This document shows, piece by piece, positions 1-64,000 of a DNA stretch of 64,000 bases. The stretch is from Halocafeteria seosinensis (taxonomy: Eukaryota), in the NCBI GenBank assembly GCA_001687465.1, contig LVLI01000229.1:1-64000 (forward strand). Reading direction: 5' to 3'. Numbering within the stretch: the stretch's first letter is position 1; the number at the start of each line of letters is the position of its first letter. A model generated the notes under the pieces. It worked only from the letters and a program-made list of their open reading frames with translations. It did not search any database and had not been told where the DNA came from. Made by a program: the position numbers and the translations under genes.

Positions 1-1240
1 GTTGTGTGCAGAGGTTAGTGGTAAACACCACTACGCTTGAGGGTCTTCTCTCAAAGGTTGGAGGTAGACTTTTACGCACACTGGAATGATGAACTTGTAC
101 ATCCACCATCTTGGGGGCGGAAGTTTGGAATCCTTGAATTCTCGATGAAGAATTGAACAAGATCTTGAGGCCCATATTTGTAGCCCATTCAAGGTTATGG
201 ATACACTACTGTGTGTTCGTTGTTGCTGTTGTAAAGCAGTACCTACGGGATAATAGTGTAAGACCACTACGGTAGATGCAGGCAAAGCACTTGAGTCACT
301 TGACACACCACAGACTGTTGACAATTAAGGCACTGCCTCTGCTTCTAATAATTCAAATGCCCAAACTATAGATACGCAGGGCTACCATTCCAGGAGAGTC
401 GCGGCCGGCAACCAGCAGCAGCGTCTTCGAGAGCTGAAGCGTTACGTCTCGCTGCGAAATTCCTTCCCAGCCGTTCCTAGCTTCAGTACCTGTAGCGCTG
501 CTATATAGTGTATCAGAATCCTGATGTTCCAAAGTCAGCACTCTGTCCCTAGCCTCCCTGTCAAGACCCAACTTCCCTTGAAGTCTCCTATGACTCCCGC
601 TCTGTTCAAGAAAGGATCTATCCATGGTGAGTTCGAAAGCGGAATGACTTCATCATACTCTGATATGGCGTCCAAACATTTGTTTTGTTACCGCTTGATG
701 GTCCCTTACCAGTAGTAACAACTGCGTTCTCGCTTCTGCAAGAGCTCCCGGGCAGGTAAAGTATTGTTTCAGCTGGGGATACCTCAGCTAGCACCGATGC
801 AGCCTGCTTGCAGTTTACGAGTTCCTCAACTTGATCCAGTTTGCCCATACTCCGATGATACCTTGGCCTCGCCGTACAGTATTCTCTGCAATTTCACTTT
901 GCATATTTTTTTGCTCAGATTGCTGGTATCAGTGGTAGGGGTTGCTCGATACGTCGCTTGGAGCAAGCGTCGGGGTAGCCGTCGCCCTTGATACCTCGCC
1001 AGTCCCGGTTGTTGTGCCTTTCTCAGAGCCTGGACTTCCGCTACCTCCTCGCCCACTCTAAATGGAACATTCTTCAGGGTTTAATTACCCCGTACTTCCA
1101 GTTTAACCAACAGCCAAATATTTGCTCCTGGGGATCCAAGCCGATTCCCCATGCGGCTCAATCCCTGCTCACAGGGTATTACCTTGAACAATCAGCAGAA
1201 GCAGCAGACAATTCTCGTCTATATACAACCTCTCCAGTGT
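1..1240. repeat. Dispersed degenerate repeat, copy 1 (probable decayed mobile element; left end beyond window)
   Basis: Colinear similarity to ~41597-43560, e.g. gaagaattgaacaagatct..gagg.ccatatt...tagcccattcaa.gttatggatacactactgtgtg, gacacaccacag.ctgttgacaatta.ggcact, actccgatgatacct.ggcctcgccgtaca.tattctc, ttgaacaatcagcaga. Only short broken ORFs. Confidence 0.85.
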
Positions 1241-1452
1241 AACTTTAGGCACTGTGGCTACTGCATGTACTCATGATACAATAAACGCGAGTACCTACAG
1301 ACCAGTGCGAACCAAGTTTCATAACGATCACTGCAGCGACCCGTAATAAGGCTGCAAATAATGCTATGTGGTTCAGCCGCGTAGTTAAAGTAAGATAGAT
1401 CCAGGTGTGTACACCTCGTCCCATGTAGTTAGGTTACATCGGACATAAATTT

Positions 1453-1860
1453 TCACAACCGCAGCATTCCTCGCTGTGGCCCCCCACCCTCTGGCTCTGT
1501 CACTGCCCGATAAGTCCTCCTTGGATGTGCCTGTGCTTTGACTCGCTGAAACAGAGATGTCCCATCATGGAAAAGATCTTTGTGAACTCTCCAGGCCCGG
1601 CCAGACCCACTAACTTCTCCACAATCACCGCACTTATATCCATCAATGATCGGAAGAGAGGGATCCACCTCGGCTAACCGATGCAATGCAGGAGACGGAG
1701 AAAATGTTACCGATTTCAACCAAGCTTTCAGCTCCGGTCTAGAAATTTTCACCTTATGTCGGCGTATGAGATGCTCTCTAAGCGAATTGCAATCCCTACA
1801 GAAAATTTGGGAGCACTCTCTACACACCGGACCGTACTTGCCCGCAACCAAGAGCTCCAT
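1453..1860 (-). CDS. DUF3505-like double C2H2/zinc-finger protein fragment, probably part of a decayed element
   Basis: PVCRECSQ...LREHLIRRH ... PSLPIIDGYKCGDC....SGRAWRVHKDLFH...FQRVKAQ matches the DUF3505 layout (CxxC..H..H, LP.xDGxxCxxC..H...H, VxxQ). Lies directly upstream of the degenerate repeat on the minus strand. Confidence 0.5.
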   Translation of the reverse strand: MELLVAGKYGPVCRECSQIFCRDCNSLREHLIRRHKVKISRPELKAWLKSVTFSPSPALHRLAEVDPSLPIIDGYKCGDCGEVSGSGRAWRVHKDLFHDGTSLFQRVKAQAHPRRTYRAVTEPEGGGPQRGMLRL

Positions 1861-2502
1861 GGCGTTGTCTTGGAGACCAAAGCAGCAAATAGGAAGCTAT
1901 CAAGGCAAGCACCGACACTTCGATGTGGTTCTCCAAGCTTTCGTTCATTCTCCAAGCCAACACAAGCCCAAAACATCGAATGGAAGTCGACAGAAGATCA
2001 TGCGGCACTGCCCGACGACCTTCACAAGTACAAGACCCCAGTATTTTCACTTGTTTTCAGGATTCTGTAGCCTTTCACGCTTTTTCTATTATAATACTAC
2101 ATATATCTTCCTCTGGAAGTGCAACATCACTGATATACCGTGCAATATGCCTCCGCCATTGTCGAAGTCGGAACACGTCCTCTGCGAAGGGCGTCTATTT
2201 GCTCGTACATATAGCTATTGAACACACATCAGCTCCATATACGTAGCCAGTATCATGGTTATCCCATATACATCTTTTTTGTAGCTCTATAATACTGTAT
2301 ACATACACACAGAGCGTCTGTACTACAGGGTTGCGACGACCCAGCCAGGCTCACCGAAGCTCGAAATGTCTGGCCTCCTTTCTCAGCACACAAACAACGT
2401 CTTCGAGATCTTAGCATATCTACAGACAGCTGGTTGTTCGCTCTACACGTACATATGCTGGAAAGGCCTGTATTTTGTCTGTGTAGCTAATTCGAAAATG
2501 CG

Positions 2503-2600
2503 CGGCATGGACTACCAAAATCCGGCATGGACTACCACTGGGGGGAGCCAAAGGGGGCGCGGGAACGGCATGGACTACCAAAATCCGGCATGGACTACCA
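2503..2600. repeat. Nested direct repeat: 35-bp unit twice, each holding two CGGCATGGACTACCA 15-mers
   Basis: cggcatggactaccaaaatccggcatggactacca is exact at 2503-2537 and 2566-2600, separated by a G-rich 28-bp spacer. Confidence 0.9.
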
Positions 2601-2879
2601 AACTCCCCTCTGTGAAGACCGGATTAGTAACGGGCTTAGACGAGCCCAAAATGCCGCAATGTTCCCGATGACGAGCTTGTGTAGTAGCAATTAATAATCA
2701 TCGGGGGTTGTTTGGCCACCAATTAATGCCTCGTATATGGTATGCTATTGCCTTAGACTTATAGTGAGTATTTTTTATTACCATAGAGAGATCTCCGGAA
2801 GGGTTTACGGCCATTTCCTTTGTCCTAAGGCAGGTAGAGCGCGGTGTCCCTGAGTCCCCTGAGCACTCCTCTGCACTTT

Positions 2880-3945
2880 GCGCCTCACTGCATCTAAAAT
2901 TTATCATCGACTCAGCGCTTATTAACAAGGTTGCAAAGTATTGTAATAAGGCGTCTTCGACGACAATGTGATCCTGGAAATCCGGTCCACGTTTGAGGTC
3001 TCCGAAAGAGGTACACGCCAACACAGGAGTTACAGTACACTGCGGGTAGTGAAGCTTGTATGCACAGTATCGTCATCAATGAAAAGAGACTAATAATATC
3101 TTTCCATTCGGTAATATCGAGGAAGTTCAGTATGCAAACTTGGGGCAGCTCTTACTGAAGAATGTACGTGTATCTCTACGAATTCCTGAACAAGCTGGAG
3201 CTGAGAGGTCCACTTATCACCAGACGACGACGAAGATGTGACTGATGGCCCACCGGCAGCTGGATGTTAGCCGCTACAAGGGTAATATGGAGGTAGCAGC
3301 TGGCGCCCGTGTCTGGCAGCTACAGGCCCGCTGTTCCACTAGGAGAGAGGCAGCATAAACGAGTGACTTCAAAGCATTGACGCAGACCCGAACTTCAGTA
3401 TCCGTTTCCGTCACATCCCATGGGACCTCGGCATGGCTAGCTAGCAGTTCATTGCTTAATAGGATTGGGAGGATATTGTTGTTAGTTTCCTCTTGCACGT
3501 ATAAGTCATTCGTGTAGCTTGCTCTTCGGCTGTTCTTGAATCCGGATTCCATCACCAGTCTTGCACTTGGGCCGAGGTCCTTCATCTGCTCGTCCATGGA
3601 AGGGCGGTCTATTATACGACGGTCACTGCAATTGTATGAGTTTAAGTTGTACCTGCGTGGGTGGAGGTCAAGGGACGGGAGGCTGGAGTACGCGAACTTA
3701 AGAGCCAGGGCTGCGCATTTACAACCATCTCAGTGGAAAACACGTTTTCTCACATGAGAAACGGGATGGATAAGACTCCCACACAAGCTGCGTATGCTGA
3801 TCGTAGAGAGCGTCTGCTCCTGGATGGCTTAAGAGTTCTTGCGAAATTGGGTGTAACTATCACTATATATGTGGTCCCTTCTAGAAACATTGTCGATCCG
3901 GTGAAAGCGGCCTCACCCAGAGACCAAGTAGGCATAACCATGTAA
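2880..3945 (+). mobile_element. Possible highly degraded retroelement pol remnant (RT/RNase H-like)
   Basis: Weak motifs only: KFIIDSALINK (~2896) and ISVENT...NG...LRVLAKLGVTITIYVVPSRNIVDP (3730-3900), resembling the RNase H C-terminal 'VPSxxNxADxxSR'. Many stops. Confidence 0.2.
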
Positions 3946-5592
3946 TGGAAGTTATTCAGGAAGGGAACAAGATGGAAGCTCTCAAGTTAGGCTTGCTTGA
4001 CGGGCAAGAGTAACGAAAACGTCTGAAGCATTGAGTCCTTTCACGGGAGAAAAGAGCAGACTCCACGAGAGGGTACTTCAAAGGAACGACCTGGGAGTTC
4101 CACAACCACGTCTAGCTGAATGATGTCAATCAACCAGCCAGCTGAAATTCACTACAGTGCAGAAGAGATTTTGGCGTTCTGGTCACGGATCCCTTTTGGC
4201 TAGCCCGACTCAATCAGAGCCTATCCCATCCATGCTACAAAGACGTTAATGTTTCATGGCTGGAAGCACGAGATGGCTACACAGATGACGGTGTTACACC
4301 TTTACTTTACCGGTTAAGTCAGAACACGGACTTCGTTTCACCATCTTCAATAATAGATTCCGCCATGGTGCATGTCGAAGAGTTACCCAGATTGTGAGTT
4401 GTGTGAGTCAGGTTTATACACAGAGTGCATTAGATATGCTGTTGGACAGAGCAAGTATACTCGCATTGAATGCATGGTTCAAGATGCAATTGAATTGAGA
4501 CGAAGAGCGCGAAGAGACGCCGAAAGCGGAAGTGTTGACCGGGGGCCAAAGCGGGTGGAATTGCCCGCTTCCTCAGGGAGAAGGCGCCGGACAACGTATG
4601 TTAGGGCAGGGGGGAGTAATCCCAGTAAGCTCTAATTAGTTAGACGCTATTAATGGCTTTCTTCATCTCTCTTTCGTCCGACTTAATGTTGTCTCTAATC
4701 CTGTGAAGTTGTGCCCCCGATGACCGCGATGGCGATGAAAATTTGTTCCAGATGGCGCGATGGGGCGAGAAATTGTCACGATGCAATGCCATCGGGGGTA
4801 ACGCATTGGGGATTGTACCCCTTGGGTGTCGTTGTCAAATTAGACGGGGCAAGTGTGTTGACTGTGGCGCCGTTGTTTTATCCTTGATATCTCGATACCG
4901 AATCAAATGTCTGGGAGCTAGCACGACCCCATTTGGATAAATTTCACGAGGTGGTGAAATGCAGTGAACCCAATCACTACTGTACCGTTCCGGCCGTACA
5001 GTCATACAGTATATCCTGTTCAATCAGATGGGTATATCGTGTTTCCAAATTCTCAACTCTTCTTGAAGCTTTGGCAGTCAGGGACTGTGCCTTTGGTTGT
5101 GGCAGTCATGCTCGTGTTGCCCCTCCGTGTCCTACTCATTACCATTTTTGGCCCAGCCTTGCCCAACGTCCTCTTTCGAATCGGGAACCTGCATGATGTA
5201 TACGCATGATCGATGTGAAATGCTTGTCGGTTGGTATCATCCTCATTGAGCTCCATGACCACGGGACCGACATTGCCAAATGGAGTCGAAATTCTTGTCA
5301 CTTGCATTTGTTTTGCGGTATCATACTGTCTCACAGATAGTGCACGCCCATTCTTGAAAGACCAGTTTAGGCCACCAAGTTTCTCAAGAACAGTAGCTAT
5401 CAAACTGCAACGGGTATGCACGTATGTCTAAATCAACAGAAATGATTGAATGCTTTTGGGTTTATTCAATGATAAAAGACTTCCCAGCGAGCATTATGTG
5501 TAACGAGATTAACGAAACACTCCTTTCCTATGTTCTTGAGACGACAGATTAGATTGAAAAAAGCAACCAAGCAGTAACATGACGCTCACACC

Positions 5593-6938
5593 TTAGACTG
5601 CAGTTTGAGCAACCGGAGTATGTTGAGCTATTTTCTGCTGCGATGAATCTTGATGTGTGTTATACTGTTGTTGAGAGCTGTACTCCTTGCCAACTCTAGA
5701 ATACTGGCGGTTNCTCAGAGCGGCATTATTCGCTTGGTCAATCAATTTCTGACGAAGCAAAGAGGTGGCCTTCAGAACTGCCGTCAGCCTAACTTGGCGA
5801 TCAACATTGGGCGCGGCTGCATCCGTCCCTGTGCGAAAGCTTTCCACTTCTATCTCACTTCCTCGTTGCAGTAGTTCGATAGCTTCAGCTGCCGTGGAAA
5901 TGGACGGACCTACGCTCGTTATAGATACCTTGTCTTGATTTTCAAGGGTACGTCGAGCAGAATCGGCGAAAAAAGTAGCCGTTTTTTGGTTTGTCACGAT
6001 AATTGCATCGCGTTGCTGTACAGATCCATCCTCGTTGAGTTGATGCAGGATTGCCGCCAATCCCTTCCAATTGTGAGCACGCTTTGCATTGGCAGGTAGA
6101 TAATCGTCTTGAGTAATTTTATTCCAGCTGTAATCACCATACAGAATAACTGTAGTCACATGAGCCGAGGCTTCCTTAATATATGCGAGCGAATCGTCGA
6201 CGAGCACTTTGGCTCCAACAGATTTACATAGCTCGCTCTTAGTGGTAGGTGCTGAGCCGTCGCTGGCGTAATGGTTGGCAAACAACACATCTTCGAAGAT
6301 GCCTTCGTAGTGCGTATCAAGCCAATTCCTCGTCTTTTCCTCGAGAGAAGTTCTTCTTGACGTCACTACAACAAATCTGCATTTGTCACGTAATCCTCGA
6401 AGCATTTTGGCCGATTCTCCGATGGGTTGGATATGTGTAAAGTGCTCCGACTCGAAGAATTCTTCCATGACTTTGGTCGCCTGTGTTCACGCAAGTCCCA
6501 TTTTCTATCATCATTTCTGCGTCGCATTGCATGGTGGATACCGAGTGCAATAGCTTACCTGATCCACGGGGATTTGCCATACCGTGGCGAAATCATAACT
6601 ATGGTAGTCCGCCGGGGTCAAGCTAGTGCCGAATTTCTCATTGTAGAAGGCGCATAATTGCTCCACGAGCGCACCCTGTACACAGACATGCGAAACCAGC
6701 AGCGAGGTATAAAGACACAGCAACGAACGCAGCATCAATCATTCCCGATGTAGAGTAGAAACACGCCTCCCTCCTCATTGCACTTTTCACTACGTTACTG
6801 ACACAGACGTTCTTTGGGCCCCTTTTTCAACACCTTCATAGAATCTGAGCACACAAATTCACCCGGAAATACACACACTAGATAACTTACAAGGACCTCA
6901 TCAAGATCGATGGCGACGACAACACGTGAATCTGTCAT
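5593..6938 (-). CDS. HAD-family 5'(3')-deoxyribonucleotidase (NT5C-like) with C-terminal Alba domain; 3 exons (6938-6891, 6675-6559, 6480-5593)
   Basis: GT-AG splicing joins MTDSRVVVAIDLDEVL|GALVEQLCAFYN...WQIPVDQ|ATKVMEEFF. HAD motifs DLDEVL, VVTSR, K(SELC), LVDD are present. The C-terminal IIVTNQKTATFFADSARRTL...VSITSVGPSISTAAEAIELL...RLTAVLKA is Alba-like. Confidence 0.85.
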
Positions 6939-7410
6939 TATATAGGGATGAAAAAAGGGGGCCTTTTTGACGCGACGCGTTCCCTCCCGGAGCACAGCCG
7001 AGGAGACAAGTAAACACAACAGAATTCACACACAACTGAAAGGACCAACAAATCCCCCTAGTGTATATATGAATACGATATCAACTACACCAGTCTCTTT
7101 CCTTTGTATTATTGTATGTATGCACAAGACAAAATGAACCCGCCCTAGGGGCCCGGGGGACCGGCGAGCGGCCGGTGCCTCGGGCTCCAGGAACGAGAAG
7201 TGTGTAATCTATCTTGTAGGAGCAAAGAGCGACAACAAGATGTGACGTGTAGAGAATATCGACTCTGCCTACTATTGCCTGCAACGTGTCTTCGAAGATG
7301 CGCAGTTAGAAAGAATTACAGTTAGTAAGGTGCAGGGTGCAGTCCATGCATACTGCGGATTTCCAGCGTGAACTTCTAGGCTATAGTACTGTAGTGGAAC
7401 GTGCAATACG

Positions 7411-10400
7411 TCATGCAGCACCTTGCTTATCCTCGTCGGCATCGCCCACTTGAATGGGTGCCTTTACCACTACTCGCATTCCTACGTAGAACTCATTCGG
7501 TTCTCGGCATTTGTTCCATTCCAGCAACTGGTTGGTCGTTACTCCGTACTCATCGGCAAGTTTAGACAATGTATCACGTGGCCCAAATATGTGAGTTCTC
7601 TCCAATTGATGCTTGCCTTTACCCTTCCAGAAGAAAATATGCAAACGGCGATCCGAAGTTGCGCACAACAGCCTATCTGTGTCATATTGTATCGCCATCA
7701 CTGGCGACGTCAACCTTTGTAAGATAGCGTTCAGCCTTTGACCAGAGACAGCGTCAGAAAGGATGACACTATTGTCCGTAGACGCCGAAACTATTCGTGT
7801 CGAGTCCATCTGTAGAGCAGTAATTCTGCCCTCGTGCACCTTGAAAGAGCGTCGGATTTCTCCTTTTTTGAGATTCCACATGATAATTTTTCCTTCCTGA
7901 TCACCGGAGCAAATTTCTTTCTCCGAAATTGCTATCGCAGTTACTGTGCAGAAATGACCCCGCAGACGATGCCACATTGTGACTTCCGAGAGAGGGCCAT
8001 TCTTATCGCCCTCATATTTCCATACACGCAAATCCTCGTCCATACTTCCGCTAGCAATGAGTGAATCGTCCACCGCGATTGAGTTCACCTGAGATTCATG
8101 CCCTCGGAGCTTCCTCAACAACGTAAACTTCTTGACGTCCCAAACACAAACTGTCGCGTCGGTACTACCAGATACGATTATCTTGTTGGTCGCTTTAACA
8201 CATACTACTGCACCGCGGTGACCTTGCAGTGCCCCTAAATGACCCAATTGCTTCCTCTGGGCTTTGGGGTTGGAGATGTCCTCGTCTTGACCATCTTCTG
8301 GGCGAACTATCTCACTGTCTCCAATTCGTATGTTTGCATGGATCTTTCCGTAGATCCTTTTGAGAGATGTGTCCCAAACACGAATGGTATTGTCGGCACT
8401 TCCTGTAATGACAATTGTGTCGCGGTAGCACAAACATGATATCTGTTTAACATGCCCAGCTAAGGGGCCCCTATGTGCACCAACAGTATCCGATAGAAAT
8501 GAGTTGATAGCTGTTCCGCTTTCCATCATATAAACCAAACACGAAGAATCAATGCTGGCAACCATCGTTGGGAATCCCGAACCTTTATCCCCTAAAGCGT
8601 CGTTCAGTTCCTTGTTCACCTCATTGAAGGCAATGCAGCGAAACGCCTTACGCTTTTGAATCTTCTGACTTAGTTGTGAGAATTCGGTTTTCAAACTTTC
8701 TTCGCTGTCTTCCAGGTCATCTTCGAGATTTTGAATTTGCATGTCGAACCTCCGATAGTCACTCGACGCTTCAGTAGTTTCTTCTTCTAAACGCTTGATT
8801 TCTTCCTCGAGACTTCGCCGTAAAGTCTTAATGTCAAACGTCTGATCCATGCCTTGATGAAACACGTTACTGCTAACAGTAGGAGCACCGGTGTTTACCA
8901 GCCGCGTATGCTCTTCCTTCAACGATCTCAATCTCTCCCCTTCTCGTTCTGAAAACCCATGCGCTGCTTTGCTTAAAGTCCGGAGGGTATCCAGGAGCTC
9001 CAAAATTCGCTCTTTCCGATTTCGGACTAAAGGTACAATCGGTGTGACAGCTTCCAGCTCTGTTACGCCTCCAGACAGGATTTCGATTCCCAGAATCCGC
9101 TGTTCTAGAGAAGCCAACTTGTTTATGCTATCTTGCATCCTAGTTTTCTCTTCTCGCATAAGGTCCGACGACTTCTGTTCATAACGCTTTGCAGCTTCAA
9201 ATTTCTGCAGTAGTCGTAGTACATAGCCAAGATCCCTGTAGGCTTTGGATAATGGGTTAGGATCGTTGACAATTAGCAGTCGCTTGATTGACTCTTCCAA
9301 TAACTCACGCGCCGTATCAAAATAACCGCTTTCACTATAAGCTTTTGCCAGACCGTTCAAGGCCGATGCTTCCTTTCGAAGATCTTTCAGTTCACCAGCT
9401 AACTGAAGTAATCTACGGTAATGTATAATGCACATATCCCATTTTTGCCGCTTCTCGTATATGGAGCACAGCAGAACGTAAACTTGAGCCAATCCAGCGA
9501 CATGCTCTTCCACTCCTAAAACCCTCTCAGCTTTTCGTAAGCACCCCTCGGCTTCGTCCAACATATCGTGGGACATATACCCTTTACCTAATTGGATTAG
9601 CACTGCTACTTCCTCTTCCAACGTAAGTCCAAGGTCTTCCCGACTTAACAGATCCTTTCCTTGCCGAATGGACTCAACAGAGCCTTCTTCAGGTTGATAG
9701 ATACTTGAGAAAAGCTCTTCCACCGAGTCAGGAAGCTTGGACCCCGACTCGGTTGATACACTCTCTTTCGATTTTCCTGAAAGCGGTATGGAATTCAGCT
9801 CAATAGCCCTGGACGAGGGAACAGTCGCGCGCTGCTTATTGCGGAATCTATAGTCGGATTGCACCAAGTCTTCGTGCAGTTTATCGACGTACTGTAACAG
9901 AGCCGCTGTATCCCTTACCATGTACTGACGGCTCTCTTGGGCCTTACTTAAATAGTACGTTCCGAGTCCTTGGAACTCCTCTAGTTTGAGTCCGACTTTG
10001 TGCTCAGCTTCCTTATGACGTCTGCAATAGTCTAACCAGGTATCAAAACCCTGTGATAATTTCACATGAATCATTCTGAGCAAAACGCCACGCATTATTT
10101 GCTTATTGCGAGTTTCTTGCTCAACGAAAGCCTTCCATGAGCGAAACGACTTTGCCATTCCAGTCTTTCTCCAGGTTTCTAAAATTTGCATTTTCTTCAT
10201 GTCGTCAGCGTTTGACTTCTCCCATCTCATGAAAGCAGCTTTCCGCTCACTAAGCTGTTCCTTCTTTTTTTCTAGAGTTTCAACATACTTTTTTTCACTA
10301 GCCATCCCAGAATTGAGCTTCTTCCGGCACTGAAGGATGATATGTCTGCTCTCACGGATGTCTATTTCAATCATTTCTAAAAGAGATTCCTTGTCAAAGC

Positions 10401-12794
10401 GCTGAACCTTGCCGTGCATGATTGAAGAGTCGACCGACTTGCCTACAAACTTCTCCAATTTGTACTGCTCGGCCAGCAATTCTGCCAGTCTCTGCTCCGC
10501 CTGATGCGCTGTCTTCTTTAAATGAATGCGAGATGCCTTTATGCCTTCTATGGCTTTCTCTAACTTGTTTATGTCGTGCTGTGTCATTTGCATTCTGATT
10601 CGAAACTGCTTTCTCTTGAGCTCGCGCTTCTTCTGCGTTAGTTCACGTGCCGTGAGAAGCCAAGGTTCTCGGTTATCAACTGCGGCTGCAATTTCAGTCT
10701 CGTCCACTTCTTCTTTTCCGTCCATCGAGGAATCCAGGTGTAGATCTCCTTCTACGCCTTCAATGTCGCCATGCTCTTTGATCCACTTCTTCAGTTCGTG
10801 TTTAAGAATACCAATGTATTTTTTTCGTTCGAAACGTTGGTGAAATCCTTGATACATGACGTCTACAGTTCGCATGTCAGTGGCCCGTATCTTGGCCAGA
10901 TCATAGACGAGCTGTTGGCCACGATTGCCATCCAAAGTTCGCACATGGTCAATGTGACTAGATGGAGGACTGGTCTTCCCAGCCGAATTAACTGCCTTCA
11001 CTACGAATTTCGTAAAAGTGGTCGAGTAGGGAAGACCGTCCAGCTGTATCGAAGTAGTCTGACTCTCCTTTTGATGTTTTACTTCCCTTATAGAGTAGCT
11101 TCCACCTTCATTTAGCATATTGCTGAAGTCCACTTGTTCCTCTATATATTCGAGTATGTACTTTTCCACTTCCACTCCCCCACAGAACAATGGTTCAACC
11201 CAGCGTAAGTTTATTTTACTGAACGTCACACTGGTAGCCTCGAGATGTAGGGGTGGCGTAGGCTCGCTCGCTGGGTTTGTTGTTACACTGTCGAGTTCGT
11301 CACTCCACGGCGAATATCCTTTGATATTCAAAGAGCGCACTTTGAGCTTAACGTATTCAGTGTTGGCAGGTAAATCTCTGACAAGAAAGCCCGTGTGCGC
11401 TACTGGCATATTCATATACCAGCGCGAGGTTCCAATTATTTCAGGGCTGTTTGTGGTTTCTCTAACCAGAAGACCATGTTTGTCATAAGTTTTGACCTTG
11501 CGACATAACGAAATCTCGTACTCGTAGACTTCAGCACCACCGTCAAACACGGGAGGCTGCCATTTCAGGGAAAATGAATCCGAAGTGGTATTCACTATTT
11601 TAATGTTCGTTGGCGGGTAGGGAACAGTTGCATAGACGTCCATAATACGTTTGGTAGCGGTCATAGACCTTCCTTTCCTCCCTTTCAAAAGGCGGCAATC
11701 TCCGACATGGTTGTTAAAGCGAAAATTAGGAAAGAATTTGCTGCAGAAGGGGCATCGAAGACTCTCAGATGTAGCACTTTCTTTACCACTCTTTTTCTCG
11801 GTCACTTTTAATCCTTCTTTACTTATTTGGCTATGTTGTTGGGTGGGTTGAGGTCTGCTTGAACCCTCAGAGGATGATGTTTGTGTTTCGACCACACTTG
11901 CGGACAATCCAGCATTTGGTTCATCTTCGTCTGTGTCACTTTCCTCTTTTCTGCTTTCCTCCTCGGCAGTCTTTCGTGTGTACGCAAGTCCGTCGCAAGT
12001 CTTCACGTGTTGATCCAAGAATCCGGGCAGGAACTCGCGGTGGCATCGAGGACATTCGTCGTATCCTGCTTCATGCTTGTTCTTTTCCAGCTCTCTCAGT
12101 ATTAACTCAGTAGTTGTCGGTTCGGCAACCGGCTCGGCATTGAGGTCATTGCGCTTGTGTTCGCCACCATCTGTGTCATTGGTGGATCGCAGAAGCTTCC
12201 TCATATTGAGAATGCGAAACTCGAGGTCTCCGAGAGTATCTTGATGAAGTTTCCCATCAGTTGCTGTGTGACGGACATCGGAAGCCATTGATCTGTAAAG
12301 TACAACGGAGCTATCCGTTCAGTGTAGTCATTGTACTGCACACACACGTTTGTATAACTTACTCGAGCATGTCTTGCATTTTGAGATGCGACTTAATCTG
12401 TAGCACTCGTTCAATGCGCCTTACATAGCAAACTAAAGTTCGTTGTCAACGCACACATCATACATACCCTATCGTAAATGTGCTGGTCATTTTCCTTTAA
12501 CTTGATATACTCTAGCTTGTTCACTGCTGCGGTCCGGTTGGCATGCGGTGCGAAAAACTCTTCAAACTTTTTCAGGTCAAAGTTCTGTGCGCGCTTGTCG
12601 GACGCCTTCATTACTCCCAAAGATTTTGTTCCGCTTTGCCTGGGAGCTACAGATGCTGTATTGCCCTGCTTTTTACTTCCGTCGCGTTTAGAGCTCTTAA
12701 AAAGGTCCATAATGGCCTTCTCGGTCTTCTGAAAGTCCTGTTTCCCTCCTCCCCCATTCTCCTGACTTTGAGCTGAGTTCTTCGTATTATCCAT
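7411..12794 (-). CDS. Large multidomain protein: 2 C2HC zinc fingers, 2 FN3, coiled coil, TPR-like helices, WD40 repeats, C-terminal LysM; exons 12794-12468, 12397-12363, 12292-7411
   Basis: Zinc fingers CPRCHREF..LDQHVKTC and CPFCSKFF..NHVGDC. FN3 WQPPVFDGGAEVYEYEI and WVEPLFCGGVEVEKYILEY. WD40 GH...ITGSADNTIRVWD, VSGSTDATVCVWD, ASGSMDEDLRVW. LysM HIFGPRDTLSKLADEYGVTTNQLLEWN....FYVGMRVVV. Two short GT-AG introns join the 12411-12794 ORF in frame (IYDR|IKSHLKMQDMLE|SMASD). Confidence 0.85.
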
Positions 12795-13301
12795 CTTCGG
12801 TTAGACTTATCTCCCAAAGTAAACGTAAACACGTTTAGACTAGTATATTCTGTCGAAGGAGGAGCAACGGTGTATGTACAAGAGGATCAGGTAAGCCGTA
12901 GTTTGTGGCCCGTATGAGGCAGGCACAACCACTGTATTCGTTACTCTCCTTTCCACTGCCCCTTCTTTTCCACTGATCGATAGCTTGAATACCATTAGCA
13001 GTATGTGGGGAACTACAAATGCGGATCATATGCCTTATCTAGCTAATGGGAAGACGCCAACCCTGCTGGTGTGTTAACGGAACACCCCAGGCCCGGCTTC
13101 TTCACAATGCCTAGGTAGGAACTCTGTCCGACGAAAACCGAGCGGGCAATGACGGCTCGTTTGGATTCGCTGCTCTGAATGTAATCTCTAGTCGAAGGTA
13201 ATTGGTAGTAGGTTAGCTTAGCCACTTGGGACATTATACAAGCTGAATGACTGGACTAGAGTAGGACTTTAGCCACATAGTTGTTTATTCATGACATCCG
13301 G

Positions 13302-14507
13302 TTAGCCCAAAGCCTTACGTTGACGAGCAGTATTCATATATGGACGTAGTACCCATTCAATCTCGGCTTCTGTTTGATCAAGTGTTCCCATCCTAACCTG
13401 ATATGGCATTATCTCAAAACGCGGACCTAATTCTTCCAGGTTTACTTCGGCTTTGGGACCTTCACCGCTCTTTGTAAATGTGTGATGCCGGAACGAAATA
13501 TAGTCGTTCTCGTTCGCAAATGTCATGACACGGGTTGCGTCCTGTTTTGGTACGGGGAAAAGATGTTTGAGAATATTCTGTATTCGTCCGCCTAACGATG
13601 TTTTAAAATTTTCGAATATTAAATGAGGATATTGTTCCGAGATCGTTCCCTGAGGTACAATAAAGACAGGTGCCGATGAATGAGGGTATTGACACTCCGT
13701 AACAAGGTAACGCTTCGCTTACCCTATTCTCGATATCGTGTCGTAACACACAGTTGGTCATCGAAAAATATGCTGTGGGCCCATACGGGAGATGGCTAAC
13801 TAGAAGCGCGTCTGGTTCTCCTCTTGTTTCTTGTACAACCACGATATCCGTAAATCCATGACGCTTGCAAACTTCTACTAACTGCAGAACACGATAATAC
13901 CACATATTCATCGTCGTCTGACGAATTCCATGTCTGTCCACAGTACTAACCTCCTTCATCGTTGTGGATCCTCTGTTGAGTCTCTGAGAGTTCGGAAACA
14001 ACAGTCGTACTTCCTGCAAACACCAAGCAGCGATCGTGGAGTCAGACATTTGAACCTTCATTCTGATAACGGCCCTTCCCGTGCAGATGCTTTCCCTACC
14101 TTGGCGAACTGCTTGAGTCGACTACTGGGGTCATGTGAAGTGGTGACGCACACCGAGGGATCATACATCCCTGCTTTAGCATATTCATCATCTATATCAT
14201 GCTGCATAAAGATAATCATCCCATCACAATGTAATGCAGTGCAATACTATCCCATTATATTCCAGGGATATTGAGTGAATAAAGGACTTACTTTCTGGCG
14301 CTTGGCGAGGACCGGGTCGTCTAATTCCATCTCCTTTTTCAGTTCATCGGCCTCGTTTCGCAGCTCAGTAGGGATCGGCTTCCCCGTCTGCAAGGCATGC
14401 TTTATTCTCTCTTTGCGCTCATACTTCTGCCTTTCCTTGCCTTCGAGGGACTTGCGAAACAAGTACTCCTTCTTCAACCTCTGGTTTCGGCGCATTGCTG
14501 CCGCCAT
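13302..14507 (-). CDS. IMP4: U3 snoRNP protein IMP4 (Brix domain), 5 exons
   Basis: RRNQRLKKEYLFRKSLE..GKPIPTELR; DDEYAKAG..DPSVCVTTSHDPSSRLKQFAK|EVRLLFPNSQRLNRG; ETRGEPDALLVSHLPYGPTAYF; TFANENDYISFRHH; ELGPRFE; EWVLRPYMNTARQR. Exons joined by GT-AG introns. Confidence 0.95.
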
Positions 14508-14750
14508 TTTCTCCAATGCAGCCCTCAAACACAGCCAATTATATGTATAGTTTCTCTCTCTACTTTATCGGTACTTTCCTACGGGCATCAAACGTACTGC
14601 GTCATGGAATTTCCATCATGGAACTCTGACTGACACTTCCGAAGCCTTGCTGGGCGTGGTCGGGCTCAGCGCCCGGTGCGCTCCGAGACAGGTATGTGCA
14701 AGTACCAGTAACTATGTACATATAATAGCATGGGTCTCGGGATCAAAAGG

Positions 14751-14978
14751 AGTGCGCAGATGAACTCAAAATTTCAGGAATCTTGCAAGGCCTCTCACCG
14801 GCAAACTTCCCACCCAGGTACTGTATGTTTTTATTCCAACTTGGCTCCTTTCAAACTGTACCGGTAAGTGCGCAGATGAACTCAAAAATTTCAGGAATCT
14901 TGCAAGGCCTCTCACCGTCAAACTTCCCACCCAGGTTTGTTTTTATTCCAACTTGGCTCCTTTCAAACTGTACCGGTA
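14751..14978. repeat. Tandem duplication of a ~115-bp unit
   Basis: agtgcgcagatgaactcaaaa...caaactgtaccggta at 14751-14866 and 14867-14978, with few differences. Confidence 0.9.
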
Positions 14979-15149
14979 GTTTTGTAGTATCGTGGGTACA
15001 ACGTACGTCGTAGTCGGATGTATAATTTATAGCCTACCGACTGAATATTCAAATGGACCACGACTACATCCATGCACCTTGAAGACAGACAAGACTACAG
15101 TACCACCTACCCCCTCACACGGCGTATCGTAGCTTGTAGCAGACACGTC

Positions 15150-15790
15150 TTCCGGTCGGAGCAATACCAATGCACCCGGAACCAGTCCAATATGTTTACG
15201 TTGTGGTGCATCAACGTGACTGACAGTTTGGCCGCCATCAGCTTGCGGAAGTTCCGCATCTCCCTGGGATCCCGGTGCTTTCCTGGCAAATTTCTTGAGG
15301 AACTTGATCGCGTCTTCCGCGAAGCCGCCCGTCGCCTCTGTCGCGAACGGGATAATTTCCGTGTGGTGGTCCCTCGGGTGCCCGTATTTTGTCTCCTTCA
15401 TCTTCTCCGCTCCTGCCGCGATGGTGAGGGGTCTTCCCGCTACCCTGGCTAGTCTGTCTCCCGTGACCAGGTTTGGCACTGTCGCATCGACATAAACTGT
15501 GCTCGTTGGGCCCTTTGCTACCAGGTTCACTAGTGGCGTCGCCTCTCCTTCGTTTCGCGGGTCTACGAGCACCTCTCTCTCTCCACTGGCATTTGACTCG
15601 TGCGGATATAATTCTCCTATTGCACTGCTATCCCTTCATGACGGTGGAACAATTGCGTGGCGTTTCCTTCTTTGCCTCACCCCAGTGCGTGGTGCAGCAG
15701 CTCGTCGATCGGTCCTTCTCGACAGCATTCACCGGATGGCCCCGTAAACAAGGAAGTTTGGGGGAGCCCTAGGCGTAGGCACAGAGTAAC
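15150..15790 (-). mobile_element. 3' fragment of a CRE-clade (restriction-like endonuclease) non-LTR retrotransposon, pseudogenised
   Basis: Minus-strand translation gives LRLGLP...GECCREGPIDELLHHALG*...HRHEGI (CCHC knuckle with stop), then after a frameshift VYVDATVP...AAGAEKMKETKY...IIPFATEATGGFAEDAIKFLKKFA, the typical RLE C-terminus. Confidence 0.75.
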
Positions 15791-16797
15791 CATGGACACT
15801 CGGCTTCCTTTAGTGTAAATCCTTTCCTTGTTGCTGCGTATAGCCGTGCTCTTGGCATGCTGTCAGCACTCTTGCTGCTGTGGGTTCAGCGTCCCTTCCA
15901 GAGTCCGTGTAACTACTCTGCAACATTTTGCGCAGGTGTTTCTGTAGCTTCGGTTTGCTCCAGTAGCGTTCGTAGTTTGCATCCGCGAGTCCGATCGTTT
16001 CCTGTAGCGTGTTCTGACTCTCTGCGGACCATTGCGACGGTTTCTTGCGGTACTGTATTGCGCGAGCGGGTCCTGCTCATCTCCTGCCAGTTGGTGGATC
16101 GTTTTTGATGCGTCGACCGCCCCGACGATATGCGATGCTTCTGTTGCGCGGTCTGGGGTGAACCTACGCGGAAGCGGTCCAGCATCTTCACGTTGTAGCT
16201 TGAGCAGCAGGATACGTGTCAGATACGGTCAGGGCACTGTGGAAACATTTACATGTAGCTTTCGGGATTATAAAGCGGCAAGTGAGAAAAATGAGAGTAC
16301 CGGTAGGTATCGACAAAAGGTATTACATATTGCGAACGATTGCATGCCATTCGGACAAAGTGGTTTTAGATAGATTGGGTGGAAGAGCGGTATTCGTCGT
16401 GGGGAAACTCTACTGGACACTGGTTAGAAACATTTAGACTGTAGCATACACACGTCTTCGGCAGGAGCAATACTGTACACTACCAAATACGTACACACAA
16501 CAATGAACACGGAACCTACTTTGCTGGATTTAGCTGATCCCACAATGGCATCATAACTTCCAAGTTCCTACCGACGATGTCAGCACCACCAAAACGCAGC
16601 TCTTGTATTCTCCCCCGGCTACTCGCAATCGACCGTCGTCACGGGATCGTGATCCTAGCCCAGCAACTTCAATGAATTCCTATCGAACCCACAAATACTG
16701 CTCTATCTGCTATTCGGTGGGAATCCGTGGGATTGATTGTGTGTGCAGCAAAGGCTCAGCTCCATTTATTTCTTCTTGTATTTTCCCCACATATACC

Positions 16798-19700
16798 ATG
16801 TCGGCTCCGTCTCGTCATGTCCACCATGGTCGGCGGCAGCGACGAGCCTCTCTGCCCCACACACCCCTCTCCCAGCAGCAGCAGGAGGCTACTGTGCATT
16901 ATTTGCCTCCACGCGTGTCCACAGCAGAAGGTACGGGCTCAGTCAAATCCTTTCCTCCCCCTTGATATCAGGTCTACCTATGTCTGTGTGTATGTGTGTG
17001 TGTGCCTGTATCCAGCCACGGCCTTGGAGCGAGCGCAAACTTCTCCCGGGCCTGGGAGTGGGAGTGGGACTGGAATTCCACAGCCAGGAGAGTTGTACAA
17101 GGACTTTTCCGGGTCCTATACTAGTACCTCCTTTCCTCATGAGCCACAAGAGCAGCAGCAACAGCAACAGCCAGCGGAGCACCATAAGACAGGAGGGGTT
17201 GGATTCCTTCCTCGGGATGCGTCGGGACAAGCTCGCTCGATACAAGGCGTACGCTACGAGGATGCCTCGTTACAGTACTACGGGAGTATACCCCGAGTTT
17301 TTAATCGGGGAAGCTGTCCGACCCAGGTTCCACTAACGACGGGTGATTCGGCCTTGTTTTTCTCGGACCAAGTAGGAGCTGCGTTGGGGTGTGATGGAAT
17401 CTTGTCCGATGACTGTGGGGTCTGTCCACCCTGGAGCTCCCCTTTCTACACGGCATTCACTTTATTTTCGGCTATCGATGATGATATACCCCCTCGCTTC
17501 TTTGATGAATCGCAGGGCCAACTGAGCTCCCATATCGCAAAACAACACTGCCATTTAACCCAATGGCCACGCTTGCTGGCCAAGCAACTGCAATCCAAGA
17601 TTACCACGATGAACACCGACGACATTAAGAGGCTGTTGGTTGCAACTCTTGATTCTGAAGCTGCTATCACTTCATTGTATATCGGATTTGAACCGTATGT
17701 TTTAGAGCGCTATAGCCAGTTGGCCAATGATGATGAAGCATCTCTGGTGCTTTGCGCCACACGCGACAAAGGAGCTGTTGAAGCAGACCCCCGAGCGGAA
17801 CACATCAATGACCAACTTGCATTTGTGCGGGATGCTAAATCCCCTGATTATCGGTTCACGCAGTGGTACAAAAACGCAAAGGTCCAGGACTCAGGGGTCT
17901 GGTCGGAACCACTCACGAACGGCTCGAGCGACGCCTTAACAATATACTACTCCGTCCCTATTCGGGCTGATGGAATATTCGTTGGAGTAATTTCGATGAT
18001 GCTAAGCATGCACATGAACAGTGAAACGTTACATGCACAGGTTGCGACGCCCGAGATTTCAAGCTCCGAATATGGGTTGACAGGAAAACAAGCCGCGGAA
18101 CACTCGCAACGGCAGCTGGACAAATTAACCACTGGTCCTCGCAAACTTGCAGAGTCCCTCTCACGCAATACTCTCTTCCGTGCCAATGATGATGCATCGA
18201 CCAAGGCAAAACGGCTGGCGGCATCTCTTAACGCCATTCTTGGGGACGAGGAAAAGCTCTTTGGTGCTTGCGTCGCTTTTGCGCCTGGTGTATTTGAGAG
18301 ACATGATAAGCAGTCCTTTTACGCTTGCAAGCAATGTGCAAGCGAGAACACTGTAGGGGAATCGTCAGACTGTAAATCCGGGGCCCTTGTTAGTGACGAA
18401 GAGGATAGAGTCCTACCACAGGTGCTAATTTTGCCATCGGAAGGCAAAACAGAATACAATGTCGGTGAAGACAAAAGAGATGATCAGGCTGCCTCCTCAC
18501 CTTTGACTGCACGATTTGGAGGTATTCGCTATCCTACTATCGCAGACCTCCCGGAAGAGAGCAACAGCTTCCCTGTCGAACCATTACAATATGATTACAC
18601 TGCAAATGAATGGTACGATGCTACCCGAAGGGAGTGCAAAGATCACTGGAGTAAACCGTACTTCGATGAGGGTGGAGGAAACACCTGGATGATTACGTAT
18701 AGCGTTCCGTTCTTTACAACCGAATCTGAAGCAAGTGATAATGATGACGACGATGATTTTGACTTTGCAGGAGTTGTTACCATTGACTTGCTGTACGACG
18801 GTGACATGAAACGGTTGTTCTCTCCTGGTTCTAAAGCAGATCAGAACTCTGTTACCTGCTTTTCCTGTGGACTTCCTTGTGATCACGCCTATTGGACGCC
18901 AAAGTCGAAGTTAGCTCAATCTTCTATTTGTCAACGCTGCGTCCATAAAGGTCTACTACCACGGAACAGTCGATACAAGGACCTCCAATTCGTGGCAGAC
19001 AAGGCTTGGTATGAATGGTGGCAGCGTGTAAGATCTCCTGGCCGCAAAATACGCTTTGGGCAAAAGGTACAACTTCGCCATAAATCAAGTGGAGAAATCC
19101 TATGTGTGAAACTAGATGATGGAAGCTCGCATGGTAGCTTCGTCAAAGGCGATATAGAGGATGCAGATGGCCGTTTGTTGAAAACTGATACGGTACAGTT
19201 GTATCAGGTTACCACAGACAGCGGTAGAGATCCCTACATGGAAGGAAGCATTGACTCATGGTTCTCTATTGAGTCACCTGACCGGCAACATGGGGAACCT
19301 GTTACGTGGGGTGACCAAATTGAACTAATCTCTGTACGTTGGAATTTCCCCTTGGCCATATCTGTTAGTCAGCAAAGGGCGAGGTCGCTGTTTACTTCCT
19401 CAATCAACACGTCTCTTGATGAAGTGGTAATGCGGAAGTGGAGAGTCATTCCGTTTGCTCGTAGGGCATCAGTGGATGGGGACATTGTTCGTTCACTAAG
19501 GCAACAGGTAGATGAGCAAGGTTCATCCGGTAAATTGCTACTTCAACCTGATATTAAACGGAAACTTATAAGTGTTCGACTTGGAATTGCTTGCGGAACA
19601 GGGTTCGGCATTGGCCCAGAGCTTAGCAACCCGTCTACTGTCCGACTTGTTCAAGCGGATCCTCTTGCGGATGAAGGAGCAGTTTCTTCGATGAAGAGAG

Positions 19701-22700
19701 ATGTTTTCAGACCTTCGCGTGTTCTGGAGCTTGAGCATAATGCATCAATGAATGAAAGCGCCTCGTCGGAGGAACACTATGGAGCGGGCAAATATGGAAC
19801 TGCTGATTCATTGGGGATTGCCTCTCTGCTTGGTCGCGCGGAAAAAATGTATTTGCAAGGCGGATGCGTTGTGCGTCTTTCCGTGAATGTGGATTCTGTA
19901 TGTTCCAGTCGAAATCCTAGGAAAAGTCAAGATGACCTCTTGTGCGGGGACTATCCACGTCAGGTTGGAGACTCTGTGGTGGGTCAGAAACGAGTATACA
20001 TTAGCACATCTAGCGCCTCCCAATCTAGCAATGTCAATCTTTCCGCAAGTCAAGTGCTCCAAATCGCCGACTCGGAACGAGAAAATAACGCTGATCGAAG
20101 GTTCACCAAGGTTACAAGCTATCTCGCTGACAATCTGGATGCAAGTTGTTCGCTAGATTCCCTTTGGCTGGTTCAACCTAGTTCCGGTGGAGGAGGTGCC
20201 CTACGACCTGGTGATGGATTTTACCTGTTTCATTTGGCTACTCGTCGCTATCTCGCTGTAAATTGGGAGGACGCAAAAGACTATACAGTCTCCGGTTGCG
20301 AAGGTACATGGCTTGAGGATATGCAGAAACTTTCTCTTGTTGGGGACATCGAGACCGGCATCCCCCTTGAGTCACGTAATGCTGCACCACTGTCACTTGT
20401 TCCTTCAGTTGCCGAAGCAACAATTTTTTGTGCTCAGCGAAGCTGTTACGTAGATCCGACTGAAGGAAAAGGCGGAGAAGAAACTGATGTGTCGTCGGAC
20501 TATTTTGCCCGTTTAAAAGGGTTTAGGTCCAGCTCGAAATCTTTATTTGGTGCCTCTGAACAACGGCGACAAAGCCGTAGCCGGCGTGATTTGGACGACC
20601 AAGACGTTGATGTGGAAGGACAAATGCAATTTACTAGTGAAGATCACTCTCCAATTGAAGTTCAAGAGAGGTTCTTTCTGCAATGTTTGGTCCCATTGAG
20701 TTCTCAACTCTCAGCCTCAAGCAAATTTTGGGTAGGGATGGTAACACCTGAAGCGCTGAAGACTGAGGTACATGAAATGGAACATCAGGCTGAGATGGAG
20801 AGCAGTCGAAAGAGTGATACTGCGTTTAGTCGTATTTCGACCCGGATTAAATCCCTAATCACTGCGGCTTCAGCATCGAAAAGAATGGGTATATTCCGTA
20901 ACGCCGATCTCAGTGCTGGCTTTAGGGCTGAAATTGTAGGTGGGTATGCATCCGTTGATTCTAGAAGGGTTAGCGCGCACATTCATCACCTGTTGGCATC
21001 CGCTACTGAAATACATGCTGCTATTGGAAATGTTGGAGCACCCGATGAGCAACCACTTGTTGAGAAGCTACCGGAAACGGACGGAGAAACGAGTGATTCA
21101 TCCGATGAAGATGCAGCCGACAAGCGAAATACCTCTAAGATCAGTGATTATCAAAAGACTGGTAAAGTACATCTATCAATGTCGAACTTGAGTCATACAC
21201 ATCTCCTGTCACTCTTGAGCAGCGTCTTGCACGTGACTCGGTTTTTGCAAGGAGCGTGTATTGATCATAGCGAAATTGAATCGTTAACCTTTTCAGCAGA
21301 GGGGCAATATTCTCGCGACATTGACAACGTAAAGCAACAATGTAGGCTATCAAAACAGTATACAGCTGAGGCTATCACCTCTCGTCTGGAAGGTATTGTC
21401 GCAGACAATAGCGACCTTGAAGGCCCACAAAGCTGGTGGAATGAAATTGTTTTCCCGAGTGGAACTATGACAGAAGAAGATGAAGATCTGGAAGATGATA
21501 GCGACACTGAAGACGAGCAAACGGCTACCGGATCTGTTACAGACACCAAGACAGGAACCGGAACGCACAATGATAGCCATTCTGGGCATTCTAGCTTTGC
21601 AGAAGAGATAGGAGAGGGGAGTGCACTCAATTTGAACCCGTGTAACACCAGACATCATCGGCAAGCATTGGTTTGGCAGGGCCGTGGTGTGGATGTCATA
21701 ATGCATTCGCTTAAAGCATGTATGAACATCCGCAGGTTGTTCAGCATACCTCATAAAGTGAATCATCAGAGTGAGGTAGTGGAGGCTGCCTCCACGGTCG
21801 CTGTACTGGCACTCGCACGAAAAGTAGCCGCTGTGAACATGTATTGTTTATATCTTCTCCTCCTAGACCACCGACAGGCATGCATAACGACAAGTGCGTA
21901 TTTCGACAAGCTATTGCAATGGGCGTGTATGCGACGGACGCAGGGCCGACCAAATACAGCAGATTTGGTGATCTCGAAAGACCTGGATGCGCATCAAGAT
22001 CATGCGTTGGCTTACTTGGCGTCGGTTATCGTGGAGATAGTTCTGATGACGTATCGTGTCAGTCTCACGGATGTACCCCTACGGCACGTATCCTTATTGG
22101 GTTTCGTCGCTCGCCGTTCGGTCCAGCCCCCGCTGCCCCCTCGTCTGATTCAATTGCTTAGCAAAATCGTTTGTCGTGAGATAGAAACGCAGAGTAAAGG
22201 TGTTGAGAAGCAGCAGGGTACGCGAGAGGCCGAAGTTTTGGATGATGTTGCAGATTACGCTCCTGTTCCTTCGAACCAGTGGGCTGTTAGCATACATTTC
22301 TTACTTCAAGATAACGCCGCAGTGGTACGGGGTTTGCTTCATCCTGACGCACCTATCTGGCACCATCTGGAAATTACACAGCCTCCTACTCCTGAACAAT
22401 TGCGGCGTGTCCGAGTCAAAGACTCGCGGACAAAAAAATATCGCCATGTTGGAGTTGACTCTTTGGTAAGCGTGCTCCAACTCTGTTGTCGGTTGTGTAT
22501 GGGAGCAGCGGGTGTAATTGTCCGGCGAGTATTGGAAGTGCTCGGAGGATGTACCTTTGATCGCCTGATCCACATTGCGTTCGACGAAACGTTGACAGGT
22601 CAACTGTATAGAGTGAGAAGCCAGTGCTGTCATCTTCTTCGTGTCATGTATATTGAGCCGCACGTTATCAAGCACCGGAATATCCCTGGCAATAGCGGTA

Positions 22701-25700
22701 CCGGAGTTTGCGCTGGAGCTGTGACGAACTTATGCGCAAGCATTCCTGGGGTTGACGCCGGTCTGTCGGCCATTGCATTTCCGCAATATGGATCTGATAT
22801 TATAACAGACTCGTGTGAATCTTCCCTTGGTCCCCCAGAAGCTGCGCATCTCTTGAAGCCTGGGATAATGCGGACTATGTCATTCTGGAAACGTGACTGT
22901 TTGTACACTTTGTCGGAAGAAGAAGCATTCTTCAGCGGTGACAATGCAACCTACTTTCGCCAGGAGAGTCTTTTGGAAGTCCTAATAGACAAATGCACCA
23001 GAGATTTGGGGTTGAAGAAGACTTCCGAGATTGTCAGTGCCTTGAATGCAGACTCTGTGGGGATCAGTGACCATACCGTTTATGTTCGCAAAGACGTACC
23101 TCACAATGCGGACGTACCGGTAGATGTATTGGGGGACTGTGGTGTACCAAAACTAGCAGAAACTCAAGTACAGGGAGTAATCCGACATGTGAACATGTAT
23201 CTCGATCGATGCACTGCCCTTTCCTCCAAGAATGAACTCAGCCTTGGAGTTTTGACTCTAGCTTCAGCCATGATACGTCGCGGGGCTCTCACACCGCGGC
23301 AGATTTGCTCTGTGATACCGAACCTGCTAAAGCTTATTGTTGCCGAACAGCAGCGTGATGCATTCTCTTCCGATTGGCAATGGCGAACCGATAAGAAGCT
23401 ACTGCTGCGACTGAAGTTGCGTAGTTGTACGTTGCTGCATACTGTTTGTGACTATGCCACGGCTCATAAAGTGCAACAGTGCGTGGACTATTTCTCTGGG
23501 AAGTTTAGTGACCTGGTGGAACGGAAGGGCTACGATGAGTTCTTTACAGCAATTAGTGCTATCTACGCCCCATCAGAGAATAGCAATCAGGATTTTGAAA
23601 TCATTGAAAGGATGTGTAATCACGACTGGTTTAACAAGGCTTTGGACTCTTGTCAAGCCTCTGAACTTCTTCGGGAAGCTGTTAATCGTGTATCATGGTC
23701 CCCGCTGCTCAAGCTGACTGTTTCCCTACTACGTCGACTGAAAAGCCGACCGTCTGAAGTATTTAAAGCGTTTCGAGACGCTAGCATCCTTTATAGTGGT
23801 GCTGAGTACCGCTTTGCCGTTGAAATTGGATCTATTGCGTGGAGATTGAACGGGATCACATTGTTGGAGCGCACCAGCTCGGAACCTGGCGAGGTTCATG
23901 TCAGTCGTGCGAAGGAAGTTACAAACGCAGCGGCAATGCTGGTACGGAGACTGAGGCTCGTGTTTGGTGCACATGAAAGCTACGGGATCTCCAGGAAACG
24001 AGCCATCGATATATTTCTGGCCTCGAATTGCGTGGATGTTATCATTGGACTCTCAAAGATTCCGTTGAAAGTGGTTTTGCATGCATATGATCTTGGGGTG
24101 CATTCTACAAGTACCTCACCACAAGAGCATCCAATGATGAAAGTGCTGAGGCAAACCTACGCTCTACTCTACAGCCTTGCCAGAACACGTGACCCTACTA
24201 TTTTGACCATGCTTCGCCCCCACATCAACTCGTTCCTGCGTTATCAAGGTTCTTCCGTTGGAACTATGGAGCTGATCATTGAGCTAGTAAAAGGGTGCCG
24301 TGGCGCGTGTGATCTTGTTGACACGGCCCACATTGACACTACACTAGTAAGCTTATCGCAAGTCTCTACATCGATATCCGCTAAAGTGATGTTAATCAGG
24401 TTCCTGAGGTCACTTATGGTCGACATATCGACTGAAGAAGATGGAGATACATCTGGGTCAGTGATCAGCCACAGGAACAAAGAACTAGTTATCCACGGAC
24501 TATGTTCCGGAAAAGCTCAAACCTCATCGGCATCAGGAGATATGCGATTCGGCGCGGAGATTGAGAAAGAAGGACATAGTTTACAAACTGAATCTTGGGC
24601 AACGCTCCGTACCCTGGCTTTCATCCGTTCCAAGATTGGTTTACTATACTTCCTTGGAGAGATAGATGCTGTCTGCCAACCGAACCGACTGCTGGGGAGC
24701 ATCCATTCCTGGTACAGGAAAGACTTCGACGTCAATGCATTGCGAATCAAAGCAGGAAGGGCAGTCCGAAGGCTAAGGTCATACGTTGCATCCGGTTGCG
24801 CTCAAAGTCTTCTTGAATCTATGCCTGAAGGGGAATCGGCTTATTATATGTACGAACTGGAACTGAGCTTGGGGAAATCAAACACGGAAAGAACCCAAAT
24901 GGACTTCTACAAGCGACTTCTGCAGACTATATCTGACTCCCAACAGAACTATACGAAGCAGCACTCACACAATACTGTCGATGAGACCACCCTAGTCATT
25001 CGATCAGCTCTTCCATGGGATGGGATTCTGAGTTGTGTTCTATCGGTGACCTCTTTTTCTCTGAAGTCTAAGTTCCTGCGCTTTCTCTGGGCTGTTTGGG
25101 GCGATAAACTCCCATATGTTAGTACAGAAGGTCTGCAAGCCTCAGTCGTGCTAAACGGAAGCACTGATACCGTTTATGAATACCTGAGTTCCGAAAAAGG
25201 ATTTCCACATCCTGAAACACAACTTCCAGTTCTGGGGCTGTCGACAACCCGAGATTGCACCCCCTTGAGCTTGCTCGCTAATGAGGCCATTGGGGCTGGG
25301 CTCTTATGGCTGCACATATTGGCGGACCCGTTTATTGAGCAGAATATGCATGTCGAGCTTGCACAACCGGTTACCCAAAGTATATGCATCGCTCTTGTTG
25401 GAAGGCAAAATGTCTCAGATCGTGCAACGGAACTGCCACAAGAGCTTGAAAGGTTATCTTGCAGCATGGACTTTGTAGAGTTAACGACACCACCGGAGGC
25501 CGAAATCGCGCTGCGGGGATCCTTGTCTTCCATCCTGAATTGCTATGCCAACAATACCTCGCAGGGCGATTTTCAGAGGCGAACACTTTTGAGTGGAAGG
25601 TCGTCGGGTCTTATAAGAAACAAGTATGAATTGCAGGTTCTGGTGGAGTCCTTGAAGGAAATGTTGTTTGATGTCACCCTTCCCCTTCTTCTTGAAATGC

Positions 25701-28700
25701 TGAGCTCGTCGAATGAAACCCTCCTGCGCCAGACAGAAAGCACAGAGAATGCATCTTCGTTGTTGTTTGCTGTGTTGTGCTCCTTTGCCGACATTATACT
25801 AGCTGTCAGGTCGGCGCATCCGAATTGGTTGCATGCAGGTCACCCCAAAAGAAACAATAACCCAAAAGCGGCATTATCAGAAATGGGAGAAGAGGTGGTA
25901 AACTGTCTCTCTACAGAACAAATAAGGACCGTTTCAAGCATGATTGCGTACCTCTACGATCCAAGAGGCTCATCGCAACCTTCCGGAGTAGATTTGGAGA
26001 ATGTTCGCGAGCAGTACGAGATCGCGAAATTAGATTCGATGCTCCTAGGATGCCGTATACCACGCAGGTTCATGGATGTGAGTCGTCTCCTTGGTAACTT
26101 GTCGGAATATGTTATAAAATCAAAGGAAGTGACCGATGTAGAAGCGAAGATGGAACCGACCCACGGAGAGATTTGTAGCGCTGATGGAGTTCGTTATCGA
26201 TACTCGAAGGGAGTAAAGGAATTTTCTGGTGGTACTCTAGACGCTCCTACAGGAGTGATAGAAGATCCGGTTCACAGAGACACTCCCGGTACAAAGGCCG
26301 ATGAGCACTTGGTAAAATGGATCCCTGGGTGTGCGGTGCAGTCCCTTAAGCAACGATATATGTCAATTGTCGTTGCTTTCCTAAACCAATCCAAGCCATT
26401 AATTGAAACCATAAATTACCAGCCACATGATCTTGCTATGTCGCTGTGCAATAGCGTGTCCATTTTAGCTGGAACTGATTCCGCTGCCAATGATTGCTGC
26501 GACGAAGTGATGAGGAAGATTATCGTTCTGCTGATTAACGACGCATTCAAAGCAGAGGCGGCCATACAGAGCAGAGGCCGAAACCGAAGGATGGATTCAT
26601 ACCCTTGCGCCAGTCGAGCTTCTTGCTGGCTTCTGGATGCCCCGTACGTTGTCTCTTCATTTTTGCATGCTTTTCTCGTAATTGGAGAAGAAGATGGCGG
26701 ACAAAGACGGCTGTGTAACTTGGGTATCCCCCAGTTAGTTGTGGTGTTGTTGAATTACCTCGGTAGCTTTTATACAGTAAAAGAATCAGAGGGAAGCAGC
26801 CGATCGAAACATTCCGCACCGATTCAGCCAGCTGCGGCCGTTGGCGGAAGTGATGTTATTAGTGTTTGTCTGGAACTGGGTGGTCTTGTTTTATCTGAGG
26901 GCTATTTGCCGGCACAGCACAGGCTTCTAGAAGCTTACAAGGCGACACGAAGCTCGGCTTTCCTCGCAGCAATCAATAAAATGATTGAAGGATTTGAGGA
27001 TACGTTATCGGTTCCGTCAAAGTCGTCTGAGTTGATTGGTGTTTCTGAAGCTTTGGTGGCAAGTGCAGACAATTCCTCTACCCATGCTTCTGTGCGTTTG
27101 CAGGTGTTCAATACTGCTAAAGAAAACACCCTGGACGAAGGATCCCACACTCTCGGTGAAACTAGCAGTGACCTCATGCGCTGGAAGGAAGTGGAAAACT
27201 TGCTGTGTTTTATTCAACAGATGTGCGAGGGTCATATGCGGCGCTGGCAAGATGAATTACGTGAACAAGTAGAGTTTGTTGTCCAACACAATGTGGTTGA
27301 ACAGATTATCGACTTCTTGCATAGCTTGGTCGCCAATGGCGGCCCGCTTTGGCAGGTAATGGTCTACTGGGATGCAAAATTTGAGCCGGCGGTGATTTCC
27401 CAGGTGATGAAGGCTTTCGTTCAAATAGTTGCCACAATAACCGAGGTTACGCAAGGCCCCTGTGTAGGCAATCAGCATCAACTCAGTCGGTCGCGACTAT
27501 TTGAAGCCGTCGGGTGGATTTGGCATGCCATAGTATTTGCATGCTCGCATAGTGACAAGCAATTGGTGTACGGCAGCTGGGGAGCACTAGATGGTAGTGA
27601 GCCTCGGTTTGCTTCTGAAAATGGGGACAGGAGCATTGGCATAGTCGAATCTCTTTGGGAAGAAATCGATAATGCCATCCAGGATGTCAAAGAAAATGAT
27701 CAAGAAGACCCCGATTTTGACCTGAACTCCTTGCCCAGAAAATCAATTATGATGTTCCTGCAGGACCAAATCATTGAGTGTCTAAGCGCAATTTTAGAAG
27801 GTGATGCTCGACCGTACGCAGTACGAATGATTCAATTGCTGGATCTTCAGTATATTCCTCAGTTGATCAAATTGGTGCTTCGTGAAGGAGAGGCTCAAGA
27901 TAAATGTTTCCCTGTGGGCAAAGAACTATCTATCAGCTACGAACGCGAACGAATTTCAGATGGAATGTGGGACGGTCGATTTGCAGAACTGGATTTATGT
28001 TGCAAGTACATGGTATTTGTCAAAAGGATAAGTATTCGGATTGGTATCGGTGCGGACCTTGCCATAGACGAAATCTTAAACAGAGCTAGCGAAGGTGCGA
28101 CGGCTTCCGCTGGGGACGACCAAGGCTCCAAAACGACGGATGAAAACCACCTACTTACTATGCTTGCGAAAGTTGAAGAGCAGTTCGACCATGGAACTCA
28201 GGCAATACTAAGAATGTTGGCGGACCCTGAAGTGCAGCGTCTTCAGCGCTTGTGTAACCGGCATGTCACTCAAGTCGAGGTTCAAAGCCCCAGTGGCGCA
28301 TTGGTTCCATTCGTTTTCCGGGTGCCACCTGTGGTATTGCGCCATCGCCAAGATGCTGACTTCCGTGAGAAACGAGAGAATGTACTGTTTAGTGTCTCAC
28401 GGGATAGTCCGTTTTCCCGCATGGAAGACTTCATTAGCGAGTGTCCGGGGCTTGTCTTCGAGCTGACCTCCTATCCGCGCCTCAGAATGTGCAGCCTCGT
28501 GCGGCACGTTCAATTTTTCCTCGATTTGACGTTTGTCCTTGCTCTCATGATCAATGCTTGCCTGCTAGCCTCCGAGTCGCATTTGAACGAGTGGGCCCCC
28601 CGCATTTTGATATGGCCAATGGAGGGGCTAGTACTGCCGCTGGGCTGGATGCATGCTATTGCATCCTTGCTCAGATTCGCTTCAGTCTTAGTCCGGAAAG

Positions 28701-29827
28701 CTCCGGCGTGGCTAAATCAGCGGAGTGACGATGAGGAAACCTCGTTAGAGATAAACATAAAAGATCAGGACAAAGATGATGAAAGTTCTAGAGGTGAATG
28801 GAACGCTGACGATGAGGAAGATCACCGGGCGGGCGCCGTAGGCAGTCGTTACCTTCCTGTTGTCAAGAAGATTACGGCATCAACGCTCTCTGATCCTCAG
28901 GCTGGATTCACGTTTGTCTACGCTTTGTCAAGCTTGCTGGCGGTGTCCCTTGGACGGCCTGCGTTGTACTCGATTCATTTGTTTGACCTCATTTCTAGAT
29001 CGGCACTTCTGCGGGAAACTATATCTGCTTTAAAGGAATATAGCTACTCATTGCTCGCTACTGGGACTCTTTGGCTTCTGCTCATGTGAGTACCATTTAA
29101 CTTATGCTCTCTCTTTAGATTCTCAAATTTTAGTCACACTGTCCCTGCAGGTATACTTTTGCACTGGTTGGATTTACATTCTTCAACGAAGACTTCCCTG
29201 AAGGCGAATGTGCCACTTTGTTTGACTGCGTGGCATTTACGCTGAATTTTGGCATGGTATGCTCATAGTAGCTCTCACCCTGTTATGCACAGTCTAACAC
29301 TTTGCCTTTTTTGCGCGTGTGTTCAGAGAGCCGGTGGGGGACTTGGAGATGTGCTGGATGGTGGTGACGGCAAGTCGCATGGGATCGGTCGGGCATTATT
29401 CGACGTCAGCTATTTTGTACTAATCACGGTAGTTATGCTGGCTATCGTGACCGGAGTTATAATTGGTATGTTTCCACCAGGTTCATCTTTCAGTGTGAGA
29501 ATGTAGATACTCGACTTTCGGGTCGCGTTTGCAGATGCGTTCGGCGCGAGTAGAGACCATCGGAATGCAGTACACGAAAATCAAAAGAACTTTTGCTTCA
29601 TTTGCGGACTGGAGAGCAGTAGGTTTGATCGCCTAGGTCGTGGGTTTGGCTTCCATTGCCGGAATGAGCACAATATGTGGGGATATGTTTACGCAATGAC
29701 ATACCTAAAGGTGAAAGATGACACTAGTTACACAGGGTTGGAATCTTACCTGGCGGACCAGATGCAGTCGGGGGCATTAGAAATCTTCCCCATTGGACGT
29801 GCAACCGCCGCGCCAAAGATTTCTTGA
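16798..29827 (+). CDS. ITPR: IP3-receptor/ryanodine-receptor-family Ca2+ release channel with N-terminal tandem Cache-like domains; exons ~16798-16930, 17016-29085, 29151-29256, 29328-29466, 29535-29827
   Basis: MIR-like motifs GQKVQLRHKSSGEILCV and SLWLVQP...GDGFYLFHLATRRYL. RIH-associated LCFIQQMCEGH..WQDELREQ...TITEVTQGPCVGNQ. Six TM segments. Spliced pore NFGM|RAGGGLGDVL, TM6 LAIVTGVII|DAFG, C-terminal CFICGL...FD...F..HCRNEHNMWGY...YTGLESY...IFPIGRA. Introns are GT-AG and keep frame. Confidence 0.9.
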
Positions 29828-31083
29828 TTTTTGCTTCCCTACGGGGAAGTGCCGCTCGCGTCTCGTATGTACTGTTCGGACATCTCGGCGACCGCTTGCG
29901 CTCAGCACCATTTGGGATAGGAACTCCATATTTTTTCTGGTATACGCCTCAAATTACTTGTACTCAGTTACCATGCTCTCCATCGTTGTCATTCACCGGA
30001 CCGACAGTGGATGGCTGACAGCTCACCCGATTATTGACGGTAGTCTTGAACGCATCGCACTCCGCTAAAACTAAATCCCACTGAGCAGCAACGTTAAAAT
30101 ACTGTACTAGTACAGCAGAACTAATCCCCTAGTGCTGGCAGAGAAAAATAAGTCAATGTCGTGTACTTCTTGTATTAAAAAGCGCGTGCGGTTGAACTTT
30201 GGAATTTTCCTCCTGACGAGCCAGCGCTCATGGCACCCTACAATTTGCAATGTTTGACACCAAACGATAGAAATCTGGGAGACCTGTTCTCTGTTCATAC
30301 ACACATGAGAAAATTCATTGGTTCATTACAACCGGAATACAGTAGCAGTGGCAATGATGGGACCCCGTCAGTCACCAAAAGGTTGTTAACGTTGCGACAC
30401 TGAGTGGTGTTACCACTGTACCAGTGGTAGCATTACGGTAGAACGATGACCCGGAATCGATTAAATAACTTACAGTCGTGATGTTTGCAATCTAATAAGA
30501 TAGAGAAACAGCTAATTCCGTCAGGAAATACCATAGTCGTTGGGGAGCCGATCAATCCGTCGAAGCTTCTTGATTCAGGGTGAACTCAGTTGATTGCCTG
30601 TGAGTCAACGGAAGCATGTACTTACCCTGGGTAGTAAAGCTACACAATGTTCTCAACTAGGGGCCTGAAACCATCGTGCACTCCAAGAAATCCCCAACGG
30701 TAGACGGTAGACCTACTGTATGTACACGGCTCGACCTGGCTTGTTTGAACATCCCATTGCAAGTGTAGCCGGCCCCCCCAGACGACTACTGACTACACTG
30801 GGAGTTGAGTGGTGCCCTGTCAGCTTCGCAACTCGAGCTCATCATATTGTTAGACATTGCTTGCCGTTGTGTTGTTTTTTGTTCCTTCCGAAACAAATTT
30901 GATTAAGTTTGTTAACCAAAATTGCTACATTCGCAAAATGCAATGATCCTTCCACTCGGATGACAAGAACACGTTCTACTGTATTACCTCTGTGGAAAAC
31001 GGATCTTGTCGACGTAAGTCATCTTTAAAAGGTAGAAAAAGAGAACAACGTTGTACCAACAGCAGTCATGACGAAAATTCAGC

Positions 31084-32096
31084 TCAAAGCATACCGTGGC
31101 GACGAACTGCTGAGTAGTAATACTCAAACGTATTCCCCGAAACCGGCTTTTGAGATAATGCGTTGTCACTATACCGGTTTGGTCCACTGTCGCACTCCTT
31201 AGAATGAACTTCATCGTATACAGCGATACCAACAGTGTTATCGATTTCTTCAAAGGAGTTCCACCCTACTTGCCATTCGTGCGCTTTCTGCGTGCAATTC
31301 ATGTTTACTGACGGACTTTTGTGCATTTGCTCGAGAAACGCAGGAGCAGCGGCCATTTCTCCCAATTCCTGTGCCTCCGGTATTTCATTAAATTTATCTG
31401 ACTGTTGTAAGAAAGTCGTCACTTCCTTCTGTGTCCATTTGAGGCAATCTGTCCGTGCTAACCCTTTGATCTTGTCTAGACCATTCAAATCCACAAGAAT
31501 CTTAGTCTTTTCTTTATCCGACACGGCAATGACAACGTTAAATTTCCCCCTGTTGTTGCGAGATTGCGTCGCGAGGGCGCGGATGTAATTCTTAGCTTGT
31601 TCGTCCAAAGCAATATTTTCAGCTTGATCAATGATGATGAGAGACTTGTCAGGGATGCAATCTTTCAGTTTCTCGTTCTTGGGAATAGTTAAAGCAGTAT
31701 GAACATCATGTGTTCCGTCAACGTGAACAACGTGTACACCAGCTTGTCTAAGTTCGTTGGCACAGGCTATAACGTAGCAACTCTTCCCCGATCCGGCCGG
31801 AGCGTACATTACAAACACACCTCCATAAGGATACTTGGCAGCTGTTGTCACCAGACCGATGATGGACTGCTTTCCACGTATGGAAGATCCTTAGATTGGG
31901 CTAGAGGAAACACGTCAGTTTTCATCATCTTTTCCTTAACAGCATGCTCTATACCCGCTCTCCACTTGTGATATCGGTCTTGATCGGCTTGGTTTTGGTT
32001 CGCATAATGAAGATAGGCCTGGACACACGCTGAAAATGCCCCCACGAGCCCACCTCCTACGCTAAATACTCGTTCTGCTTCGCCAGCCCACATCAT
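31084..32096 (-). pseudogene. P-loop (AAA-like) ATPase with N-terminal hydrophobic segment, interrupted by one apparent frameshift near 31870
   Basis: Walker A YAPAGSGKS and Walker B-like LIIIDQAE in 31084-31851. The upstream ORF (MMWAGE...VGGGLVGAFSACVQAYL...PYVE) overlaps in another frame, and QSIIGLVTTAAK continues the ATPase frame. Confidence 0.6.
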
Positions 32097-33066
32097 CGGT
32101 TTTTTCCTTTGTACCACAAGTTGATTACTGTAGATCAAGTGATATCGTTTTAATACACACATTGCTCCTTATCAACATCCAAATTCTGTACCAACTCGAC
32201 CGTCAGGTGTAATACAAGTAAAGTGTAAACTTTAAAGTCGAGCTATCCCAAACAAAGAAACAATATAGATACATGTGTAGTACATTGTGTACATGATATC
32301 ATTGTATGCTGGCTACTGAAAATACCCTTCTTACAGTACAGTGTACTGTTATTACCCGTTTTCTTTCTCTCCTCAATCAAGCCATAGATACACGCCCGAA
32401 CGCTACAGACGGACGTACATGTTTTCTGTATCTGATGTTGGAATGCCCTGCCTAAGAATTACTTACCCCAAGAAGGAAGGTTGTACAAAAATTTCCGCCC
32501 TGTTCACTTCCACGTGTACGTCTCCATGCTTTTGTACACGTATCTCAAACAATGAATGTAGGACTCAACTGTTGCTCGAGATATTATTTCACATTGCTCG
32601 AGCAGGCCTATAGCGATGAACACACACACACACTACCCTGTAGACGCCAGGCCGTTAACTGTGGCCATTGCAGTTGTGGAAGAAGAGCAAGCAATCGTCG
32701 ACTTACCTGGATACTGATACACACAAATGCAAAACAGTTTTTCGATACAAAAAAGAGAAGAATGTAAAGTGTCTCTAAAGCTATTCAGCACTACATCATT
32801 TCCCTCTTTCCTACAACAGGAAGTACCTTTTTTATTATTTTTTTCTTAAGTTTTACACTTCTCGAAAGACTGTGCGGTTGAACATCCGACGGGCCGGCGG
32901 CGACGGCAGCCGAAACCATGTACAAAAAAGGTCCACAGGGGGATTCCAGGGGGAGGAGGCATCGTCATTTGAATTATGGAGTCCAGTGCTCTCTGTGGCT
33001 CAGAGTTTGATAGCACAGAGGTCATTTTCACATTCAGATGACATTAGAATATACTCAGGAATAAAA

Positions 33067-35841
33067 ATGATGATGGTAACGAACTCGAGTGTGCGTCGAA
33101 ACATGCTAATGGAGCCTGCATCTTGCTCCAAAGAGGAGGAAGCGTCGGCTCCTCCAGGGTCTGTACACGCCAAATGCCCTGTTTCTCAGGCGAATCAGGG
33201 TCCTACCGAGTCCATACAGGCTCAACACGGCCTCTCCAGTACCCAGTCGAGCGAGCAAGCGTACCACTACCCTCTGTTATCGTCTCGGCCTTTCCTGACG
33301 GACATGACGGGGGCCGTGACCTCCTCCATTGTACAGTCTCAATTAGCCCAATTGTTGATGGAAATGAGCTCAGATACCGAAGGGGATACATCCCACAACA
33401 GTACGTCGTTTTCTGCTTCAACGGCGACCGCATCCGTGGAGGAAGCCACGAAATCTGAGAAAGAGAATGCGGTGGAGAGTGTGAAACAGAGCACAACTAC
33501 CAATTATCATCCACCCGACACTTTGGAAGACGCAGGAGGCTCCACGGAGAAGAATGGTGGTGGAAATGTAGTGCCTTCAGGATCCTCGGCGCTTGGGACG
33601 GCCGCCGCGGCGAGTGAGAAGAGTGGAGAGGGACCGAATGAAGACGAGGAGCACAGGATCCTGGAATGTATGCTATCCTCAATGCGAGAAATTGCATATC
33701 GAGCGATGGAAAATTGTCACTTTCGTCGGAGTACGCTGGACGATTCTATTCTCAGAGAGGGATCGGCTTTGAGACGAGTACTCCACGGACGCAAAGCTGA
33801 GACAGTTTTATCTCATGCGGCGCGATTAGATCCTCAACAAATCGAAAAATTCTCCGGTGCAAGACCAAATGATGGACTCCAAGGGACAGATGTGGATGCT
33901 AATTCTTCGCAAGGCGACATTGAGCAGATGATTGAAGCTATCGTTGAATCGACAAACTTATCCAAGAATACTGCAAGAGAATTGCTTATGGCAGGGACTA
34001 CAACAGGCTCCAGTAGCCACCAAACAACCACCAACCCGCGCAAGAGTACGAGAGCTGCAGCCCGCAAAGCAGCAGCCTCTTCTTTGACAGGAGGTAGTAT
34101 ATCAAACTCCGATGCTAATGTTGCCACCGAAGTTAGCACTGAGACGGTGCAGGCCGCTTCGGAGTCCTACAGTCAAATACAATATAGCAACACCAGCAGT
34201 GTCTACGACATTGCCGGAAATGCTCCTACGCTGATCAATAGCCAGGACGCGAACCACTCAGCGTTTGGACGAGTCAACAGCACGGGGACATATAACGGAA
34301 ATCTGGGCAACATAACCGGTTCTCAGTCCACGCACTTTGATATTGACGATGCTGAGGGGCCTTTCACTAACAGCGACATGCCAGGTGGTAACTTGCATCC
34401 GTCTCAGAGCTCTTTCGCATCGCTAACTAGCGTTCGAAGCTCTGGAATGGACAATGGGCTCCATTATGGTACTGATGACGGACATGAACTATCGCAATCC
34501 CAACGCAGCGACTTTAGATACGAAGCTTTAATGGAACCTGAAGCATCACAACAAAGTGATGATTTATCAGCAAACGTAGACGAAGACTACGATCTATCAC
34601 ATATAAATTCTCCGGGGGATAATGGCGGGGCAAGTGAACGAAGAAGCACACTTAGCCCTTCTGTATATGAAGCAGCATCACTACTACGCATTCAGCAACA
34701 GCGCACCCCACATGGCCTTACACCTAACGGCGCCCTCTCAGCTTCATCGTCTGGAGAAAAAAGGCACGGGTATTCAAACAGCCCGGACGACCAAAGCTCG
34801 CGAAGACGGTCTGAGTTCACCGACCCGTCGGATGCGTATCTCTTTGACGATGATTCCAATACGAATGCTTCGAGAGGAAACAAGCGCGGAAACTCAAAGA
34901 AACAGGAAAAAAAGTCAACCTCGTCCAAAAGAACTGCGGCCAAAAAACGGAAGAATCCCGCAAGTGGGGCAGGTTCTGAGGGTGGAGCGTCTGGGGATGA
35001 ATCCAGTCTGAATAATGATAGCACAAGCAAGAAATCTGGACAAAAACGAGGTAGGAAACAGAAGGAAACTAAGCCAGCAAATAAAACCACTTCAACCAGT
35101 GATGGCAACGAGAGCAAGAACGAAGATGAACCGAGAAAGGTGAGCCGTTATTTGGGGGTCAGTTGGATCCGCGCTACGGAGAAATGGAGAGCTGACAGTG
35201 TCGTTAATGGGAAACTTCAGTACTTGGGTTGTTACGACACCGAAAGACAGGCCGCTCAAGCTGTCGATAAAGCCCGGGTTAAAGGCTGGGACGGAAAGTC
35301 GAAGATACGTCTTAATTTCCCCGAAGAGCACCCTGAAGTTACCACTGCTACTCCTGCTGTAAAACAAGCCCGTGGTACCTCGAAATTTGTCGGTGTTTCA
35401 TGGGATGTCAAACTTAAAAAGTGGAAAGCTAGGATCGTCCTTGATGGCAGACATGAAAGGATAGGACTTTTTGACTCGGAAGAAGAAGCAGCCAGGGCTG
35501 TGGATAAGAGCAAAGTAGAGAACTGGGATGGGTCGACCATGCCACGTCTGAATTTTCCAGAAGAGTATAACCTTCCTCACGGTAAGGGTTCCCAAGCAGC
35601 ATTGGTGAAGACAGCAGTTGAACATGGTTTGAATATTCCGAAAGTCCGAGGAAAGAAAAACCAGCAAGTTGTGGAGGAAGCTACCCGTTCTACTGGGGCC
35701 GCGGAATTTCCCAATGACGCATCATCTTCTCGCAGTACGGGAACTAAACGTAGTCAACGGCAAAGCCGCAAACGCAAGAATGCTAGCGCCTCTGCCACCG
35801 CTGATGACTCTGATGATTTCCTCCACGATCCTTCCGAGTAA
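33067..35841 (+). CDS. Double AP2/ERF-domain transcription factor with long low-complexity N-terminus
   Basis: SRYLGVSWIRATEKWRA....GKLQYLGCYDTERQAAQAVD...LNFP (~35143-35325) and SKFVGVSWDVKLKKWKARI...RIGLFDSEEEAARAVD...LNFP (~35380-35560). Basic NLS-like tracts. Start codon uncertain (ORF open from 32872). Confidence 0.9.
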   Translation: MMMVTNSSVRRNMLMEPASCSKEEEASAPPGSVHAKCPVSQANQGPTESIQAQHGLSSTQSSEQAYHYPLLSSRPFLTDMTGAVTSSIVQSQLAQLLMEMSSDTEGDTSHNSTSFSASTATASVEEATKSEKENAVESVKQSTTTNYHPPDTLEDAGGSTEKNGGGNVVPSGSSALGTAAAASEKSGEGPNEDEEHRILECMLSSMREIAYRAMENCHFRRSTLDDSILREGSALRRVLHGRKAETVLSHAARLDPQQIEKFSGARPNDGLQGTDVDANSSQGDIEQMIEAIVESTNLSKNTARELLMAGTTTGSSSHQTTTNPRKSTRAAARKAAASSLTGGSISNSDANVATEVSTETVQAASESYSQIQYSNTSSVYDIAGNAPTLINSQDANHSAFGRVNSTGTYNGNLGNITGSQSTHFDIDDAEGPFTNSDMPGGNLHPSQSSFASLTSVRSSGMDNGLHYGTDDGHELSQSQRSDFRYEALMEPEASQQSDDLSANVDEDYDLSHINSPGDNGGASERRSTLSPSVYEAASLLRIQQQRTPHGLTPNGALSASSSGEKRHGYSNSPDDQSSRRRSEFTDPSDAYLFDDDSNTNASRGNKRGNSKKQEKKSTSSKRTAAKKRKNPASGAGSEGGASGDESSLNNDSTSKKSGQKRGRKQKETKPANKTTSTSDGNESKNEDEPRKVSRYLGVSWIRATEKWRADSVVNGKLQYLGCYDTERQAAQAVDKARVKGWDGKSKIRLNFPEEHPEVTTATPAVKQARGTSKFVGVSWDVKLKKWKARIVLDGRHERIGLFDSEEEAARAVDKSKVENWDGSTMPRLNFPEEYNLPHGKGSQAALVKTAVEHGLNIPKVRGKKNQQVVEEATRSTGAAEFPNDASSSRSTGTKRSQRQSRKRKNASASATADDSDDFLHDPSE

Positions 35842-36393
35842 GTCTAGTACCCAGTAACGTGTCGGCGCTACTTGCCAATACTGTTGACTGTACTTTGCCA
35901 TCGCAGATTTTGATTAACTGAATGTTGATTGGGTCTCCGTTTTATGGACATAACCAGGACAACCGAGAGTACAAAGCCGTTGCTTTTGGAGTTACACTTG
36001 TAGACACCCTACTATTATATAATTGCACACATACACATGAAGCAAACTACATACGGCATCATCTCATATTGTCCTCCCCTTTCCATGAGAGCATCCATAT
36101 CGAAATTGAACATTTCAAATCGGTAAAGTGTGAAGGAAGTCCGTTGAACGCGACCACGAAGGGTGTTCGCACGGAGTACAAGTGGATGATCCTTTCACAT
36201 TCGCATTGTCTGTCTGTGTTGCATCGTCTTATTCTACACACACAAAATCTCTCTGTGTGTGTGTGCGTGTGTTTGTGGATCTTATCATTAACTTTTTGGT
36301 CTACTGCGTTTGTGTGTGTGTGGCCTCCTTCAAGTTTTTTTGGCGCGTCGAGTGGGGGATTGGAAGCGCGCAAGTAGCGTTCGAGGGTCTATA

Positions 36394-37818
36394 ATGAAGG
36401 TTTTACGGCCCCGTGAGCGGCCCCCGTTGGCCCCAGAGGCGAAAAAATACGACCCACCACGGGATCCTCTCCCGGCACGAAGGTCGTTGGGGAATGAATT
36501 CGCGCGCCACGACGACACTCGTCCTGCAGGAGGCAATATTCTACAGCAAATGGCGCTGGACGAGAAGAAGGACCACAGCCTTGCAGAGCAGACGACGCAG
36601 AGACAACCACCACCTCGTGGTGGTATGGGCACGGATATGGGGAGTGCTGGTAGTGGTGGGGGGGTACGCTCTTCGTCCTCATCCTCTCTCACGGCCGAAG
36701 TGGGAGGAAGTGGCTCCACTAACAATTACGTAAGTGAGAAAATGAATAACCGGCAAGTAAACGTAACGTTAACTGGAGTTTTTGGTACTGCAGAAAACAA
36801 CGATCGCTGGTAAAATGAGTCATCGCCAAGGTGCCAGCGTATGGGACTGTTTCCAACCGTATCCCAACGAAACGGAAGAGGTTAGTTAGTTACCTAGTTA
36901 ATTGTTCCGGTTACCCTAACCTGTTTATTGATCATCCAATGATTGCAATGGTTTTGATATTTGCAGACATGTCGACTCAAAGAAGGGCAAGGACTCTACG
37001 CGATACCTACGAAGAAACGAGTAAACCAAGCTCCAGCAAATTTTGTACCGGATAAAGGCAATCGGGCAGTGGTGGAGGAAAACCGATACCACAATGAACA
37101 ATATCAACGACCAGGCACTCGATACGAACGAGATTTGAGGACGCAAAACCATTTATGGGAGATTTTGACTGGTACCTCAGATACTGAAAGTGTCGATTCC
37201 GGAAAGGACCCTAGTGTATCCTCTCGGTTCAGCGACCAGATGGCATTCGTTGATTACAAACAGTCTAACAACATATATCAAGCCCTTCATCAGGATCCTC
37301 CGTACTCATATAATCCTCAAGATCCTTTTCTAAAACAGGCAGCGGAAAGGAGGGCCAGAGTTGAAGACGGAACCTATCCGTCCTCCAAGTATTTTACCCG
37401 GTACAAACAAAAGGAGTCGGACAAACTACAGGAAGCATTGATACACGATGCGTCCAAACACCGTGCTCCGCGTGAAGATTACGCCTTACCTGAATCAAAA
37501 CGACATGGTAGCCACTTTCGGAATACACCGTGGGATGCTCAGGCTCCCATGCATTTGAGTTGGGATGAAGCCGGGGCCACGCAGAGCTCCCGGGGCCACA
37601 ATGGTGGTAAATCGGAAGCGCAATCACGTCTCGAAAAACATCTTGCAGGACATAAATGGATGCCTAGTGAATCTCGTCCAATAACAACAGAATGCCGAGA
37701 GAATTACCAGGGTAAAATGACAGGCGGTCCTCGTCAACCAGCCCCGAGGAAATTCGGAAAGAAGATGGTCGTGCCGAACCATATGAATCCATGGGGAGGA
37801 CGTACCAAAGTCGTGTAG
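36394..37818 (+). CDS. Hypothetical hydrophilic protein, 3 exons (36394-36729, 36794-36880, 36967-37818)
   Basis: GT-AG introns join MKVLRPRERPP...TNNY|KTTIAGKMSHRQGASVWDCF...EE|TCRLKEGQG... in frame. No recognisable domain. Confidence 0.65.
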
Positions 37819-38705
37819 TATGTCCTTATACTTGCTGTGGAAGCTCATGAGATGGTGTATTGCCTTGACAAAGGCGCGTTCAGATAAGCAAGGTACATAT
37901 TTGCTATGAGTCCAGGTTGTTTTGCCAGGGAGTTAAGCACGCACCATCTCAACTGTGCGTTTTTCTAGCTAGTAGTATTAAGTCAGTATTGGAGTAGCGT
38001 ATACAGTATGGCCGGGTAACTCCCTGAAAAATTTCCAGAGAATTCTCCTCTGGAAACACAACAACTCATGACTCTTCTTGTTAGGTTTACGTCGCGCGCC
38101 GCTGGGTCGGCAACCCAGTAACTTTGTTTCGTCGTCCGAGTTTATCTACTAATTGTGAGGGCTTTGTCCCCTTCAAATGTGCACTTCTTTTCTGTTGGGA
38201 CCTGTGAATTTCGTTAGGAATTCAACGCTCCGGGGAGATTCCTACAGACAATTCCTGTCGTACACGGCATACTGTGCGCGCTAGTTTGCTCCTCTCGTGT
38301 GCTAGTGTTAAGTCACAATCAGAACGTGCTGGCATCTTCATCGTCTGTTTCCGAAGTTATACAGTCACTGGGATATTCATGTGAACAACGCCTTATAGTT
38401 GCTCAATACCAGTAGTCCTTTGTTGAGCAACCTCCTGCTTACTGTCACTGTGTGAGCATCGTTACAGAAGTCTTTATTCCTGTTTGATTGTCACCCTTGA
38501 CGGCTCGCGTTACGCTCTTCCACGAAATGTCTGTAGACCCTTCGAATTGTTTGCCCGCCACACCGGACCATTGCAAATGTTCTCTTGTCTCAAATTTGGT
38601 AGGGAGGGAACGTGTCTTCGTGATATCCGTAGGTGGAGGGCTGTTGTAATTATCGGCAGCAGAAAACGCAGAACTGTTAGCCTTGAAATACCTTGCCGAG
38701 CATAT

Positions 38706-41306
38706 TCAGCCTTTTACTGTGCGCTTGGGTCTTTGAGCAGGCAGTACAATGACCCTGCCAGACTGATCGCCTCGTGTACCCGTAACCAAAGCGCTATTTG
38801 TTTCGGAAGGTGTCGTCGTGGAGCTTCGTGTTGGAGTCAAGCTCGGCGTTGGAATTGGTGTCCTTGTTTGGTTCTGCGACAACGATGGAGTCACACTCGC
38901 AGAGGGTGTAACGCTGCTTGAAGGAGTCTCCGACCTTGTCGTTGTCACTGATGGCGTCGAAATGGGTGAATGAGTAGGAGATGACGGTGGTAATTGAAAG
39001 CGGAGAATTGGAAGCACATTAACCTCGTCGTCGTCGCTTTCTCGTCTATCTAAAGCCCATACGTCATCCGACCACCCTCCCAGTTGATACAGCTGTCCCT
39101 GTATGTCCGTCAAATCATCTGAATTGTTTGTCTTAACGAGATTAGTTCCATCATACACTCCCACGATCGACGCTGCTCCTCCATTTCCATTGTATACGGA
39201 ATATTTTACTACGATAGTACCACTCGCTCCATTTAATATAGATCCTATAATACCCCCAGCATCCGTACCAGTGACTGCCCCTAATGCATATGTATTTGTA
39301 ATGTATACATCACCTGTGGCTTCGCCCGATTGCCCTCCTGTCCTGGATCCTGTAATACCTCCTGCGTGGGTGCCACTAATATCTCCTCGTGTATAACAAT
39401 CTATGATATGTACTTCACCCTCATCCTCTGCTGTATCATGGCCACTAATCCCTCCACTAAAATCTGCAGATATTTGTCCCATACTATAACATTCCTTGAT
39501 ATAAACAAATCCATTGGTATGACCAGCATGGAGACCCACAATACCACCACTGGATTGACCACTAGGAATGATATCTCCTGTGGAATAGGAACGAGTTATA
39601 TACACTTGACCATTCGTAAAACCTACAGCATTTCCACAAATACCGCCTGCATATTGTCCTTCAATAGTCCCAGTGGAATAACAATCCGTGATATTGACAA
39701 TCCCATGATTGGATCCTACATAGTATCCTGCAATACCACCTGCATATGTACCCAGTATCCTCCCTGTCGAATACGAATTCGATATCTTGATTTGACCATG
39801 ATTATGACCACTTTGGTAACCACATATACCACCACCATCTCCACCAGCAATATCTCCTGATGAGCTACATGAATCTATGATAAAGAATTTCTGCTCTTGT
39901 TGGACAATGAATCCACCTCGGAATGCAGTTGACCCATTCCTAATATCAAGATTCCGGATCAATGGAGCTTGATCAAATGATGTAACACCGTCCAGTATCG
40001 TGAACAATCCCTGGAAATCCGTTATTCCGTTCAGATCTATAATGTCCCCATTTTGCCGACCACCGTCAAACGTCTCATTCGCATCCAACGAAATATAATC
40101 TTGGTTCGTATAGCCATGATCATCCCAAACCAACACATTACAGTTCATTTCAAACTGGTGTTGAGCCGCATTATAGTGGAAGCAGGATTCAGTTCCATTT
40201 AGAATCGCAGGTCGTAAATCTGTTGCTACTGCCTCGTTCAAAAAAATGCAACCGAAAAACAATGACGCCAACATAACCGTTGTTAGTGACGAAATATTAA
40301 TCGTATTTCGCAGTCCGTAAGCCCGAGACGCTTTTCCATGCGCTAGGAGTTTCATTCTCATATCAGGGGATGGCCACGTCAGTCCCTTGATCAGATTTTT
40401 ATATCTCAGGCGAGAAGCCTTTCCCAATGGGTTGCTGGGAGCTGCCGAAAAATCTTCATCTCCGGGACTTGTCAACTTCCAGCTCAATGCTTGTAAAACC
40501 TGGACTGATGCGATCAGCAGACTGAATAAAACAAGAAGTGATTTCTCCCTTTCGACAGTCAAGGCGTGGAATCCAAGGTGTGTCATGTGATCACAAGAGC
40601 GAAATATCTGTCGGACACTACGGAGTGGATTCATATCGCTCGCTACAGTGCTGGCAGTTGTTAAAGCAGCACTTCCTCGTCCGCTCTTAACCAGCTTGTT
40701 CCAGAAATGAACATAGTCGATCGGTGGCCAATGGGAACACGGATAAAAGTCAACCTTCACTTCAAGACGTGCGATAGTCTCAGACGTGAGCAACCAATGA
40801 CCCATGAACTTCATGTCACTAGTACTCTCCCGCACGACGTTAATCGATGAAAGATGCTTTATTGCAACTGGATCTTTCGGGAGAGCCACACTTAGATACT
40901 GCAATTTTCTTCTCGTATCTCCAAGTAAGTAGTAGTCAAAAGATAACATCTTGTGTGCCTTTCTTCCTCGTGGCAACGAGCCAAACTGAACAGGCATCGG
41001 AAGACAACGGACATGTTTGCTACGAACCGAATAAGATGACGGCACGATACGAGCAGAGGAGGCAAAGCGAGACACCTTCTGACGAGATGCATACACCAGG
41101 ACAATATCACAATGAGAAGAGAATACTGGTACGCGATGCGCTACCGATACGCATTGCTCACCGGGGTTGGGTTTGGGTCCGTCCGCTTGCTTTGACTCAT
41201 TGTCAGATATCAAGCCAAGACAGACAGCAATGAAAGCAACCCCAGTCAACATCAGCGTCCATTGCAAGGTGAGCGAAGATGATATACGCTTTGTGGGTCG
41301 TGCCAT
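38706..41306 (-). CDS. GLUG-motif (Gly-rich beta-helix-like) repeat surface/secreted protein with Ser/Thr/Pro-rich tail
   Basis: About 6 repeats of I.xSYSTGxI.G..AGGIxG (39150-39880) and tail SPISTPSVTTTRSETPSSSVTPS. A signal-peptide-like MLASLFFGCIFLNEAVA at 40274 may be the real start. The upstream ~340 codons are open but unrecognised. Confidence 0.75.
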   Translation of the reverse strand: MARPTKRISSSLTLQWTLMLTGVAFIAVCLGLISDNESKQADGPKPNPGEQCVSVAHRVPVFSSHCDIVLVYASRQKVSRFASSARIVPSSYSVRSKHVRCLPMPVQFGSLPRGRKAHKMLSFDYYLLGDTRRKLQYLSVALPKDPVAIKHLSSINVVRESTSDMKFMGHWLLTSETIARLEVKVDFYPCSHWPPIDYVHFWNKLVKSGRGSAALTTASTVASDMNPLRSVRQIFRSCDHMTHLGFHALTVEREKSLLVLFSLLIASVQVLQALSWKLTSPGDEDFSAAPSNPLGKASRLRYKNLIKGLTWPSPDMRMKLLAHGKASRAYGLRNTINISSLTTVMLASLFFGCIFLNEAVATDLRPAILNGTESCFHYNAAQHQFEMNCNVLVWDDHGYTNQDYISLDANETFDGGRQNGDIIDLNGITDFQGLFTILDGVTSFDQAPLIRNLDIRNGSTAFRGGFIVQQEQKFFIIDSCSSSGDIAGGDGGGICGYQSGHNHGQIKISNSYSTGRILGTYAGGIAGYYVGSNHGIVNITDCYSTGTIEGQYAGGICGNAVGFTNGQVYITRSYSTGDIIPSGQSSGGIVGLHAGHTNGFVYIKECYSMGQISADFSGGISGHDTAEDEGEVHIIDCYTRGDISGTHAGGITGSRTGGQSGEATGDVYITNTYALGAVTGTDAGGIIGSILNGASGTIVVKYSVYNGNGGAASIVGVYDGTNLVKTNNSDDLTDIQGQLYQLGGWSDDVWALDRRESDDDEVNVLPILRFQLPPSSPTHSPISTPSVTTTRSETPSSSVTPSASVTPSLSQNQTRTPIPTPSLTPTRSSTTTPSETNSALVTGTRGDQSGRVIVLPAQRPKRTVKG

Positions 41307-41671
41307 GGGCCATCGGTCACACCTTCGTCGACGTCGTAGTACAAGTAGCTGTCCAACGCCTTGGTTTCCTGTGGCTTTGGGAGAAAACCCTTATTTAATT
41401 AACAAGCACCTGTTCTGGTTTCTGACTTGTCCGTCAATACTGTACTCTCTATATATACAACTTCTGTAGTTTCAGAAAACGCTGTGCAGCACACAAGCGG
41501 AAAACATCCCAACCACTGTCACCGGAAGCCCTGTTCAGAGTTTTGGCAGATTTCCCGACTTCGTTTTCTTAGGCCTTTGCTGCCGAAATGCCGGTTTTGT
41601 GCAGATCTTGGTGGTGAACACCACTACCCTTGACGGCCTTCACTCAAAGGTCGGAGGTAGAGTTTTACACA

Positions 41672-41774
41672 AATTGGCATACCGCTCCTCGTTAAGAGGA
41701 TGCGGTCAATTCCCCGGCTGGTGGGCTACATACTGTATGTATCTGTCACATTTGTGTGTGTGTGTAATTGGTAT
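41672..41774 (+). mobile_element. Short (TG)n-tailed retroposed insertion with ~9-bp target-site duplication
   Basis: Absent from repeat copy 1. Flanked by aattggcat/aattggtat. Core cggtcaattccccggctggtgggcta...tatctgtcacat then (tg)n. Confidence 0.6.
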
Positions 41775-43019
41775 TAACTTACATCCACCATCTTGGTTGC
41801 GGAACTTTGGGTTCTATTCATCATGGATTTTACTTGATCCACATACAGTAATACACAGCCTCAACTATCTGGTGCTCTTAAACTTTCGGCTGTCAGCCGA
41901 AAGGAGGGGTTCATTGAAGTACCGTTCTCCGAAACGTTGATGCACTACCATATGAAGAATTGAACAAGATCTCGAGGTCCATATTCATAGCCCATTCAAC
42001 GTTATGGATACACTACTGTGTGCTTGTGTTATGATGTTGTAAAGCAGTATCTGAAGACTCGCAAGTATACTCTACCGGTACGCGACGGAATAATTTAAGA
42101 CGACTACGGTAGATGCGGTCAATCAAGTTGCATCGCACTTGACTTCTAAGACACACCACAGGCTGTTGACAATTAGGGCACTACAGCTGCTTCTAATAAC
42201 TCAAATAACCAAACTATAGATATGCAGGACTAGCATTCCAGGAGAGTCGGCGCCGACCAGCAGCAACGTCTGTGAACTGAATCTAAGTCTATCATTACGA
42301 CTCGCTGCGGAATTCCTTCCCAGTGGTAGGCATTTTAATAAAAGAAGCATTCGGCATGAAACTCCCTCTCGGTCGAACGCACGTGTGTTCTTCCGAGTTA
42401 CAACGTCCTACTGGCGGTCATAGCTACGCCTGCCGATCAGATTGTGACTTGAGTCCCGTGCAACGGATTTTTCCACGGACGCCGACGAAGATTCCTCTGT
42501 TTGATATAACACGCCCCTAGTACGTGAGGCAGTGGCCAAGTAGTGGCTGCCGCTCAAACTTTCTGGAAGTATCGGTGTCATTGTATCTTCGTTGCTCTTT
42601 ACAAATACCCCCCCTCCTGTTGTATACAGTGTAGTGTATCAGAACGCTTTGTCCATACCCTCTCTGGTAAGACCCAATTCCCAGTACTGTACCTCCGCTG
42701 TCTTTGAGAAAGGACCGGGATTTCGCAAATCGAATGGCTTCAACATACTCTGATACGGCGTCCACAACTTGTATTAATTCCGCTTGCAGCTCATTGCGGT
42801 TTACGGGTTCCTCACTTAATCCAGTTTGCCCGATGATAGCACTCCGATGATACCTGGGCCTCGCCGTACAATATTCTCTTCAACCTTACTTTACATTTTT
42901 AGTAAGATTGCTGATATCGGTAGTAGCGATTGCTCCGTAGTTACCGTACATCGCTTGGGGAAAGCGTAGAATAGACGTCGTCCTTGATACCTCAAACGAC
43001 GGCGGTTTGGTCAGCGCCA

Positions 43020-43077
43020 GTCCCGGTCAACTCCCCGGCCGGTGGGCTATCTGTCACATACCGTGTGTGTGTCCCGG
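43020..43077 (+). mobile_element. Second, shorter copy of the same (TG)n-tailed insertion with 7-bp target-site duplication
   Basis: gtcccgg at 43020-43026 and 43071-43077 flanks tcaactccccggccggtgggctatctgtcacataccgtgtgtgt. The empty site gccagtcccggttgttgtg is seen in repeat copy 1 (~998-1017). Confidence 0.65.
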
Positions 43078-44040
43078 CTGTTGTGGCTTCCTCAGAGTCT
43101 GGGCTTTCGCTACCTCTGGGACGCTTTCACTGGAACATTCTACAGAAGTCATCAGCTAAATAGACAAAATATTTCCCAAATACCTGCTTCAAGGGTGCGT
43201 CTACTGTACGTGGTGTGTTTGTCTCGTTTACCTTGCTTCTCTACCGGATCATCTTCATGGCTTCCAGGTTTGCCTACTGTAGTTGACGCCGCTCATCTTT
43301 CTTTTTCTCTTCTTTTTCCTGTTTACTACTGAGCAAATTAATAAATCCGATCGAGTACGTCACTTTCCCGGATCTACTGTACATGTCTTCCGTCAAGTGT
43401 ATCAATTTTATTACCTCGTACCTCCAGTTTTACCAACAGCCAAATATTTTGCCCCTTGGGATCCAAGTCGATTCCGGGATTCATTGGGGATTCCCTGATT
43501 CCTGCTCACAGGGTATTATTACCTTTGAACAATCAGCAGAGAAACATACCGTATCCACGAGTCCTCCGAGCCCTCCACAACGGTGAAGTAGTAGCTCCAT
43601 GTCTCATCATATCTACTCGCTCCTTAAAGAGACAAATTTGACTGGCCAGGTCACCAGTACCGGTTCCACCTGGCAGTGCGGTCTGCAGAACAAAGTTTGT
43701 ACAAGACCTTGTTTGCAGAACGAGAACTGAAGAAAAGAGTGCCCATGGAACGCCACTCCTATACTTGCTGTATGCTGTAACATACGTGTTTTACTACGTG
43801 ACATGTCATGTGTGGGTGCCCAGCCTTCAACCCGCTTACCACCAGGTGGTAAGGTGAGTAGTACGGTCAAACCTGTTTGTATTGTCCGTGTGTGTTTCCC
43901 ATGTTGAAGTTGCTAAAGGCTATAGTCTTTATTACCTGTGGAATCCATGGGAGACTTGTTGCGTCTGTCTGTCTGCCCAATGAGTGAGTGAGTGAGTGAC
44001 GTACGTAAAAACGTAAGGTACTCGTCCTTTGATTCTTGGC

Positions 44041-47000
44041 ATGGCATGGACATCGCATTCATCCTCTTTGATGGAGGCACATAATAGTGATTATGATGCC
44101 TCCCATCAAAGTCATTTACCCCATGAACACGACTGGATAGCCCTGGCGGCCTACGCTGCGCTCGTGGTGATTGCCTTTTTGGGGCTTTTCGTGCATGCAC
44201 GATGGAGTATACAGTCTCGACGGGACCACTACGGGCCCTCTCTAAGCTCCAGAATCCATTTCGGCGTGGAAGATGGTGCTCATTACACGTCAGATGCCGC
44301 TGAATCGGGTCCTACGCCTGCTGTAGCTGTGGGTTTAACAGGAGGAAGATGTCGACGCAAGTGCTTGAGTTGGTTCCGCTACCTCCCTCTTCGACAGCGG
44401 TGTTTTCTCTGTGGAAACACGCCATTGGGCTTCCATGTGGCTTTGATGGCCTTTGCTGTGACGCGATTCACGTCCCAAGTGCTCATTTACCTCGATAAAT
44501 GCCAGAAAGACCCGCGCATTGGGTATTTGGAAGTCTTGTCCTTGTCCTTCAATCTCATGTGGCTGTCGCTGCTAGTGGTTTATTGGACCACGATCCAGCT
44601 ACAACGGAAAAACCGGTGCTATCTACTGAGTTGGTTTGCATTCTGGTGCTGTAATGCTCTCATTATGGTTGGACTTTTGGTCCTGTGCCATTACACTATC
44701 GGGCATAAACCCGACGGGGTGGGCCAGTTCCTGGCCGCACGGGAATCGGAAAACATTGGGGAGATCTGTGTGGCCGTAATTGCCACGGTCTTCTTTTGCG
44801 TCACCTGGGGACTATGGAGGAAGGCCTCCGAAGAAACCAAGTACGATATGAAAGTGATATTGATCATTAATTTTGTCACGTGCATCATCTTCCTCTCTCG
44901 AGCGTTGATAATCATCGTTGACATGTCCCTGCGACACAAGTGGTATTTCGTTTCCATAATTTATTGGGTCCCTGATATCACAACGGCCAGTTGTTATACT
45001 GTGCTCATGTGGCAACGCTACTTATTGCACGAAGAAATTCTCGCCGAAGGAATCGGGAATTACTTTGATGCGATGATGGTTGCGTGGGTGAAGGGGAATT
45101 TGTTCCAGTATGATCGGTCAATGTCTAACAGTTTATCATGTATTGTCAATGAGCATCTGGATGGAAATCCCATGGATGTGCCTTTACTCTCCGGTCAGTC
45201 CCAAACTCATCCTGGGCATTCAGCGCGGAATCCGAAACTGGAGGGACTTGTTAAACAGTATTGGGATGGCTTGGACAGGAGGAAAAATGACATGTCGTTG
45301 CGTGTGCACTTTTGCCTACAAATGCTGACTGCAGTTACCTCAAATAGCTCTGGACGGCATAAGCATCGTCTACCTGTTCTTGAACGGCTTCACAACAAGC
45401 TTGATGAAGTCATCCGCTCCGGTCCTGAGGAGGGTTCTTCCGAAGCAACGTCCGAGGATGAATCCATAAGTGTGGAAATGTCGCAATGCCACCAGAGTCC
45501 CTATATCGAATCCTCCGATGACTCACTGAGGGAGAGGCTAGTGAAGATTCCGTGTTACCCTACTTCATCGTGCTGTTTTCTTGGTCTACGAGCAACCTCT
45601 CTAAATGTCTCTGGCGTCGCCAAAAGTGTGGCCAAATCGACAGAAGGCACCCCGCCGTCGGAAATTGTCGGCCCTTCTATTCGGGCGCGGAATACACGGT
45701 CATCTGGCACTGACGCGATGTATGATAAGGAGCTTGCGTCACATTCCATTGCACACTTTTCGCGATCCACGGAGCTGACGAATGAGGAGAAAGGAAAGAT
45801 CAAAAAGCAGTTTGAAGCAGAATGGTGTACCAAAGAGTTGCCTTGCCGGGCGTTTTTCATGGTATTAAACCCATCCTTTCTTTCGTGGGTTGTTCGAGTT
45901 AAAGACACTTACGAAGGATTTTCGATGTCGTCTCAATCAATTTTAGATGTTGACGAAAGCCATGCAAAGCACTTGGTACAGGTTGCATCGTTTTGTCATT
46001 TACACAATCTTATAAGAGACGAGTACCATGGGAACTTGGATCTTGGCCAGCTGACGGTACGGCCTGCCTCTGTCCCTTATTCTAGAATGCTTACGAACAC
46101 AGGATTGTATATCTTGAATCATGATCTCCCCCCTGAGCTGTTCGTCATTGCTGGTGAGACGGAGAAAGTGAGAGAGCAACCCTACATTGAGGTTGAACAG
46201 ACGCAAAGCGTAGATGCAAAAAGCCTTCGTTACAAAGTAACGGCAGCCGTCGATGTTTCGTTCCATAAGTGTGTTTCAATCCCAGCTCTCCCTATTGTTC
46301 AGTTGAGGAAACTAGCTTCTCTCGCTGGAGTCAAGTCCAGTGTTCCTCTAGGACACTGGTGTATCAGTCTGTACGAGAAACGTCGATCCTTGCACAGGTA
46401 CCCAACGCCTCCCGAACAGCGTCCCGCTCGTAGTGTTTCTACCAAAGGAGAAAAGCGAGGAAGCATACTGTCCAGATTAAGATCGGCATCTTCGGGAGCG
46501 GCAACGAGAAGTAACGTAGCGACAGTTGCCCGGGAAAACCCTCCAGTATGGGAAAACGCGACTGAGAAATTGAACAGCTTTACCCTACTTTTTGATTGGA
46601 TTGCCTCCGTGCCTACCTTCTCGATCGACTTTGAGGAAGCTCTCAACAGCATCTTTCTATCGTGTATGCATCGATCCAATGCGGAATTCAAAGCGCGTTT
46701 CTTTCATGGATGCTTCACCATACCGATTACGGATGATATCTTGACCATAGAAAGGTGTACTGGAAACTGCGATGTTACCAATGGATACATTTCCGGTCTG
46801 CGGAAGGAACCACGTGATGGAAGCTACAGCTTCGGCACCATGGAGTTTGGCCGCTATATGGTGACAGCTTTCACTAGCCCTATTTCTTTCCATTTGGGAC
46901 CAAGGACAATGACAATGGGATACAGCTTCGACGCGAGTGTCTTTAGTGGTTCCGGTGGTCTTTATAACTTAGTCGAGTATGTTACCGAGTCGAATGCTGC

Positions 47001-49056
47001 GGCTGTAGTACCACGTAATATACTTCCTTGGATACTGGCGCGAAGAATGGAATCAGCATTGAACTTGGCGAATGCAGGAGCTGATTTCGTTTCCCGAACT
47101 CTAAATGAGGCCGAAAAGCAAATGTCGAGCAGAACTCACGAACTCTCGATGTTTGGCCGAGTGATTAGCTATCTACAGTACTACGAAGAGATCTATCAAG
47201 ACATAAAATGTTTAGGGGAACTGCAGGGGCTCTTCATCGACAGAGCACATTGGCTTCACCAGTACTGGTCGAATTCGTTTTTACAGTCACGAGACAGAGC
47301 CGAGTCGCAGAACGTCTTTAGCTGGCAGGATTTGCATAGGCTGCGCCGTGAGGAAGCTACGGTCGAAGAGGCTGTCGCGTCTCGTTCAGCTCTTACGTTC
47401 AAGCCGAGCACAGTCAAAGCAAAGTTTAACTTCCGGTATATGGCAACAAACCTGCACGTACACAGGGTATTGGCTTTCCGTGCAGATGCGGGAATGCACC
47501 CGCCCTCAGTCTCTTCCGCAATTGTAACTGTGGGCGCACCTGCAATTCAGTATGACGAACTTCCAGGGTATAGCCTGCTGCGACGCATTCGAAGTTACAA
47601 ACAGGCACAAAAAGACCTTCGCGATCATCAGGATTACAAGTTGCCGCGGCTGAGAACCAGAAAAAGAAGACAGTTAGAGAAGGAGCACCAAAATACTCTC
47701 TTTCATGCGGACTCTGTGGTTTCCCAGGCCCTGTCTGGTGCTCTATCTGCGGTAGTTGCGTCTTTGGACAGCGTCCTTGACTCCCTGAGTAGAGCATTCC
47801 GCTCCGGCGTACGCGATGAGAGTGCCTGTCAGAAAATAGCCCAGTGGTTCGATTGTGGCTTTCCGCTTTTCTGGGAATCGCTTTTATCGAGCTTCCGCGA
47901 AGAAAGGGATATGTTGGAGGATATGGATGTTGGCCTCCAGTCCTTGGCATTTTTTGGGTTTGAGCTGCTCCTTTCTGATGAAACCAGGTACGAAGCAGAT
48001 GACGATGCAGGCGTATATCGCCCCAAGGCAGCGGTCAGCTGGGAAGGGATTGAGTTTCACCGCTGTAAAGTCCAAGAAGACTATCCCTTGGGAGTGTTTC
48101 GAATCCCTATACGGGATCCGTTGGGTGTATTTAAGGAAGACGGTATACTTCGAGAATACGTTCAGGAACGCAAGGATACTGATATTCCTGATAAGGTGGC
48201 TACATTGATCCCCGTTCTGTTCGGTTACGGACTAAACGAATGGCAGCCTCTCGGGGAAATTGTGAATCCTGAGCTCTACCACAGCATCAACGGCAGGAGC
48301 TTGGAGATCGTCCGCCATTACTCAAAGGTCGTCCAGTGTAGGTGGCACAGCCCAGACGAGTTTTGGAATATGCGAAATAAGCTTTATACTCTCTTGCGCG
48401 CAAATTGTGCGGATGCTTTCGAGGTACTGGATTGGCTGGTTGACCCTGATCTTCCGACGATAAAGACACCAGGGCCTCCGTTTTCCGAGCTTCCGAGCCA
48501 ACACGAGCCAAACATAGATAGAGTGCTTCGACTGGCCAATAGGGTCGAAGAAATCACCAGGGAGCACAGGGAAAGAGTAAGGAGAAATCGCTCCAAGGTC
48601 AATGTCGAGGAAGCTGCTAAACTCAATGAGACAGGGGCCACTCCTGATACCCTCTTAATGGATACAGACAGTAGATTCGCGGAATTGCTTCTGGAAATCT
48701 TCGAATGCGTTGCCAGAGAGTTAGATGGTGGGAGGTTGACCTCCTGCAAATCAGCCAAGGACAGGACGGGCATGGCGGTGACGTTGGAACATGCCAGAAA
48801 TGTGCTGGGTGCACTATTTGGCGACGATATTCCTGAGTATCTTCAGAAGAATGCTCAAGTGGAGCTTGCAAATCACTTGCGGGAATACGGATCGCGGATT
48901 CACATTGCATACAAAAATACCCGTATGAAGTCAGCGAGCGAAACATGTGAAGGTCAAACCCAGTTCGCCATTAACAGTGTGCAAAACCGATGGTTCCCGA
49001 GCTCCTATCAGTGCCCCCGCTCTGTCCTACATTCGTCCGGCAAAGCGATTACATGA
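44041..49056 (+). CDS. INPP4: 7TM (GPCR-like) domain fused to inositol polyphosphate 4-phosphatase (GPCR-INPP type)
   Basis: Seven hydrophobic segments in the first ~330 aa. INPP4-like FKPSTVK...YMATNLHVH, IVTVGAPA, WESLLSSFREERDMLEDM, PVLFGYGLNEWQ and the signature CX5R motif LTSCKSAKDRTGMAVTLE (~48745). Confidence 0.9.
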   Translation: MAWTSHSSSLMEAHNSDYDASHQSHLPHEHDWIALAAYAALVVIAFLGLFVHARWSIQSRRDHYGPSLSSRIHFGVEDGAHYTSDAAESGPTPAVAVGLTGGRCRRKCLSWFRYLPLRQRCFLCGNTPLGFHVALMAFAVTRFTSQVLIYLDKCQKDPRIGYLEVLSLSFNLMWLSLLVVYWTTIQLQRKNRCYLLSWFAFWCCNALIMVGLLVLCHYTIGHKPDGVGQFLAARESENIGEICVAVIATVFFCVTWGLWRKASEETKYDMKVILIINFVTCIIFLSRALIIIVDMSLRHKWYFVSIIYWVPDITTASCYTVLMWQRYLLHEEILAEGIGNYFDAMMVAWVKGNLFQYDRSMSNSLSCIVNEHLDGNPMDVPLLSGQSQTHPGHSARNPKLEGLVKQYWDGLDRRKNDMSLRVHFCLQMLTAVTSNSSGRHKHRLPVLERLHNKLDEVIRSGPEEGSSEATSEDESISVEMSQCHQSPYIESSDDSLRERLVKIPCYPTSSCCFLGLRATSLNVSGVAKSVAKSTEGTPPSEIVGPSIRARNTRSSGTDAMYDKELASHSIAHFSRSTELTNEEKGKIKKQFEAEWCTKELPCRAFFMVLNPSFLSWVVRVKDTYEGFSMSSQSILDVDESHAKHLVQVASFCHLHNLIRDEYHGNLDLGQLTVRPASVPYSRMLTNTGLYILNHDLPPELFVIAGETEKVREQPYIEVEQTQSVDAKSLRYKVTAAVDVSFHKCVSIPALPIVQLRKLASLAGVKSSVPLGHWCISLYEKRRSLHRYPTPPEQRPARSVSTKGEKRGSILSRLRSASSGAATRSNVATVARENPPVWENATEKLNSFTLLFDWIASVPTFSIDFEEALNSIFLSCMHRSNAEFKARFFHGCFTIPITDDILTIERCTGNCDVTNGYISGLRKEPRDGSYSFGTMEFGRYMVTAFTSPISFHLGPRTMTMGYSFDASVFSGSGGLYNLVEYVTESNAAAVVPRNILPWILARRMESALNLANAGADFVSRTLNEAEKQMSSRTHELSMFGRVISYLQYYEEIYQDIKCLGELQGLFIDRAHWLHQYWSNSFLQSRDRAESQNVFSWQDLHRLRREEATVEEAVASRSALTFKPSTVKAKFNFRYMATNLHVHRVLAFRADAGMHPPSVSSAIVTVGAPAIQYDELPGYSLLRRIRSYKQAQKDLRDHQDYKLPRLRTRKRRQLEKEHQNTLFHADSVVSQALSGALSAVVASLDSVLDSLSRAFRSGVRDESACQKIAQWFDCGFPLFWESLLSSFREERDMLEDMDVGLQSLAFFGFELLLSDETRYEADDDAGVYRPKAAVSWEGIEFHRCKVQEDYPLGVFRIPIRDPLGVFKEDGILREYVQERKDTDIPDKVATLIPVLFGYGLNEWQPLGEIVNPELYHSINGRSLEIVRHYSKVVQCRWHSPDEFWNMRNKLYTLLRANCADAFEVLDWLVDPDLPTIKTPGPPFSELPSQHEPNIDRVLRLANRVEEITREHRERVRRNRSKVNVEEAAKLNETGATPDTLLMDTDSRFAELLLEIFECVARELDGGRLTSCKSAKDRTGMAVTLEHARNVLGALFGDDIPEYLQKNAQVELANHLREYGSRIHIAYKNTRMKSASETCEGQTQFAINSVQNRWFPSSYQCPRSVLHSSGKAIT

Positions 49057-50336
49057 AGATGGGATCTTTCGGATGGAAACCGTCGTTAGGGCACTGGCTC
49101 TAAGAAGCGCTGACAGTGGACCATACATCCCATTACTTGGAAGAATAAATTGCGTCAAAAGTGCTCTGAGAAAATCCCAGTGCAAGCATTGACGTCTATG
49201 CTTCATGAAGGGCAACACAAAGCGCACTTGACTCCATTGAGTCAACACTGTACGGTAGTCCAAAGGGTATACATCCCATATGGTGTACCATGTACAAGGC
49301 CTAATGTCACATTTGGGGTTCCCAACTCCTCCATATTTGTATTTAGTGCATAATGCTCGAATCTGCGCTACATCCCAGGTAAATTAAACGTACAGTGTCG
49401 GCTCTCCAACGTGATCAGCTGGGGTGCAGAGGCAGGCGGGGAATATTCAATCCCTTCGAAAATAAACGTGATACGCTACCTATCAGACCGTAGACTAAAT
49501 TCAGACTGGTGCTCGCTTGCTAGTTACCAAGCACGTATCGCACTAGGTGGCACTCATTGGTTGTGTTATGAGAGGATGTTTTGGAGGAACACTGGCTACC
49601 TCCGCGGCAGTGGTTACGCGACCTCGTATTTCTACCGAAACCAGAACAGTGTTGGCCTACAGGCGAAACAATAGCTCATTAGGTAAATGTGTTGGCAAAC
49701 GCACTTGCAAGAATCACATGAGCCTCCAATGGATGAACGCGCCCCCGTGACGCTATAGCTTCTCGGTCGACACATGGTCAAAATGGCAGGGCAGCATTTG
49801 CTCCCCTATGTATGGCTGACGTAGCGGTAAGTTTTCCGGCAACGAACAGATGCATACTTCTGAACTACAAAAAGGGGTGTAAGGGGTACCAGTAAGGGGG
49901 GCGAAACCAGAGAACTCCGATGTGCTCCTCGTTTGTCCAATTGAGTCTACTCTGTCTGTTTTCCCCTCGTCTCACACGAGTCAAGTTTTGTGTGAGCTTT
50001 ATAGAGATCTCTAAAAGCTTGCTACAACGAACAGAGTATGGCATTTTATTGTTGAGGGGCTTCCCCTGTGGAAGCGTTCATGCGGAGATTCGGGGCCCAT
50101 GGAGAAGAAGTGGGCATCCGCAGCAGAGAACAAGCGTTCGGTGCCCCTTCCTGTGGGGACCCCCGAGCTGAGAATACTCGGTGTTCTCAGGAATTGAGGG
50201 ATTTCTGTGTTCGGTTATCACAGCAAGCATTCCATGACCAATGCAGGTCGTCCCGTGATTGGAGGCTGCGGCCAAATTCACCGTGGCTGGTTGGTTGAGG
50301 CTAAGATTCCTTGTCATCTTGCAACTTGCTCGATGC

Positions 50337-51245
50337 ATGAGAATGACCGATTCAACGACGTCGGCGCAGCTTTTCCAGGGAAGTTCTTGTTCCAGCGGAA
50401 GCCCTACCAGTACAAGTTTAGACCCGAGGAAGAAACAAGGGAACAGCAACTCTAAGCCGTCGTCCTCCAGTTCCACCGTCCTTGGCAATCTACGATGGGA
50501 TTCTCTCCACATGGGACGGGTTTCACCTTCAACAACATTGCTCTCTCTAAGTTGCAATGTACCCTCCATCAGAAGAATGAGTCCGTACATTCGTGAAGAC
50601 CTGCCGAACCGTCAGAAGTTTACCCTGTCGACTGCGAAACGACACAAGAACAGTCGTTTCCTAGGAAGCAATGCTTCTGGGCAAAGTACTCCCCAAGCAC
50701 GCGAATTCACAGCTGCCCAAGCTGCAGCGCAACTCCTTGGTCTAAACTCCCATGATGGAAGGGCGGCCTGCGAAGTAGACAGCGATTCCCCTTCCGCTGA
50801 GCATGGAGAGTCGGAAAGGCGGCAAAAGCGCAGGTAAGACCAATCAACCTCAGATATAATGAATGCGCAAATTTTCAAGGTTGATTGCTTTTGAACGAAT
50901 TCCAGGAAGGCTCACGAAATAGTGCGGATGTTTAGCTGTTGTTTTTGCAGCAAGAGTTATGGAACGCTTTCAGCTCTTACCCTCCATCTGCGATGTAAAC
51001 ATCCCAAATTGGTGAGGAAGATGATGGGATTAGCCGAAGGCGAGTACTTGCAGCCAATTCATTCGCGTTCCGTTGCCGCTTTTGTCAATAATGCCATGAC
51101 AGATAAACATATCATGCCTTCCTGCTCGGCTCAGCATGCGATGCATAACGCTCGTCAACGTCGCCCTACCATAAAGCAAAACATCCCAGAGAGGGAACCC
51201 GCACCCTCCACGTGCGATGATCCCGAACGACTCTGGATCGTTTAG
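50337..51245 (+). CDS. Con7-like C2H2 zinc-finger protein, paralog A (intron 50834-50905; start uncertain)
   Basis: Spliced KRR|KAHEIVRMFSCCFCSKSYGTLSALTLHLRCKH, resembling RRxxxEIxRxYxC..CxKxYGxxxxLxxH. Confidence 0.75.
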
Positions 51246-52510
51246 CAGGCACCGTCATCAACACGCACATTACGGCAGTGCCTTGCGGAGGGGATCTCTC
51301 TGATTGCTTTGGTTTCTCGGGGACAGCGCCGCCGAACCAAATGGTTGTGCCGGACCATTGGAACTACCCGAACAGGGACATTCCGATGAGCACTTGGGAG
51401 ATTGGTGAAGGTCTAAGCTTTGTTTTCCACTTGATGCATTGATAAGTGAGCCAGGATGAACTCTGAAGACTCCGCATCTTGAAACGAGGAACGGCTGCTG
51501 CTGCTGCTGCTGCAAGAACTCATGTTCCTGCACACACACACATCAGCTCACTGTACAAAGCTATGTGGTGAGTATATGCATTGCATATCTGGCACGCACT
51601 CGTCAAAGTGATGCCAGCTTCGAGTGTATAGTCACCCGCTGATTTCCCGCCGTTCGATCATGTACAGTAGATTTATTCCAAAATCCTTCCCAATCTATTA
51701 ATATATTATTCAACATTGTTTCATTCGGTCAGGAAATTGGAACTTCATGCTTATGACTCTATTGTTTGCGGGCTTGTCGCATATCGGCCAGCGTAGAACA
51801 CATTACCAAAGAATATCTGACTTCACACTTCCACGTACACGTGCGAAATTATTGTATTGGGTCACCCCCGAGCACACATTTCCCTCACAGCACATTTCCT
51901 TCCCCCATTACCCCAGGTGAGTGCTTTGAACGTGAATGGGAGTTGGCAAGACGAACAGTCTATTTTTTTTTTTGGCCTTGACTAAGAACACTCCCTTTAA
52001 GGGGGCACGGCTGCGCGGAGATACGTGGTAGCTTCCAGCTACAAACACCACGTCACACCCATTCTCAGAGGAGTATCACTTACCCAGAGTCATGTATCCT
52101 TACACATATGACAGAATTGTCTACAGCGAGAACAAAGTGGCTGTTGAGGGAGACAACGGGGATTATATAGTTTCGGGTGTGGTATGTCGGTTGTGTGGGT
52201 GCGCTGGGAAGAAAAAGAGTTTATTGCCCCTTCCTCAAGGGGAAGTGCGACTGCCGTGGCTATTCTCTGTCCGTAGAACGTGCTGTACCATTGTTATTGC
52301 CCCCCAACCCCTTCTTCCATGATACTCAATGAAGTTCACTCATTCATGCTGTGGTATCTGAATTGGTTTGCAGTCGTGTATACGGGAACACGTATCCTCC
52401 CCTGCGGGCCGAGGTTCTAAGAGGTGCGCGAGACGGTGTGACGTTGTTTGCATGCTACAGCTGTAAACACTCAATTCCCCCGGACGACTTTCCGTAACAA
52501 ATTGAGCAAA

Positions 52511-53611
52511 ATGTTCTCAGCCCAAGGTGTGCCGAAGGAGGTCGGTGGAAATGGATTTACTGCATCGAAACAGGCCCCGCATGGACTAGATTCCATCCGC
52601 ATCCAGATGGGCAACCGAACACCGGTAAGGTCTCTAGCAGGGCTTGCAGGGAAGAGTCCACCGCGGGAAGGCGCTCCGTCCAGTGTATTACCGTCGTCTA
52701 CACGTGAATTTAACCTTGTAGGCATGAAACCTATCTCACATCGGCCTGTGGGAACACCGAATCAAGCAATTCCAGTCAATCCGAATTACGCCATACCAAA
52801 CACGGTACTAGGGAAGCGGAACTTCCGAGAGATTCCCTATGCAGATCCTCCTGTTGATTCTAGCTCCATTAGCGTCGATTCTCCTGATGTAAACCCAGTG
52901 GACTACTATTCTACCGAGGAAGCTGCGTCACAGTTGCTAAACTTGAACAAGTCCAAGAATCCACCCGCATACTCTACTGGAGGTGCTCAACGAAGTGGAT
53001 CCGGCAACACGTCAACAAGTAGTCAAGGTGGACACTTACGAATCAGGAGGTAAGGAAATTTGTGAAGCAGTCTACTGTGGTTTCACCTTGGAATTGCGTT
53101 GGTGCCGCAGGAAGTCCAATGAAATTGAGCGGGACTACAACTGCTGCTTTTGCGACAAGCGATACGGATCTGTGTCCGCTCTAACGCTTCATCTGCGCCA
53201 CAAACACCCCCATTTGGTGAAGGAAATGTATGCGTTAGGTTCTATACAGGACCTTCTTCCCATACATGCGCGTTCGGTGGCTGCCTTTGTCAACGACGCT
53301 CTGACTGTAAAGCATGTGAGACCGGAGAGGAGTGCCGAAGAAGCCATAAGAAGGAGCGGTATGTAATTGACTGCAAAGCATGTTTTTCGTCACGAAACAG
53401 GATGTGTTCGTGCATGTATGTTTGCTCTATTGCAGCTCCAGATAAATGCACGAAACTATCGTCTAGACGAACCAACGAACAAGCTAAGTCAAGTAGGCTG
53501 GAAGCCAAACCCTCCCATGGGTACACAAGGAATACATCGACTGGTGTGCAAAACATGGGAAATGGTGTTATGTACAGTATGGCTCCCATGGCTGCTCTTC
53601 GACCTTACTAG
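52511..53611 (+). CDS. Con7-like C2H2 zinc-finger protein, paralog B (introns 53050-53110, 53359-53435)
   Basis: Spliced IRR|KSNEIERDYNCCFCDKRYGSVSALTLHLRHKH. Same first intron position as paralog A. Confidence 0.8.
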
Positions 53612-54054
53612 ACAGGAGGCATGCTTTAGTGGAGATGTTTATCAATGCGAAATTCATGTCACTGTGACCACTTCGAAGCTCGCAGGGATATGGTGCATTC
53701 GTGTGTGCGGTCATCTATATGCATGTTATCTGTGGATACGATCACAGCTGAAGATGTTAATAAACGCACTCGTACTCCTACACCGACCACGCACTAAGCT
53801 TATCTTTCTCGGGAATAAGTTGTCTACTTCTTGATTAACTACGCAAATAGTTCTGCGAGTTGTATAAGTATAAAAATTGGATTCAGAATAGGACTATGTT
53901 TCGTTTCAAAACGTCTTATTAAGGGATGGGATTCCCTTCCTGATGATTTCCGTGGGATACCGAACTACGAGCTGCGAAAATTACAAATTCCGGCTCTGGT
54001 CTATGAATGAACACGAGGAGAAGTAGCTGCACTGCTTCCTTCGCTGCTGAAGAA

Positions 54055-54576
54055 TTATGGAGCAGTAGCGCCGTAATTCTGGTGCTCTGGAAGTTGCTGA
54101 TAGTTAAACTGGTTGCCTTGAATGGGGAGTCTCGGACCGGTTGCATTCGCGAACTGGGAAGTTGGGAGGTTCGGAATATTCGGCTGCTGCCCAAATGCAC
54201 CTCCAATTCCCATCGCAGTTCCATAGGCTTGAGTTCCGGTTAGTGCTTCATATCGTCCATTGATCTTCTTACAGACCGCCTCGTTGAATTCGGGGAATGC
54301 TCTCGCGCAGTTTTGCTCATGCCTCGGTTTCACTAGACAGCAGTAGAGGAATGCATAGAGAATGATCCCAAACCCAAATGCAAAAAGCAGTAACACACAT
54401 GGGATCCATTCGTACCACTCCCATTTCGTAATGATGACTTTATCGACATTTAAGTGGTCCCGGTCGATAGGGAGGTCTCCGGTATACTTGAGAGTTCTAT
54501 AGTCCGTTCTCAATTGGCAAAAGCTATGCAGCGGCACTTCCAACCAGGTATACTCGTAGTAGGAGGCATTTCCCCT
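54055..54576 (-). CDS. Hypothetical membrane protein, last exon; upstream exons unclear or decayed
   Basis: Hydrophobic WIPCVLLLFAFGFGIILYAFLYCCLV followed by a Gln/Pro-rich tail. Acceptor-like tgcag just upstream. Confidence 0.4.
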   Translation of the reverse strand, partial: RGNASYYEYTWLEVPLHSFCQLRTDYRTLKYTGDLPIDRDHLNVDKVIITKWEWYEWIPCVLLLFAFGFGIILYAFLYCCLVKPRHEQNCARAFPEFNEAVCKKINGRYEALTGTQAYGTAMGIGGAFGQQPNIPNLPTSQFANATGPRLPIQGNQFNYQQLPEHQNYGATAP

Positions 54577-56069
54577 GCAGATACACACAGAAAAAGGGGT
54601 GCTATAGTGGGAAAATGGGGACTAAAATGCCCAATATTGGCCACGAAACCACTGTGTGAGGTAACCCTTTTTTATGACGCCTTCATACGGCCAATTTTCC
54701 TCCTTTTTGGACCCATTAGACTCTTTAGCAATCCGTCGGCACTTACGAGGGACTCTTATGCTCAATGGTTTGTTGTTGTTGCTTCATTATGGGAGGATCC
54801 AGAAACGAAATACTCCGCAGCCCAGTCGGAAGAAATCCCGATGCTCTTTCCAGACAATAAATGCTATCGCAGGCGCAATAAATAAACCATATAGGGAAAA
54901 ACTCCAAAACAAGAACTTGGTCTTCCGGTCAACACTGAGAGAATGAATACAGTTAATTTACTCTTAGAGACAGGGAGGACGAGGGCATCCCGCTTGGTGA
55001 AGACACCAGCCACAGGAATTGGGTGAATACTGTAGATGAGATATTTGCACCGATGGCTTCATTAAGAGGAAAACCAAAGAGCATATTCATGATGAATAAG
55101 CTGTGTGTCGTCGAAGGAGCGCTTGTGTCGTATCGGGAGCAAGGGGGATCCAAACTGAGGGTGGTACACCGAGATGATCCGCTCCATGTATGACTATGCA
55201 AGGACCGACCGAGGTGACACTAGACCCCCAGTAGCTAAACGCAGTCAGGTACAGTACCGTTGTAAGGGACCATTCACGTGGAGATGGATGAATGCTGGCT
55301 TACGTTGCCGAAGTGCCACCCCGAAGCCTGGAAGGTTCCAGGTTGGCTGGATTCGTCAAAGTACAAGACTGAGAAACGAACCATATCTTTACGAGAAGAT
55401 CAGAATAGCATGCCAGATTGAACTAGGAGCTTCACTCGTAGCGTTGTCCTTCCTGGTAATCGAAGTGAATGGAGATCCTGCCATGCCAGCAAGTTGGATC
55501 CGATTCCATTCTCTCTGGCCAAGAGGAAGCGAGAGAGCCACCGGTAGGTAATCTCTGCTGAGAGAAGGCCACAGTGAGAAAATGTACTGCGCGTAGCAAT
55601 GCAATTCGCAATCGAATCCATCCCCTTTCGAGATGTGTATGAAGTAGGTGTGAATCATGGAGGCGTATCTTGCTCGGAATTTTCCATTCCTTTTTCGCTC
55701 GTGTGGATTGACGCGGTGAAATGAATGAAATGTAGATCGATAGAACTCTTTGCCAGAGAAAGAAAGGAGTGTATTTATTCATCATTGGTATGGTTAACCA
55801 TTGCATGAATGACGGAAAGGAATCCGCTGTTCTTTTCTTGTGAGGAATTGAGCGCTTCAACCCAGGTCTATTACACCTCTTTATGGGTATACAGAAGCTC
55901 GAGTGGTGGGTGAATAGTCTGTGTCCATCTTTTCGACTCTCCAGAACAGGTAGAACCTAAGGGACTACTATCGTAGAGCGGAGGGAGCGTCTGGAGGAAT
56001 CGAGCACAAGCTCATTTCTTTGCTTTTTTTCCCCTCCTTTATCACTTCATCAACGATACTCGCCCTATC

Positions 56070-59000
56070 ATGGCACAAGCAGAAGATCCCAATGCATCGA
56101 GACAAGCACTGTTGGAACAGTGTATAGAGACATTAAGCGCCGAAGACAGTGACATTGACCACCTGGACTGGTTCCGCAGCCGGGAGCGGGAACTTTGCGA
56201 GACATTGTTGAGCAAAGGGGAGCTGGTTGTGTTTTTCCGTGGATCCAATACGTCCACTACGCTACTGCATGAAGTAGCTCGGTATGCGGCACGCCAGAAT
56301 TTGAAGGAGCTCACGGATTGGATCTTGGCCAGGTCACCTCAAGTGAACGTACGCGATGAACACGGGGATACACCTCTGAATATATTTCGTAGAGAAGTGA
56401 GCAACCATAAAGGATTGGGATGTTCCTCTCCAGACTACTGCGAAGAGATGACTGACCTCTTTATTGACTATGGATGCATCGTTGTGAAATCCGTCAGACA
56501 TGTGAAGGAGGAGCTAGAGCACCGACTAGACTTCTTGGAAGAGAAAATAAACCGACAAGGACTCCAAAATAAATGTCCTGAAAAATTAAGAAAGTGTGCA
56601 AAAGGAAAGAAAGAAGAACTTAACACCTTGAAAGAATTTTGTGGATACCTTTGCAGTGAACTTAATTCGGTGTTGTCTTCATTTTTTCATCTAAAGAGTG
56701 GTCTACTGGCGTACGAAGAAGGGATTGGGGAAACGCTGTTGAAGGGTGCATGCGAGAGATTCTTGACCCCTATTTTGGGCAATCCTATCAAATGGGCAAT
56801 GGAAGCTATCATTCAGGGCCGGCGAAAGAAGTGGTTTCAGAAAATAGCCGGTCTATTTTCAGCTCCCGACTATATTTCCGTTTGCGTTGAACACTTTGCG
56901 ACGGAGGTCACCTGTTATCTCCGTGAGGAAATACTCAGAGGCATTTCCCGACGCTTAAGCATTCGGGAACATTTTGATCGCATTGTAGAGGGTGACGACC
57001 CACATGGTCACCCTGGTTACTGGCAGCTTCTGCGTGCCGAATTCTGCCAAGCATTTCTAAAATATGCTGGCTCTGAAAAAACGAAACGATACCCTATTGT
57101 CAACTCTAACGAGGATGCAATTGATCTTGCCCAAGAGGCCATTTGGAACATCATCCCATTGGCTTCCGAGGGACTATCACGGACCATTTGCTGCCCAATA
57201 TCAGCTGAAGCACTGCACACGTTGCCGCTGAATCTGTCGGCATTTTTACTGGCGTTGGAGGAACCGCGCTTACGCCTGGAAGCCTGCCTTAAACAGATTA
57301 CGGAACGAAAAGGGACCTACTGCATCTTAGACCTCGAAGAGTGTCTGGTAGCGGGGATCCGTGAGTCCGACACAGTAGTGATAGGGATACAATGTAGTTT
57401 GGGGCAGCAAAAGTTGCTTCGCCGTGCCTGCTGTCACAAGGGGAAAACCTACACGATATCGGTGACTGATGGAGACAGTAACGAGAATGCACAGATAGAT
57501 GCGTTCAATCTGTTTGGTGAACTGGCTGGTCGCATTTGGAATCTTTTATTTGTGGATGACCAATCTGACACTTCACAGCTTGCAGAGATTGAACTTTTCC
57601 ACCGTTATGTTTTGGCAAAGCAAACTGATGGTGCACCCTTGAAGTATAGATTTATAGGGTTTGGAATTGCAGGCTCCGTGGCATCTATACTAGCTGTTTT
57701 CGTTCGCAATAGTTTTCCTTTCTCCGCATGGGAACAAGTAGAAGCCTGGTCTTTCGGTGCTCCTGCATGGTGTTCGCACATGTGTGCCGAGAAGCCTAAC
57801 TTACCTTTGTATCCGACCTACCAATTACACCATGAAGACGACATATTGTTTCAGTTGTCCTTTGGCTGCACCTCTCCAGGAAAGACGGTCCTGCTTTCCC
57901 CTGGGGACAAGATTGCCAAGGAATATCAAGTTTCAAACAATTCGAAGACAACGGACTCTAAAAACTATTTCAGGAAATTGATGCACCGGTTCCATGGTGT
58001 GCGTGAATATTATTCTGCGTTGCGGGATGTAGAAAAAGTGCGGCTGGAGCATGATGAGCCCGGAACAAAGTCTATAGAGCCTACTACCAGTGCTATGGGA
58101 AAGATCACAGGCACACAAATCCAGGGGATAAACAAGTTCAAGAACTTGATGGAGGGGTCTCACTCGATGCGTTTGAGTTCGTCGACAAATAATCCCAGTG
58201 TGCTCGAGGAAGCGACTGGCAGCATTACCGAAAGCGTTCTTGAGGCGAAACAGTCCGCGCCATCTGCTGGAAACGTCAATAAAGAACATATCCTTGGACA
58301 CTTGAAATTCGCGTTGATACAAGGAAATTTCGATTTCGCTGAGCAGCTAGTGCGAACTGCGACCGATATACAGCTCGGTCAAGTCGTTGAAGAGTTTTGC
58401 GTTTATTCCCAAAGCAGTGCACTCCATGCTCTGTGGAACTTCCTTGACAAAAAGGAGCGAGTCACACCATCCTTATGGCTTCCTATTGGACTGCTTCTCC
58501 GGGATGAGACTCTTATAGAACAGTGCCTGGAGCACTGTAAACCTAATGATCATAATATTTGTCTTTTGGATATTAGTTACTTCACTGACTGGGAAGAGGA
58601 AACATCTCCTACACAACGCGAATTCATTCTTTCTCAGGTGCGAAAACATCATGGTAGTATTCACTTATCTGCGCTCAACACTTGTTGTTTGGCCATACGA
58701 TTAGGATGCCCCTCGTTGCTGACTCGTTTTGTCCAGGCAGACCATTTATCACTTGCAATATCGAACCGAAACAGCCGCCTTCCGACTCTCTTTCATTTAT
58801 CCTGTATAACGCCAGGAATGAAATGCTTACAAACTCTGGTTCAAGCATCGTGTCCACAGACCGGAAGTGATGGGGGGCGTGCAAACAGCGAGGGTCCCAT
58901 TAGGGAGCTTGTCAGGCAAACTGAGAGCCGAAATGAAGTGAGCCCATTGTTTGTGGCGGCTCGTTTTGGGTATCTTACTGTGGTCAAGTATCTCGTCGAG

Positions 59001-62000
59001 CATGGAAAGGCCAATGTGGATCAAGGAAGAACGGATGATGGTGCCACTTCCTTGTTTATTGCGTCCCAAAATGGGTATCTTACTGTGGTCAAGTATCTCG
59101 TCGAGCATGGAAAGGCCAATGTGGATCAAGGAACAACGGATAATGGTGCCACTCCCTTGCATATTGCATCCTATATTGGGCATTTGGATGTTGTCAAGTA
59201 TCTCGTCGAGCATGGAAAGGCCAATGTGGATCAAGGAAGAACGGATAATGGTGCCACTCCCTTGCATATTGCATCCTATAATGGGCATTTGGATGTTGTC
59301 AAGTATCTCGTCGAGCATGGAAAGGCCAATGTGGATCAAGGAACAACGGATAATGGTGCCACTCCCTTGCATACTGCATCCTATAATGGGCATTTGGATG
59401 TGGTCAAGTATCTCGTCGAGCATGGAAAGGCCAATGTGGATCAAGGAATGGCAAATGGTGGCACTCCCTTGCATTTTGCGTCCAAAAATGGGCATTTGGG
59501 TGTGGTCAAGTATCTCGTCGAACATGGAAAGGCCAATGTGGATCAAGGAAGAACGGATAATGGTGCCACTCCCTTGCATTTTGCGTCCGAAAATGGGCAT
59601 TTGGATGTGGTCAAGTATCTCGTCGAACATGGAAAGGCCAATGTGGATCAAGGAAGAACGGATAATGGTGCCACTCCCTTGCATTTTGCGTCCGAAAATG
59701 GGCATTTGGATGTGGTCAAGTATCTCGTCGAACATGGAAAGGCCAATGTGGATCAAGGAATGGCAAATGGTGGCACTCCCTTGCATCCTGCATCCTATAA
59801 TGGGCATTTGGATGTGGTCAAGTATCTCGTCGAGCATGGAAAGGCCAATGTGGATCAAGGAATGGCAAATGGTGGCACTCCCTTGTATTTTTCGTCCCAA
59901 AATGGGCATTTGGATGTGGTCAAGTATCTCGTTGAGCAAGGCAAAGGGATGATGAATGTGGCAGTAAATCTTGGACCCTTGCGACCGTACGAGACCCTCC
60001 TGACTATAGCATCCAAGAATTCCCAGTGCAACATTCTTCGGTATCTTTTGGAGCAGCAAGTCAACATTACCGGAGATGTAAATTTCCCGAACTCGCTGCA
60101 GCTGTGTATCCGAGCTAATGTAGATGAAACCTGTATGCGACTCATTACGCTGGAATTATATTCGATGGGGAGGGATTTGCGCTCCATTCGATATTTACCC
60201 TCAAAATATCTTGATGATATGTTAAGACAAGCGTTTGTTGTTCAACATCGAAAGGCAACAATGCGTCTTTTAGGCGCAGGTGAGTTGCTACAGGAAGATA
60301 TGCTTACTAACGATTTGGTATATTCGTCGCAGATCCTCCAAGAGGTATCACAAATTAGAGACATTCGTTGTGCGATCTTCCGAACCATGTCCACTACCAT
60401 CAGTACTTTGATATGCAAACTGTGCGATGGCACGCTGTGCGTTGGAAAAGACCGGGACAATGATCGCAGTGATAAAATGACCAAACTTCTGGTCGCCTAT
60501 CTGCGATTTCTGCGGACGCTTGTTTCGCGTGAGCTTGATGCGCGTTTTACACTAGACTTTACTGAAGTAGGAGCATTATGTGTGATATTGGATCAAGACC
60601 CGTATTTTTATGGAAGACACGTATTGTGTTTACTTAAAGGCGGTGAGGGACCTCAGGGCACAAATGAGACGAACTCGGGGTCAAAACGTGGTAGCGATGA
60701 AGACTTCATCGCAAAAAGCAACGAAATCATTGAAAACAAATTCGGGGGTACCAGGCATGAGCAACGTCTACTTTCGCTGTTTTATTTATATCATTCAGTC
60801 AACAATCAAGCACTTATTGACAATGAAACTGATGCGTTCCTACAGCTGATTCAGTGTGAGCACTATCTCTGGTATGAACCCCAAGACGTTGATAGCGTGC
60901 TTTCCTTACTAGACCGGAAGGCGCACCAACTCTCTTTGTTTCCTGCATTGTATAATATGTTAAAGGGGAGGTGTTTTCAGGAGAAAGGCAACTACCAGAA
61001 AGCTCTAGCTGCCTACAAATCGTGCCTGGAGCACTTTCCCAACTACCCGGAGGCCGTCGCTGAGTATGCACTGCTCATAGAGAAGACGTCCCCACAGCGC
61101 CAGCGCATAGCAGATGTTCAATCAAACCAGTCTGATGCAGCATCGCTCACACTACAGGATATACGGCACGCTGAATCTCTCGCCGCTCCAGTTGATCTGG
61201 ACTACATTCGTGGTGTTCGTGAAATACTAGAGATGCGACACTTACCGTTCCAAGAAAAGCATGGTATGATGTCCGATGAATCCGATAACAAACGGTTGCG
61301 CGACGCTATGGCGGCGAATGCTTTTGCGTCCCGTGTGTTTAAGCAAATCAAAGACGAGCTATCCGAGGAGATCAATTCCCTCCGCAAAGAGTCGAAGCCG
61401 TGGGTATGGCTCAGAGAGTGTTTTTCCACCACCGGCAGTCTTCCAAGCAGTTTAGCGATGTTTCTACAGGGGTTACAGAATGGTGGTAGCCTTGTACGAG
61501 CGGCATGGAGAAAGCTTCGCTCATTGAATAGTGTACACGACTTGATCAAAGATGTCAATCGAATTCTATTGGAACTGGACGCTTTGAAGAAACGTACAGG
61601 ACGTGCATCAAGCACGACCCGCATCAACTGCCTCTTGGAAGAACTTTGGTGTTACTACAGGTGGTATAAAAGCGAGTTCCTCCGTGCTCACTCTTCTTGG
61701 CTCCGCAGATATTCTCTGGATAAGGCTTTAAGCGTCCTGAATCATCTCATTTCGTCTGACCATCCTTTTTTTTTGGGAGAGGCTACCGTGATTTATGATG
61801 AGCTCGGTAATGCGTACCACCCTACAGTAGAGGCTCTCGCATGCCTTCCAGCTGAAGGTCCACAAAGAGGAGAAAGGCATGGCATACATTCTGTCATTCA
61901 GTTCGGTCAGGTACACTACAAGTTCAAACCTTATTCTCCCCCGCATGAGAAAGCTGTATCCAAGATAGGGAAGCTGTGGACGTCTGGTGTTTCTAACCGA

Positions 62001-64000
62001 ATCGTCTCCACCAGCGAGCTTCTGAAGGTCGTTCGTCATCCCTATTTGGAAATAAGTGAAGGTGAACAGCTGGTGACGTTTAATGTGCCGGAACAGAAAG
62101 GCTTCTATCAGGCATCTTTATCGCTTGGTCAGTATCGTCTGGACACCCTTTTAGAAACGAAGCCTGAACTGGTCAAGAAGCTGGACATGGAAAACTTTGT
62201 GTATCTGTGCTTGTTAGGTTTCTGCACGTACCCAGGGGACGCCAGCGCTGACAACTTTATCGTCGAGCTTTACGGCAAGCCTGGCGGTACGGCGACGAAG
62301 GTTGACTTTATTCGGCTTGTGTCGATTGACAATGACCTTTCGTTCGCCAAAAGCATGTTGCGGAAGCAGGAGAATGTGAGCAAGGGAGCCATATACGCAG
62401 ATATGCTCAACGTTCTCTACTTTTTCCCTCAAATGCAGCGACCCATTCCTGATTCTGTCCGCCAGAGAATACGAAGCCGCGACTTCTGTGAAAATTTCAT
62501 CCTCGATGTAGTCAACGAGCTGATTGCTGTCGATGGACGCTTTGATGCTTCCCCATTTGCTCGAGATGAAGATGCGAAGTTGCCATTCAGATTACCGGAA
62601 GCAAGTCTATTATATATGTATGATAACCTGGTGAAAGTGAGAGGCATACTAGGGAAAAAATGGGCTGTCACTGTTGACGATTTGTTCGATGGACTTTATC
62701 CTCAGTTGAGTCATTTTTATCGAAACTTTTGGGGCGAATTCTCTATAGATTACTCTATCGAGAGGTTATATGAAGCTGCGGACTGCGGAAAACAAGGGAA
62801 ATTTTTTGGGAAAGGTCATCGCTCACGCGTCCTTACACGAGTTAAAACATCGAAGCAGCTGGAAGGTAATGCCTATTGGGACCGGTTCAACAGCAGTATC
62901 GACCAAGAAGCGCATTTGTTATATCAATATCGCAAGGGCATTCTAGACTGTGCTTCTCAAGACCGAATCGATTCCTTCTTGGTCGGGTTCGCGACAGACC
63001 TTTCATACGTTCCCAAAGACCCATCGAGTCTACCTATTTCTGAGGCGCGGACTGTATGTACTACGACAGGTACTGAAGGTTGCACTCTTAACGATGATCG
63101 CTCAACGAGGATGATGAGGAATGTTCTAGATATGGTTCCTTATCTACATGATGATCCGGAGAAGATACTTCTGACTCTCATCCGCTCAGATCTTGATGTT
63201 AATGAAAGAGTCGATGTCCAAGGTGGGACTATTTTGCATCACCTCGTACAGCAAACATCGTCTGCCAGCGATACACATTCGCGGCTTGCTGTGGAACGCT
63301 TAATAGAATGCGGCGCTGATCCTTTCCAGACCAATAGCTCTGGCCAAACTCCCGCCGATATTACCTTGATCAAGGAAGACGTAGGTCTGCACAGTGCGTT
63401 GCATTGGATAGAACCGCAGTTAATATGGCAGCTTATGTCTCGTAGACCCTTCGACGATGATTGGAATATTTTGATACAAGAGATGACATACGTTTTGCGT
63501 CATGTTTCCTCTTTTCAATTGTGTGTCTTTCAGGGATTTCGTCAAGATGCTCTTGCTGCAGCGGCTTTGAAACATCCGAAGAACCGTCAGTTAGTGCAAG
63601 CGCTGGTGCGACGAAACGACTTTGATCAACTGGTCCCAGAAATGTATGATACCACAATTGGAAACGTTGTGGATCAGTTTGTGGAATATGTTGCTAGTAT
63701 CGATGAAGACGATGAAGACTCGTTATTGCGTCAGATTCTTTGGATATGCGGATCAACCAATACTAGTGAACCCGCATTTCGTGTGAATCCTGAGGCGATA
63801 GAGAACGCTTACGGACGCCGAAAGTGGGCAATTTTGGCCGTGCTACTTAATCACTGCGAAGCTGAATATGACTTCAACCGTCTGTCGTGGGGCAAGAATC
63901 CAGACGAGAGACGCAACATTCGCTTGGCACACGTACTACGCGGCCGAGGCCAACTTAAGGGCAGTGATTTCAAAGAAGGGATAGACTTGTATCGAAAAGG
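56070..64000 (+). CDS. Very large (>2,640 aa, 3' end beyond window) protein: ANK / inactive lipase_3-like / ANK array / PI3-PI4K- or HipA-like kinase fold / ANK
   Basis: ATG at 56070 (MAQAEDPNASR). The ORF track lists no stop-terminated ORF in this frame, which implies it stays open to the window end. Motifs read in that frame: TTLLHEVARY...VNVRDEHGDTPL; YRFIGFGIAGSVASILA...WSFGAP; ANK array; VHYKFKPYSPPHEKAV...YPGDASADNFIV...LVSIDNDLSF; GGTILHHLV...LIECGADPFQTNSSGQTP. Confidence 0.85.
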   Translation, partial: MAQAEDPNASRQALLEQCIETLSAEDSDIDHLDWFRSRERELCETLLSKGELVVFFRGSNTSTTLLHEVARYAARQNLKELTDWILARSPQVNVRDEHGDTPLNIFRREVSNHKGLGCSSPDYCEEMTDLFIDYGCIVVKSVRHVKEELEHRLDFLEEKINRQGLQNKCPEKLRKCAKGKKEELNTLKEFCGYLCSELNSVLSSFFHLKSGLLAYEEGIGETLLKGACERFLTPILGNPIKWAMEAIIQGRRKKWFQKIAGLFSAPDYISVCVEHFATEVTCYLREEILRGISRRLSIREHFDRIVEGDDPHGHPGYWQLLRAEFCQAFLKYAGSEKTKRYPIVNSNEDAIDLAQEAIWNIIPLASEGLSRTICCPISAEALHTLPLNLSAFLLALEEPRLRLEACLKQITERKGTYCILDLEECLVAGIRESDTVVIGIQCSLGQQKLLRRACCHKGKTYTISVTDGDSNENAQIDAFNLFGELAGRIWNLLFVDDQSDTSQLAEIELFHRYVLAKQTDGAPLKYRFIGFGIAGSVASILAVFVRNSFPFSAWEQVEAWSFGAPAWCSHMCAEKPNLPLYPTYQLHHEDDILFQLSFGCTSPGKTVLLSPGDKIAKEYQVSNNSKTTDSKNYFRKLMHRFHGVREYYSALRDVEKVRLEHDEPGTKSIEPTTSAMGKITGTQIQGINKFKNLMEGSHSMRLSSSTNNPSVLEEATGSITESVLEAKQSAPSAGNVNKEHILGHLKFALIQGNFDFAEQLVRTATDIQLGQVVEEFCVYSQSSALHALWNFLDKKERVTPSLWLPIGLLLRDETLIEQCLEHCKPNDHNICLLDISYFTDWEEETSPTQREFILSQVRKHHGSIHLSALNTCCLAIRLGCPSLLTRFVQADHLSLAISNRNSRLPTLFHLSCITPGMKCLQTLVQASCPQTGSDGGRANSEGPIRELVRQTESRNEVSPLFVAARFGYLTVVKYLVEHGKANVDQGRTDDGATSLFIASQNGYLTVVKYLVEHGKANVDQGTTDNGATPLHIASYIGHLDVVKYLVEHGKANVDQGRTDNGATPLHIASYNGHLDVVKYLVEHGKANVDQGTTDNGATPLHTASYNGHLDVVKYLVEHGKANVDQGMANGGTPLHFASKNGHLGVVKYLVEHGKANVDQGRTDNGATPLHFASENGHLDVVKYLVEHGKANVDQGRTDNGATPLHFASENGHLDVVKYLVEHGKANVDQGMANGGTPLHPASYNGHLDVVKYLVEHGKANVDQGMANGGTPLYFSSQNGHLDVVKYLVEQGKGMMNVAVNLGPLRPYETLLTIASKNSQCNILRYLLEQQVNITGDVNFPNSLQLCIRANVDETCMRLITLELYSMGRDLRSIRYLPSKYLDDMLRQAFVVQHRKATMRLLGAGELLQEDMLTNDLVYSSQILQEVSQIRDIRCAIFRTMSTTISTLICKLCDGTLCVGKDRDNDRSDKMTKLLVAYLRFLRTLVSRELDARFTLDFTEVGALCVILDQDPYFYGRHVLCLLKGGEGPQGTNETNSGSKRGSDEDFIAKSNEIIENKFGGTRHEQRLLSLFYLYHSVNNQALIDNETDAFLQLIQCEHYLWYEPQDVDSVLSLLDRKAHQLSLFPALYNMLKGRCFQEKGNYQKALAAYKSCLEHFPNYPEAVAEYALLIEKTSPQRQRIADVQSNQSDAASLTLQDIRHAESLAAPVDLDYIRGVREILEMRHLPFQEKHGMMSDESDNKRLRDAMAANAFASRVFKQIKDELSEEINSLRKESKPWVWLRECFSTTGSLPSSLAMFLQGLQNGGSLVRAAWRKLRSLNSVHDLIKDVNRILLELDALKKRTGRASSTTRINCLLEELWCYYRWYKSEFLRAHSSWLRRYSLDKALSVLNHLISSDHPFFLGEATVIYDELGNAYHPTVEALACLPAEGPQRGERHGIHSVIQFGQVHYKFKPYSPPHEKAVSKIGKLWTSGVSNRIVSTSELLKVVRHPYLEISEGEQLVTFNVPEQKGFYQASLSLGQYRLDTLLETKPELVKKLDMENFVYLCLLGFCTYPGDASADNFIVELYGKPGGTATKVDFIRLVSIDNDLSFAKSMLRKQENVSKGAIYADMLNVLYFFPQMQRPIPDSVRQRIRSRDFCENFILDVVNELIAVDGRFDASPFARDEDAKLPFRLPEASLLYMYDNLVKVRGILGKKWAVTVDDLFDGLYPQLSHFYRNFWGEFSIDYSIERLYEAADCGKQGKFFGKGHRSRVLTRVKTSKQLEGNAYWDRFNSSIDQEAHLLYQYRKGILDCASQDRIDSFLVGFATDLSYVPKDPSSLPISEARTVCTTTGTEGCTLNDDRSTRMMRNVLDMVPYLHDDPEKILLTLIRSDLDVNERVDVQGGTILHHLVQQTSSASDTHSRLAVERLIECGADPFQTNSSGQTPADITLIKEDVGLHSALHWIEPQLIWQLMSRRPFDDDWNILIQEMTYVLRHVSSFQLCVFQGFRQDALAAAALKHPKNRQLVQALVRRNDFDQLVPEMYDTTIGNVVDQFVEYVASIDEDDEDSLLRQILWICGSTNTSEPAFRVNPEAIENAYGRRKWAILAVLLNHCEAEYDFNRLSWGKNPDERRNIRLAHVLRGRGQLKGSDFKEGIDLYRK
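58940..59945 (+). repeat. Coding tandem array of ~10 near-identical ankyrin repeats (105- or 102-bp units)
   Basis: gtcaagtatctcgtcga[g/a]catggaaaggccaatgtggatcaagga recurs 9 times plus a final partial unit. Consensus GATPLHxASxNGHLDVVKYLVEHGKANVDQGRTDN. Confidence 0.95.

What the first reader, a model, noticed from the sequence alone, without database searches (positions are those of the whole stretch)
16798..29827. IP3R/RyR-family Ca2+ channel fronted by two bacterial-type Cache sensor modules: candidate new ligand-gated Ca2+-release system
Seen: ahead of the MIR/RIH/channel body lie two related modules. Module 1 (~17560-18005) reads ITSLYIGFEPY...DYRFTQWYKNAKVQDSGVWSEPL......LTIYYSVPIRADGIFVGVISM. 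Module 2 (~18100-18795) reads LFGACVAFAPGVF...YDYTANEWYDATRRECKDHWSKPYFDEGGGNTWMITYSVPFF...FAGVVTIDL. Established: WY...WSxPYxD...ITYSxP...FxGVxxxD is the hallmark of the ligand-binding subdomain of dCache_1/PDC sensors in bacterial chemoreceptors and signalling enzymes. Eukaryotic Cache domains (alpha2delta subunits, GPR158) are extracellular, and canonical IP3Rs/RyRs have no Cache domain. Inference: with no signal peptide or TM before them, these modules are cytosolic and could gate or tune Ca2+ release in response to a small metabolite. I know of no description of this architecture.
Basis: partly seen in the sequence, partly recalled or inferred. Interest (0 to 1): 0.93.

Follow-up and report, generated by a model that had tools for sequence, protein, structure and literature searches.

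The report
Bacterial sensors inside a calcium channel
This protist gene encodes an IP3-receptor/ryanodine-receptor-type calcium channel with two bacterial-type small-molecule sensor domains that are predicted to sit inside its first regulatory domain, so the channel is likely controlled by a small amine rather than by IP3.

Summary
Confirmed and refined. One 4,137-codon ORF plus three GT-AG introns gives a ~4,250-aa IP3R/RyR-family channel with two PDC/Cache modules (PF22673, E 2e-12 and 1e-16). The modules are not in front of the channel. In the AlphaFold model, strands on both sides of them form one suppressor-domain β-trefoil (IP3R3 3JRR residues 4-224, Z 13.6), so they are inserted in it, about where the 'arm' sits, and would be cytosolic. 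Seven other sequence clusters, one from Perkinsus olseni, share the tandem-PDC plus RIH_assoc layout. Module 2 keeps all five mapped residues of the ethanolamine pocket of V. cholerae CqsR and lacks the amino-acid-binding Arg. Module 1 keeps one of five here but is intact in 6 of 9 relatives. By-eye mapping finds 1 of 8 IP3-binding residues kept, while the pore, C2H2 finger and Ca2+-site glutamates are kept. Best reading (about 0.5): a Ca2+-release channel tuned or gated by a small primary amine through module 2. Binding and gating are untested. My literature searches found no description of this architecture.

The parts
16798..16930 (+). Putative first exon (ATG 16798; low-complexity, no signal peptide), followed by a putative 85-nt GT-AG intron at 16931-17015
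   Evidence: Sequence; gives an open 4,246-aa model. Not verified: one X4 contig reads 16907-17082 unspliced. In-frame ATGs at 16817 and 16826 are alternatives.
17016..29085 (+). Long coding exon (inside ORF 16676-29089) holding both sensor modules and the channel up to TM5
17324..17476 (+). N-terminal strands of the suppressor-domain (β-trefoil 1 / RyR domain A) fold
   Evidence: Model residues 22-72; VIA-align ranges 21..732 to 3JRR 4..224 and 22..735 to RyR2 11..230
17525..18013 (+). PDC/Cache module 1; pocket degenerate in this protein (1 of 5 CqsR pocket residues kept)
   Evidence: PF22673 E 1.9e-12; Z 17.5 to 3LI8 over model 93-251; pocket table
18062..18796 (+). PDC/Cache module 2; intact amine-type pocket W577, Y593, D595, T633, D635 (numbering of the spliced model), with acidic loop insertions
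   Evidence: PF22673 E 1.3e-16; Z 15.6 to 3LIC; CqsR mapping
18857..18940 (+). CxxC...CxxC putative zinc finger at the end of the insert
   Evidence: All four Cys kept in P0001, P0002, P0004 and P0168; degenerate in P0155, P0005 and P0153. Best PDB hit is an Ssr1 finger, E 1.2, not significant.
19043..19465 (+). C-terminal part of the suppressor-domain β-trefoil
   Evidence: Ins145_P3_rec resumes at profile position 91-97 in P0005 and P0003; aligns to ITPR2 ~100-175
19850..22000 (+). Second β-trefoil (MIR) and first helical repeat, the IP3-binding-core equivalent; most IP3 ligands appear lost
   Evidence: MIR hit at 20099-20269; by-eye motif mapping against the ITPR2 sequence printed and the alignment; the structure model failed
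27188..27511 (+). RIH_assoc domain with the Ca2+-site motifs CEGH and TEVTQGPC
   Evidence: site residues from PMC9663519
28514..29827 (+). Six-TM channel domain over exons ...-29085, 29151-29256, 29327-29465 and 29535-29827: filter GGGLGD, S6 GVIID, CFICG...H...HNMW finger, short RyR-like tail
   Evidence: Splice joints in 3 of 4 runs; Ion_trans; translation

Best explanation
The gene encodes an IP3R/RyR-family channel carrying two bacterial-type PDC/Cache domains that are predicted to be inserted in its suppressor domain, and it likely works as a cytosolic-ligand-controlled Ca2+-release channel in which a small primary amine (ethanolamine-like) binding to module 2 would tune or trigger opening in place of IP3. 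Shown: the ORF, splicing, domain hits, conservation in relatives, and the pocket residues. Predicted: the insertion topology (AlphaFold plus structural alignment). Inferred: tetramer on an internal membrane, Ca2+ permeation and Ca2+ co-activation (kept pore and Ca2+-site residues), and loss of IP3 binding. Also inferred: pocket closure in module 2 pulls on the suppressor domain at the arm position, which in IP3R1 contacts ARM2 of the neighbouring subunit, and so shifts gating. Module 1 is likely a spacer in this species and a second site in relatives.
For: Insertion: model range 21..732 aligns to the IP3R3 suppressor domain 4..224 (Z 13.6, rmsd 4.3, 183 aligned) and 22..735 to RyR2 11..230 (Z 14.7, rmsd 2.9, 145 aligned), while each module aligns separately to dCache sensor domains. 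Ins145_P3_rec resumes at profile position 91-97 after the insert. Conservation. Pocket: CqsR binds ethanolamine through W151, Y169, D171, T196 and D198 (PMC12410723, passages). These map to module 2 with 5 of 5 kept in the window, and 5 of 5 in five of seven full-column relatives; 63 of 70 sampled bacterial relatives also keep all five. The carboxylate-binding Arg of dCache_1AA is N in the window and absent from 7 of 8 related module-2 rows. In IP3R1 residues 75-85 of βTF1 contact ARM2 of the next subunit (PMC9663519, passages). About 1 of 8 listed IP3 ligands is kept.
Against: No binding or channel data exist. The closest solved relative (3LIC) has no physiological ligand in anything I read. 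The CqsR lid residues W105, F123 and W138 were not mapped, and dCache pockets change specificity with few substitutions (PMC12415202, passages). The pocket has decayed in several lineages: module 1 in the window, P0001, P0002 and Perkinsus; module 2 in P0002 and Perkinsus. Ligand binding is therefore not required in all members. The model has pTM 0.41 and mean pLDDT 66 from a 14-row alignment, so the orientation of the modules relative to the trefoil is unknown. The IP3-site mapping is by eye, and the model of that region failed. Oomycete IP3Rs also lack IP3 ligands and were still argued to respond to IP3 (PMC9694693, passages). The Perkinsus gene models stop before any TM region.
Confidence: 0.5

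Rival explanations
1. The inserted modules are structural or docking domains, or decaying relics, and gating depends on Ca2+ and partner proteins only.
For: Module 1 is degenerate in 4 of 10 module-1 rows, and both modules are altered in P0002 and Perkinsus, although the fold is retained. The arm region is a contact surface in IP3R1.
Against: The five pocket residues are kept across proteins only 22-36% identical to each other, while surrounding loops vary freely. That fits selection on a ligand pocket.
Confidence: 0.2
2. Module 2 is a true sensor controlling the channel, but its ligand is not a small primary amine (for example a pyrimidine, polyamine or unknown metabolite).
For: dCache_1UR and dCache_1AM pockets are closely related and interconvertible. 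The dCache_1AM residues W155, R103 and D133 are not matched. The 3LIC-like subfamily has no assigned ligand in the papers I read.
Against: All five mapped CqsR residues are kept, including the T-x-D platform that binds both amine and hydroxyl.
Confidence: 0.17
3. The channel is still IP3-gated, and the inserted modules only adjust IP3 sensitivity through the suppressor domain.
For: The suppressor domain sets IP3 affinity. MIR and the following helical domain are present. The IP3-site mapping is only by eye.
Against: About 7 of 8 IP3 ligands are changed, with no conserved basic residues at these places among 7 aligned proteins, and the IP3R-type C-terminal tail is missing.
Confidence: 0.1
4. 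The fusion is an assembly or annotation artefact joining bacterial DNA to a protist channel gene.
For: No listed contig from the spliced runs spans the whole gene, and 19173-19232 is not covered by listed contigs. The one spanning contig (X1) may be the window's own source.
Against: There is a single ORF. GC is 0.48-0.49 in the modules and 0.47-0.49 in the body. The modules interrupt a domain. The same layout occurs in seven other clusters. An X2 contig at 18517-19172 bridges module 2 and the trefoil.
Confidence: 0.02

Closest known systems
IP3 receptors (ITPR1-3)
   Same: Split but complete suppressor β-trefoil, MIR, RIH_assoc, Ca2+-site glutamates, GGGxGD filter, C2H2 finger.
   Different: About 520-residue insert (PDC-PDC-finger) at the arm position; most IP3 ligands lost by by-eye mapping; about 4,250 aa; ends about 10 residues after the last conserved motif, without the long C-terminal tail.
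Ryanodine receptors (RyR1-3)
   Same: Similar size and short tail; the full-length profile scores RyR (E 1e-65) about level with IP3R (E 4e-60); domain A fold.
   Different: No SPRY or RyR-repeat Pfam hits; has PDC inserts.
Vibrio cholerae CqsR dCache sensor (9NIA) and Shewanella HK1S-Z6 (3LIC)
   Same: PDC fold; module 2 keeps CqsR W151, Y169, D171, T196, D198; 3LIC is the closest solved sequence (E 1e-7).
   Different: Those are periplasmic distal-plus-proximal dCache domains signalling through a TM helix to kinases. Here two distal-type units sit in a cytosolic channel domain.
α2δ / CACHD1 eukaryotic dCache_1AA proteins
   Same: Cache domains that act on a eukaryotic Ca2+ channel.
   Different: These are extracellular accessory subunits with a VWA insert and an amino-acid motif (PMC8915833, passages). 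This protein has no VWA hit, no AA-motif Arg, and the sensor is in the pore-forming chain.
Oomycete ITPR homologues with extra N-terminal domains
   Same: Protist IP3R-like channels with added domains and poor IP3-site conservation (PMC7399828, PMC9694693, passages).
   Different: The added domains there are ankyrin or VirB10-like; 'Cache' does not occur in the main text of either paper.

Membership tests
IP3R/RyR superfamily | N-terminal β-trefoil (suppressor / domain A) | tested here: met
   VIA-align Z 13.6-14.7 across the insert
IP3R/RyR superfamily | MIR second trefoil and RIH (RYDR_ITPR) domains | tested here: inconclusive
   MIR E 1.6e-5, just under the cut-off; no RYDR_ITPR hit; low-confidence model
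IP3R/RyR superfamily | RIH_assoc domain with Ca2+-site glutamates | tested here: met
   E 6e-20; CEGH and TExxQGP kept
IP3R/RyR superfamily | C-terminal 6-TM pore with GGGxGD filter and C2H2 finger | tested here: met
   Spliced translation; Ion_trans
IP3R/RyR superfamily | Tetrameric Ca2+-permeable channel on internal membranes | not testable with these tools
   needs expression and electrophysiology
IP3 receptor (IP3-gated) | IP3 ligands T267, R269, R504, K508, R511, Y567, R568, K569 | tested here: not met
   By-eye motif mapping: S, A, H, A, W, H, R, Q, i.e. 1 of 8 identical; not a computed pairwise alignment
Ryanodine receptor | SPRY and RyR repeat domains | tested here: not met
   No such Pfam hits at E up to 1 in the whole protein or its parts
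Cache/PDC superfamily | PDC fold with N-terminal helices | tested here: met
   PF22673 twice; Foldseek and VIA-align top hits are dCache domains
dCache_1 (canonical) | Distal plus proximal module between two TM helices | tested here: not met
   Two distal-type modules; dCache_1 E 0.003 partial only; no flanking TM
dCache_1AA | YxxxxRxW...Y...D motif with Arg | tested here: not met
   Arg position is N in module 2 and T in module 1
dCache_1AM | PctD R103, D133, W155, F188, M215, S217, D235 | tested here: not met
   Aromatic, M, T and D kept in module 2, but the W155 position is A and the R103/D133 pair is not matched
CqsR-type 2-amino-alcohol pocket | W151, Y169, D171, T196, D198 | tested here: met
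   Module 2 has 5 of 5, module 1 has 1 of 5
CqsR-type 2-amino-alcohol pocket | Lid residues W105, F123, W138 | not tested
   outside the alignment printed
CqsR-type 2-amino-alcohol pocket | Measured amine binding | not testable with these tools
   needs ITC or thermal shift

The most novel reading that the evidence does not exclude
An old protist branch of the IP3R/RyR family, reaching at least alveolates (Perkinsus), swapped IP3 for a bacterial chemoreceptor pocket grafted into its suppressor domain. This would make it an intracellular amine-gated Ca2+-release channel: a one-protein chemosensor that converts a cytosolic metabolite (for example ethanolamine from prey or lipid turnover) directly into a Ca2+ signal.
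Probability: 0.35. Interest if true: 0.93.

Novelty: new variant of a known kind. Interest (0 to 1): 0.8.

Why it matters
Many protist IP3R-like channels lack IP3-binding residues, and their agonists are unknown. This family offers a concrete, testable answer for one branch: a small soluble domain with a predicted ligand class. It would be a Cache sensor built into the cytosolic side of a pore-forming Ca2+ channel, separate from the extracellular VWA-containing α2δ/CACHD1 line. The natural insertion also marks the suppressor-domain arm as a site that tolerates about 500 residues and may couple to gating, which bears on IP3R/RyR allostery and on engineering ligand-gated Ca2+ release. A homologue exists in the shellfish parasite Perkinsus olseni.

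Tried and rejected
No whole genome is held, so paralogues, PLC and amine pathways in this organism could not be checked and the lineage was not determined. No RNA holder is on record; X2-X4 are taken as RNA-derived only because their contigs join introns (2 samples, 1 study). Listed contigs leave 19173-19232 and 18422-18516 uncovered (5 records not shown); an intron at 19173 was rejected because the encoded strand is conserved in relatives. The search for related loci found nothing in metagenome contigs (27 pattern matches, none confirmed). The AlphaFold model of the IP3-binding-core region had pLDDT 44 and no Foldseek match at E of 0.001 or better; phmmer of that region gave only non-significant RyR hits. 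ESM Atlas gave only bacterial PDC clusters at 0.85 or below. Module tree (89 rows, 141 columns, 71 of 133 non-family domains sampled): module 1 forms a clade (95; it includes P0019, which I had mislabelled bacterial and which is a family fragment) and module 2 forms a clade (86, without Perkinsus). One acquisition plus duplication is not rejected (p-AU 0.71, Perkinsus rows left out) but is not shown, and no donor can be named. The channel-domain tree (10 rows, long branches) does not resolve monophyly (53/61). The finger has no significant Pfam or PDB hit. Three look-ups of earlier findings were empty. Literature searches listed nothing on Cache plus IP3R by title or abstract. The supplements of PMC8915833 (6 files) and PMC4822843 (files 1-12 and 18; files 11 and 12 cut, 13-17 not searched) had no hits for Perkinsus or IP3R domain names. 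Subscription papers are not covered.
Full report
Observation. The + strand carries one ORF of 4,137 codons (16676-29089). Pfam finds PF22673 (MCP-like first PDC sensor domain) twice, at E 1.9e-12 and 1.3e-16, then weak Ins145_P3_rec and MIR, RIH_assoc at E 6e-20, and Ion_trans in a downstream exon. Contigs from 3 of 4 public runs join three GT-AG introns (29086-29150, 29257-29326, 29466-29534). With a putative first exon from ATG 16798, the gene translates to 4,246 aa ending at 29827. That first intron is unverified: one contig reads through it unspliced. The runs are not on record as RNA. Their contigs also cover most of the sensor region at low depth, and one (18517-19172) bridges module 2 to the following strands, but none spans the gene. 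Base composition of the modules matches the rest of the gene.

Anatomy. I noticed trefoil-like strands upstream of module 1 in the window and its relatives and folded residues from 17261-19480 with a 14-row alignment (mean pLDDT 66, pTM 0.41). Foldseek's top hits are bacterial and archaeal dCache sensor domains. VIA-align against 48,161 chains places module 1 (model 89-251; Z 17.5 to 3LI8) and module 2 (from 268; Z 15.6 to 3LIC) as separate PDC domains. It also aligns model 21..732 to the whole IP3R3 suppressor domain (3JRR 4..224, Z 13.6, rmsd 4.3, 183 residues) and 22..735 to RyR2 11..230 (Z 14.7). Independently, the Ins145_P3_rec profile resumes at position 91-97 right after the insert in P0005, P0003 and P0153. 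The insert (PDC, PDC, CxxC..CxxC finger; about 520 aa) therefore replaces or extends the helical arm of β-trefoil 1. The name 'arm' and its bounds are recalled; a search for the term found nothing. Because it lies within a cytosolic domain and before any TM segment, it should be cytosolic whichever start codon is used.

Family. A search with the module region among long proteins returned 4 hits from 2,975 candidates, all with PF22673 plus RIH_assoc. Further searches added P0005, P0153 and P0018. P0018's cluster is annotated Perkinsus olseni; its longest members have two PDC hits and a weak, truncated RIH_assoc (E 0.001-0.19) but end before a TM region. That makes seven clusters besides the window, four with Ion_trans in the same ORF; P0001 and P0002 stop at the same intron position as the window. 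About ten short fragments carry the same modules without a shown channel link. The other six clusters are unnamed, so the range beyond Perkinsus is unknown. Most remaining hits (403 at E of 0.001 or better, 150 listed) look bacterial; the 14 non-family sensor proteins I scanned were phosphatases, kinases or dCache fragments. Trees put modules 1 and 2 in separate clades among bacterial domains, but a single acquisition is not rejected.

Ligand pocket. In CqsR, ethanolamine is held by W151, Y169, D171, T196 and D198 (PMC12410723, passages). The CqsR chain aligns to a family module at E 6e-7, which fixes these positions. Module 2 of the window keeps all five, as do five of seven full-column relatives and 63 of 70 sampled bacterial domains. 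Module 1 keeps only the Trp in the window; it is also degenerate in P0001, P0002 and Perkinsus, and intact in the other six rows. The Arg that binds amino-acid carboxylates in dCache_1AA (PMC8915833, passages) is absent. The dCache_1AM residues W155, R103 and D133 (PMC10589655, parts 1-3 of 7 and passages) are not matched. So the domain is neither AA nor AM by definition; it resembles an ammonium-binding platform without a carboxylate site. CqsR's three other lid residues were not mapped, and specificities shift easily in this fold (PMC12415202, passages).

Channel. The filter GGGLGD, S6, the C2H2 finger and the Ca2+-site residues equivalent to IP3R1 E1978, E2042 and Q2045 are present. The full-length profile is about equidistant from RyR and IP3R; there are no SPRY domains, and the tail is short. 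Anchoring conserved motifs by eye on the ITPR2 sequence printed, the IP3 ligands listed in PMC9663519 (passages) become S, A, H, A, W, H, R and Q, i.e. 1 of 8 identical, with no conserved basic residues among relatives. A model of this region failed, so this point is moderately supported only.

Mechanism. In IP3R1, residues 75-85 of β-trefoil 1 contact ARM2 of the neighbouring subunit, an interface that rearranges on activation. An insert at this position is well placed to transmit pocket closure to the ring of N-terminal domains. I therefore favour an amine-tuned or amine-gated Ca2+-release channel working through module 2 (0.5), over a structural or relic insert (0.2), a sensor for another ligand (0.17), an IP3-gated channel with tuning (0.1), and an artefact (0.02). 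The repeated decay of pockets in some members is the main evidence against a universal sensing role.

Novelty. Ten library searches and the supplement searches listed under Tried and rejected found no description of a Cache/PDC insert in an IP3R/RyR. Gumerov 2022 states that all eukaryotic dCache_1 proteins they found carry a VWA insert, which this family lacks. The two oomycete ITPR papers do not mention Cache, and Upadhyay 2016 (passages) names no such channel. Coverage excludes most subscription journals. Verdict: a real, conserved and apparently undescribed variant of the IP3R/RyR family with a directly testable ligand hypothesis; interest 0.8.

Noticed in passing
window 44017-49056 (+): 1,679-aa ORF with a multi-TM-looking N-terminal third and a C-terminal CKSAKDRT (CX5R) motif. 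It resembles a 7TM-inositol phosphatase (INPP4-type) fusion by recall; Pfam gave only Y_phosphatase3 at E 0.02.
   Followed up: partly
window 32779-35841 (+): 1,020-aa ORF with two C-terminal AP2 domains.
   Followed up: partly
window 7411-12318 (-): 1,635-aa ORF with FN3, TPR and WD40 repeats and a possible C-terminal LysM-like end by eye.
   Followed up: partly
window 58800-60200: Ankyrin-like 33-aa repeat gene on +; two other frames (one on each strand) are also open for over 330 codons because of the repeat.
   Followed up: partly
window 38706-41390 (-): 894-aa ORF with glycine-rich, GLUG-like repeats by eye and a Ser/Thr/Pro tail; no Pfam hit at E 0.01.
   Followed up: no
window 13603-14564 (-): Intron-split Brix-domain (IMP4-like) gene upstream of the channel.
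   Followed up: no
proteins P0014, P0022, P0035, P0047, P0056, P0060 and others: A group of ~175-aa stand-alone single-PDC bacterial proteins, many with signal-peptide or lipoprotein-like N-termini, share the same W/Y/D/T/D pocket and may be soluble amine-binding proteins.
   Followed up: no
proteins P0017, P0068: Bacterial Ser/Thr kinases with a C-terminal PDC share a 'PLYRxWxWY'-type motif with module 1 of the eukaryotic family, but the tree does not resolve them as its sisters.
   Followed up: partly
protein P0168 (Perkinsus olseni): The homologue is much shorter between the trefoil and RIH_assoc and seems to lack a recognisable MIR region; the pore exons are not in the gene models.
   Followed up: partly
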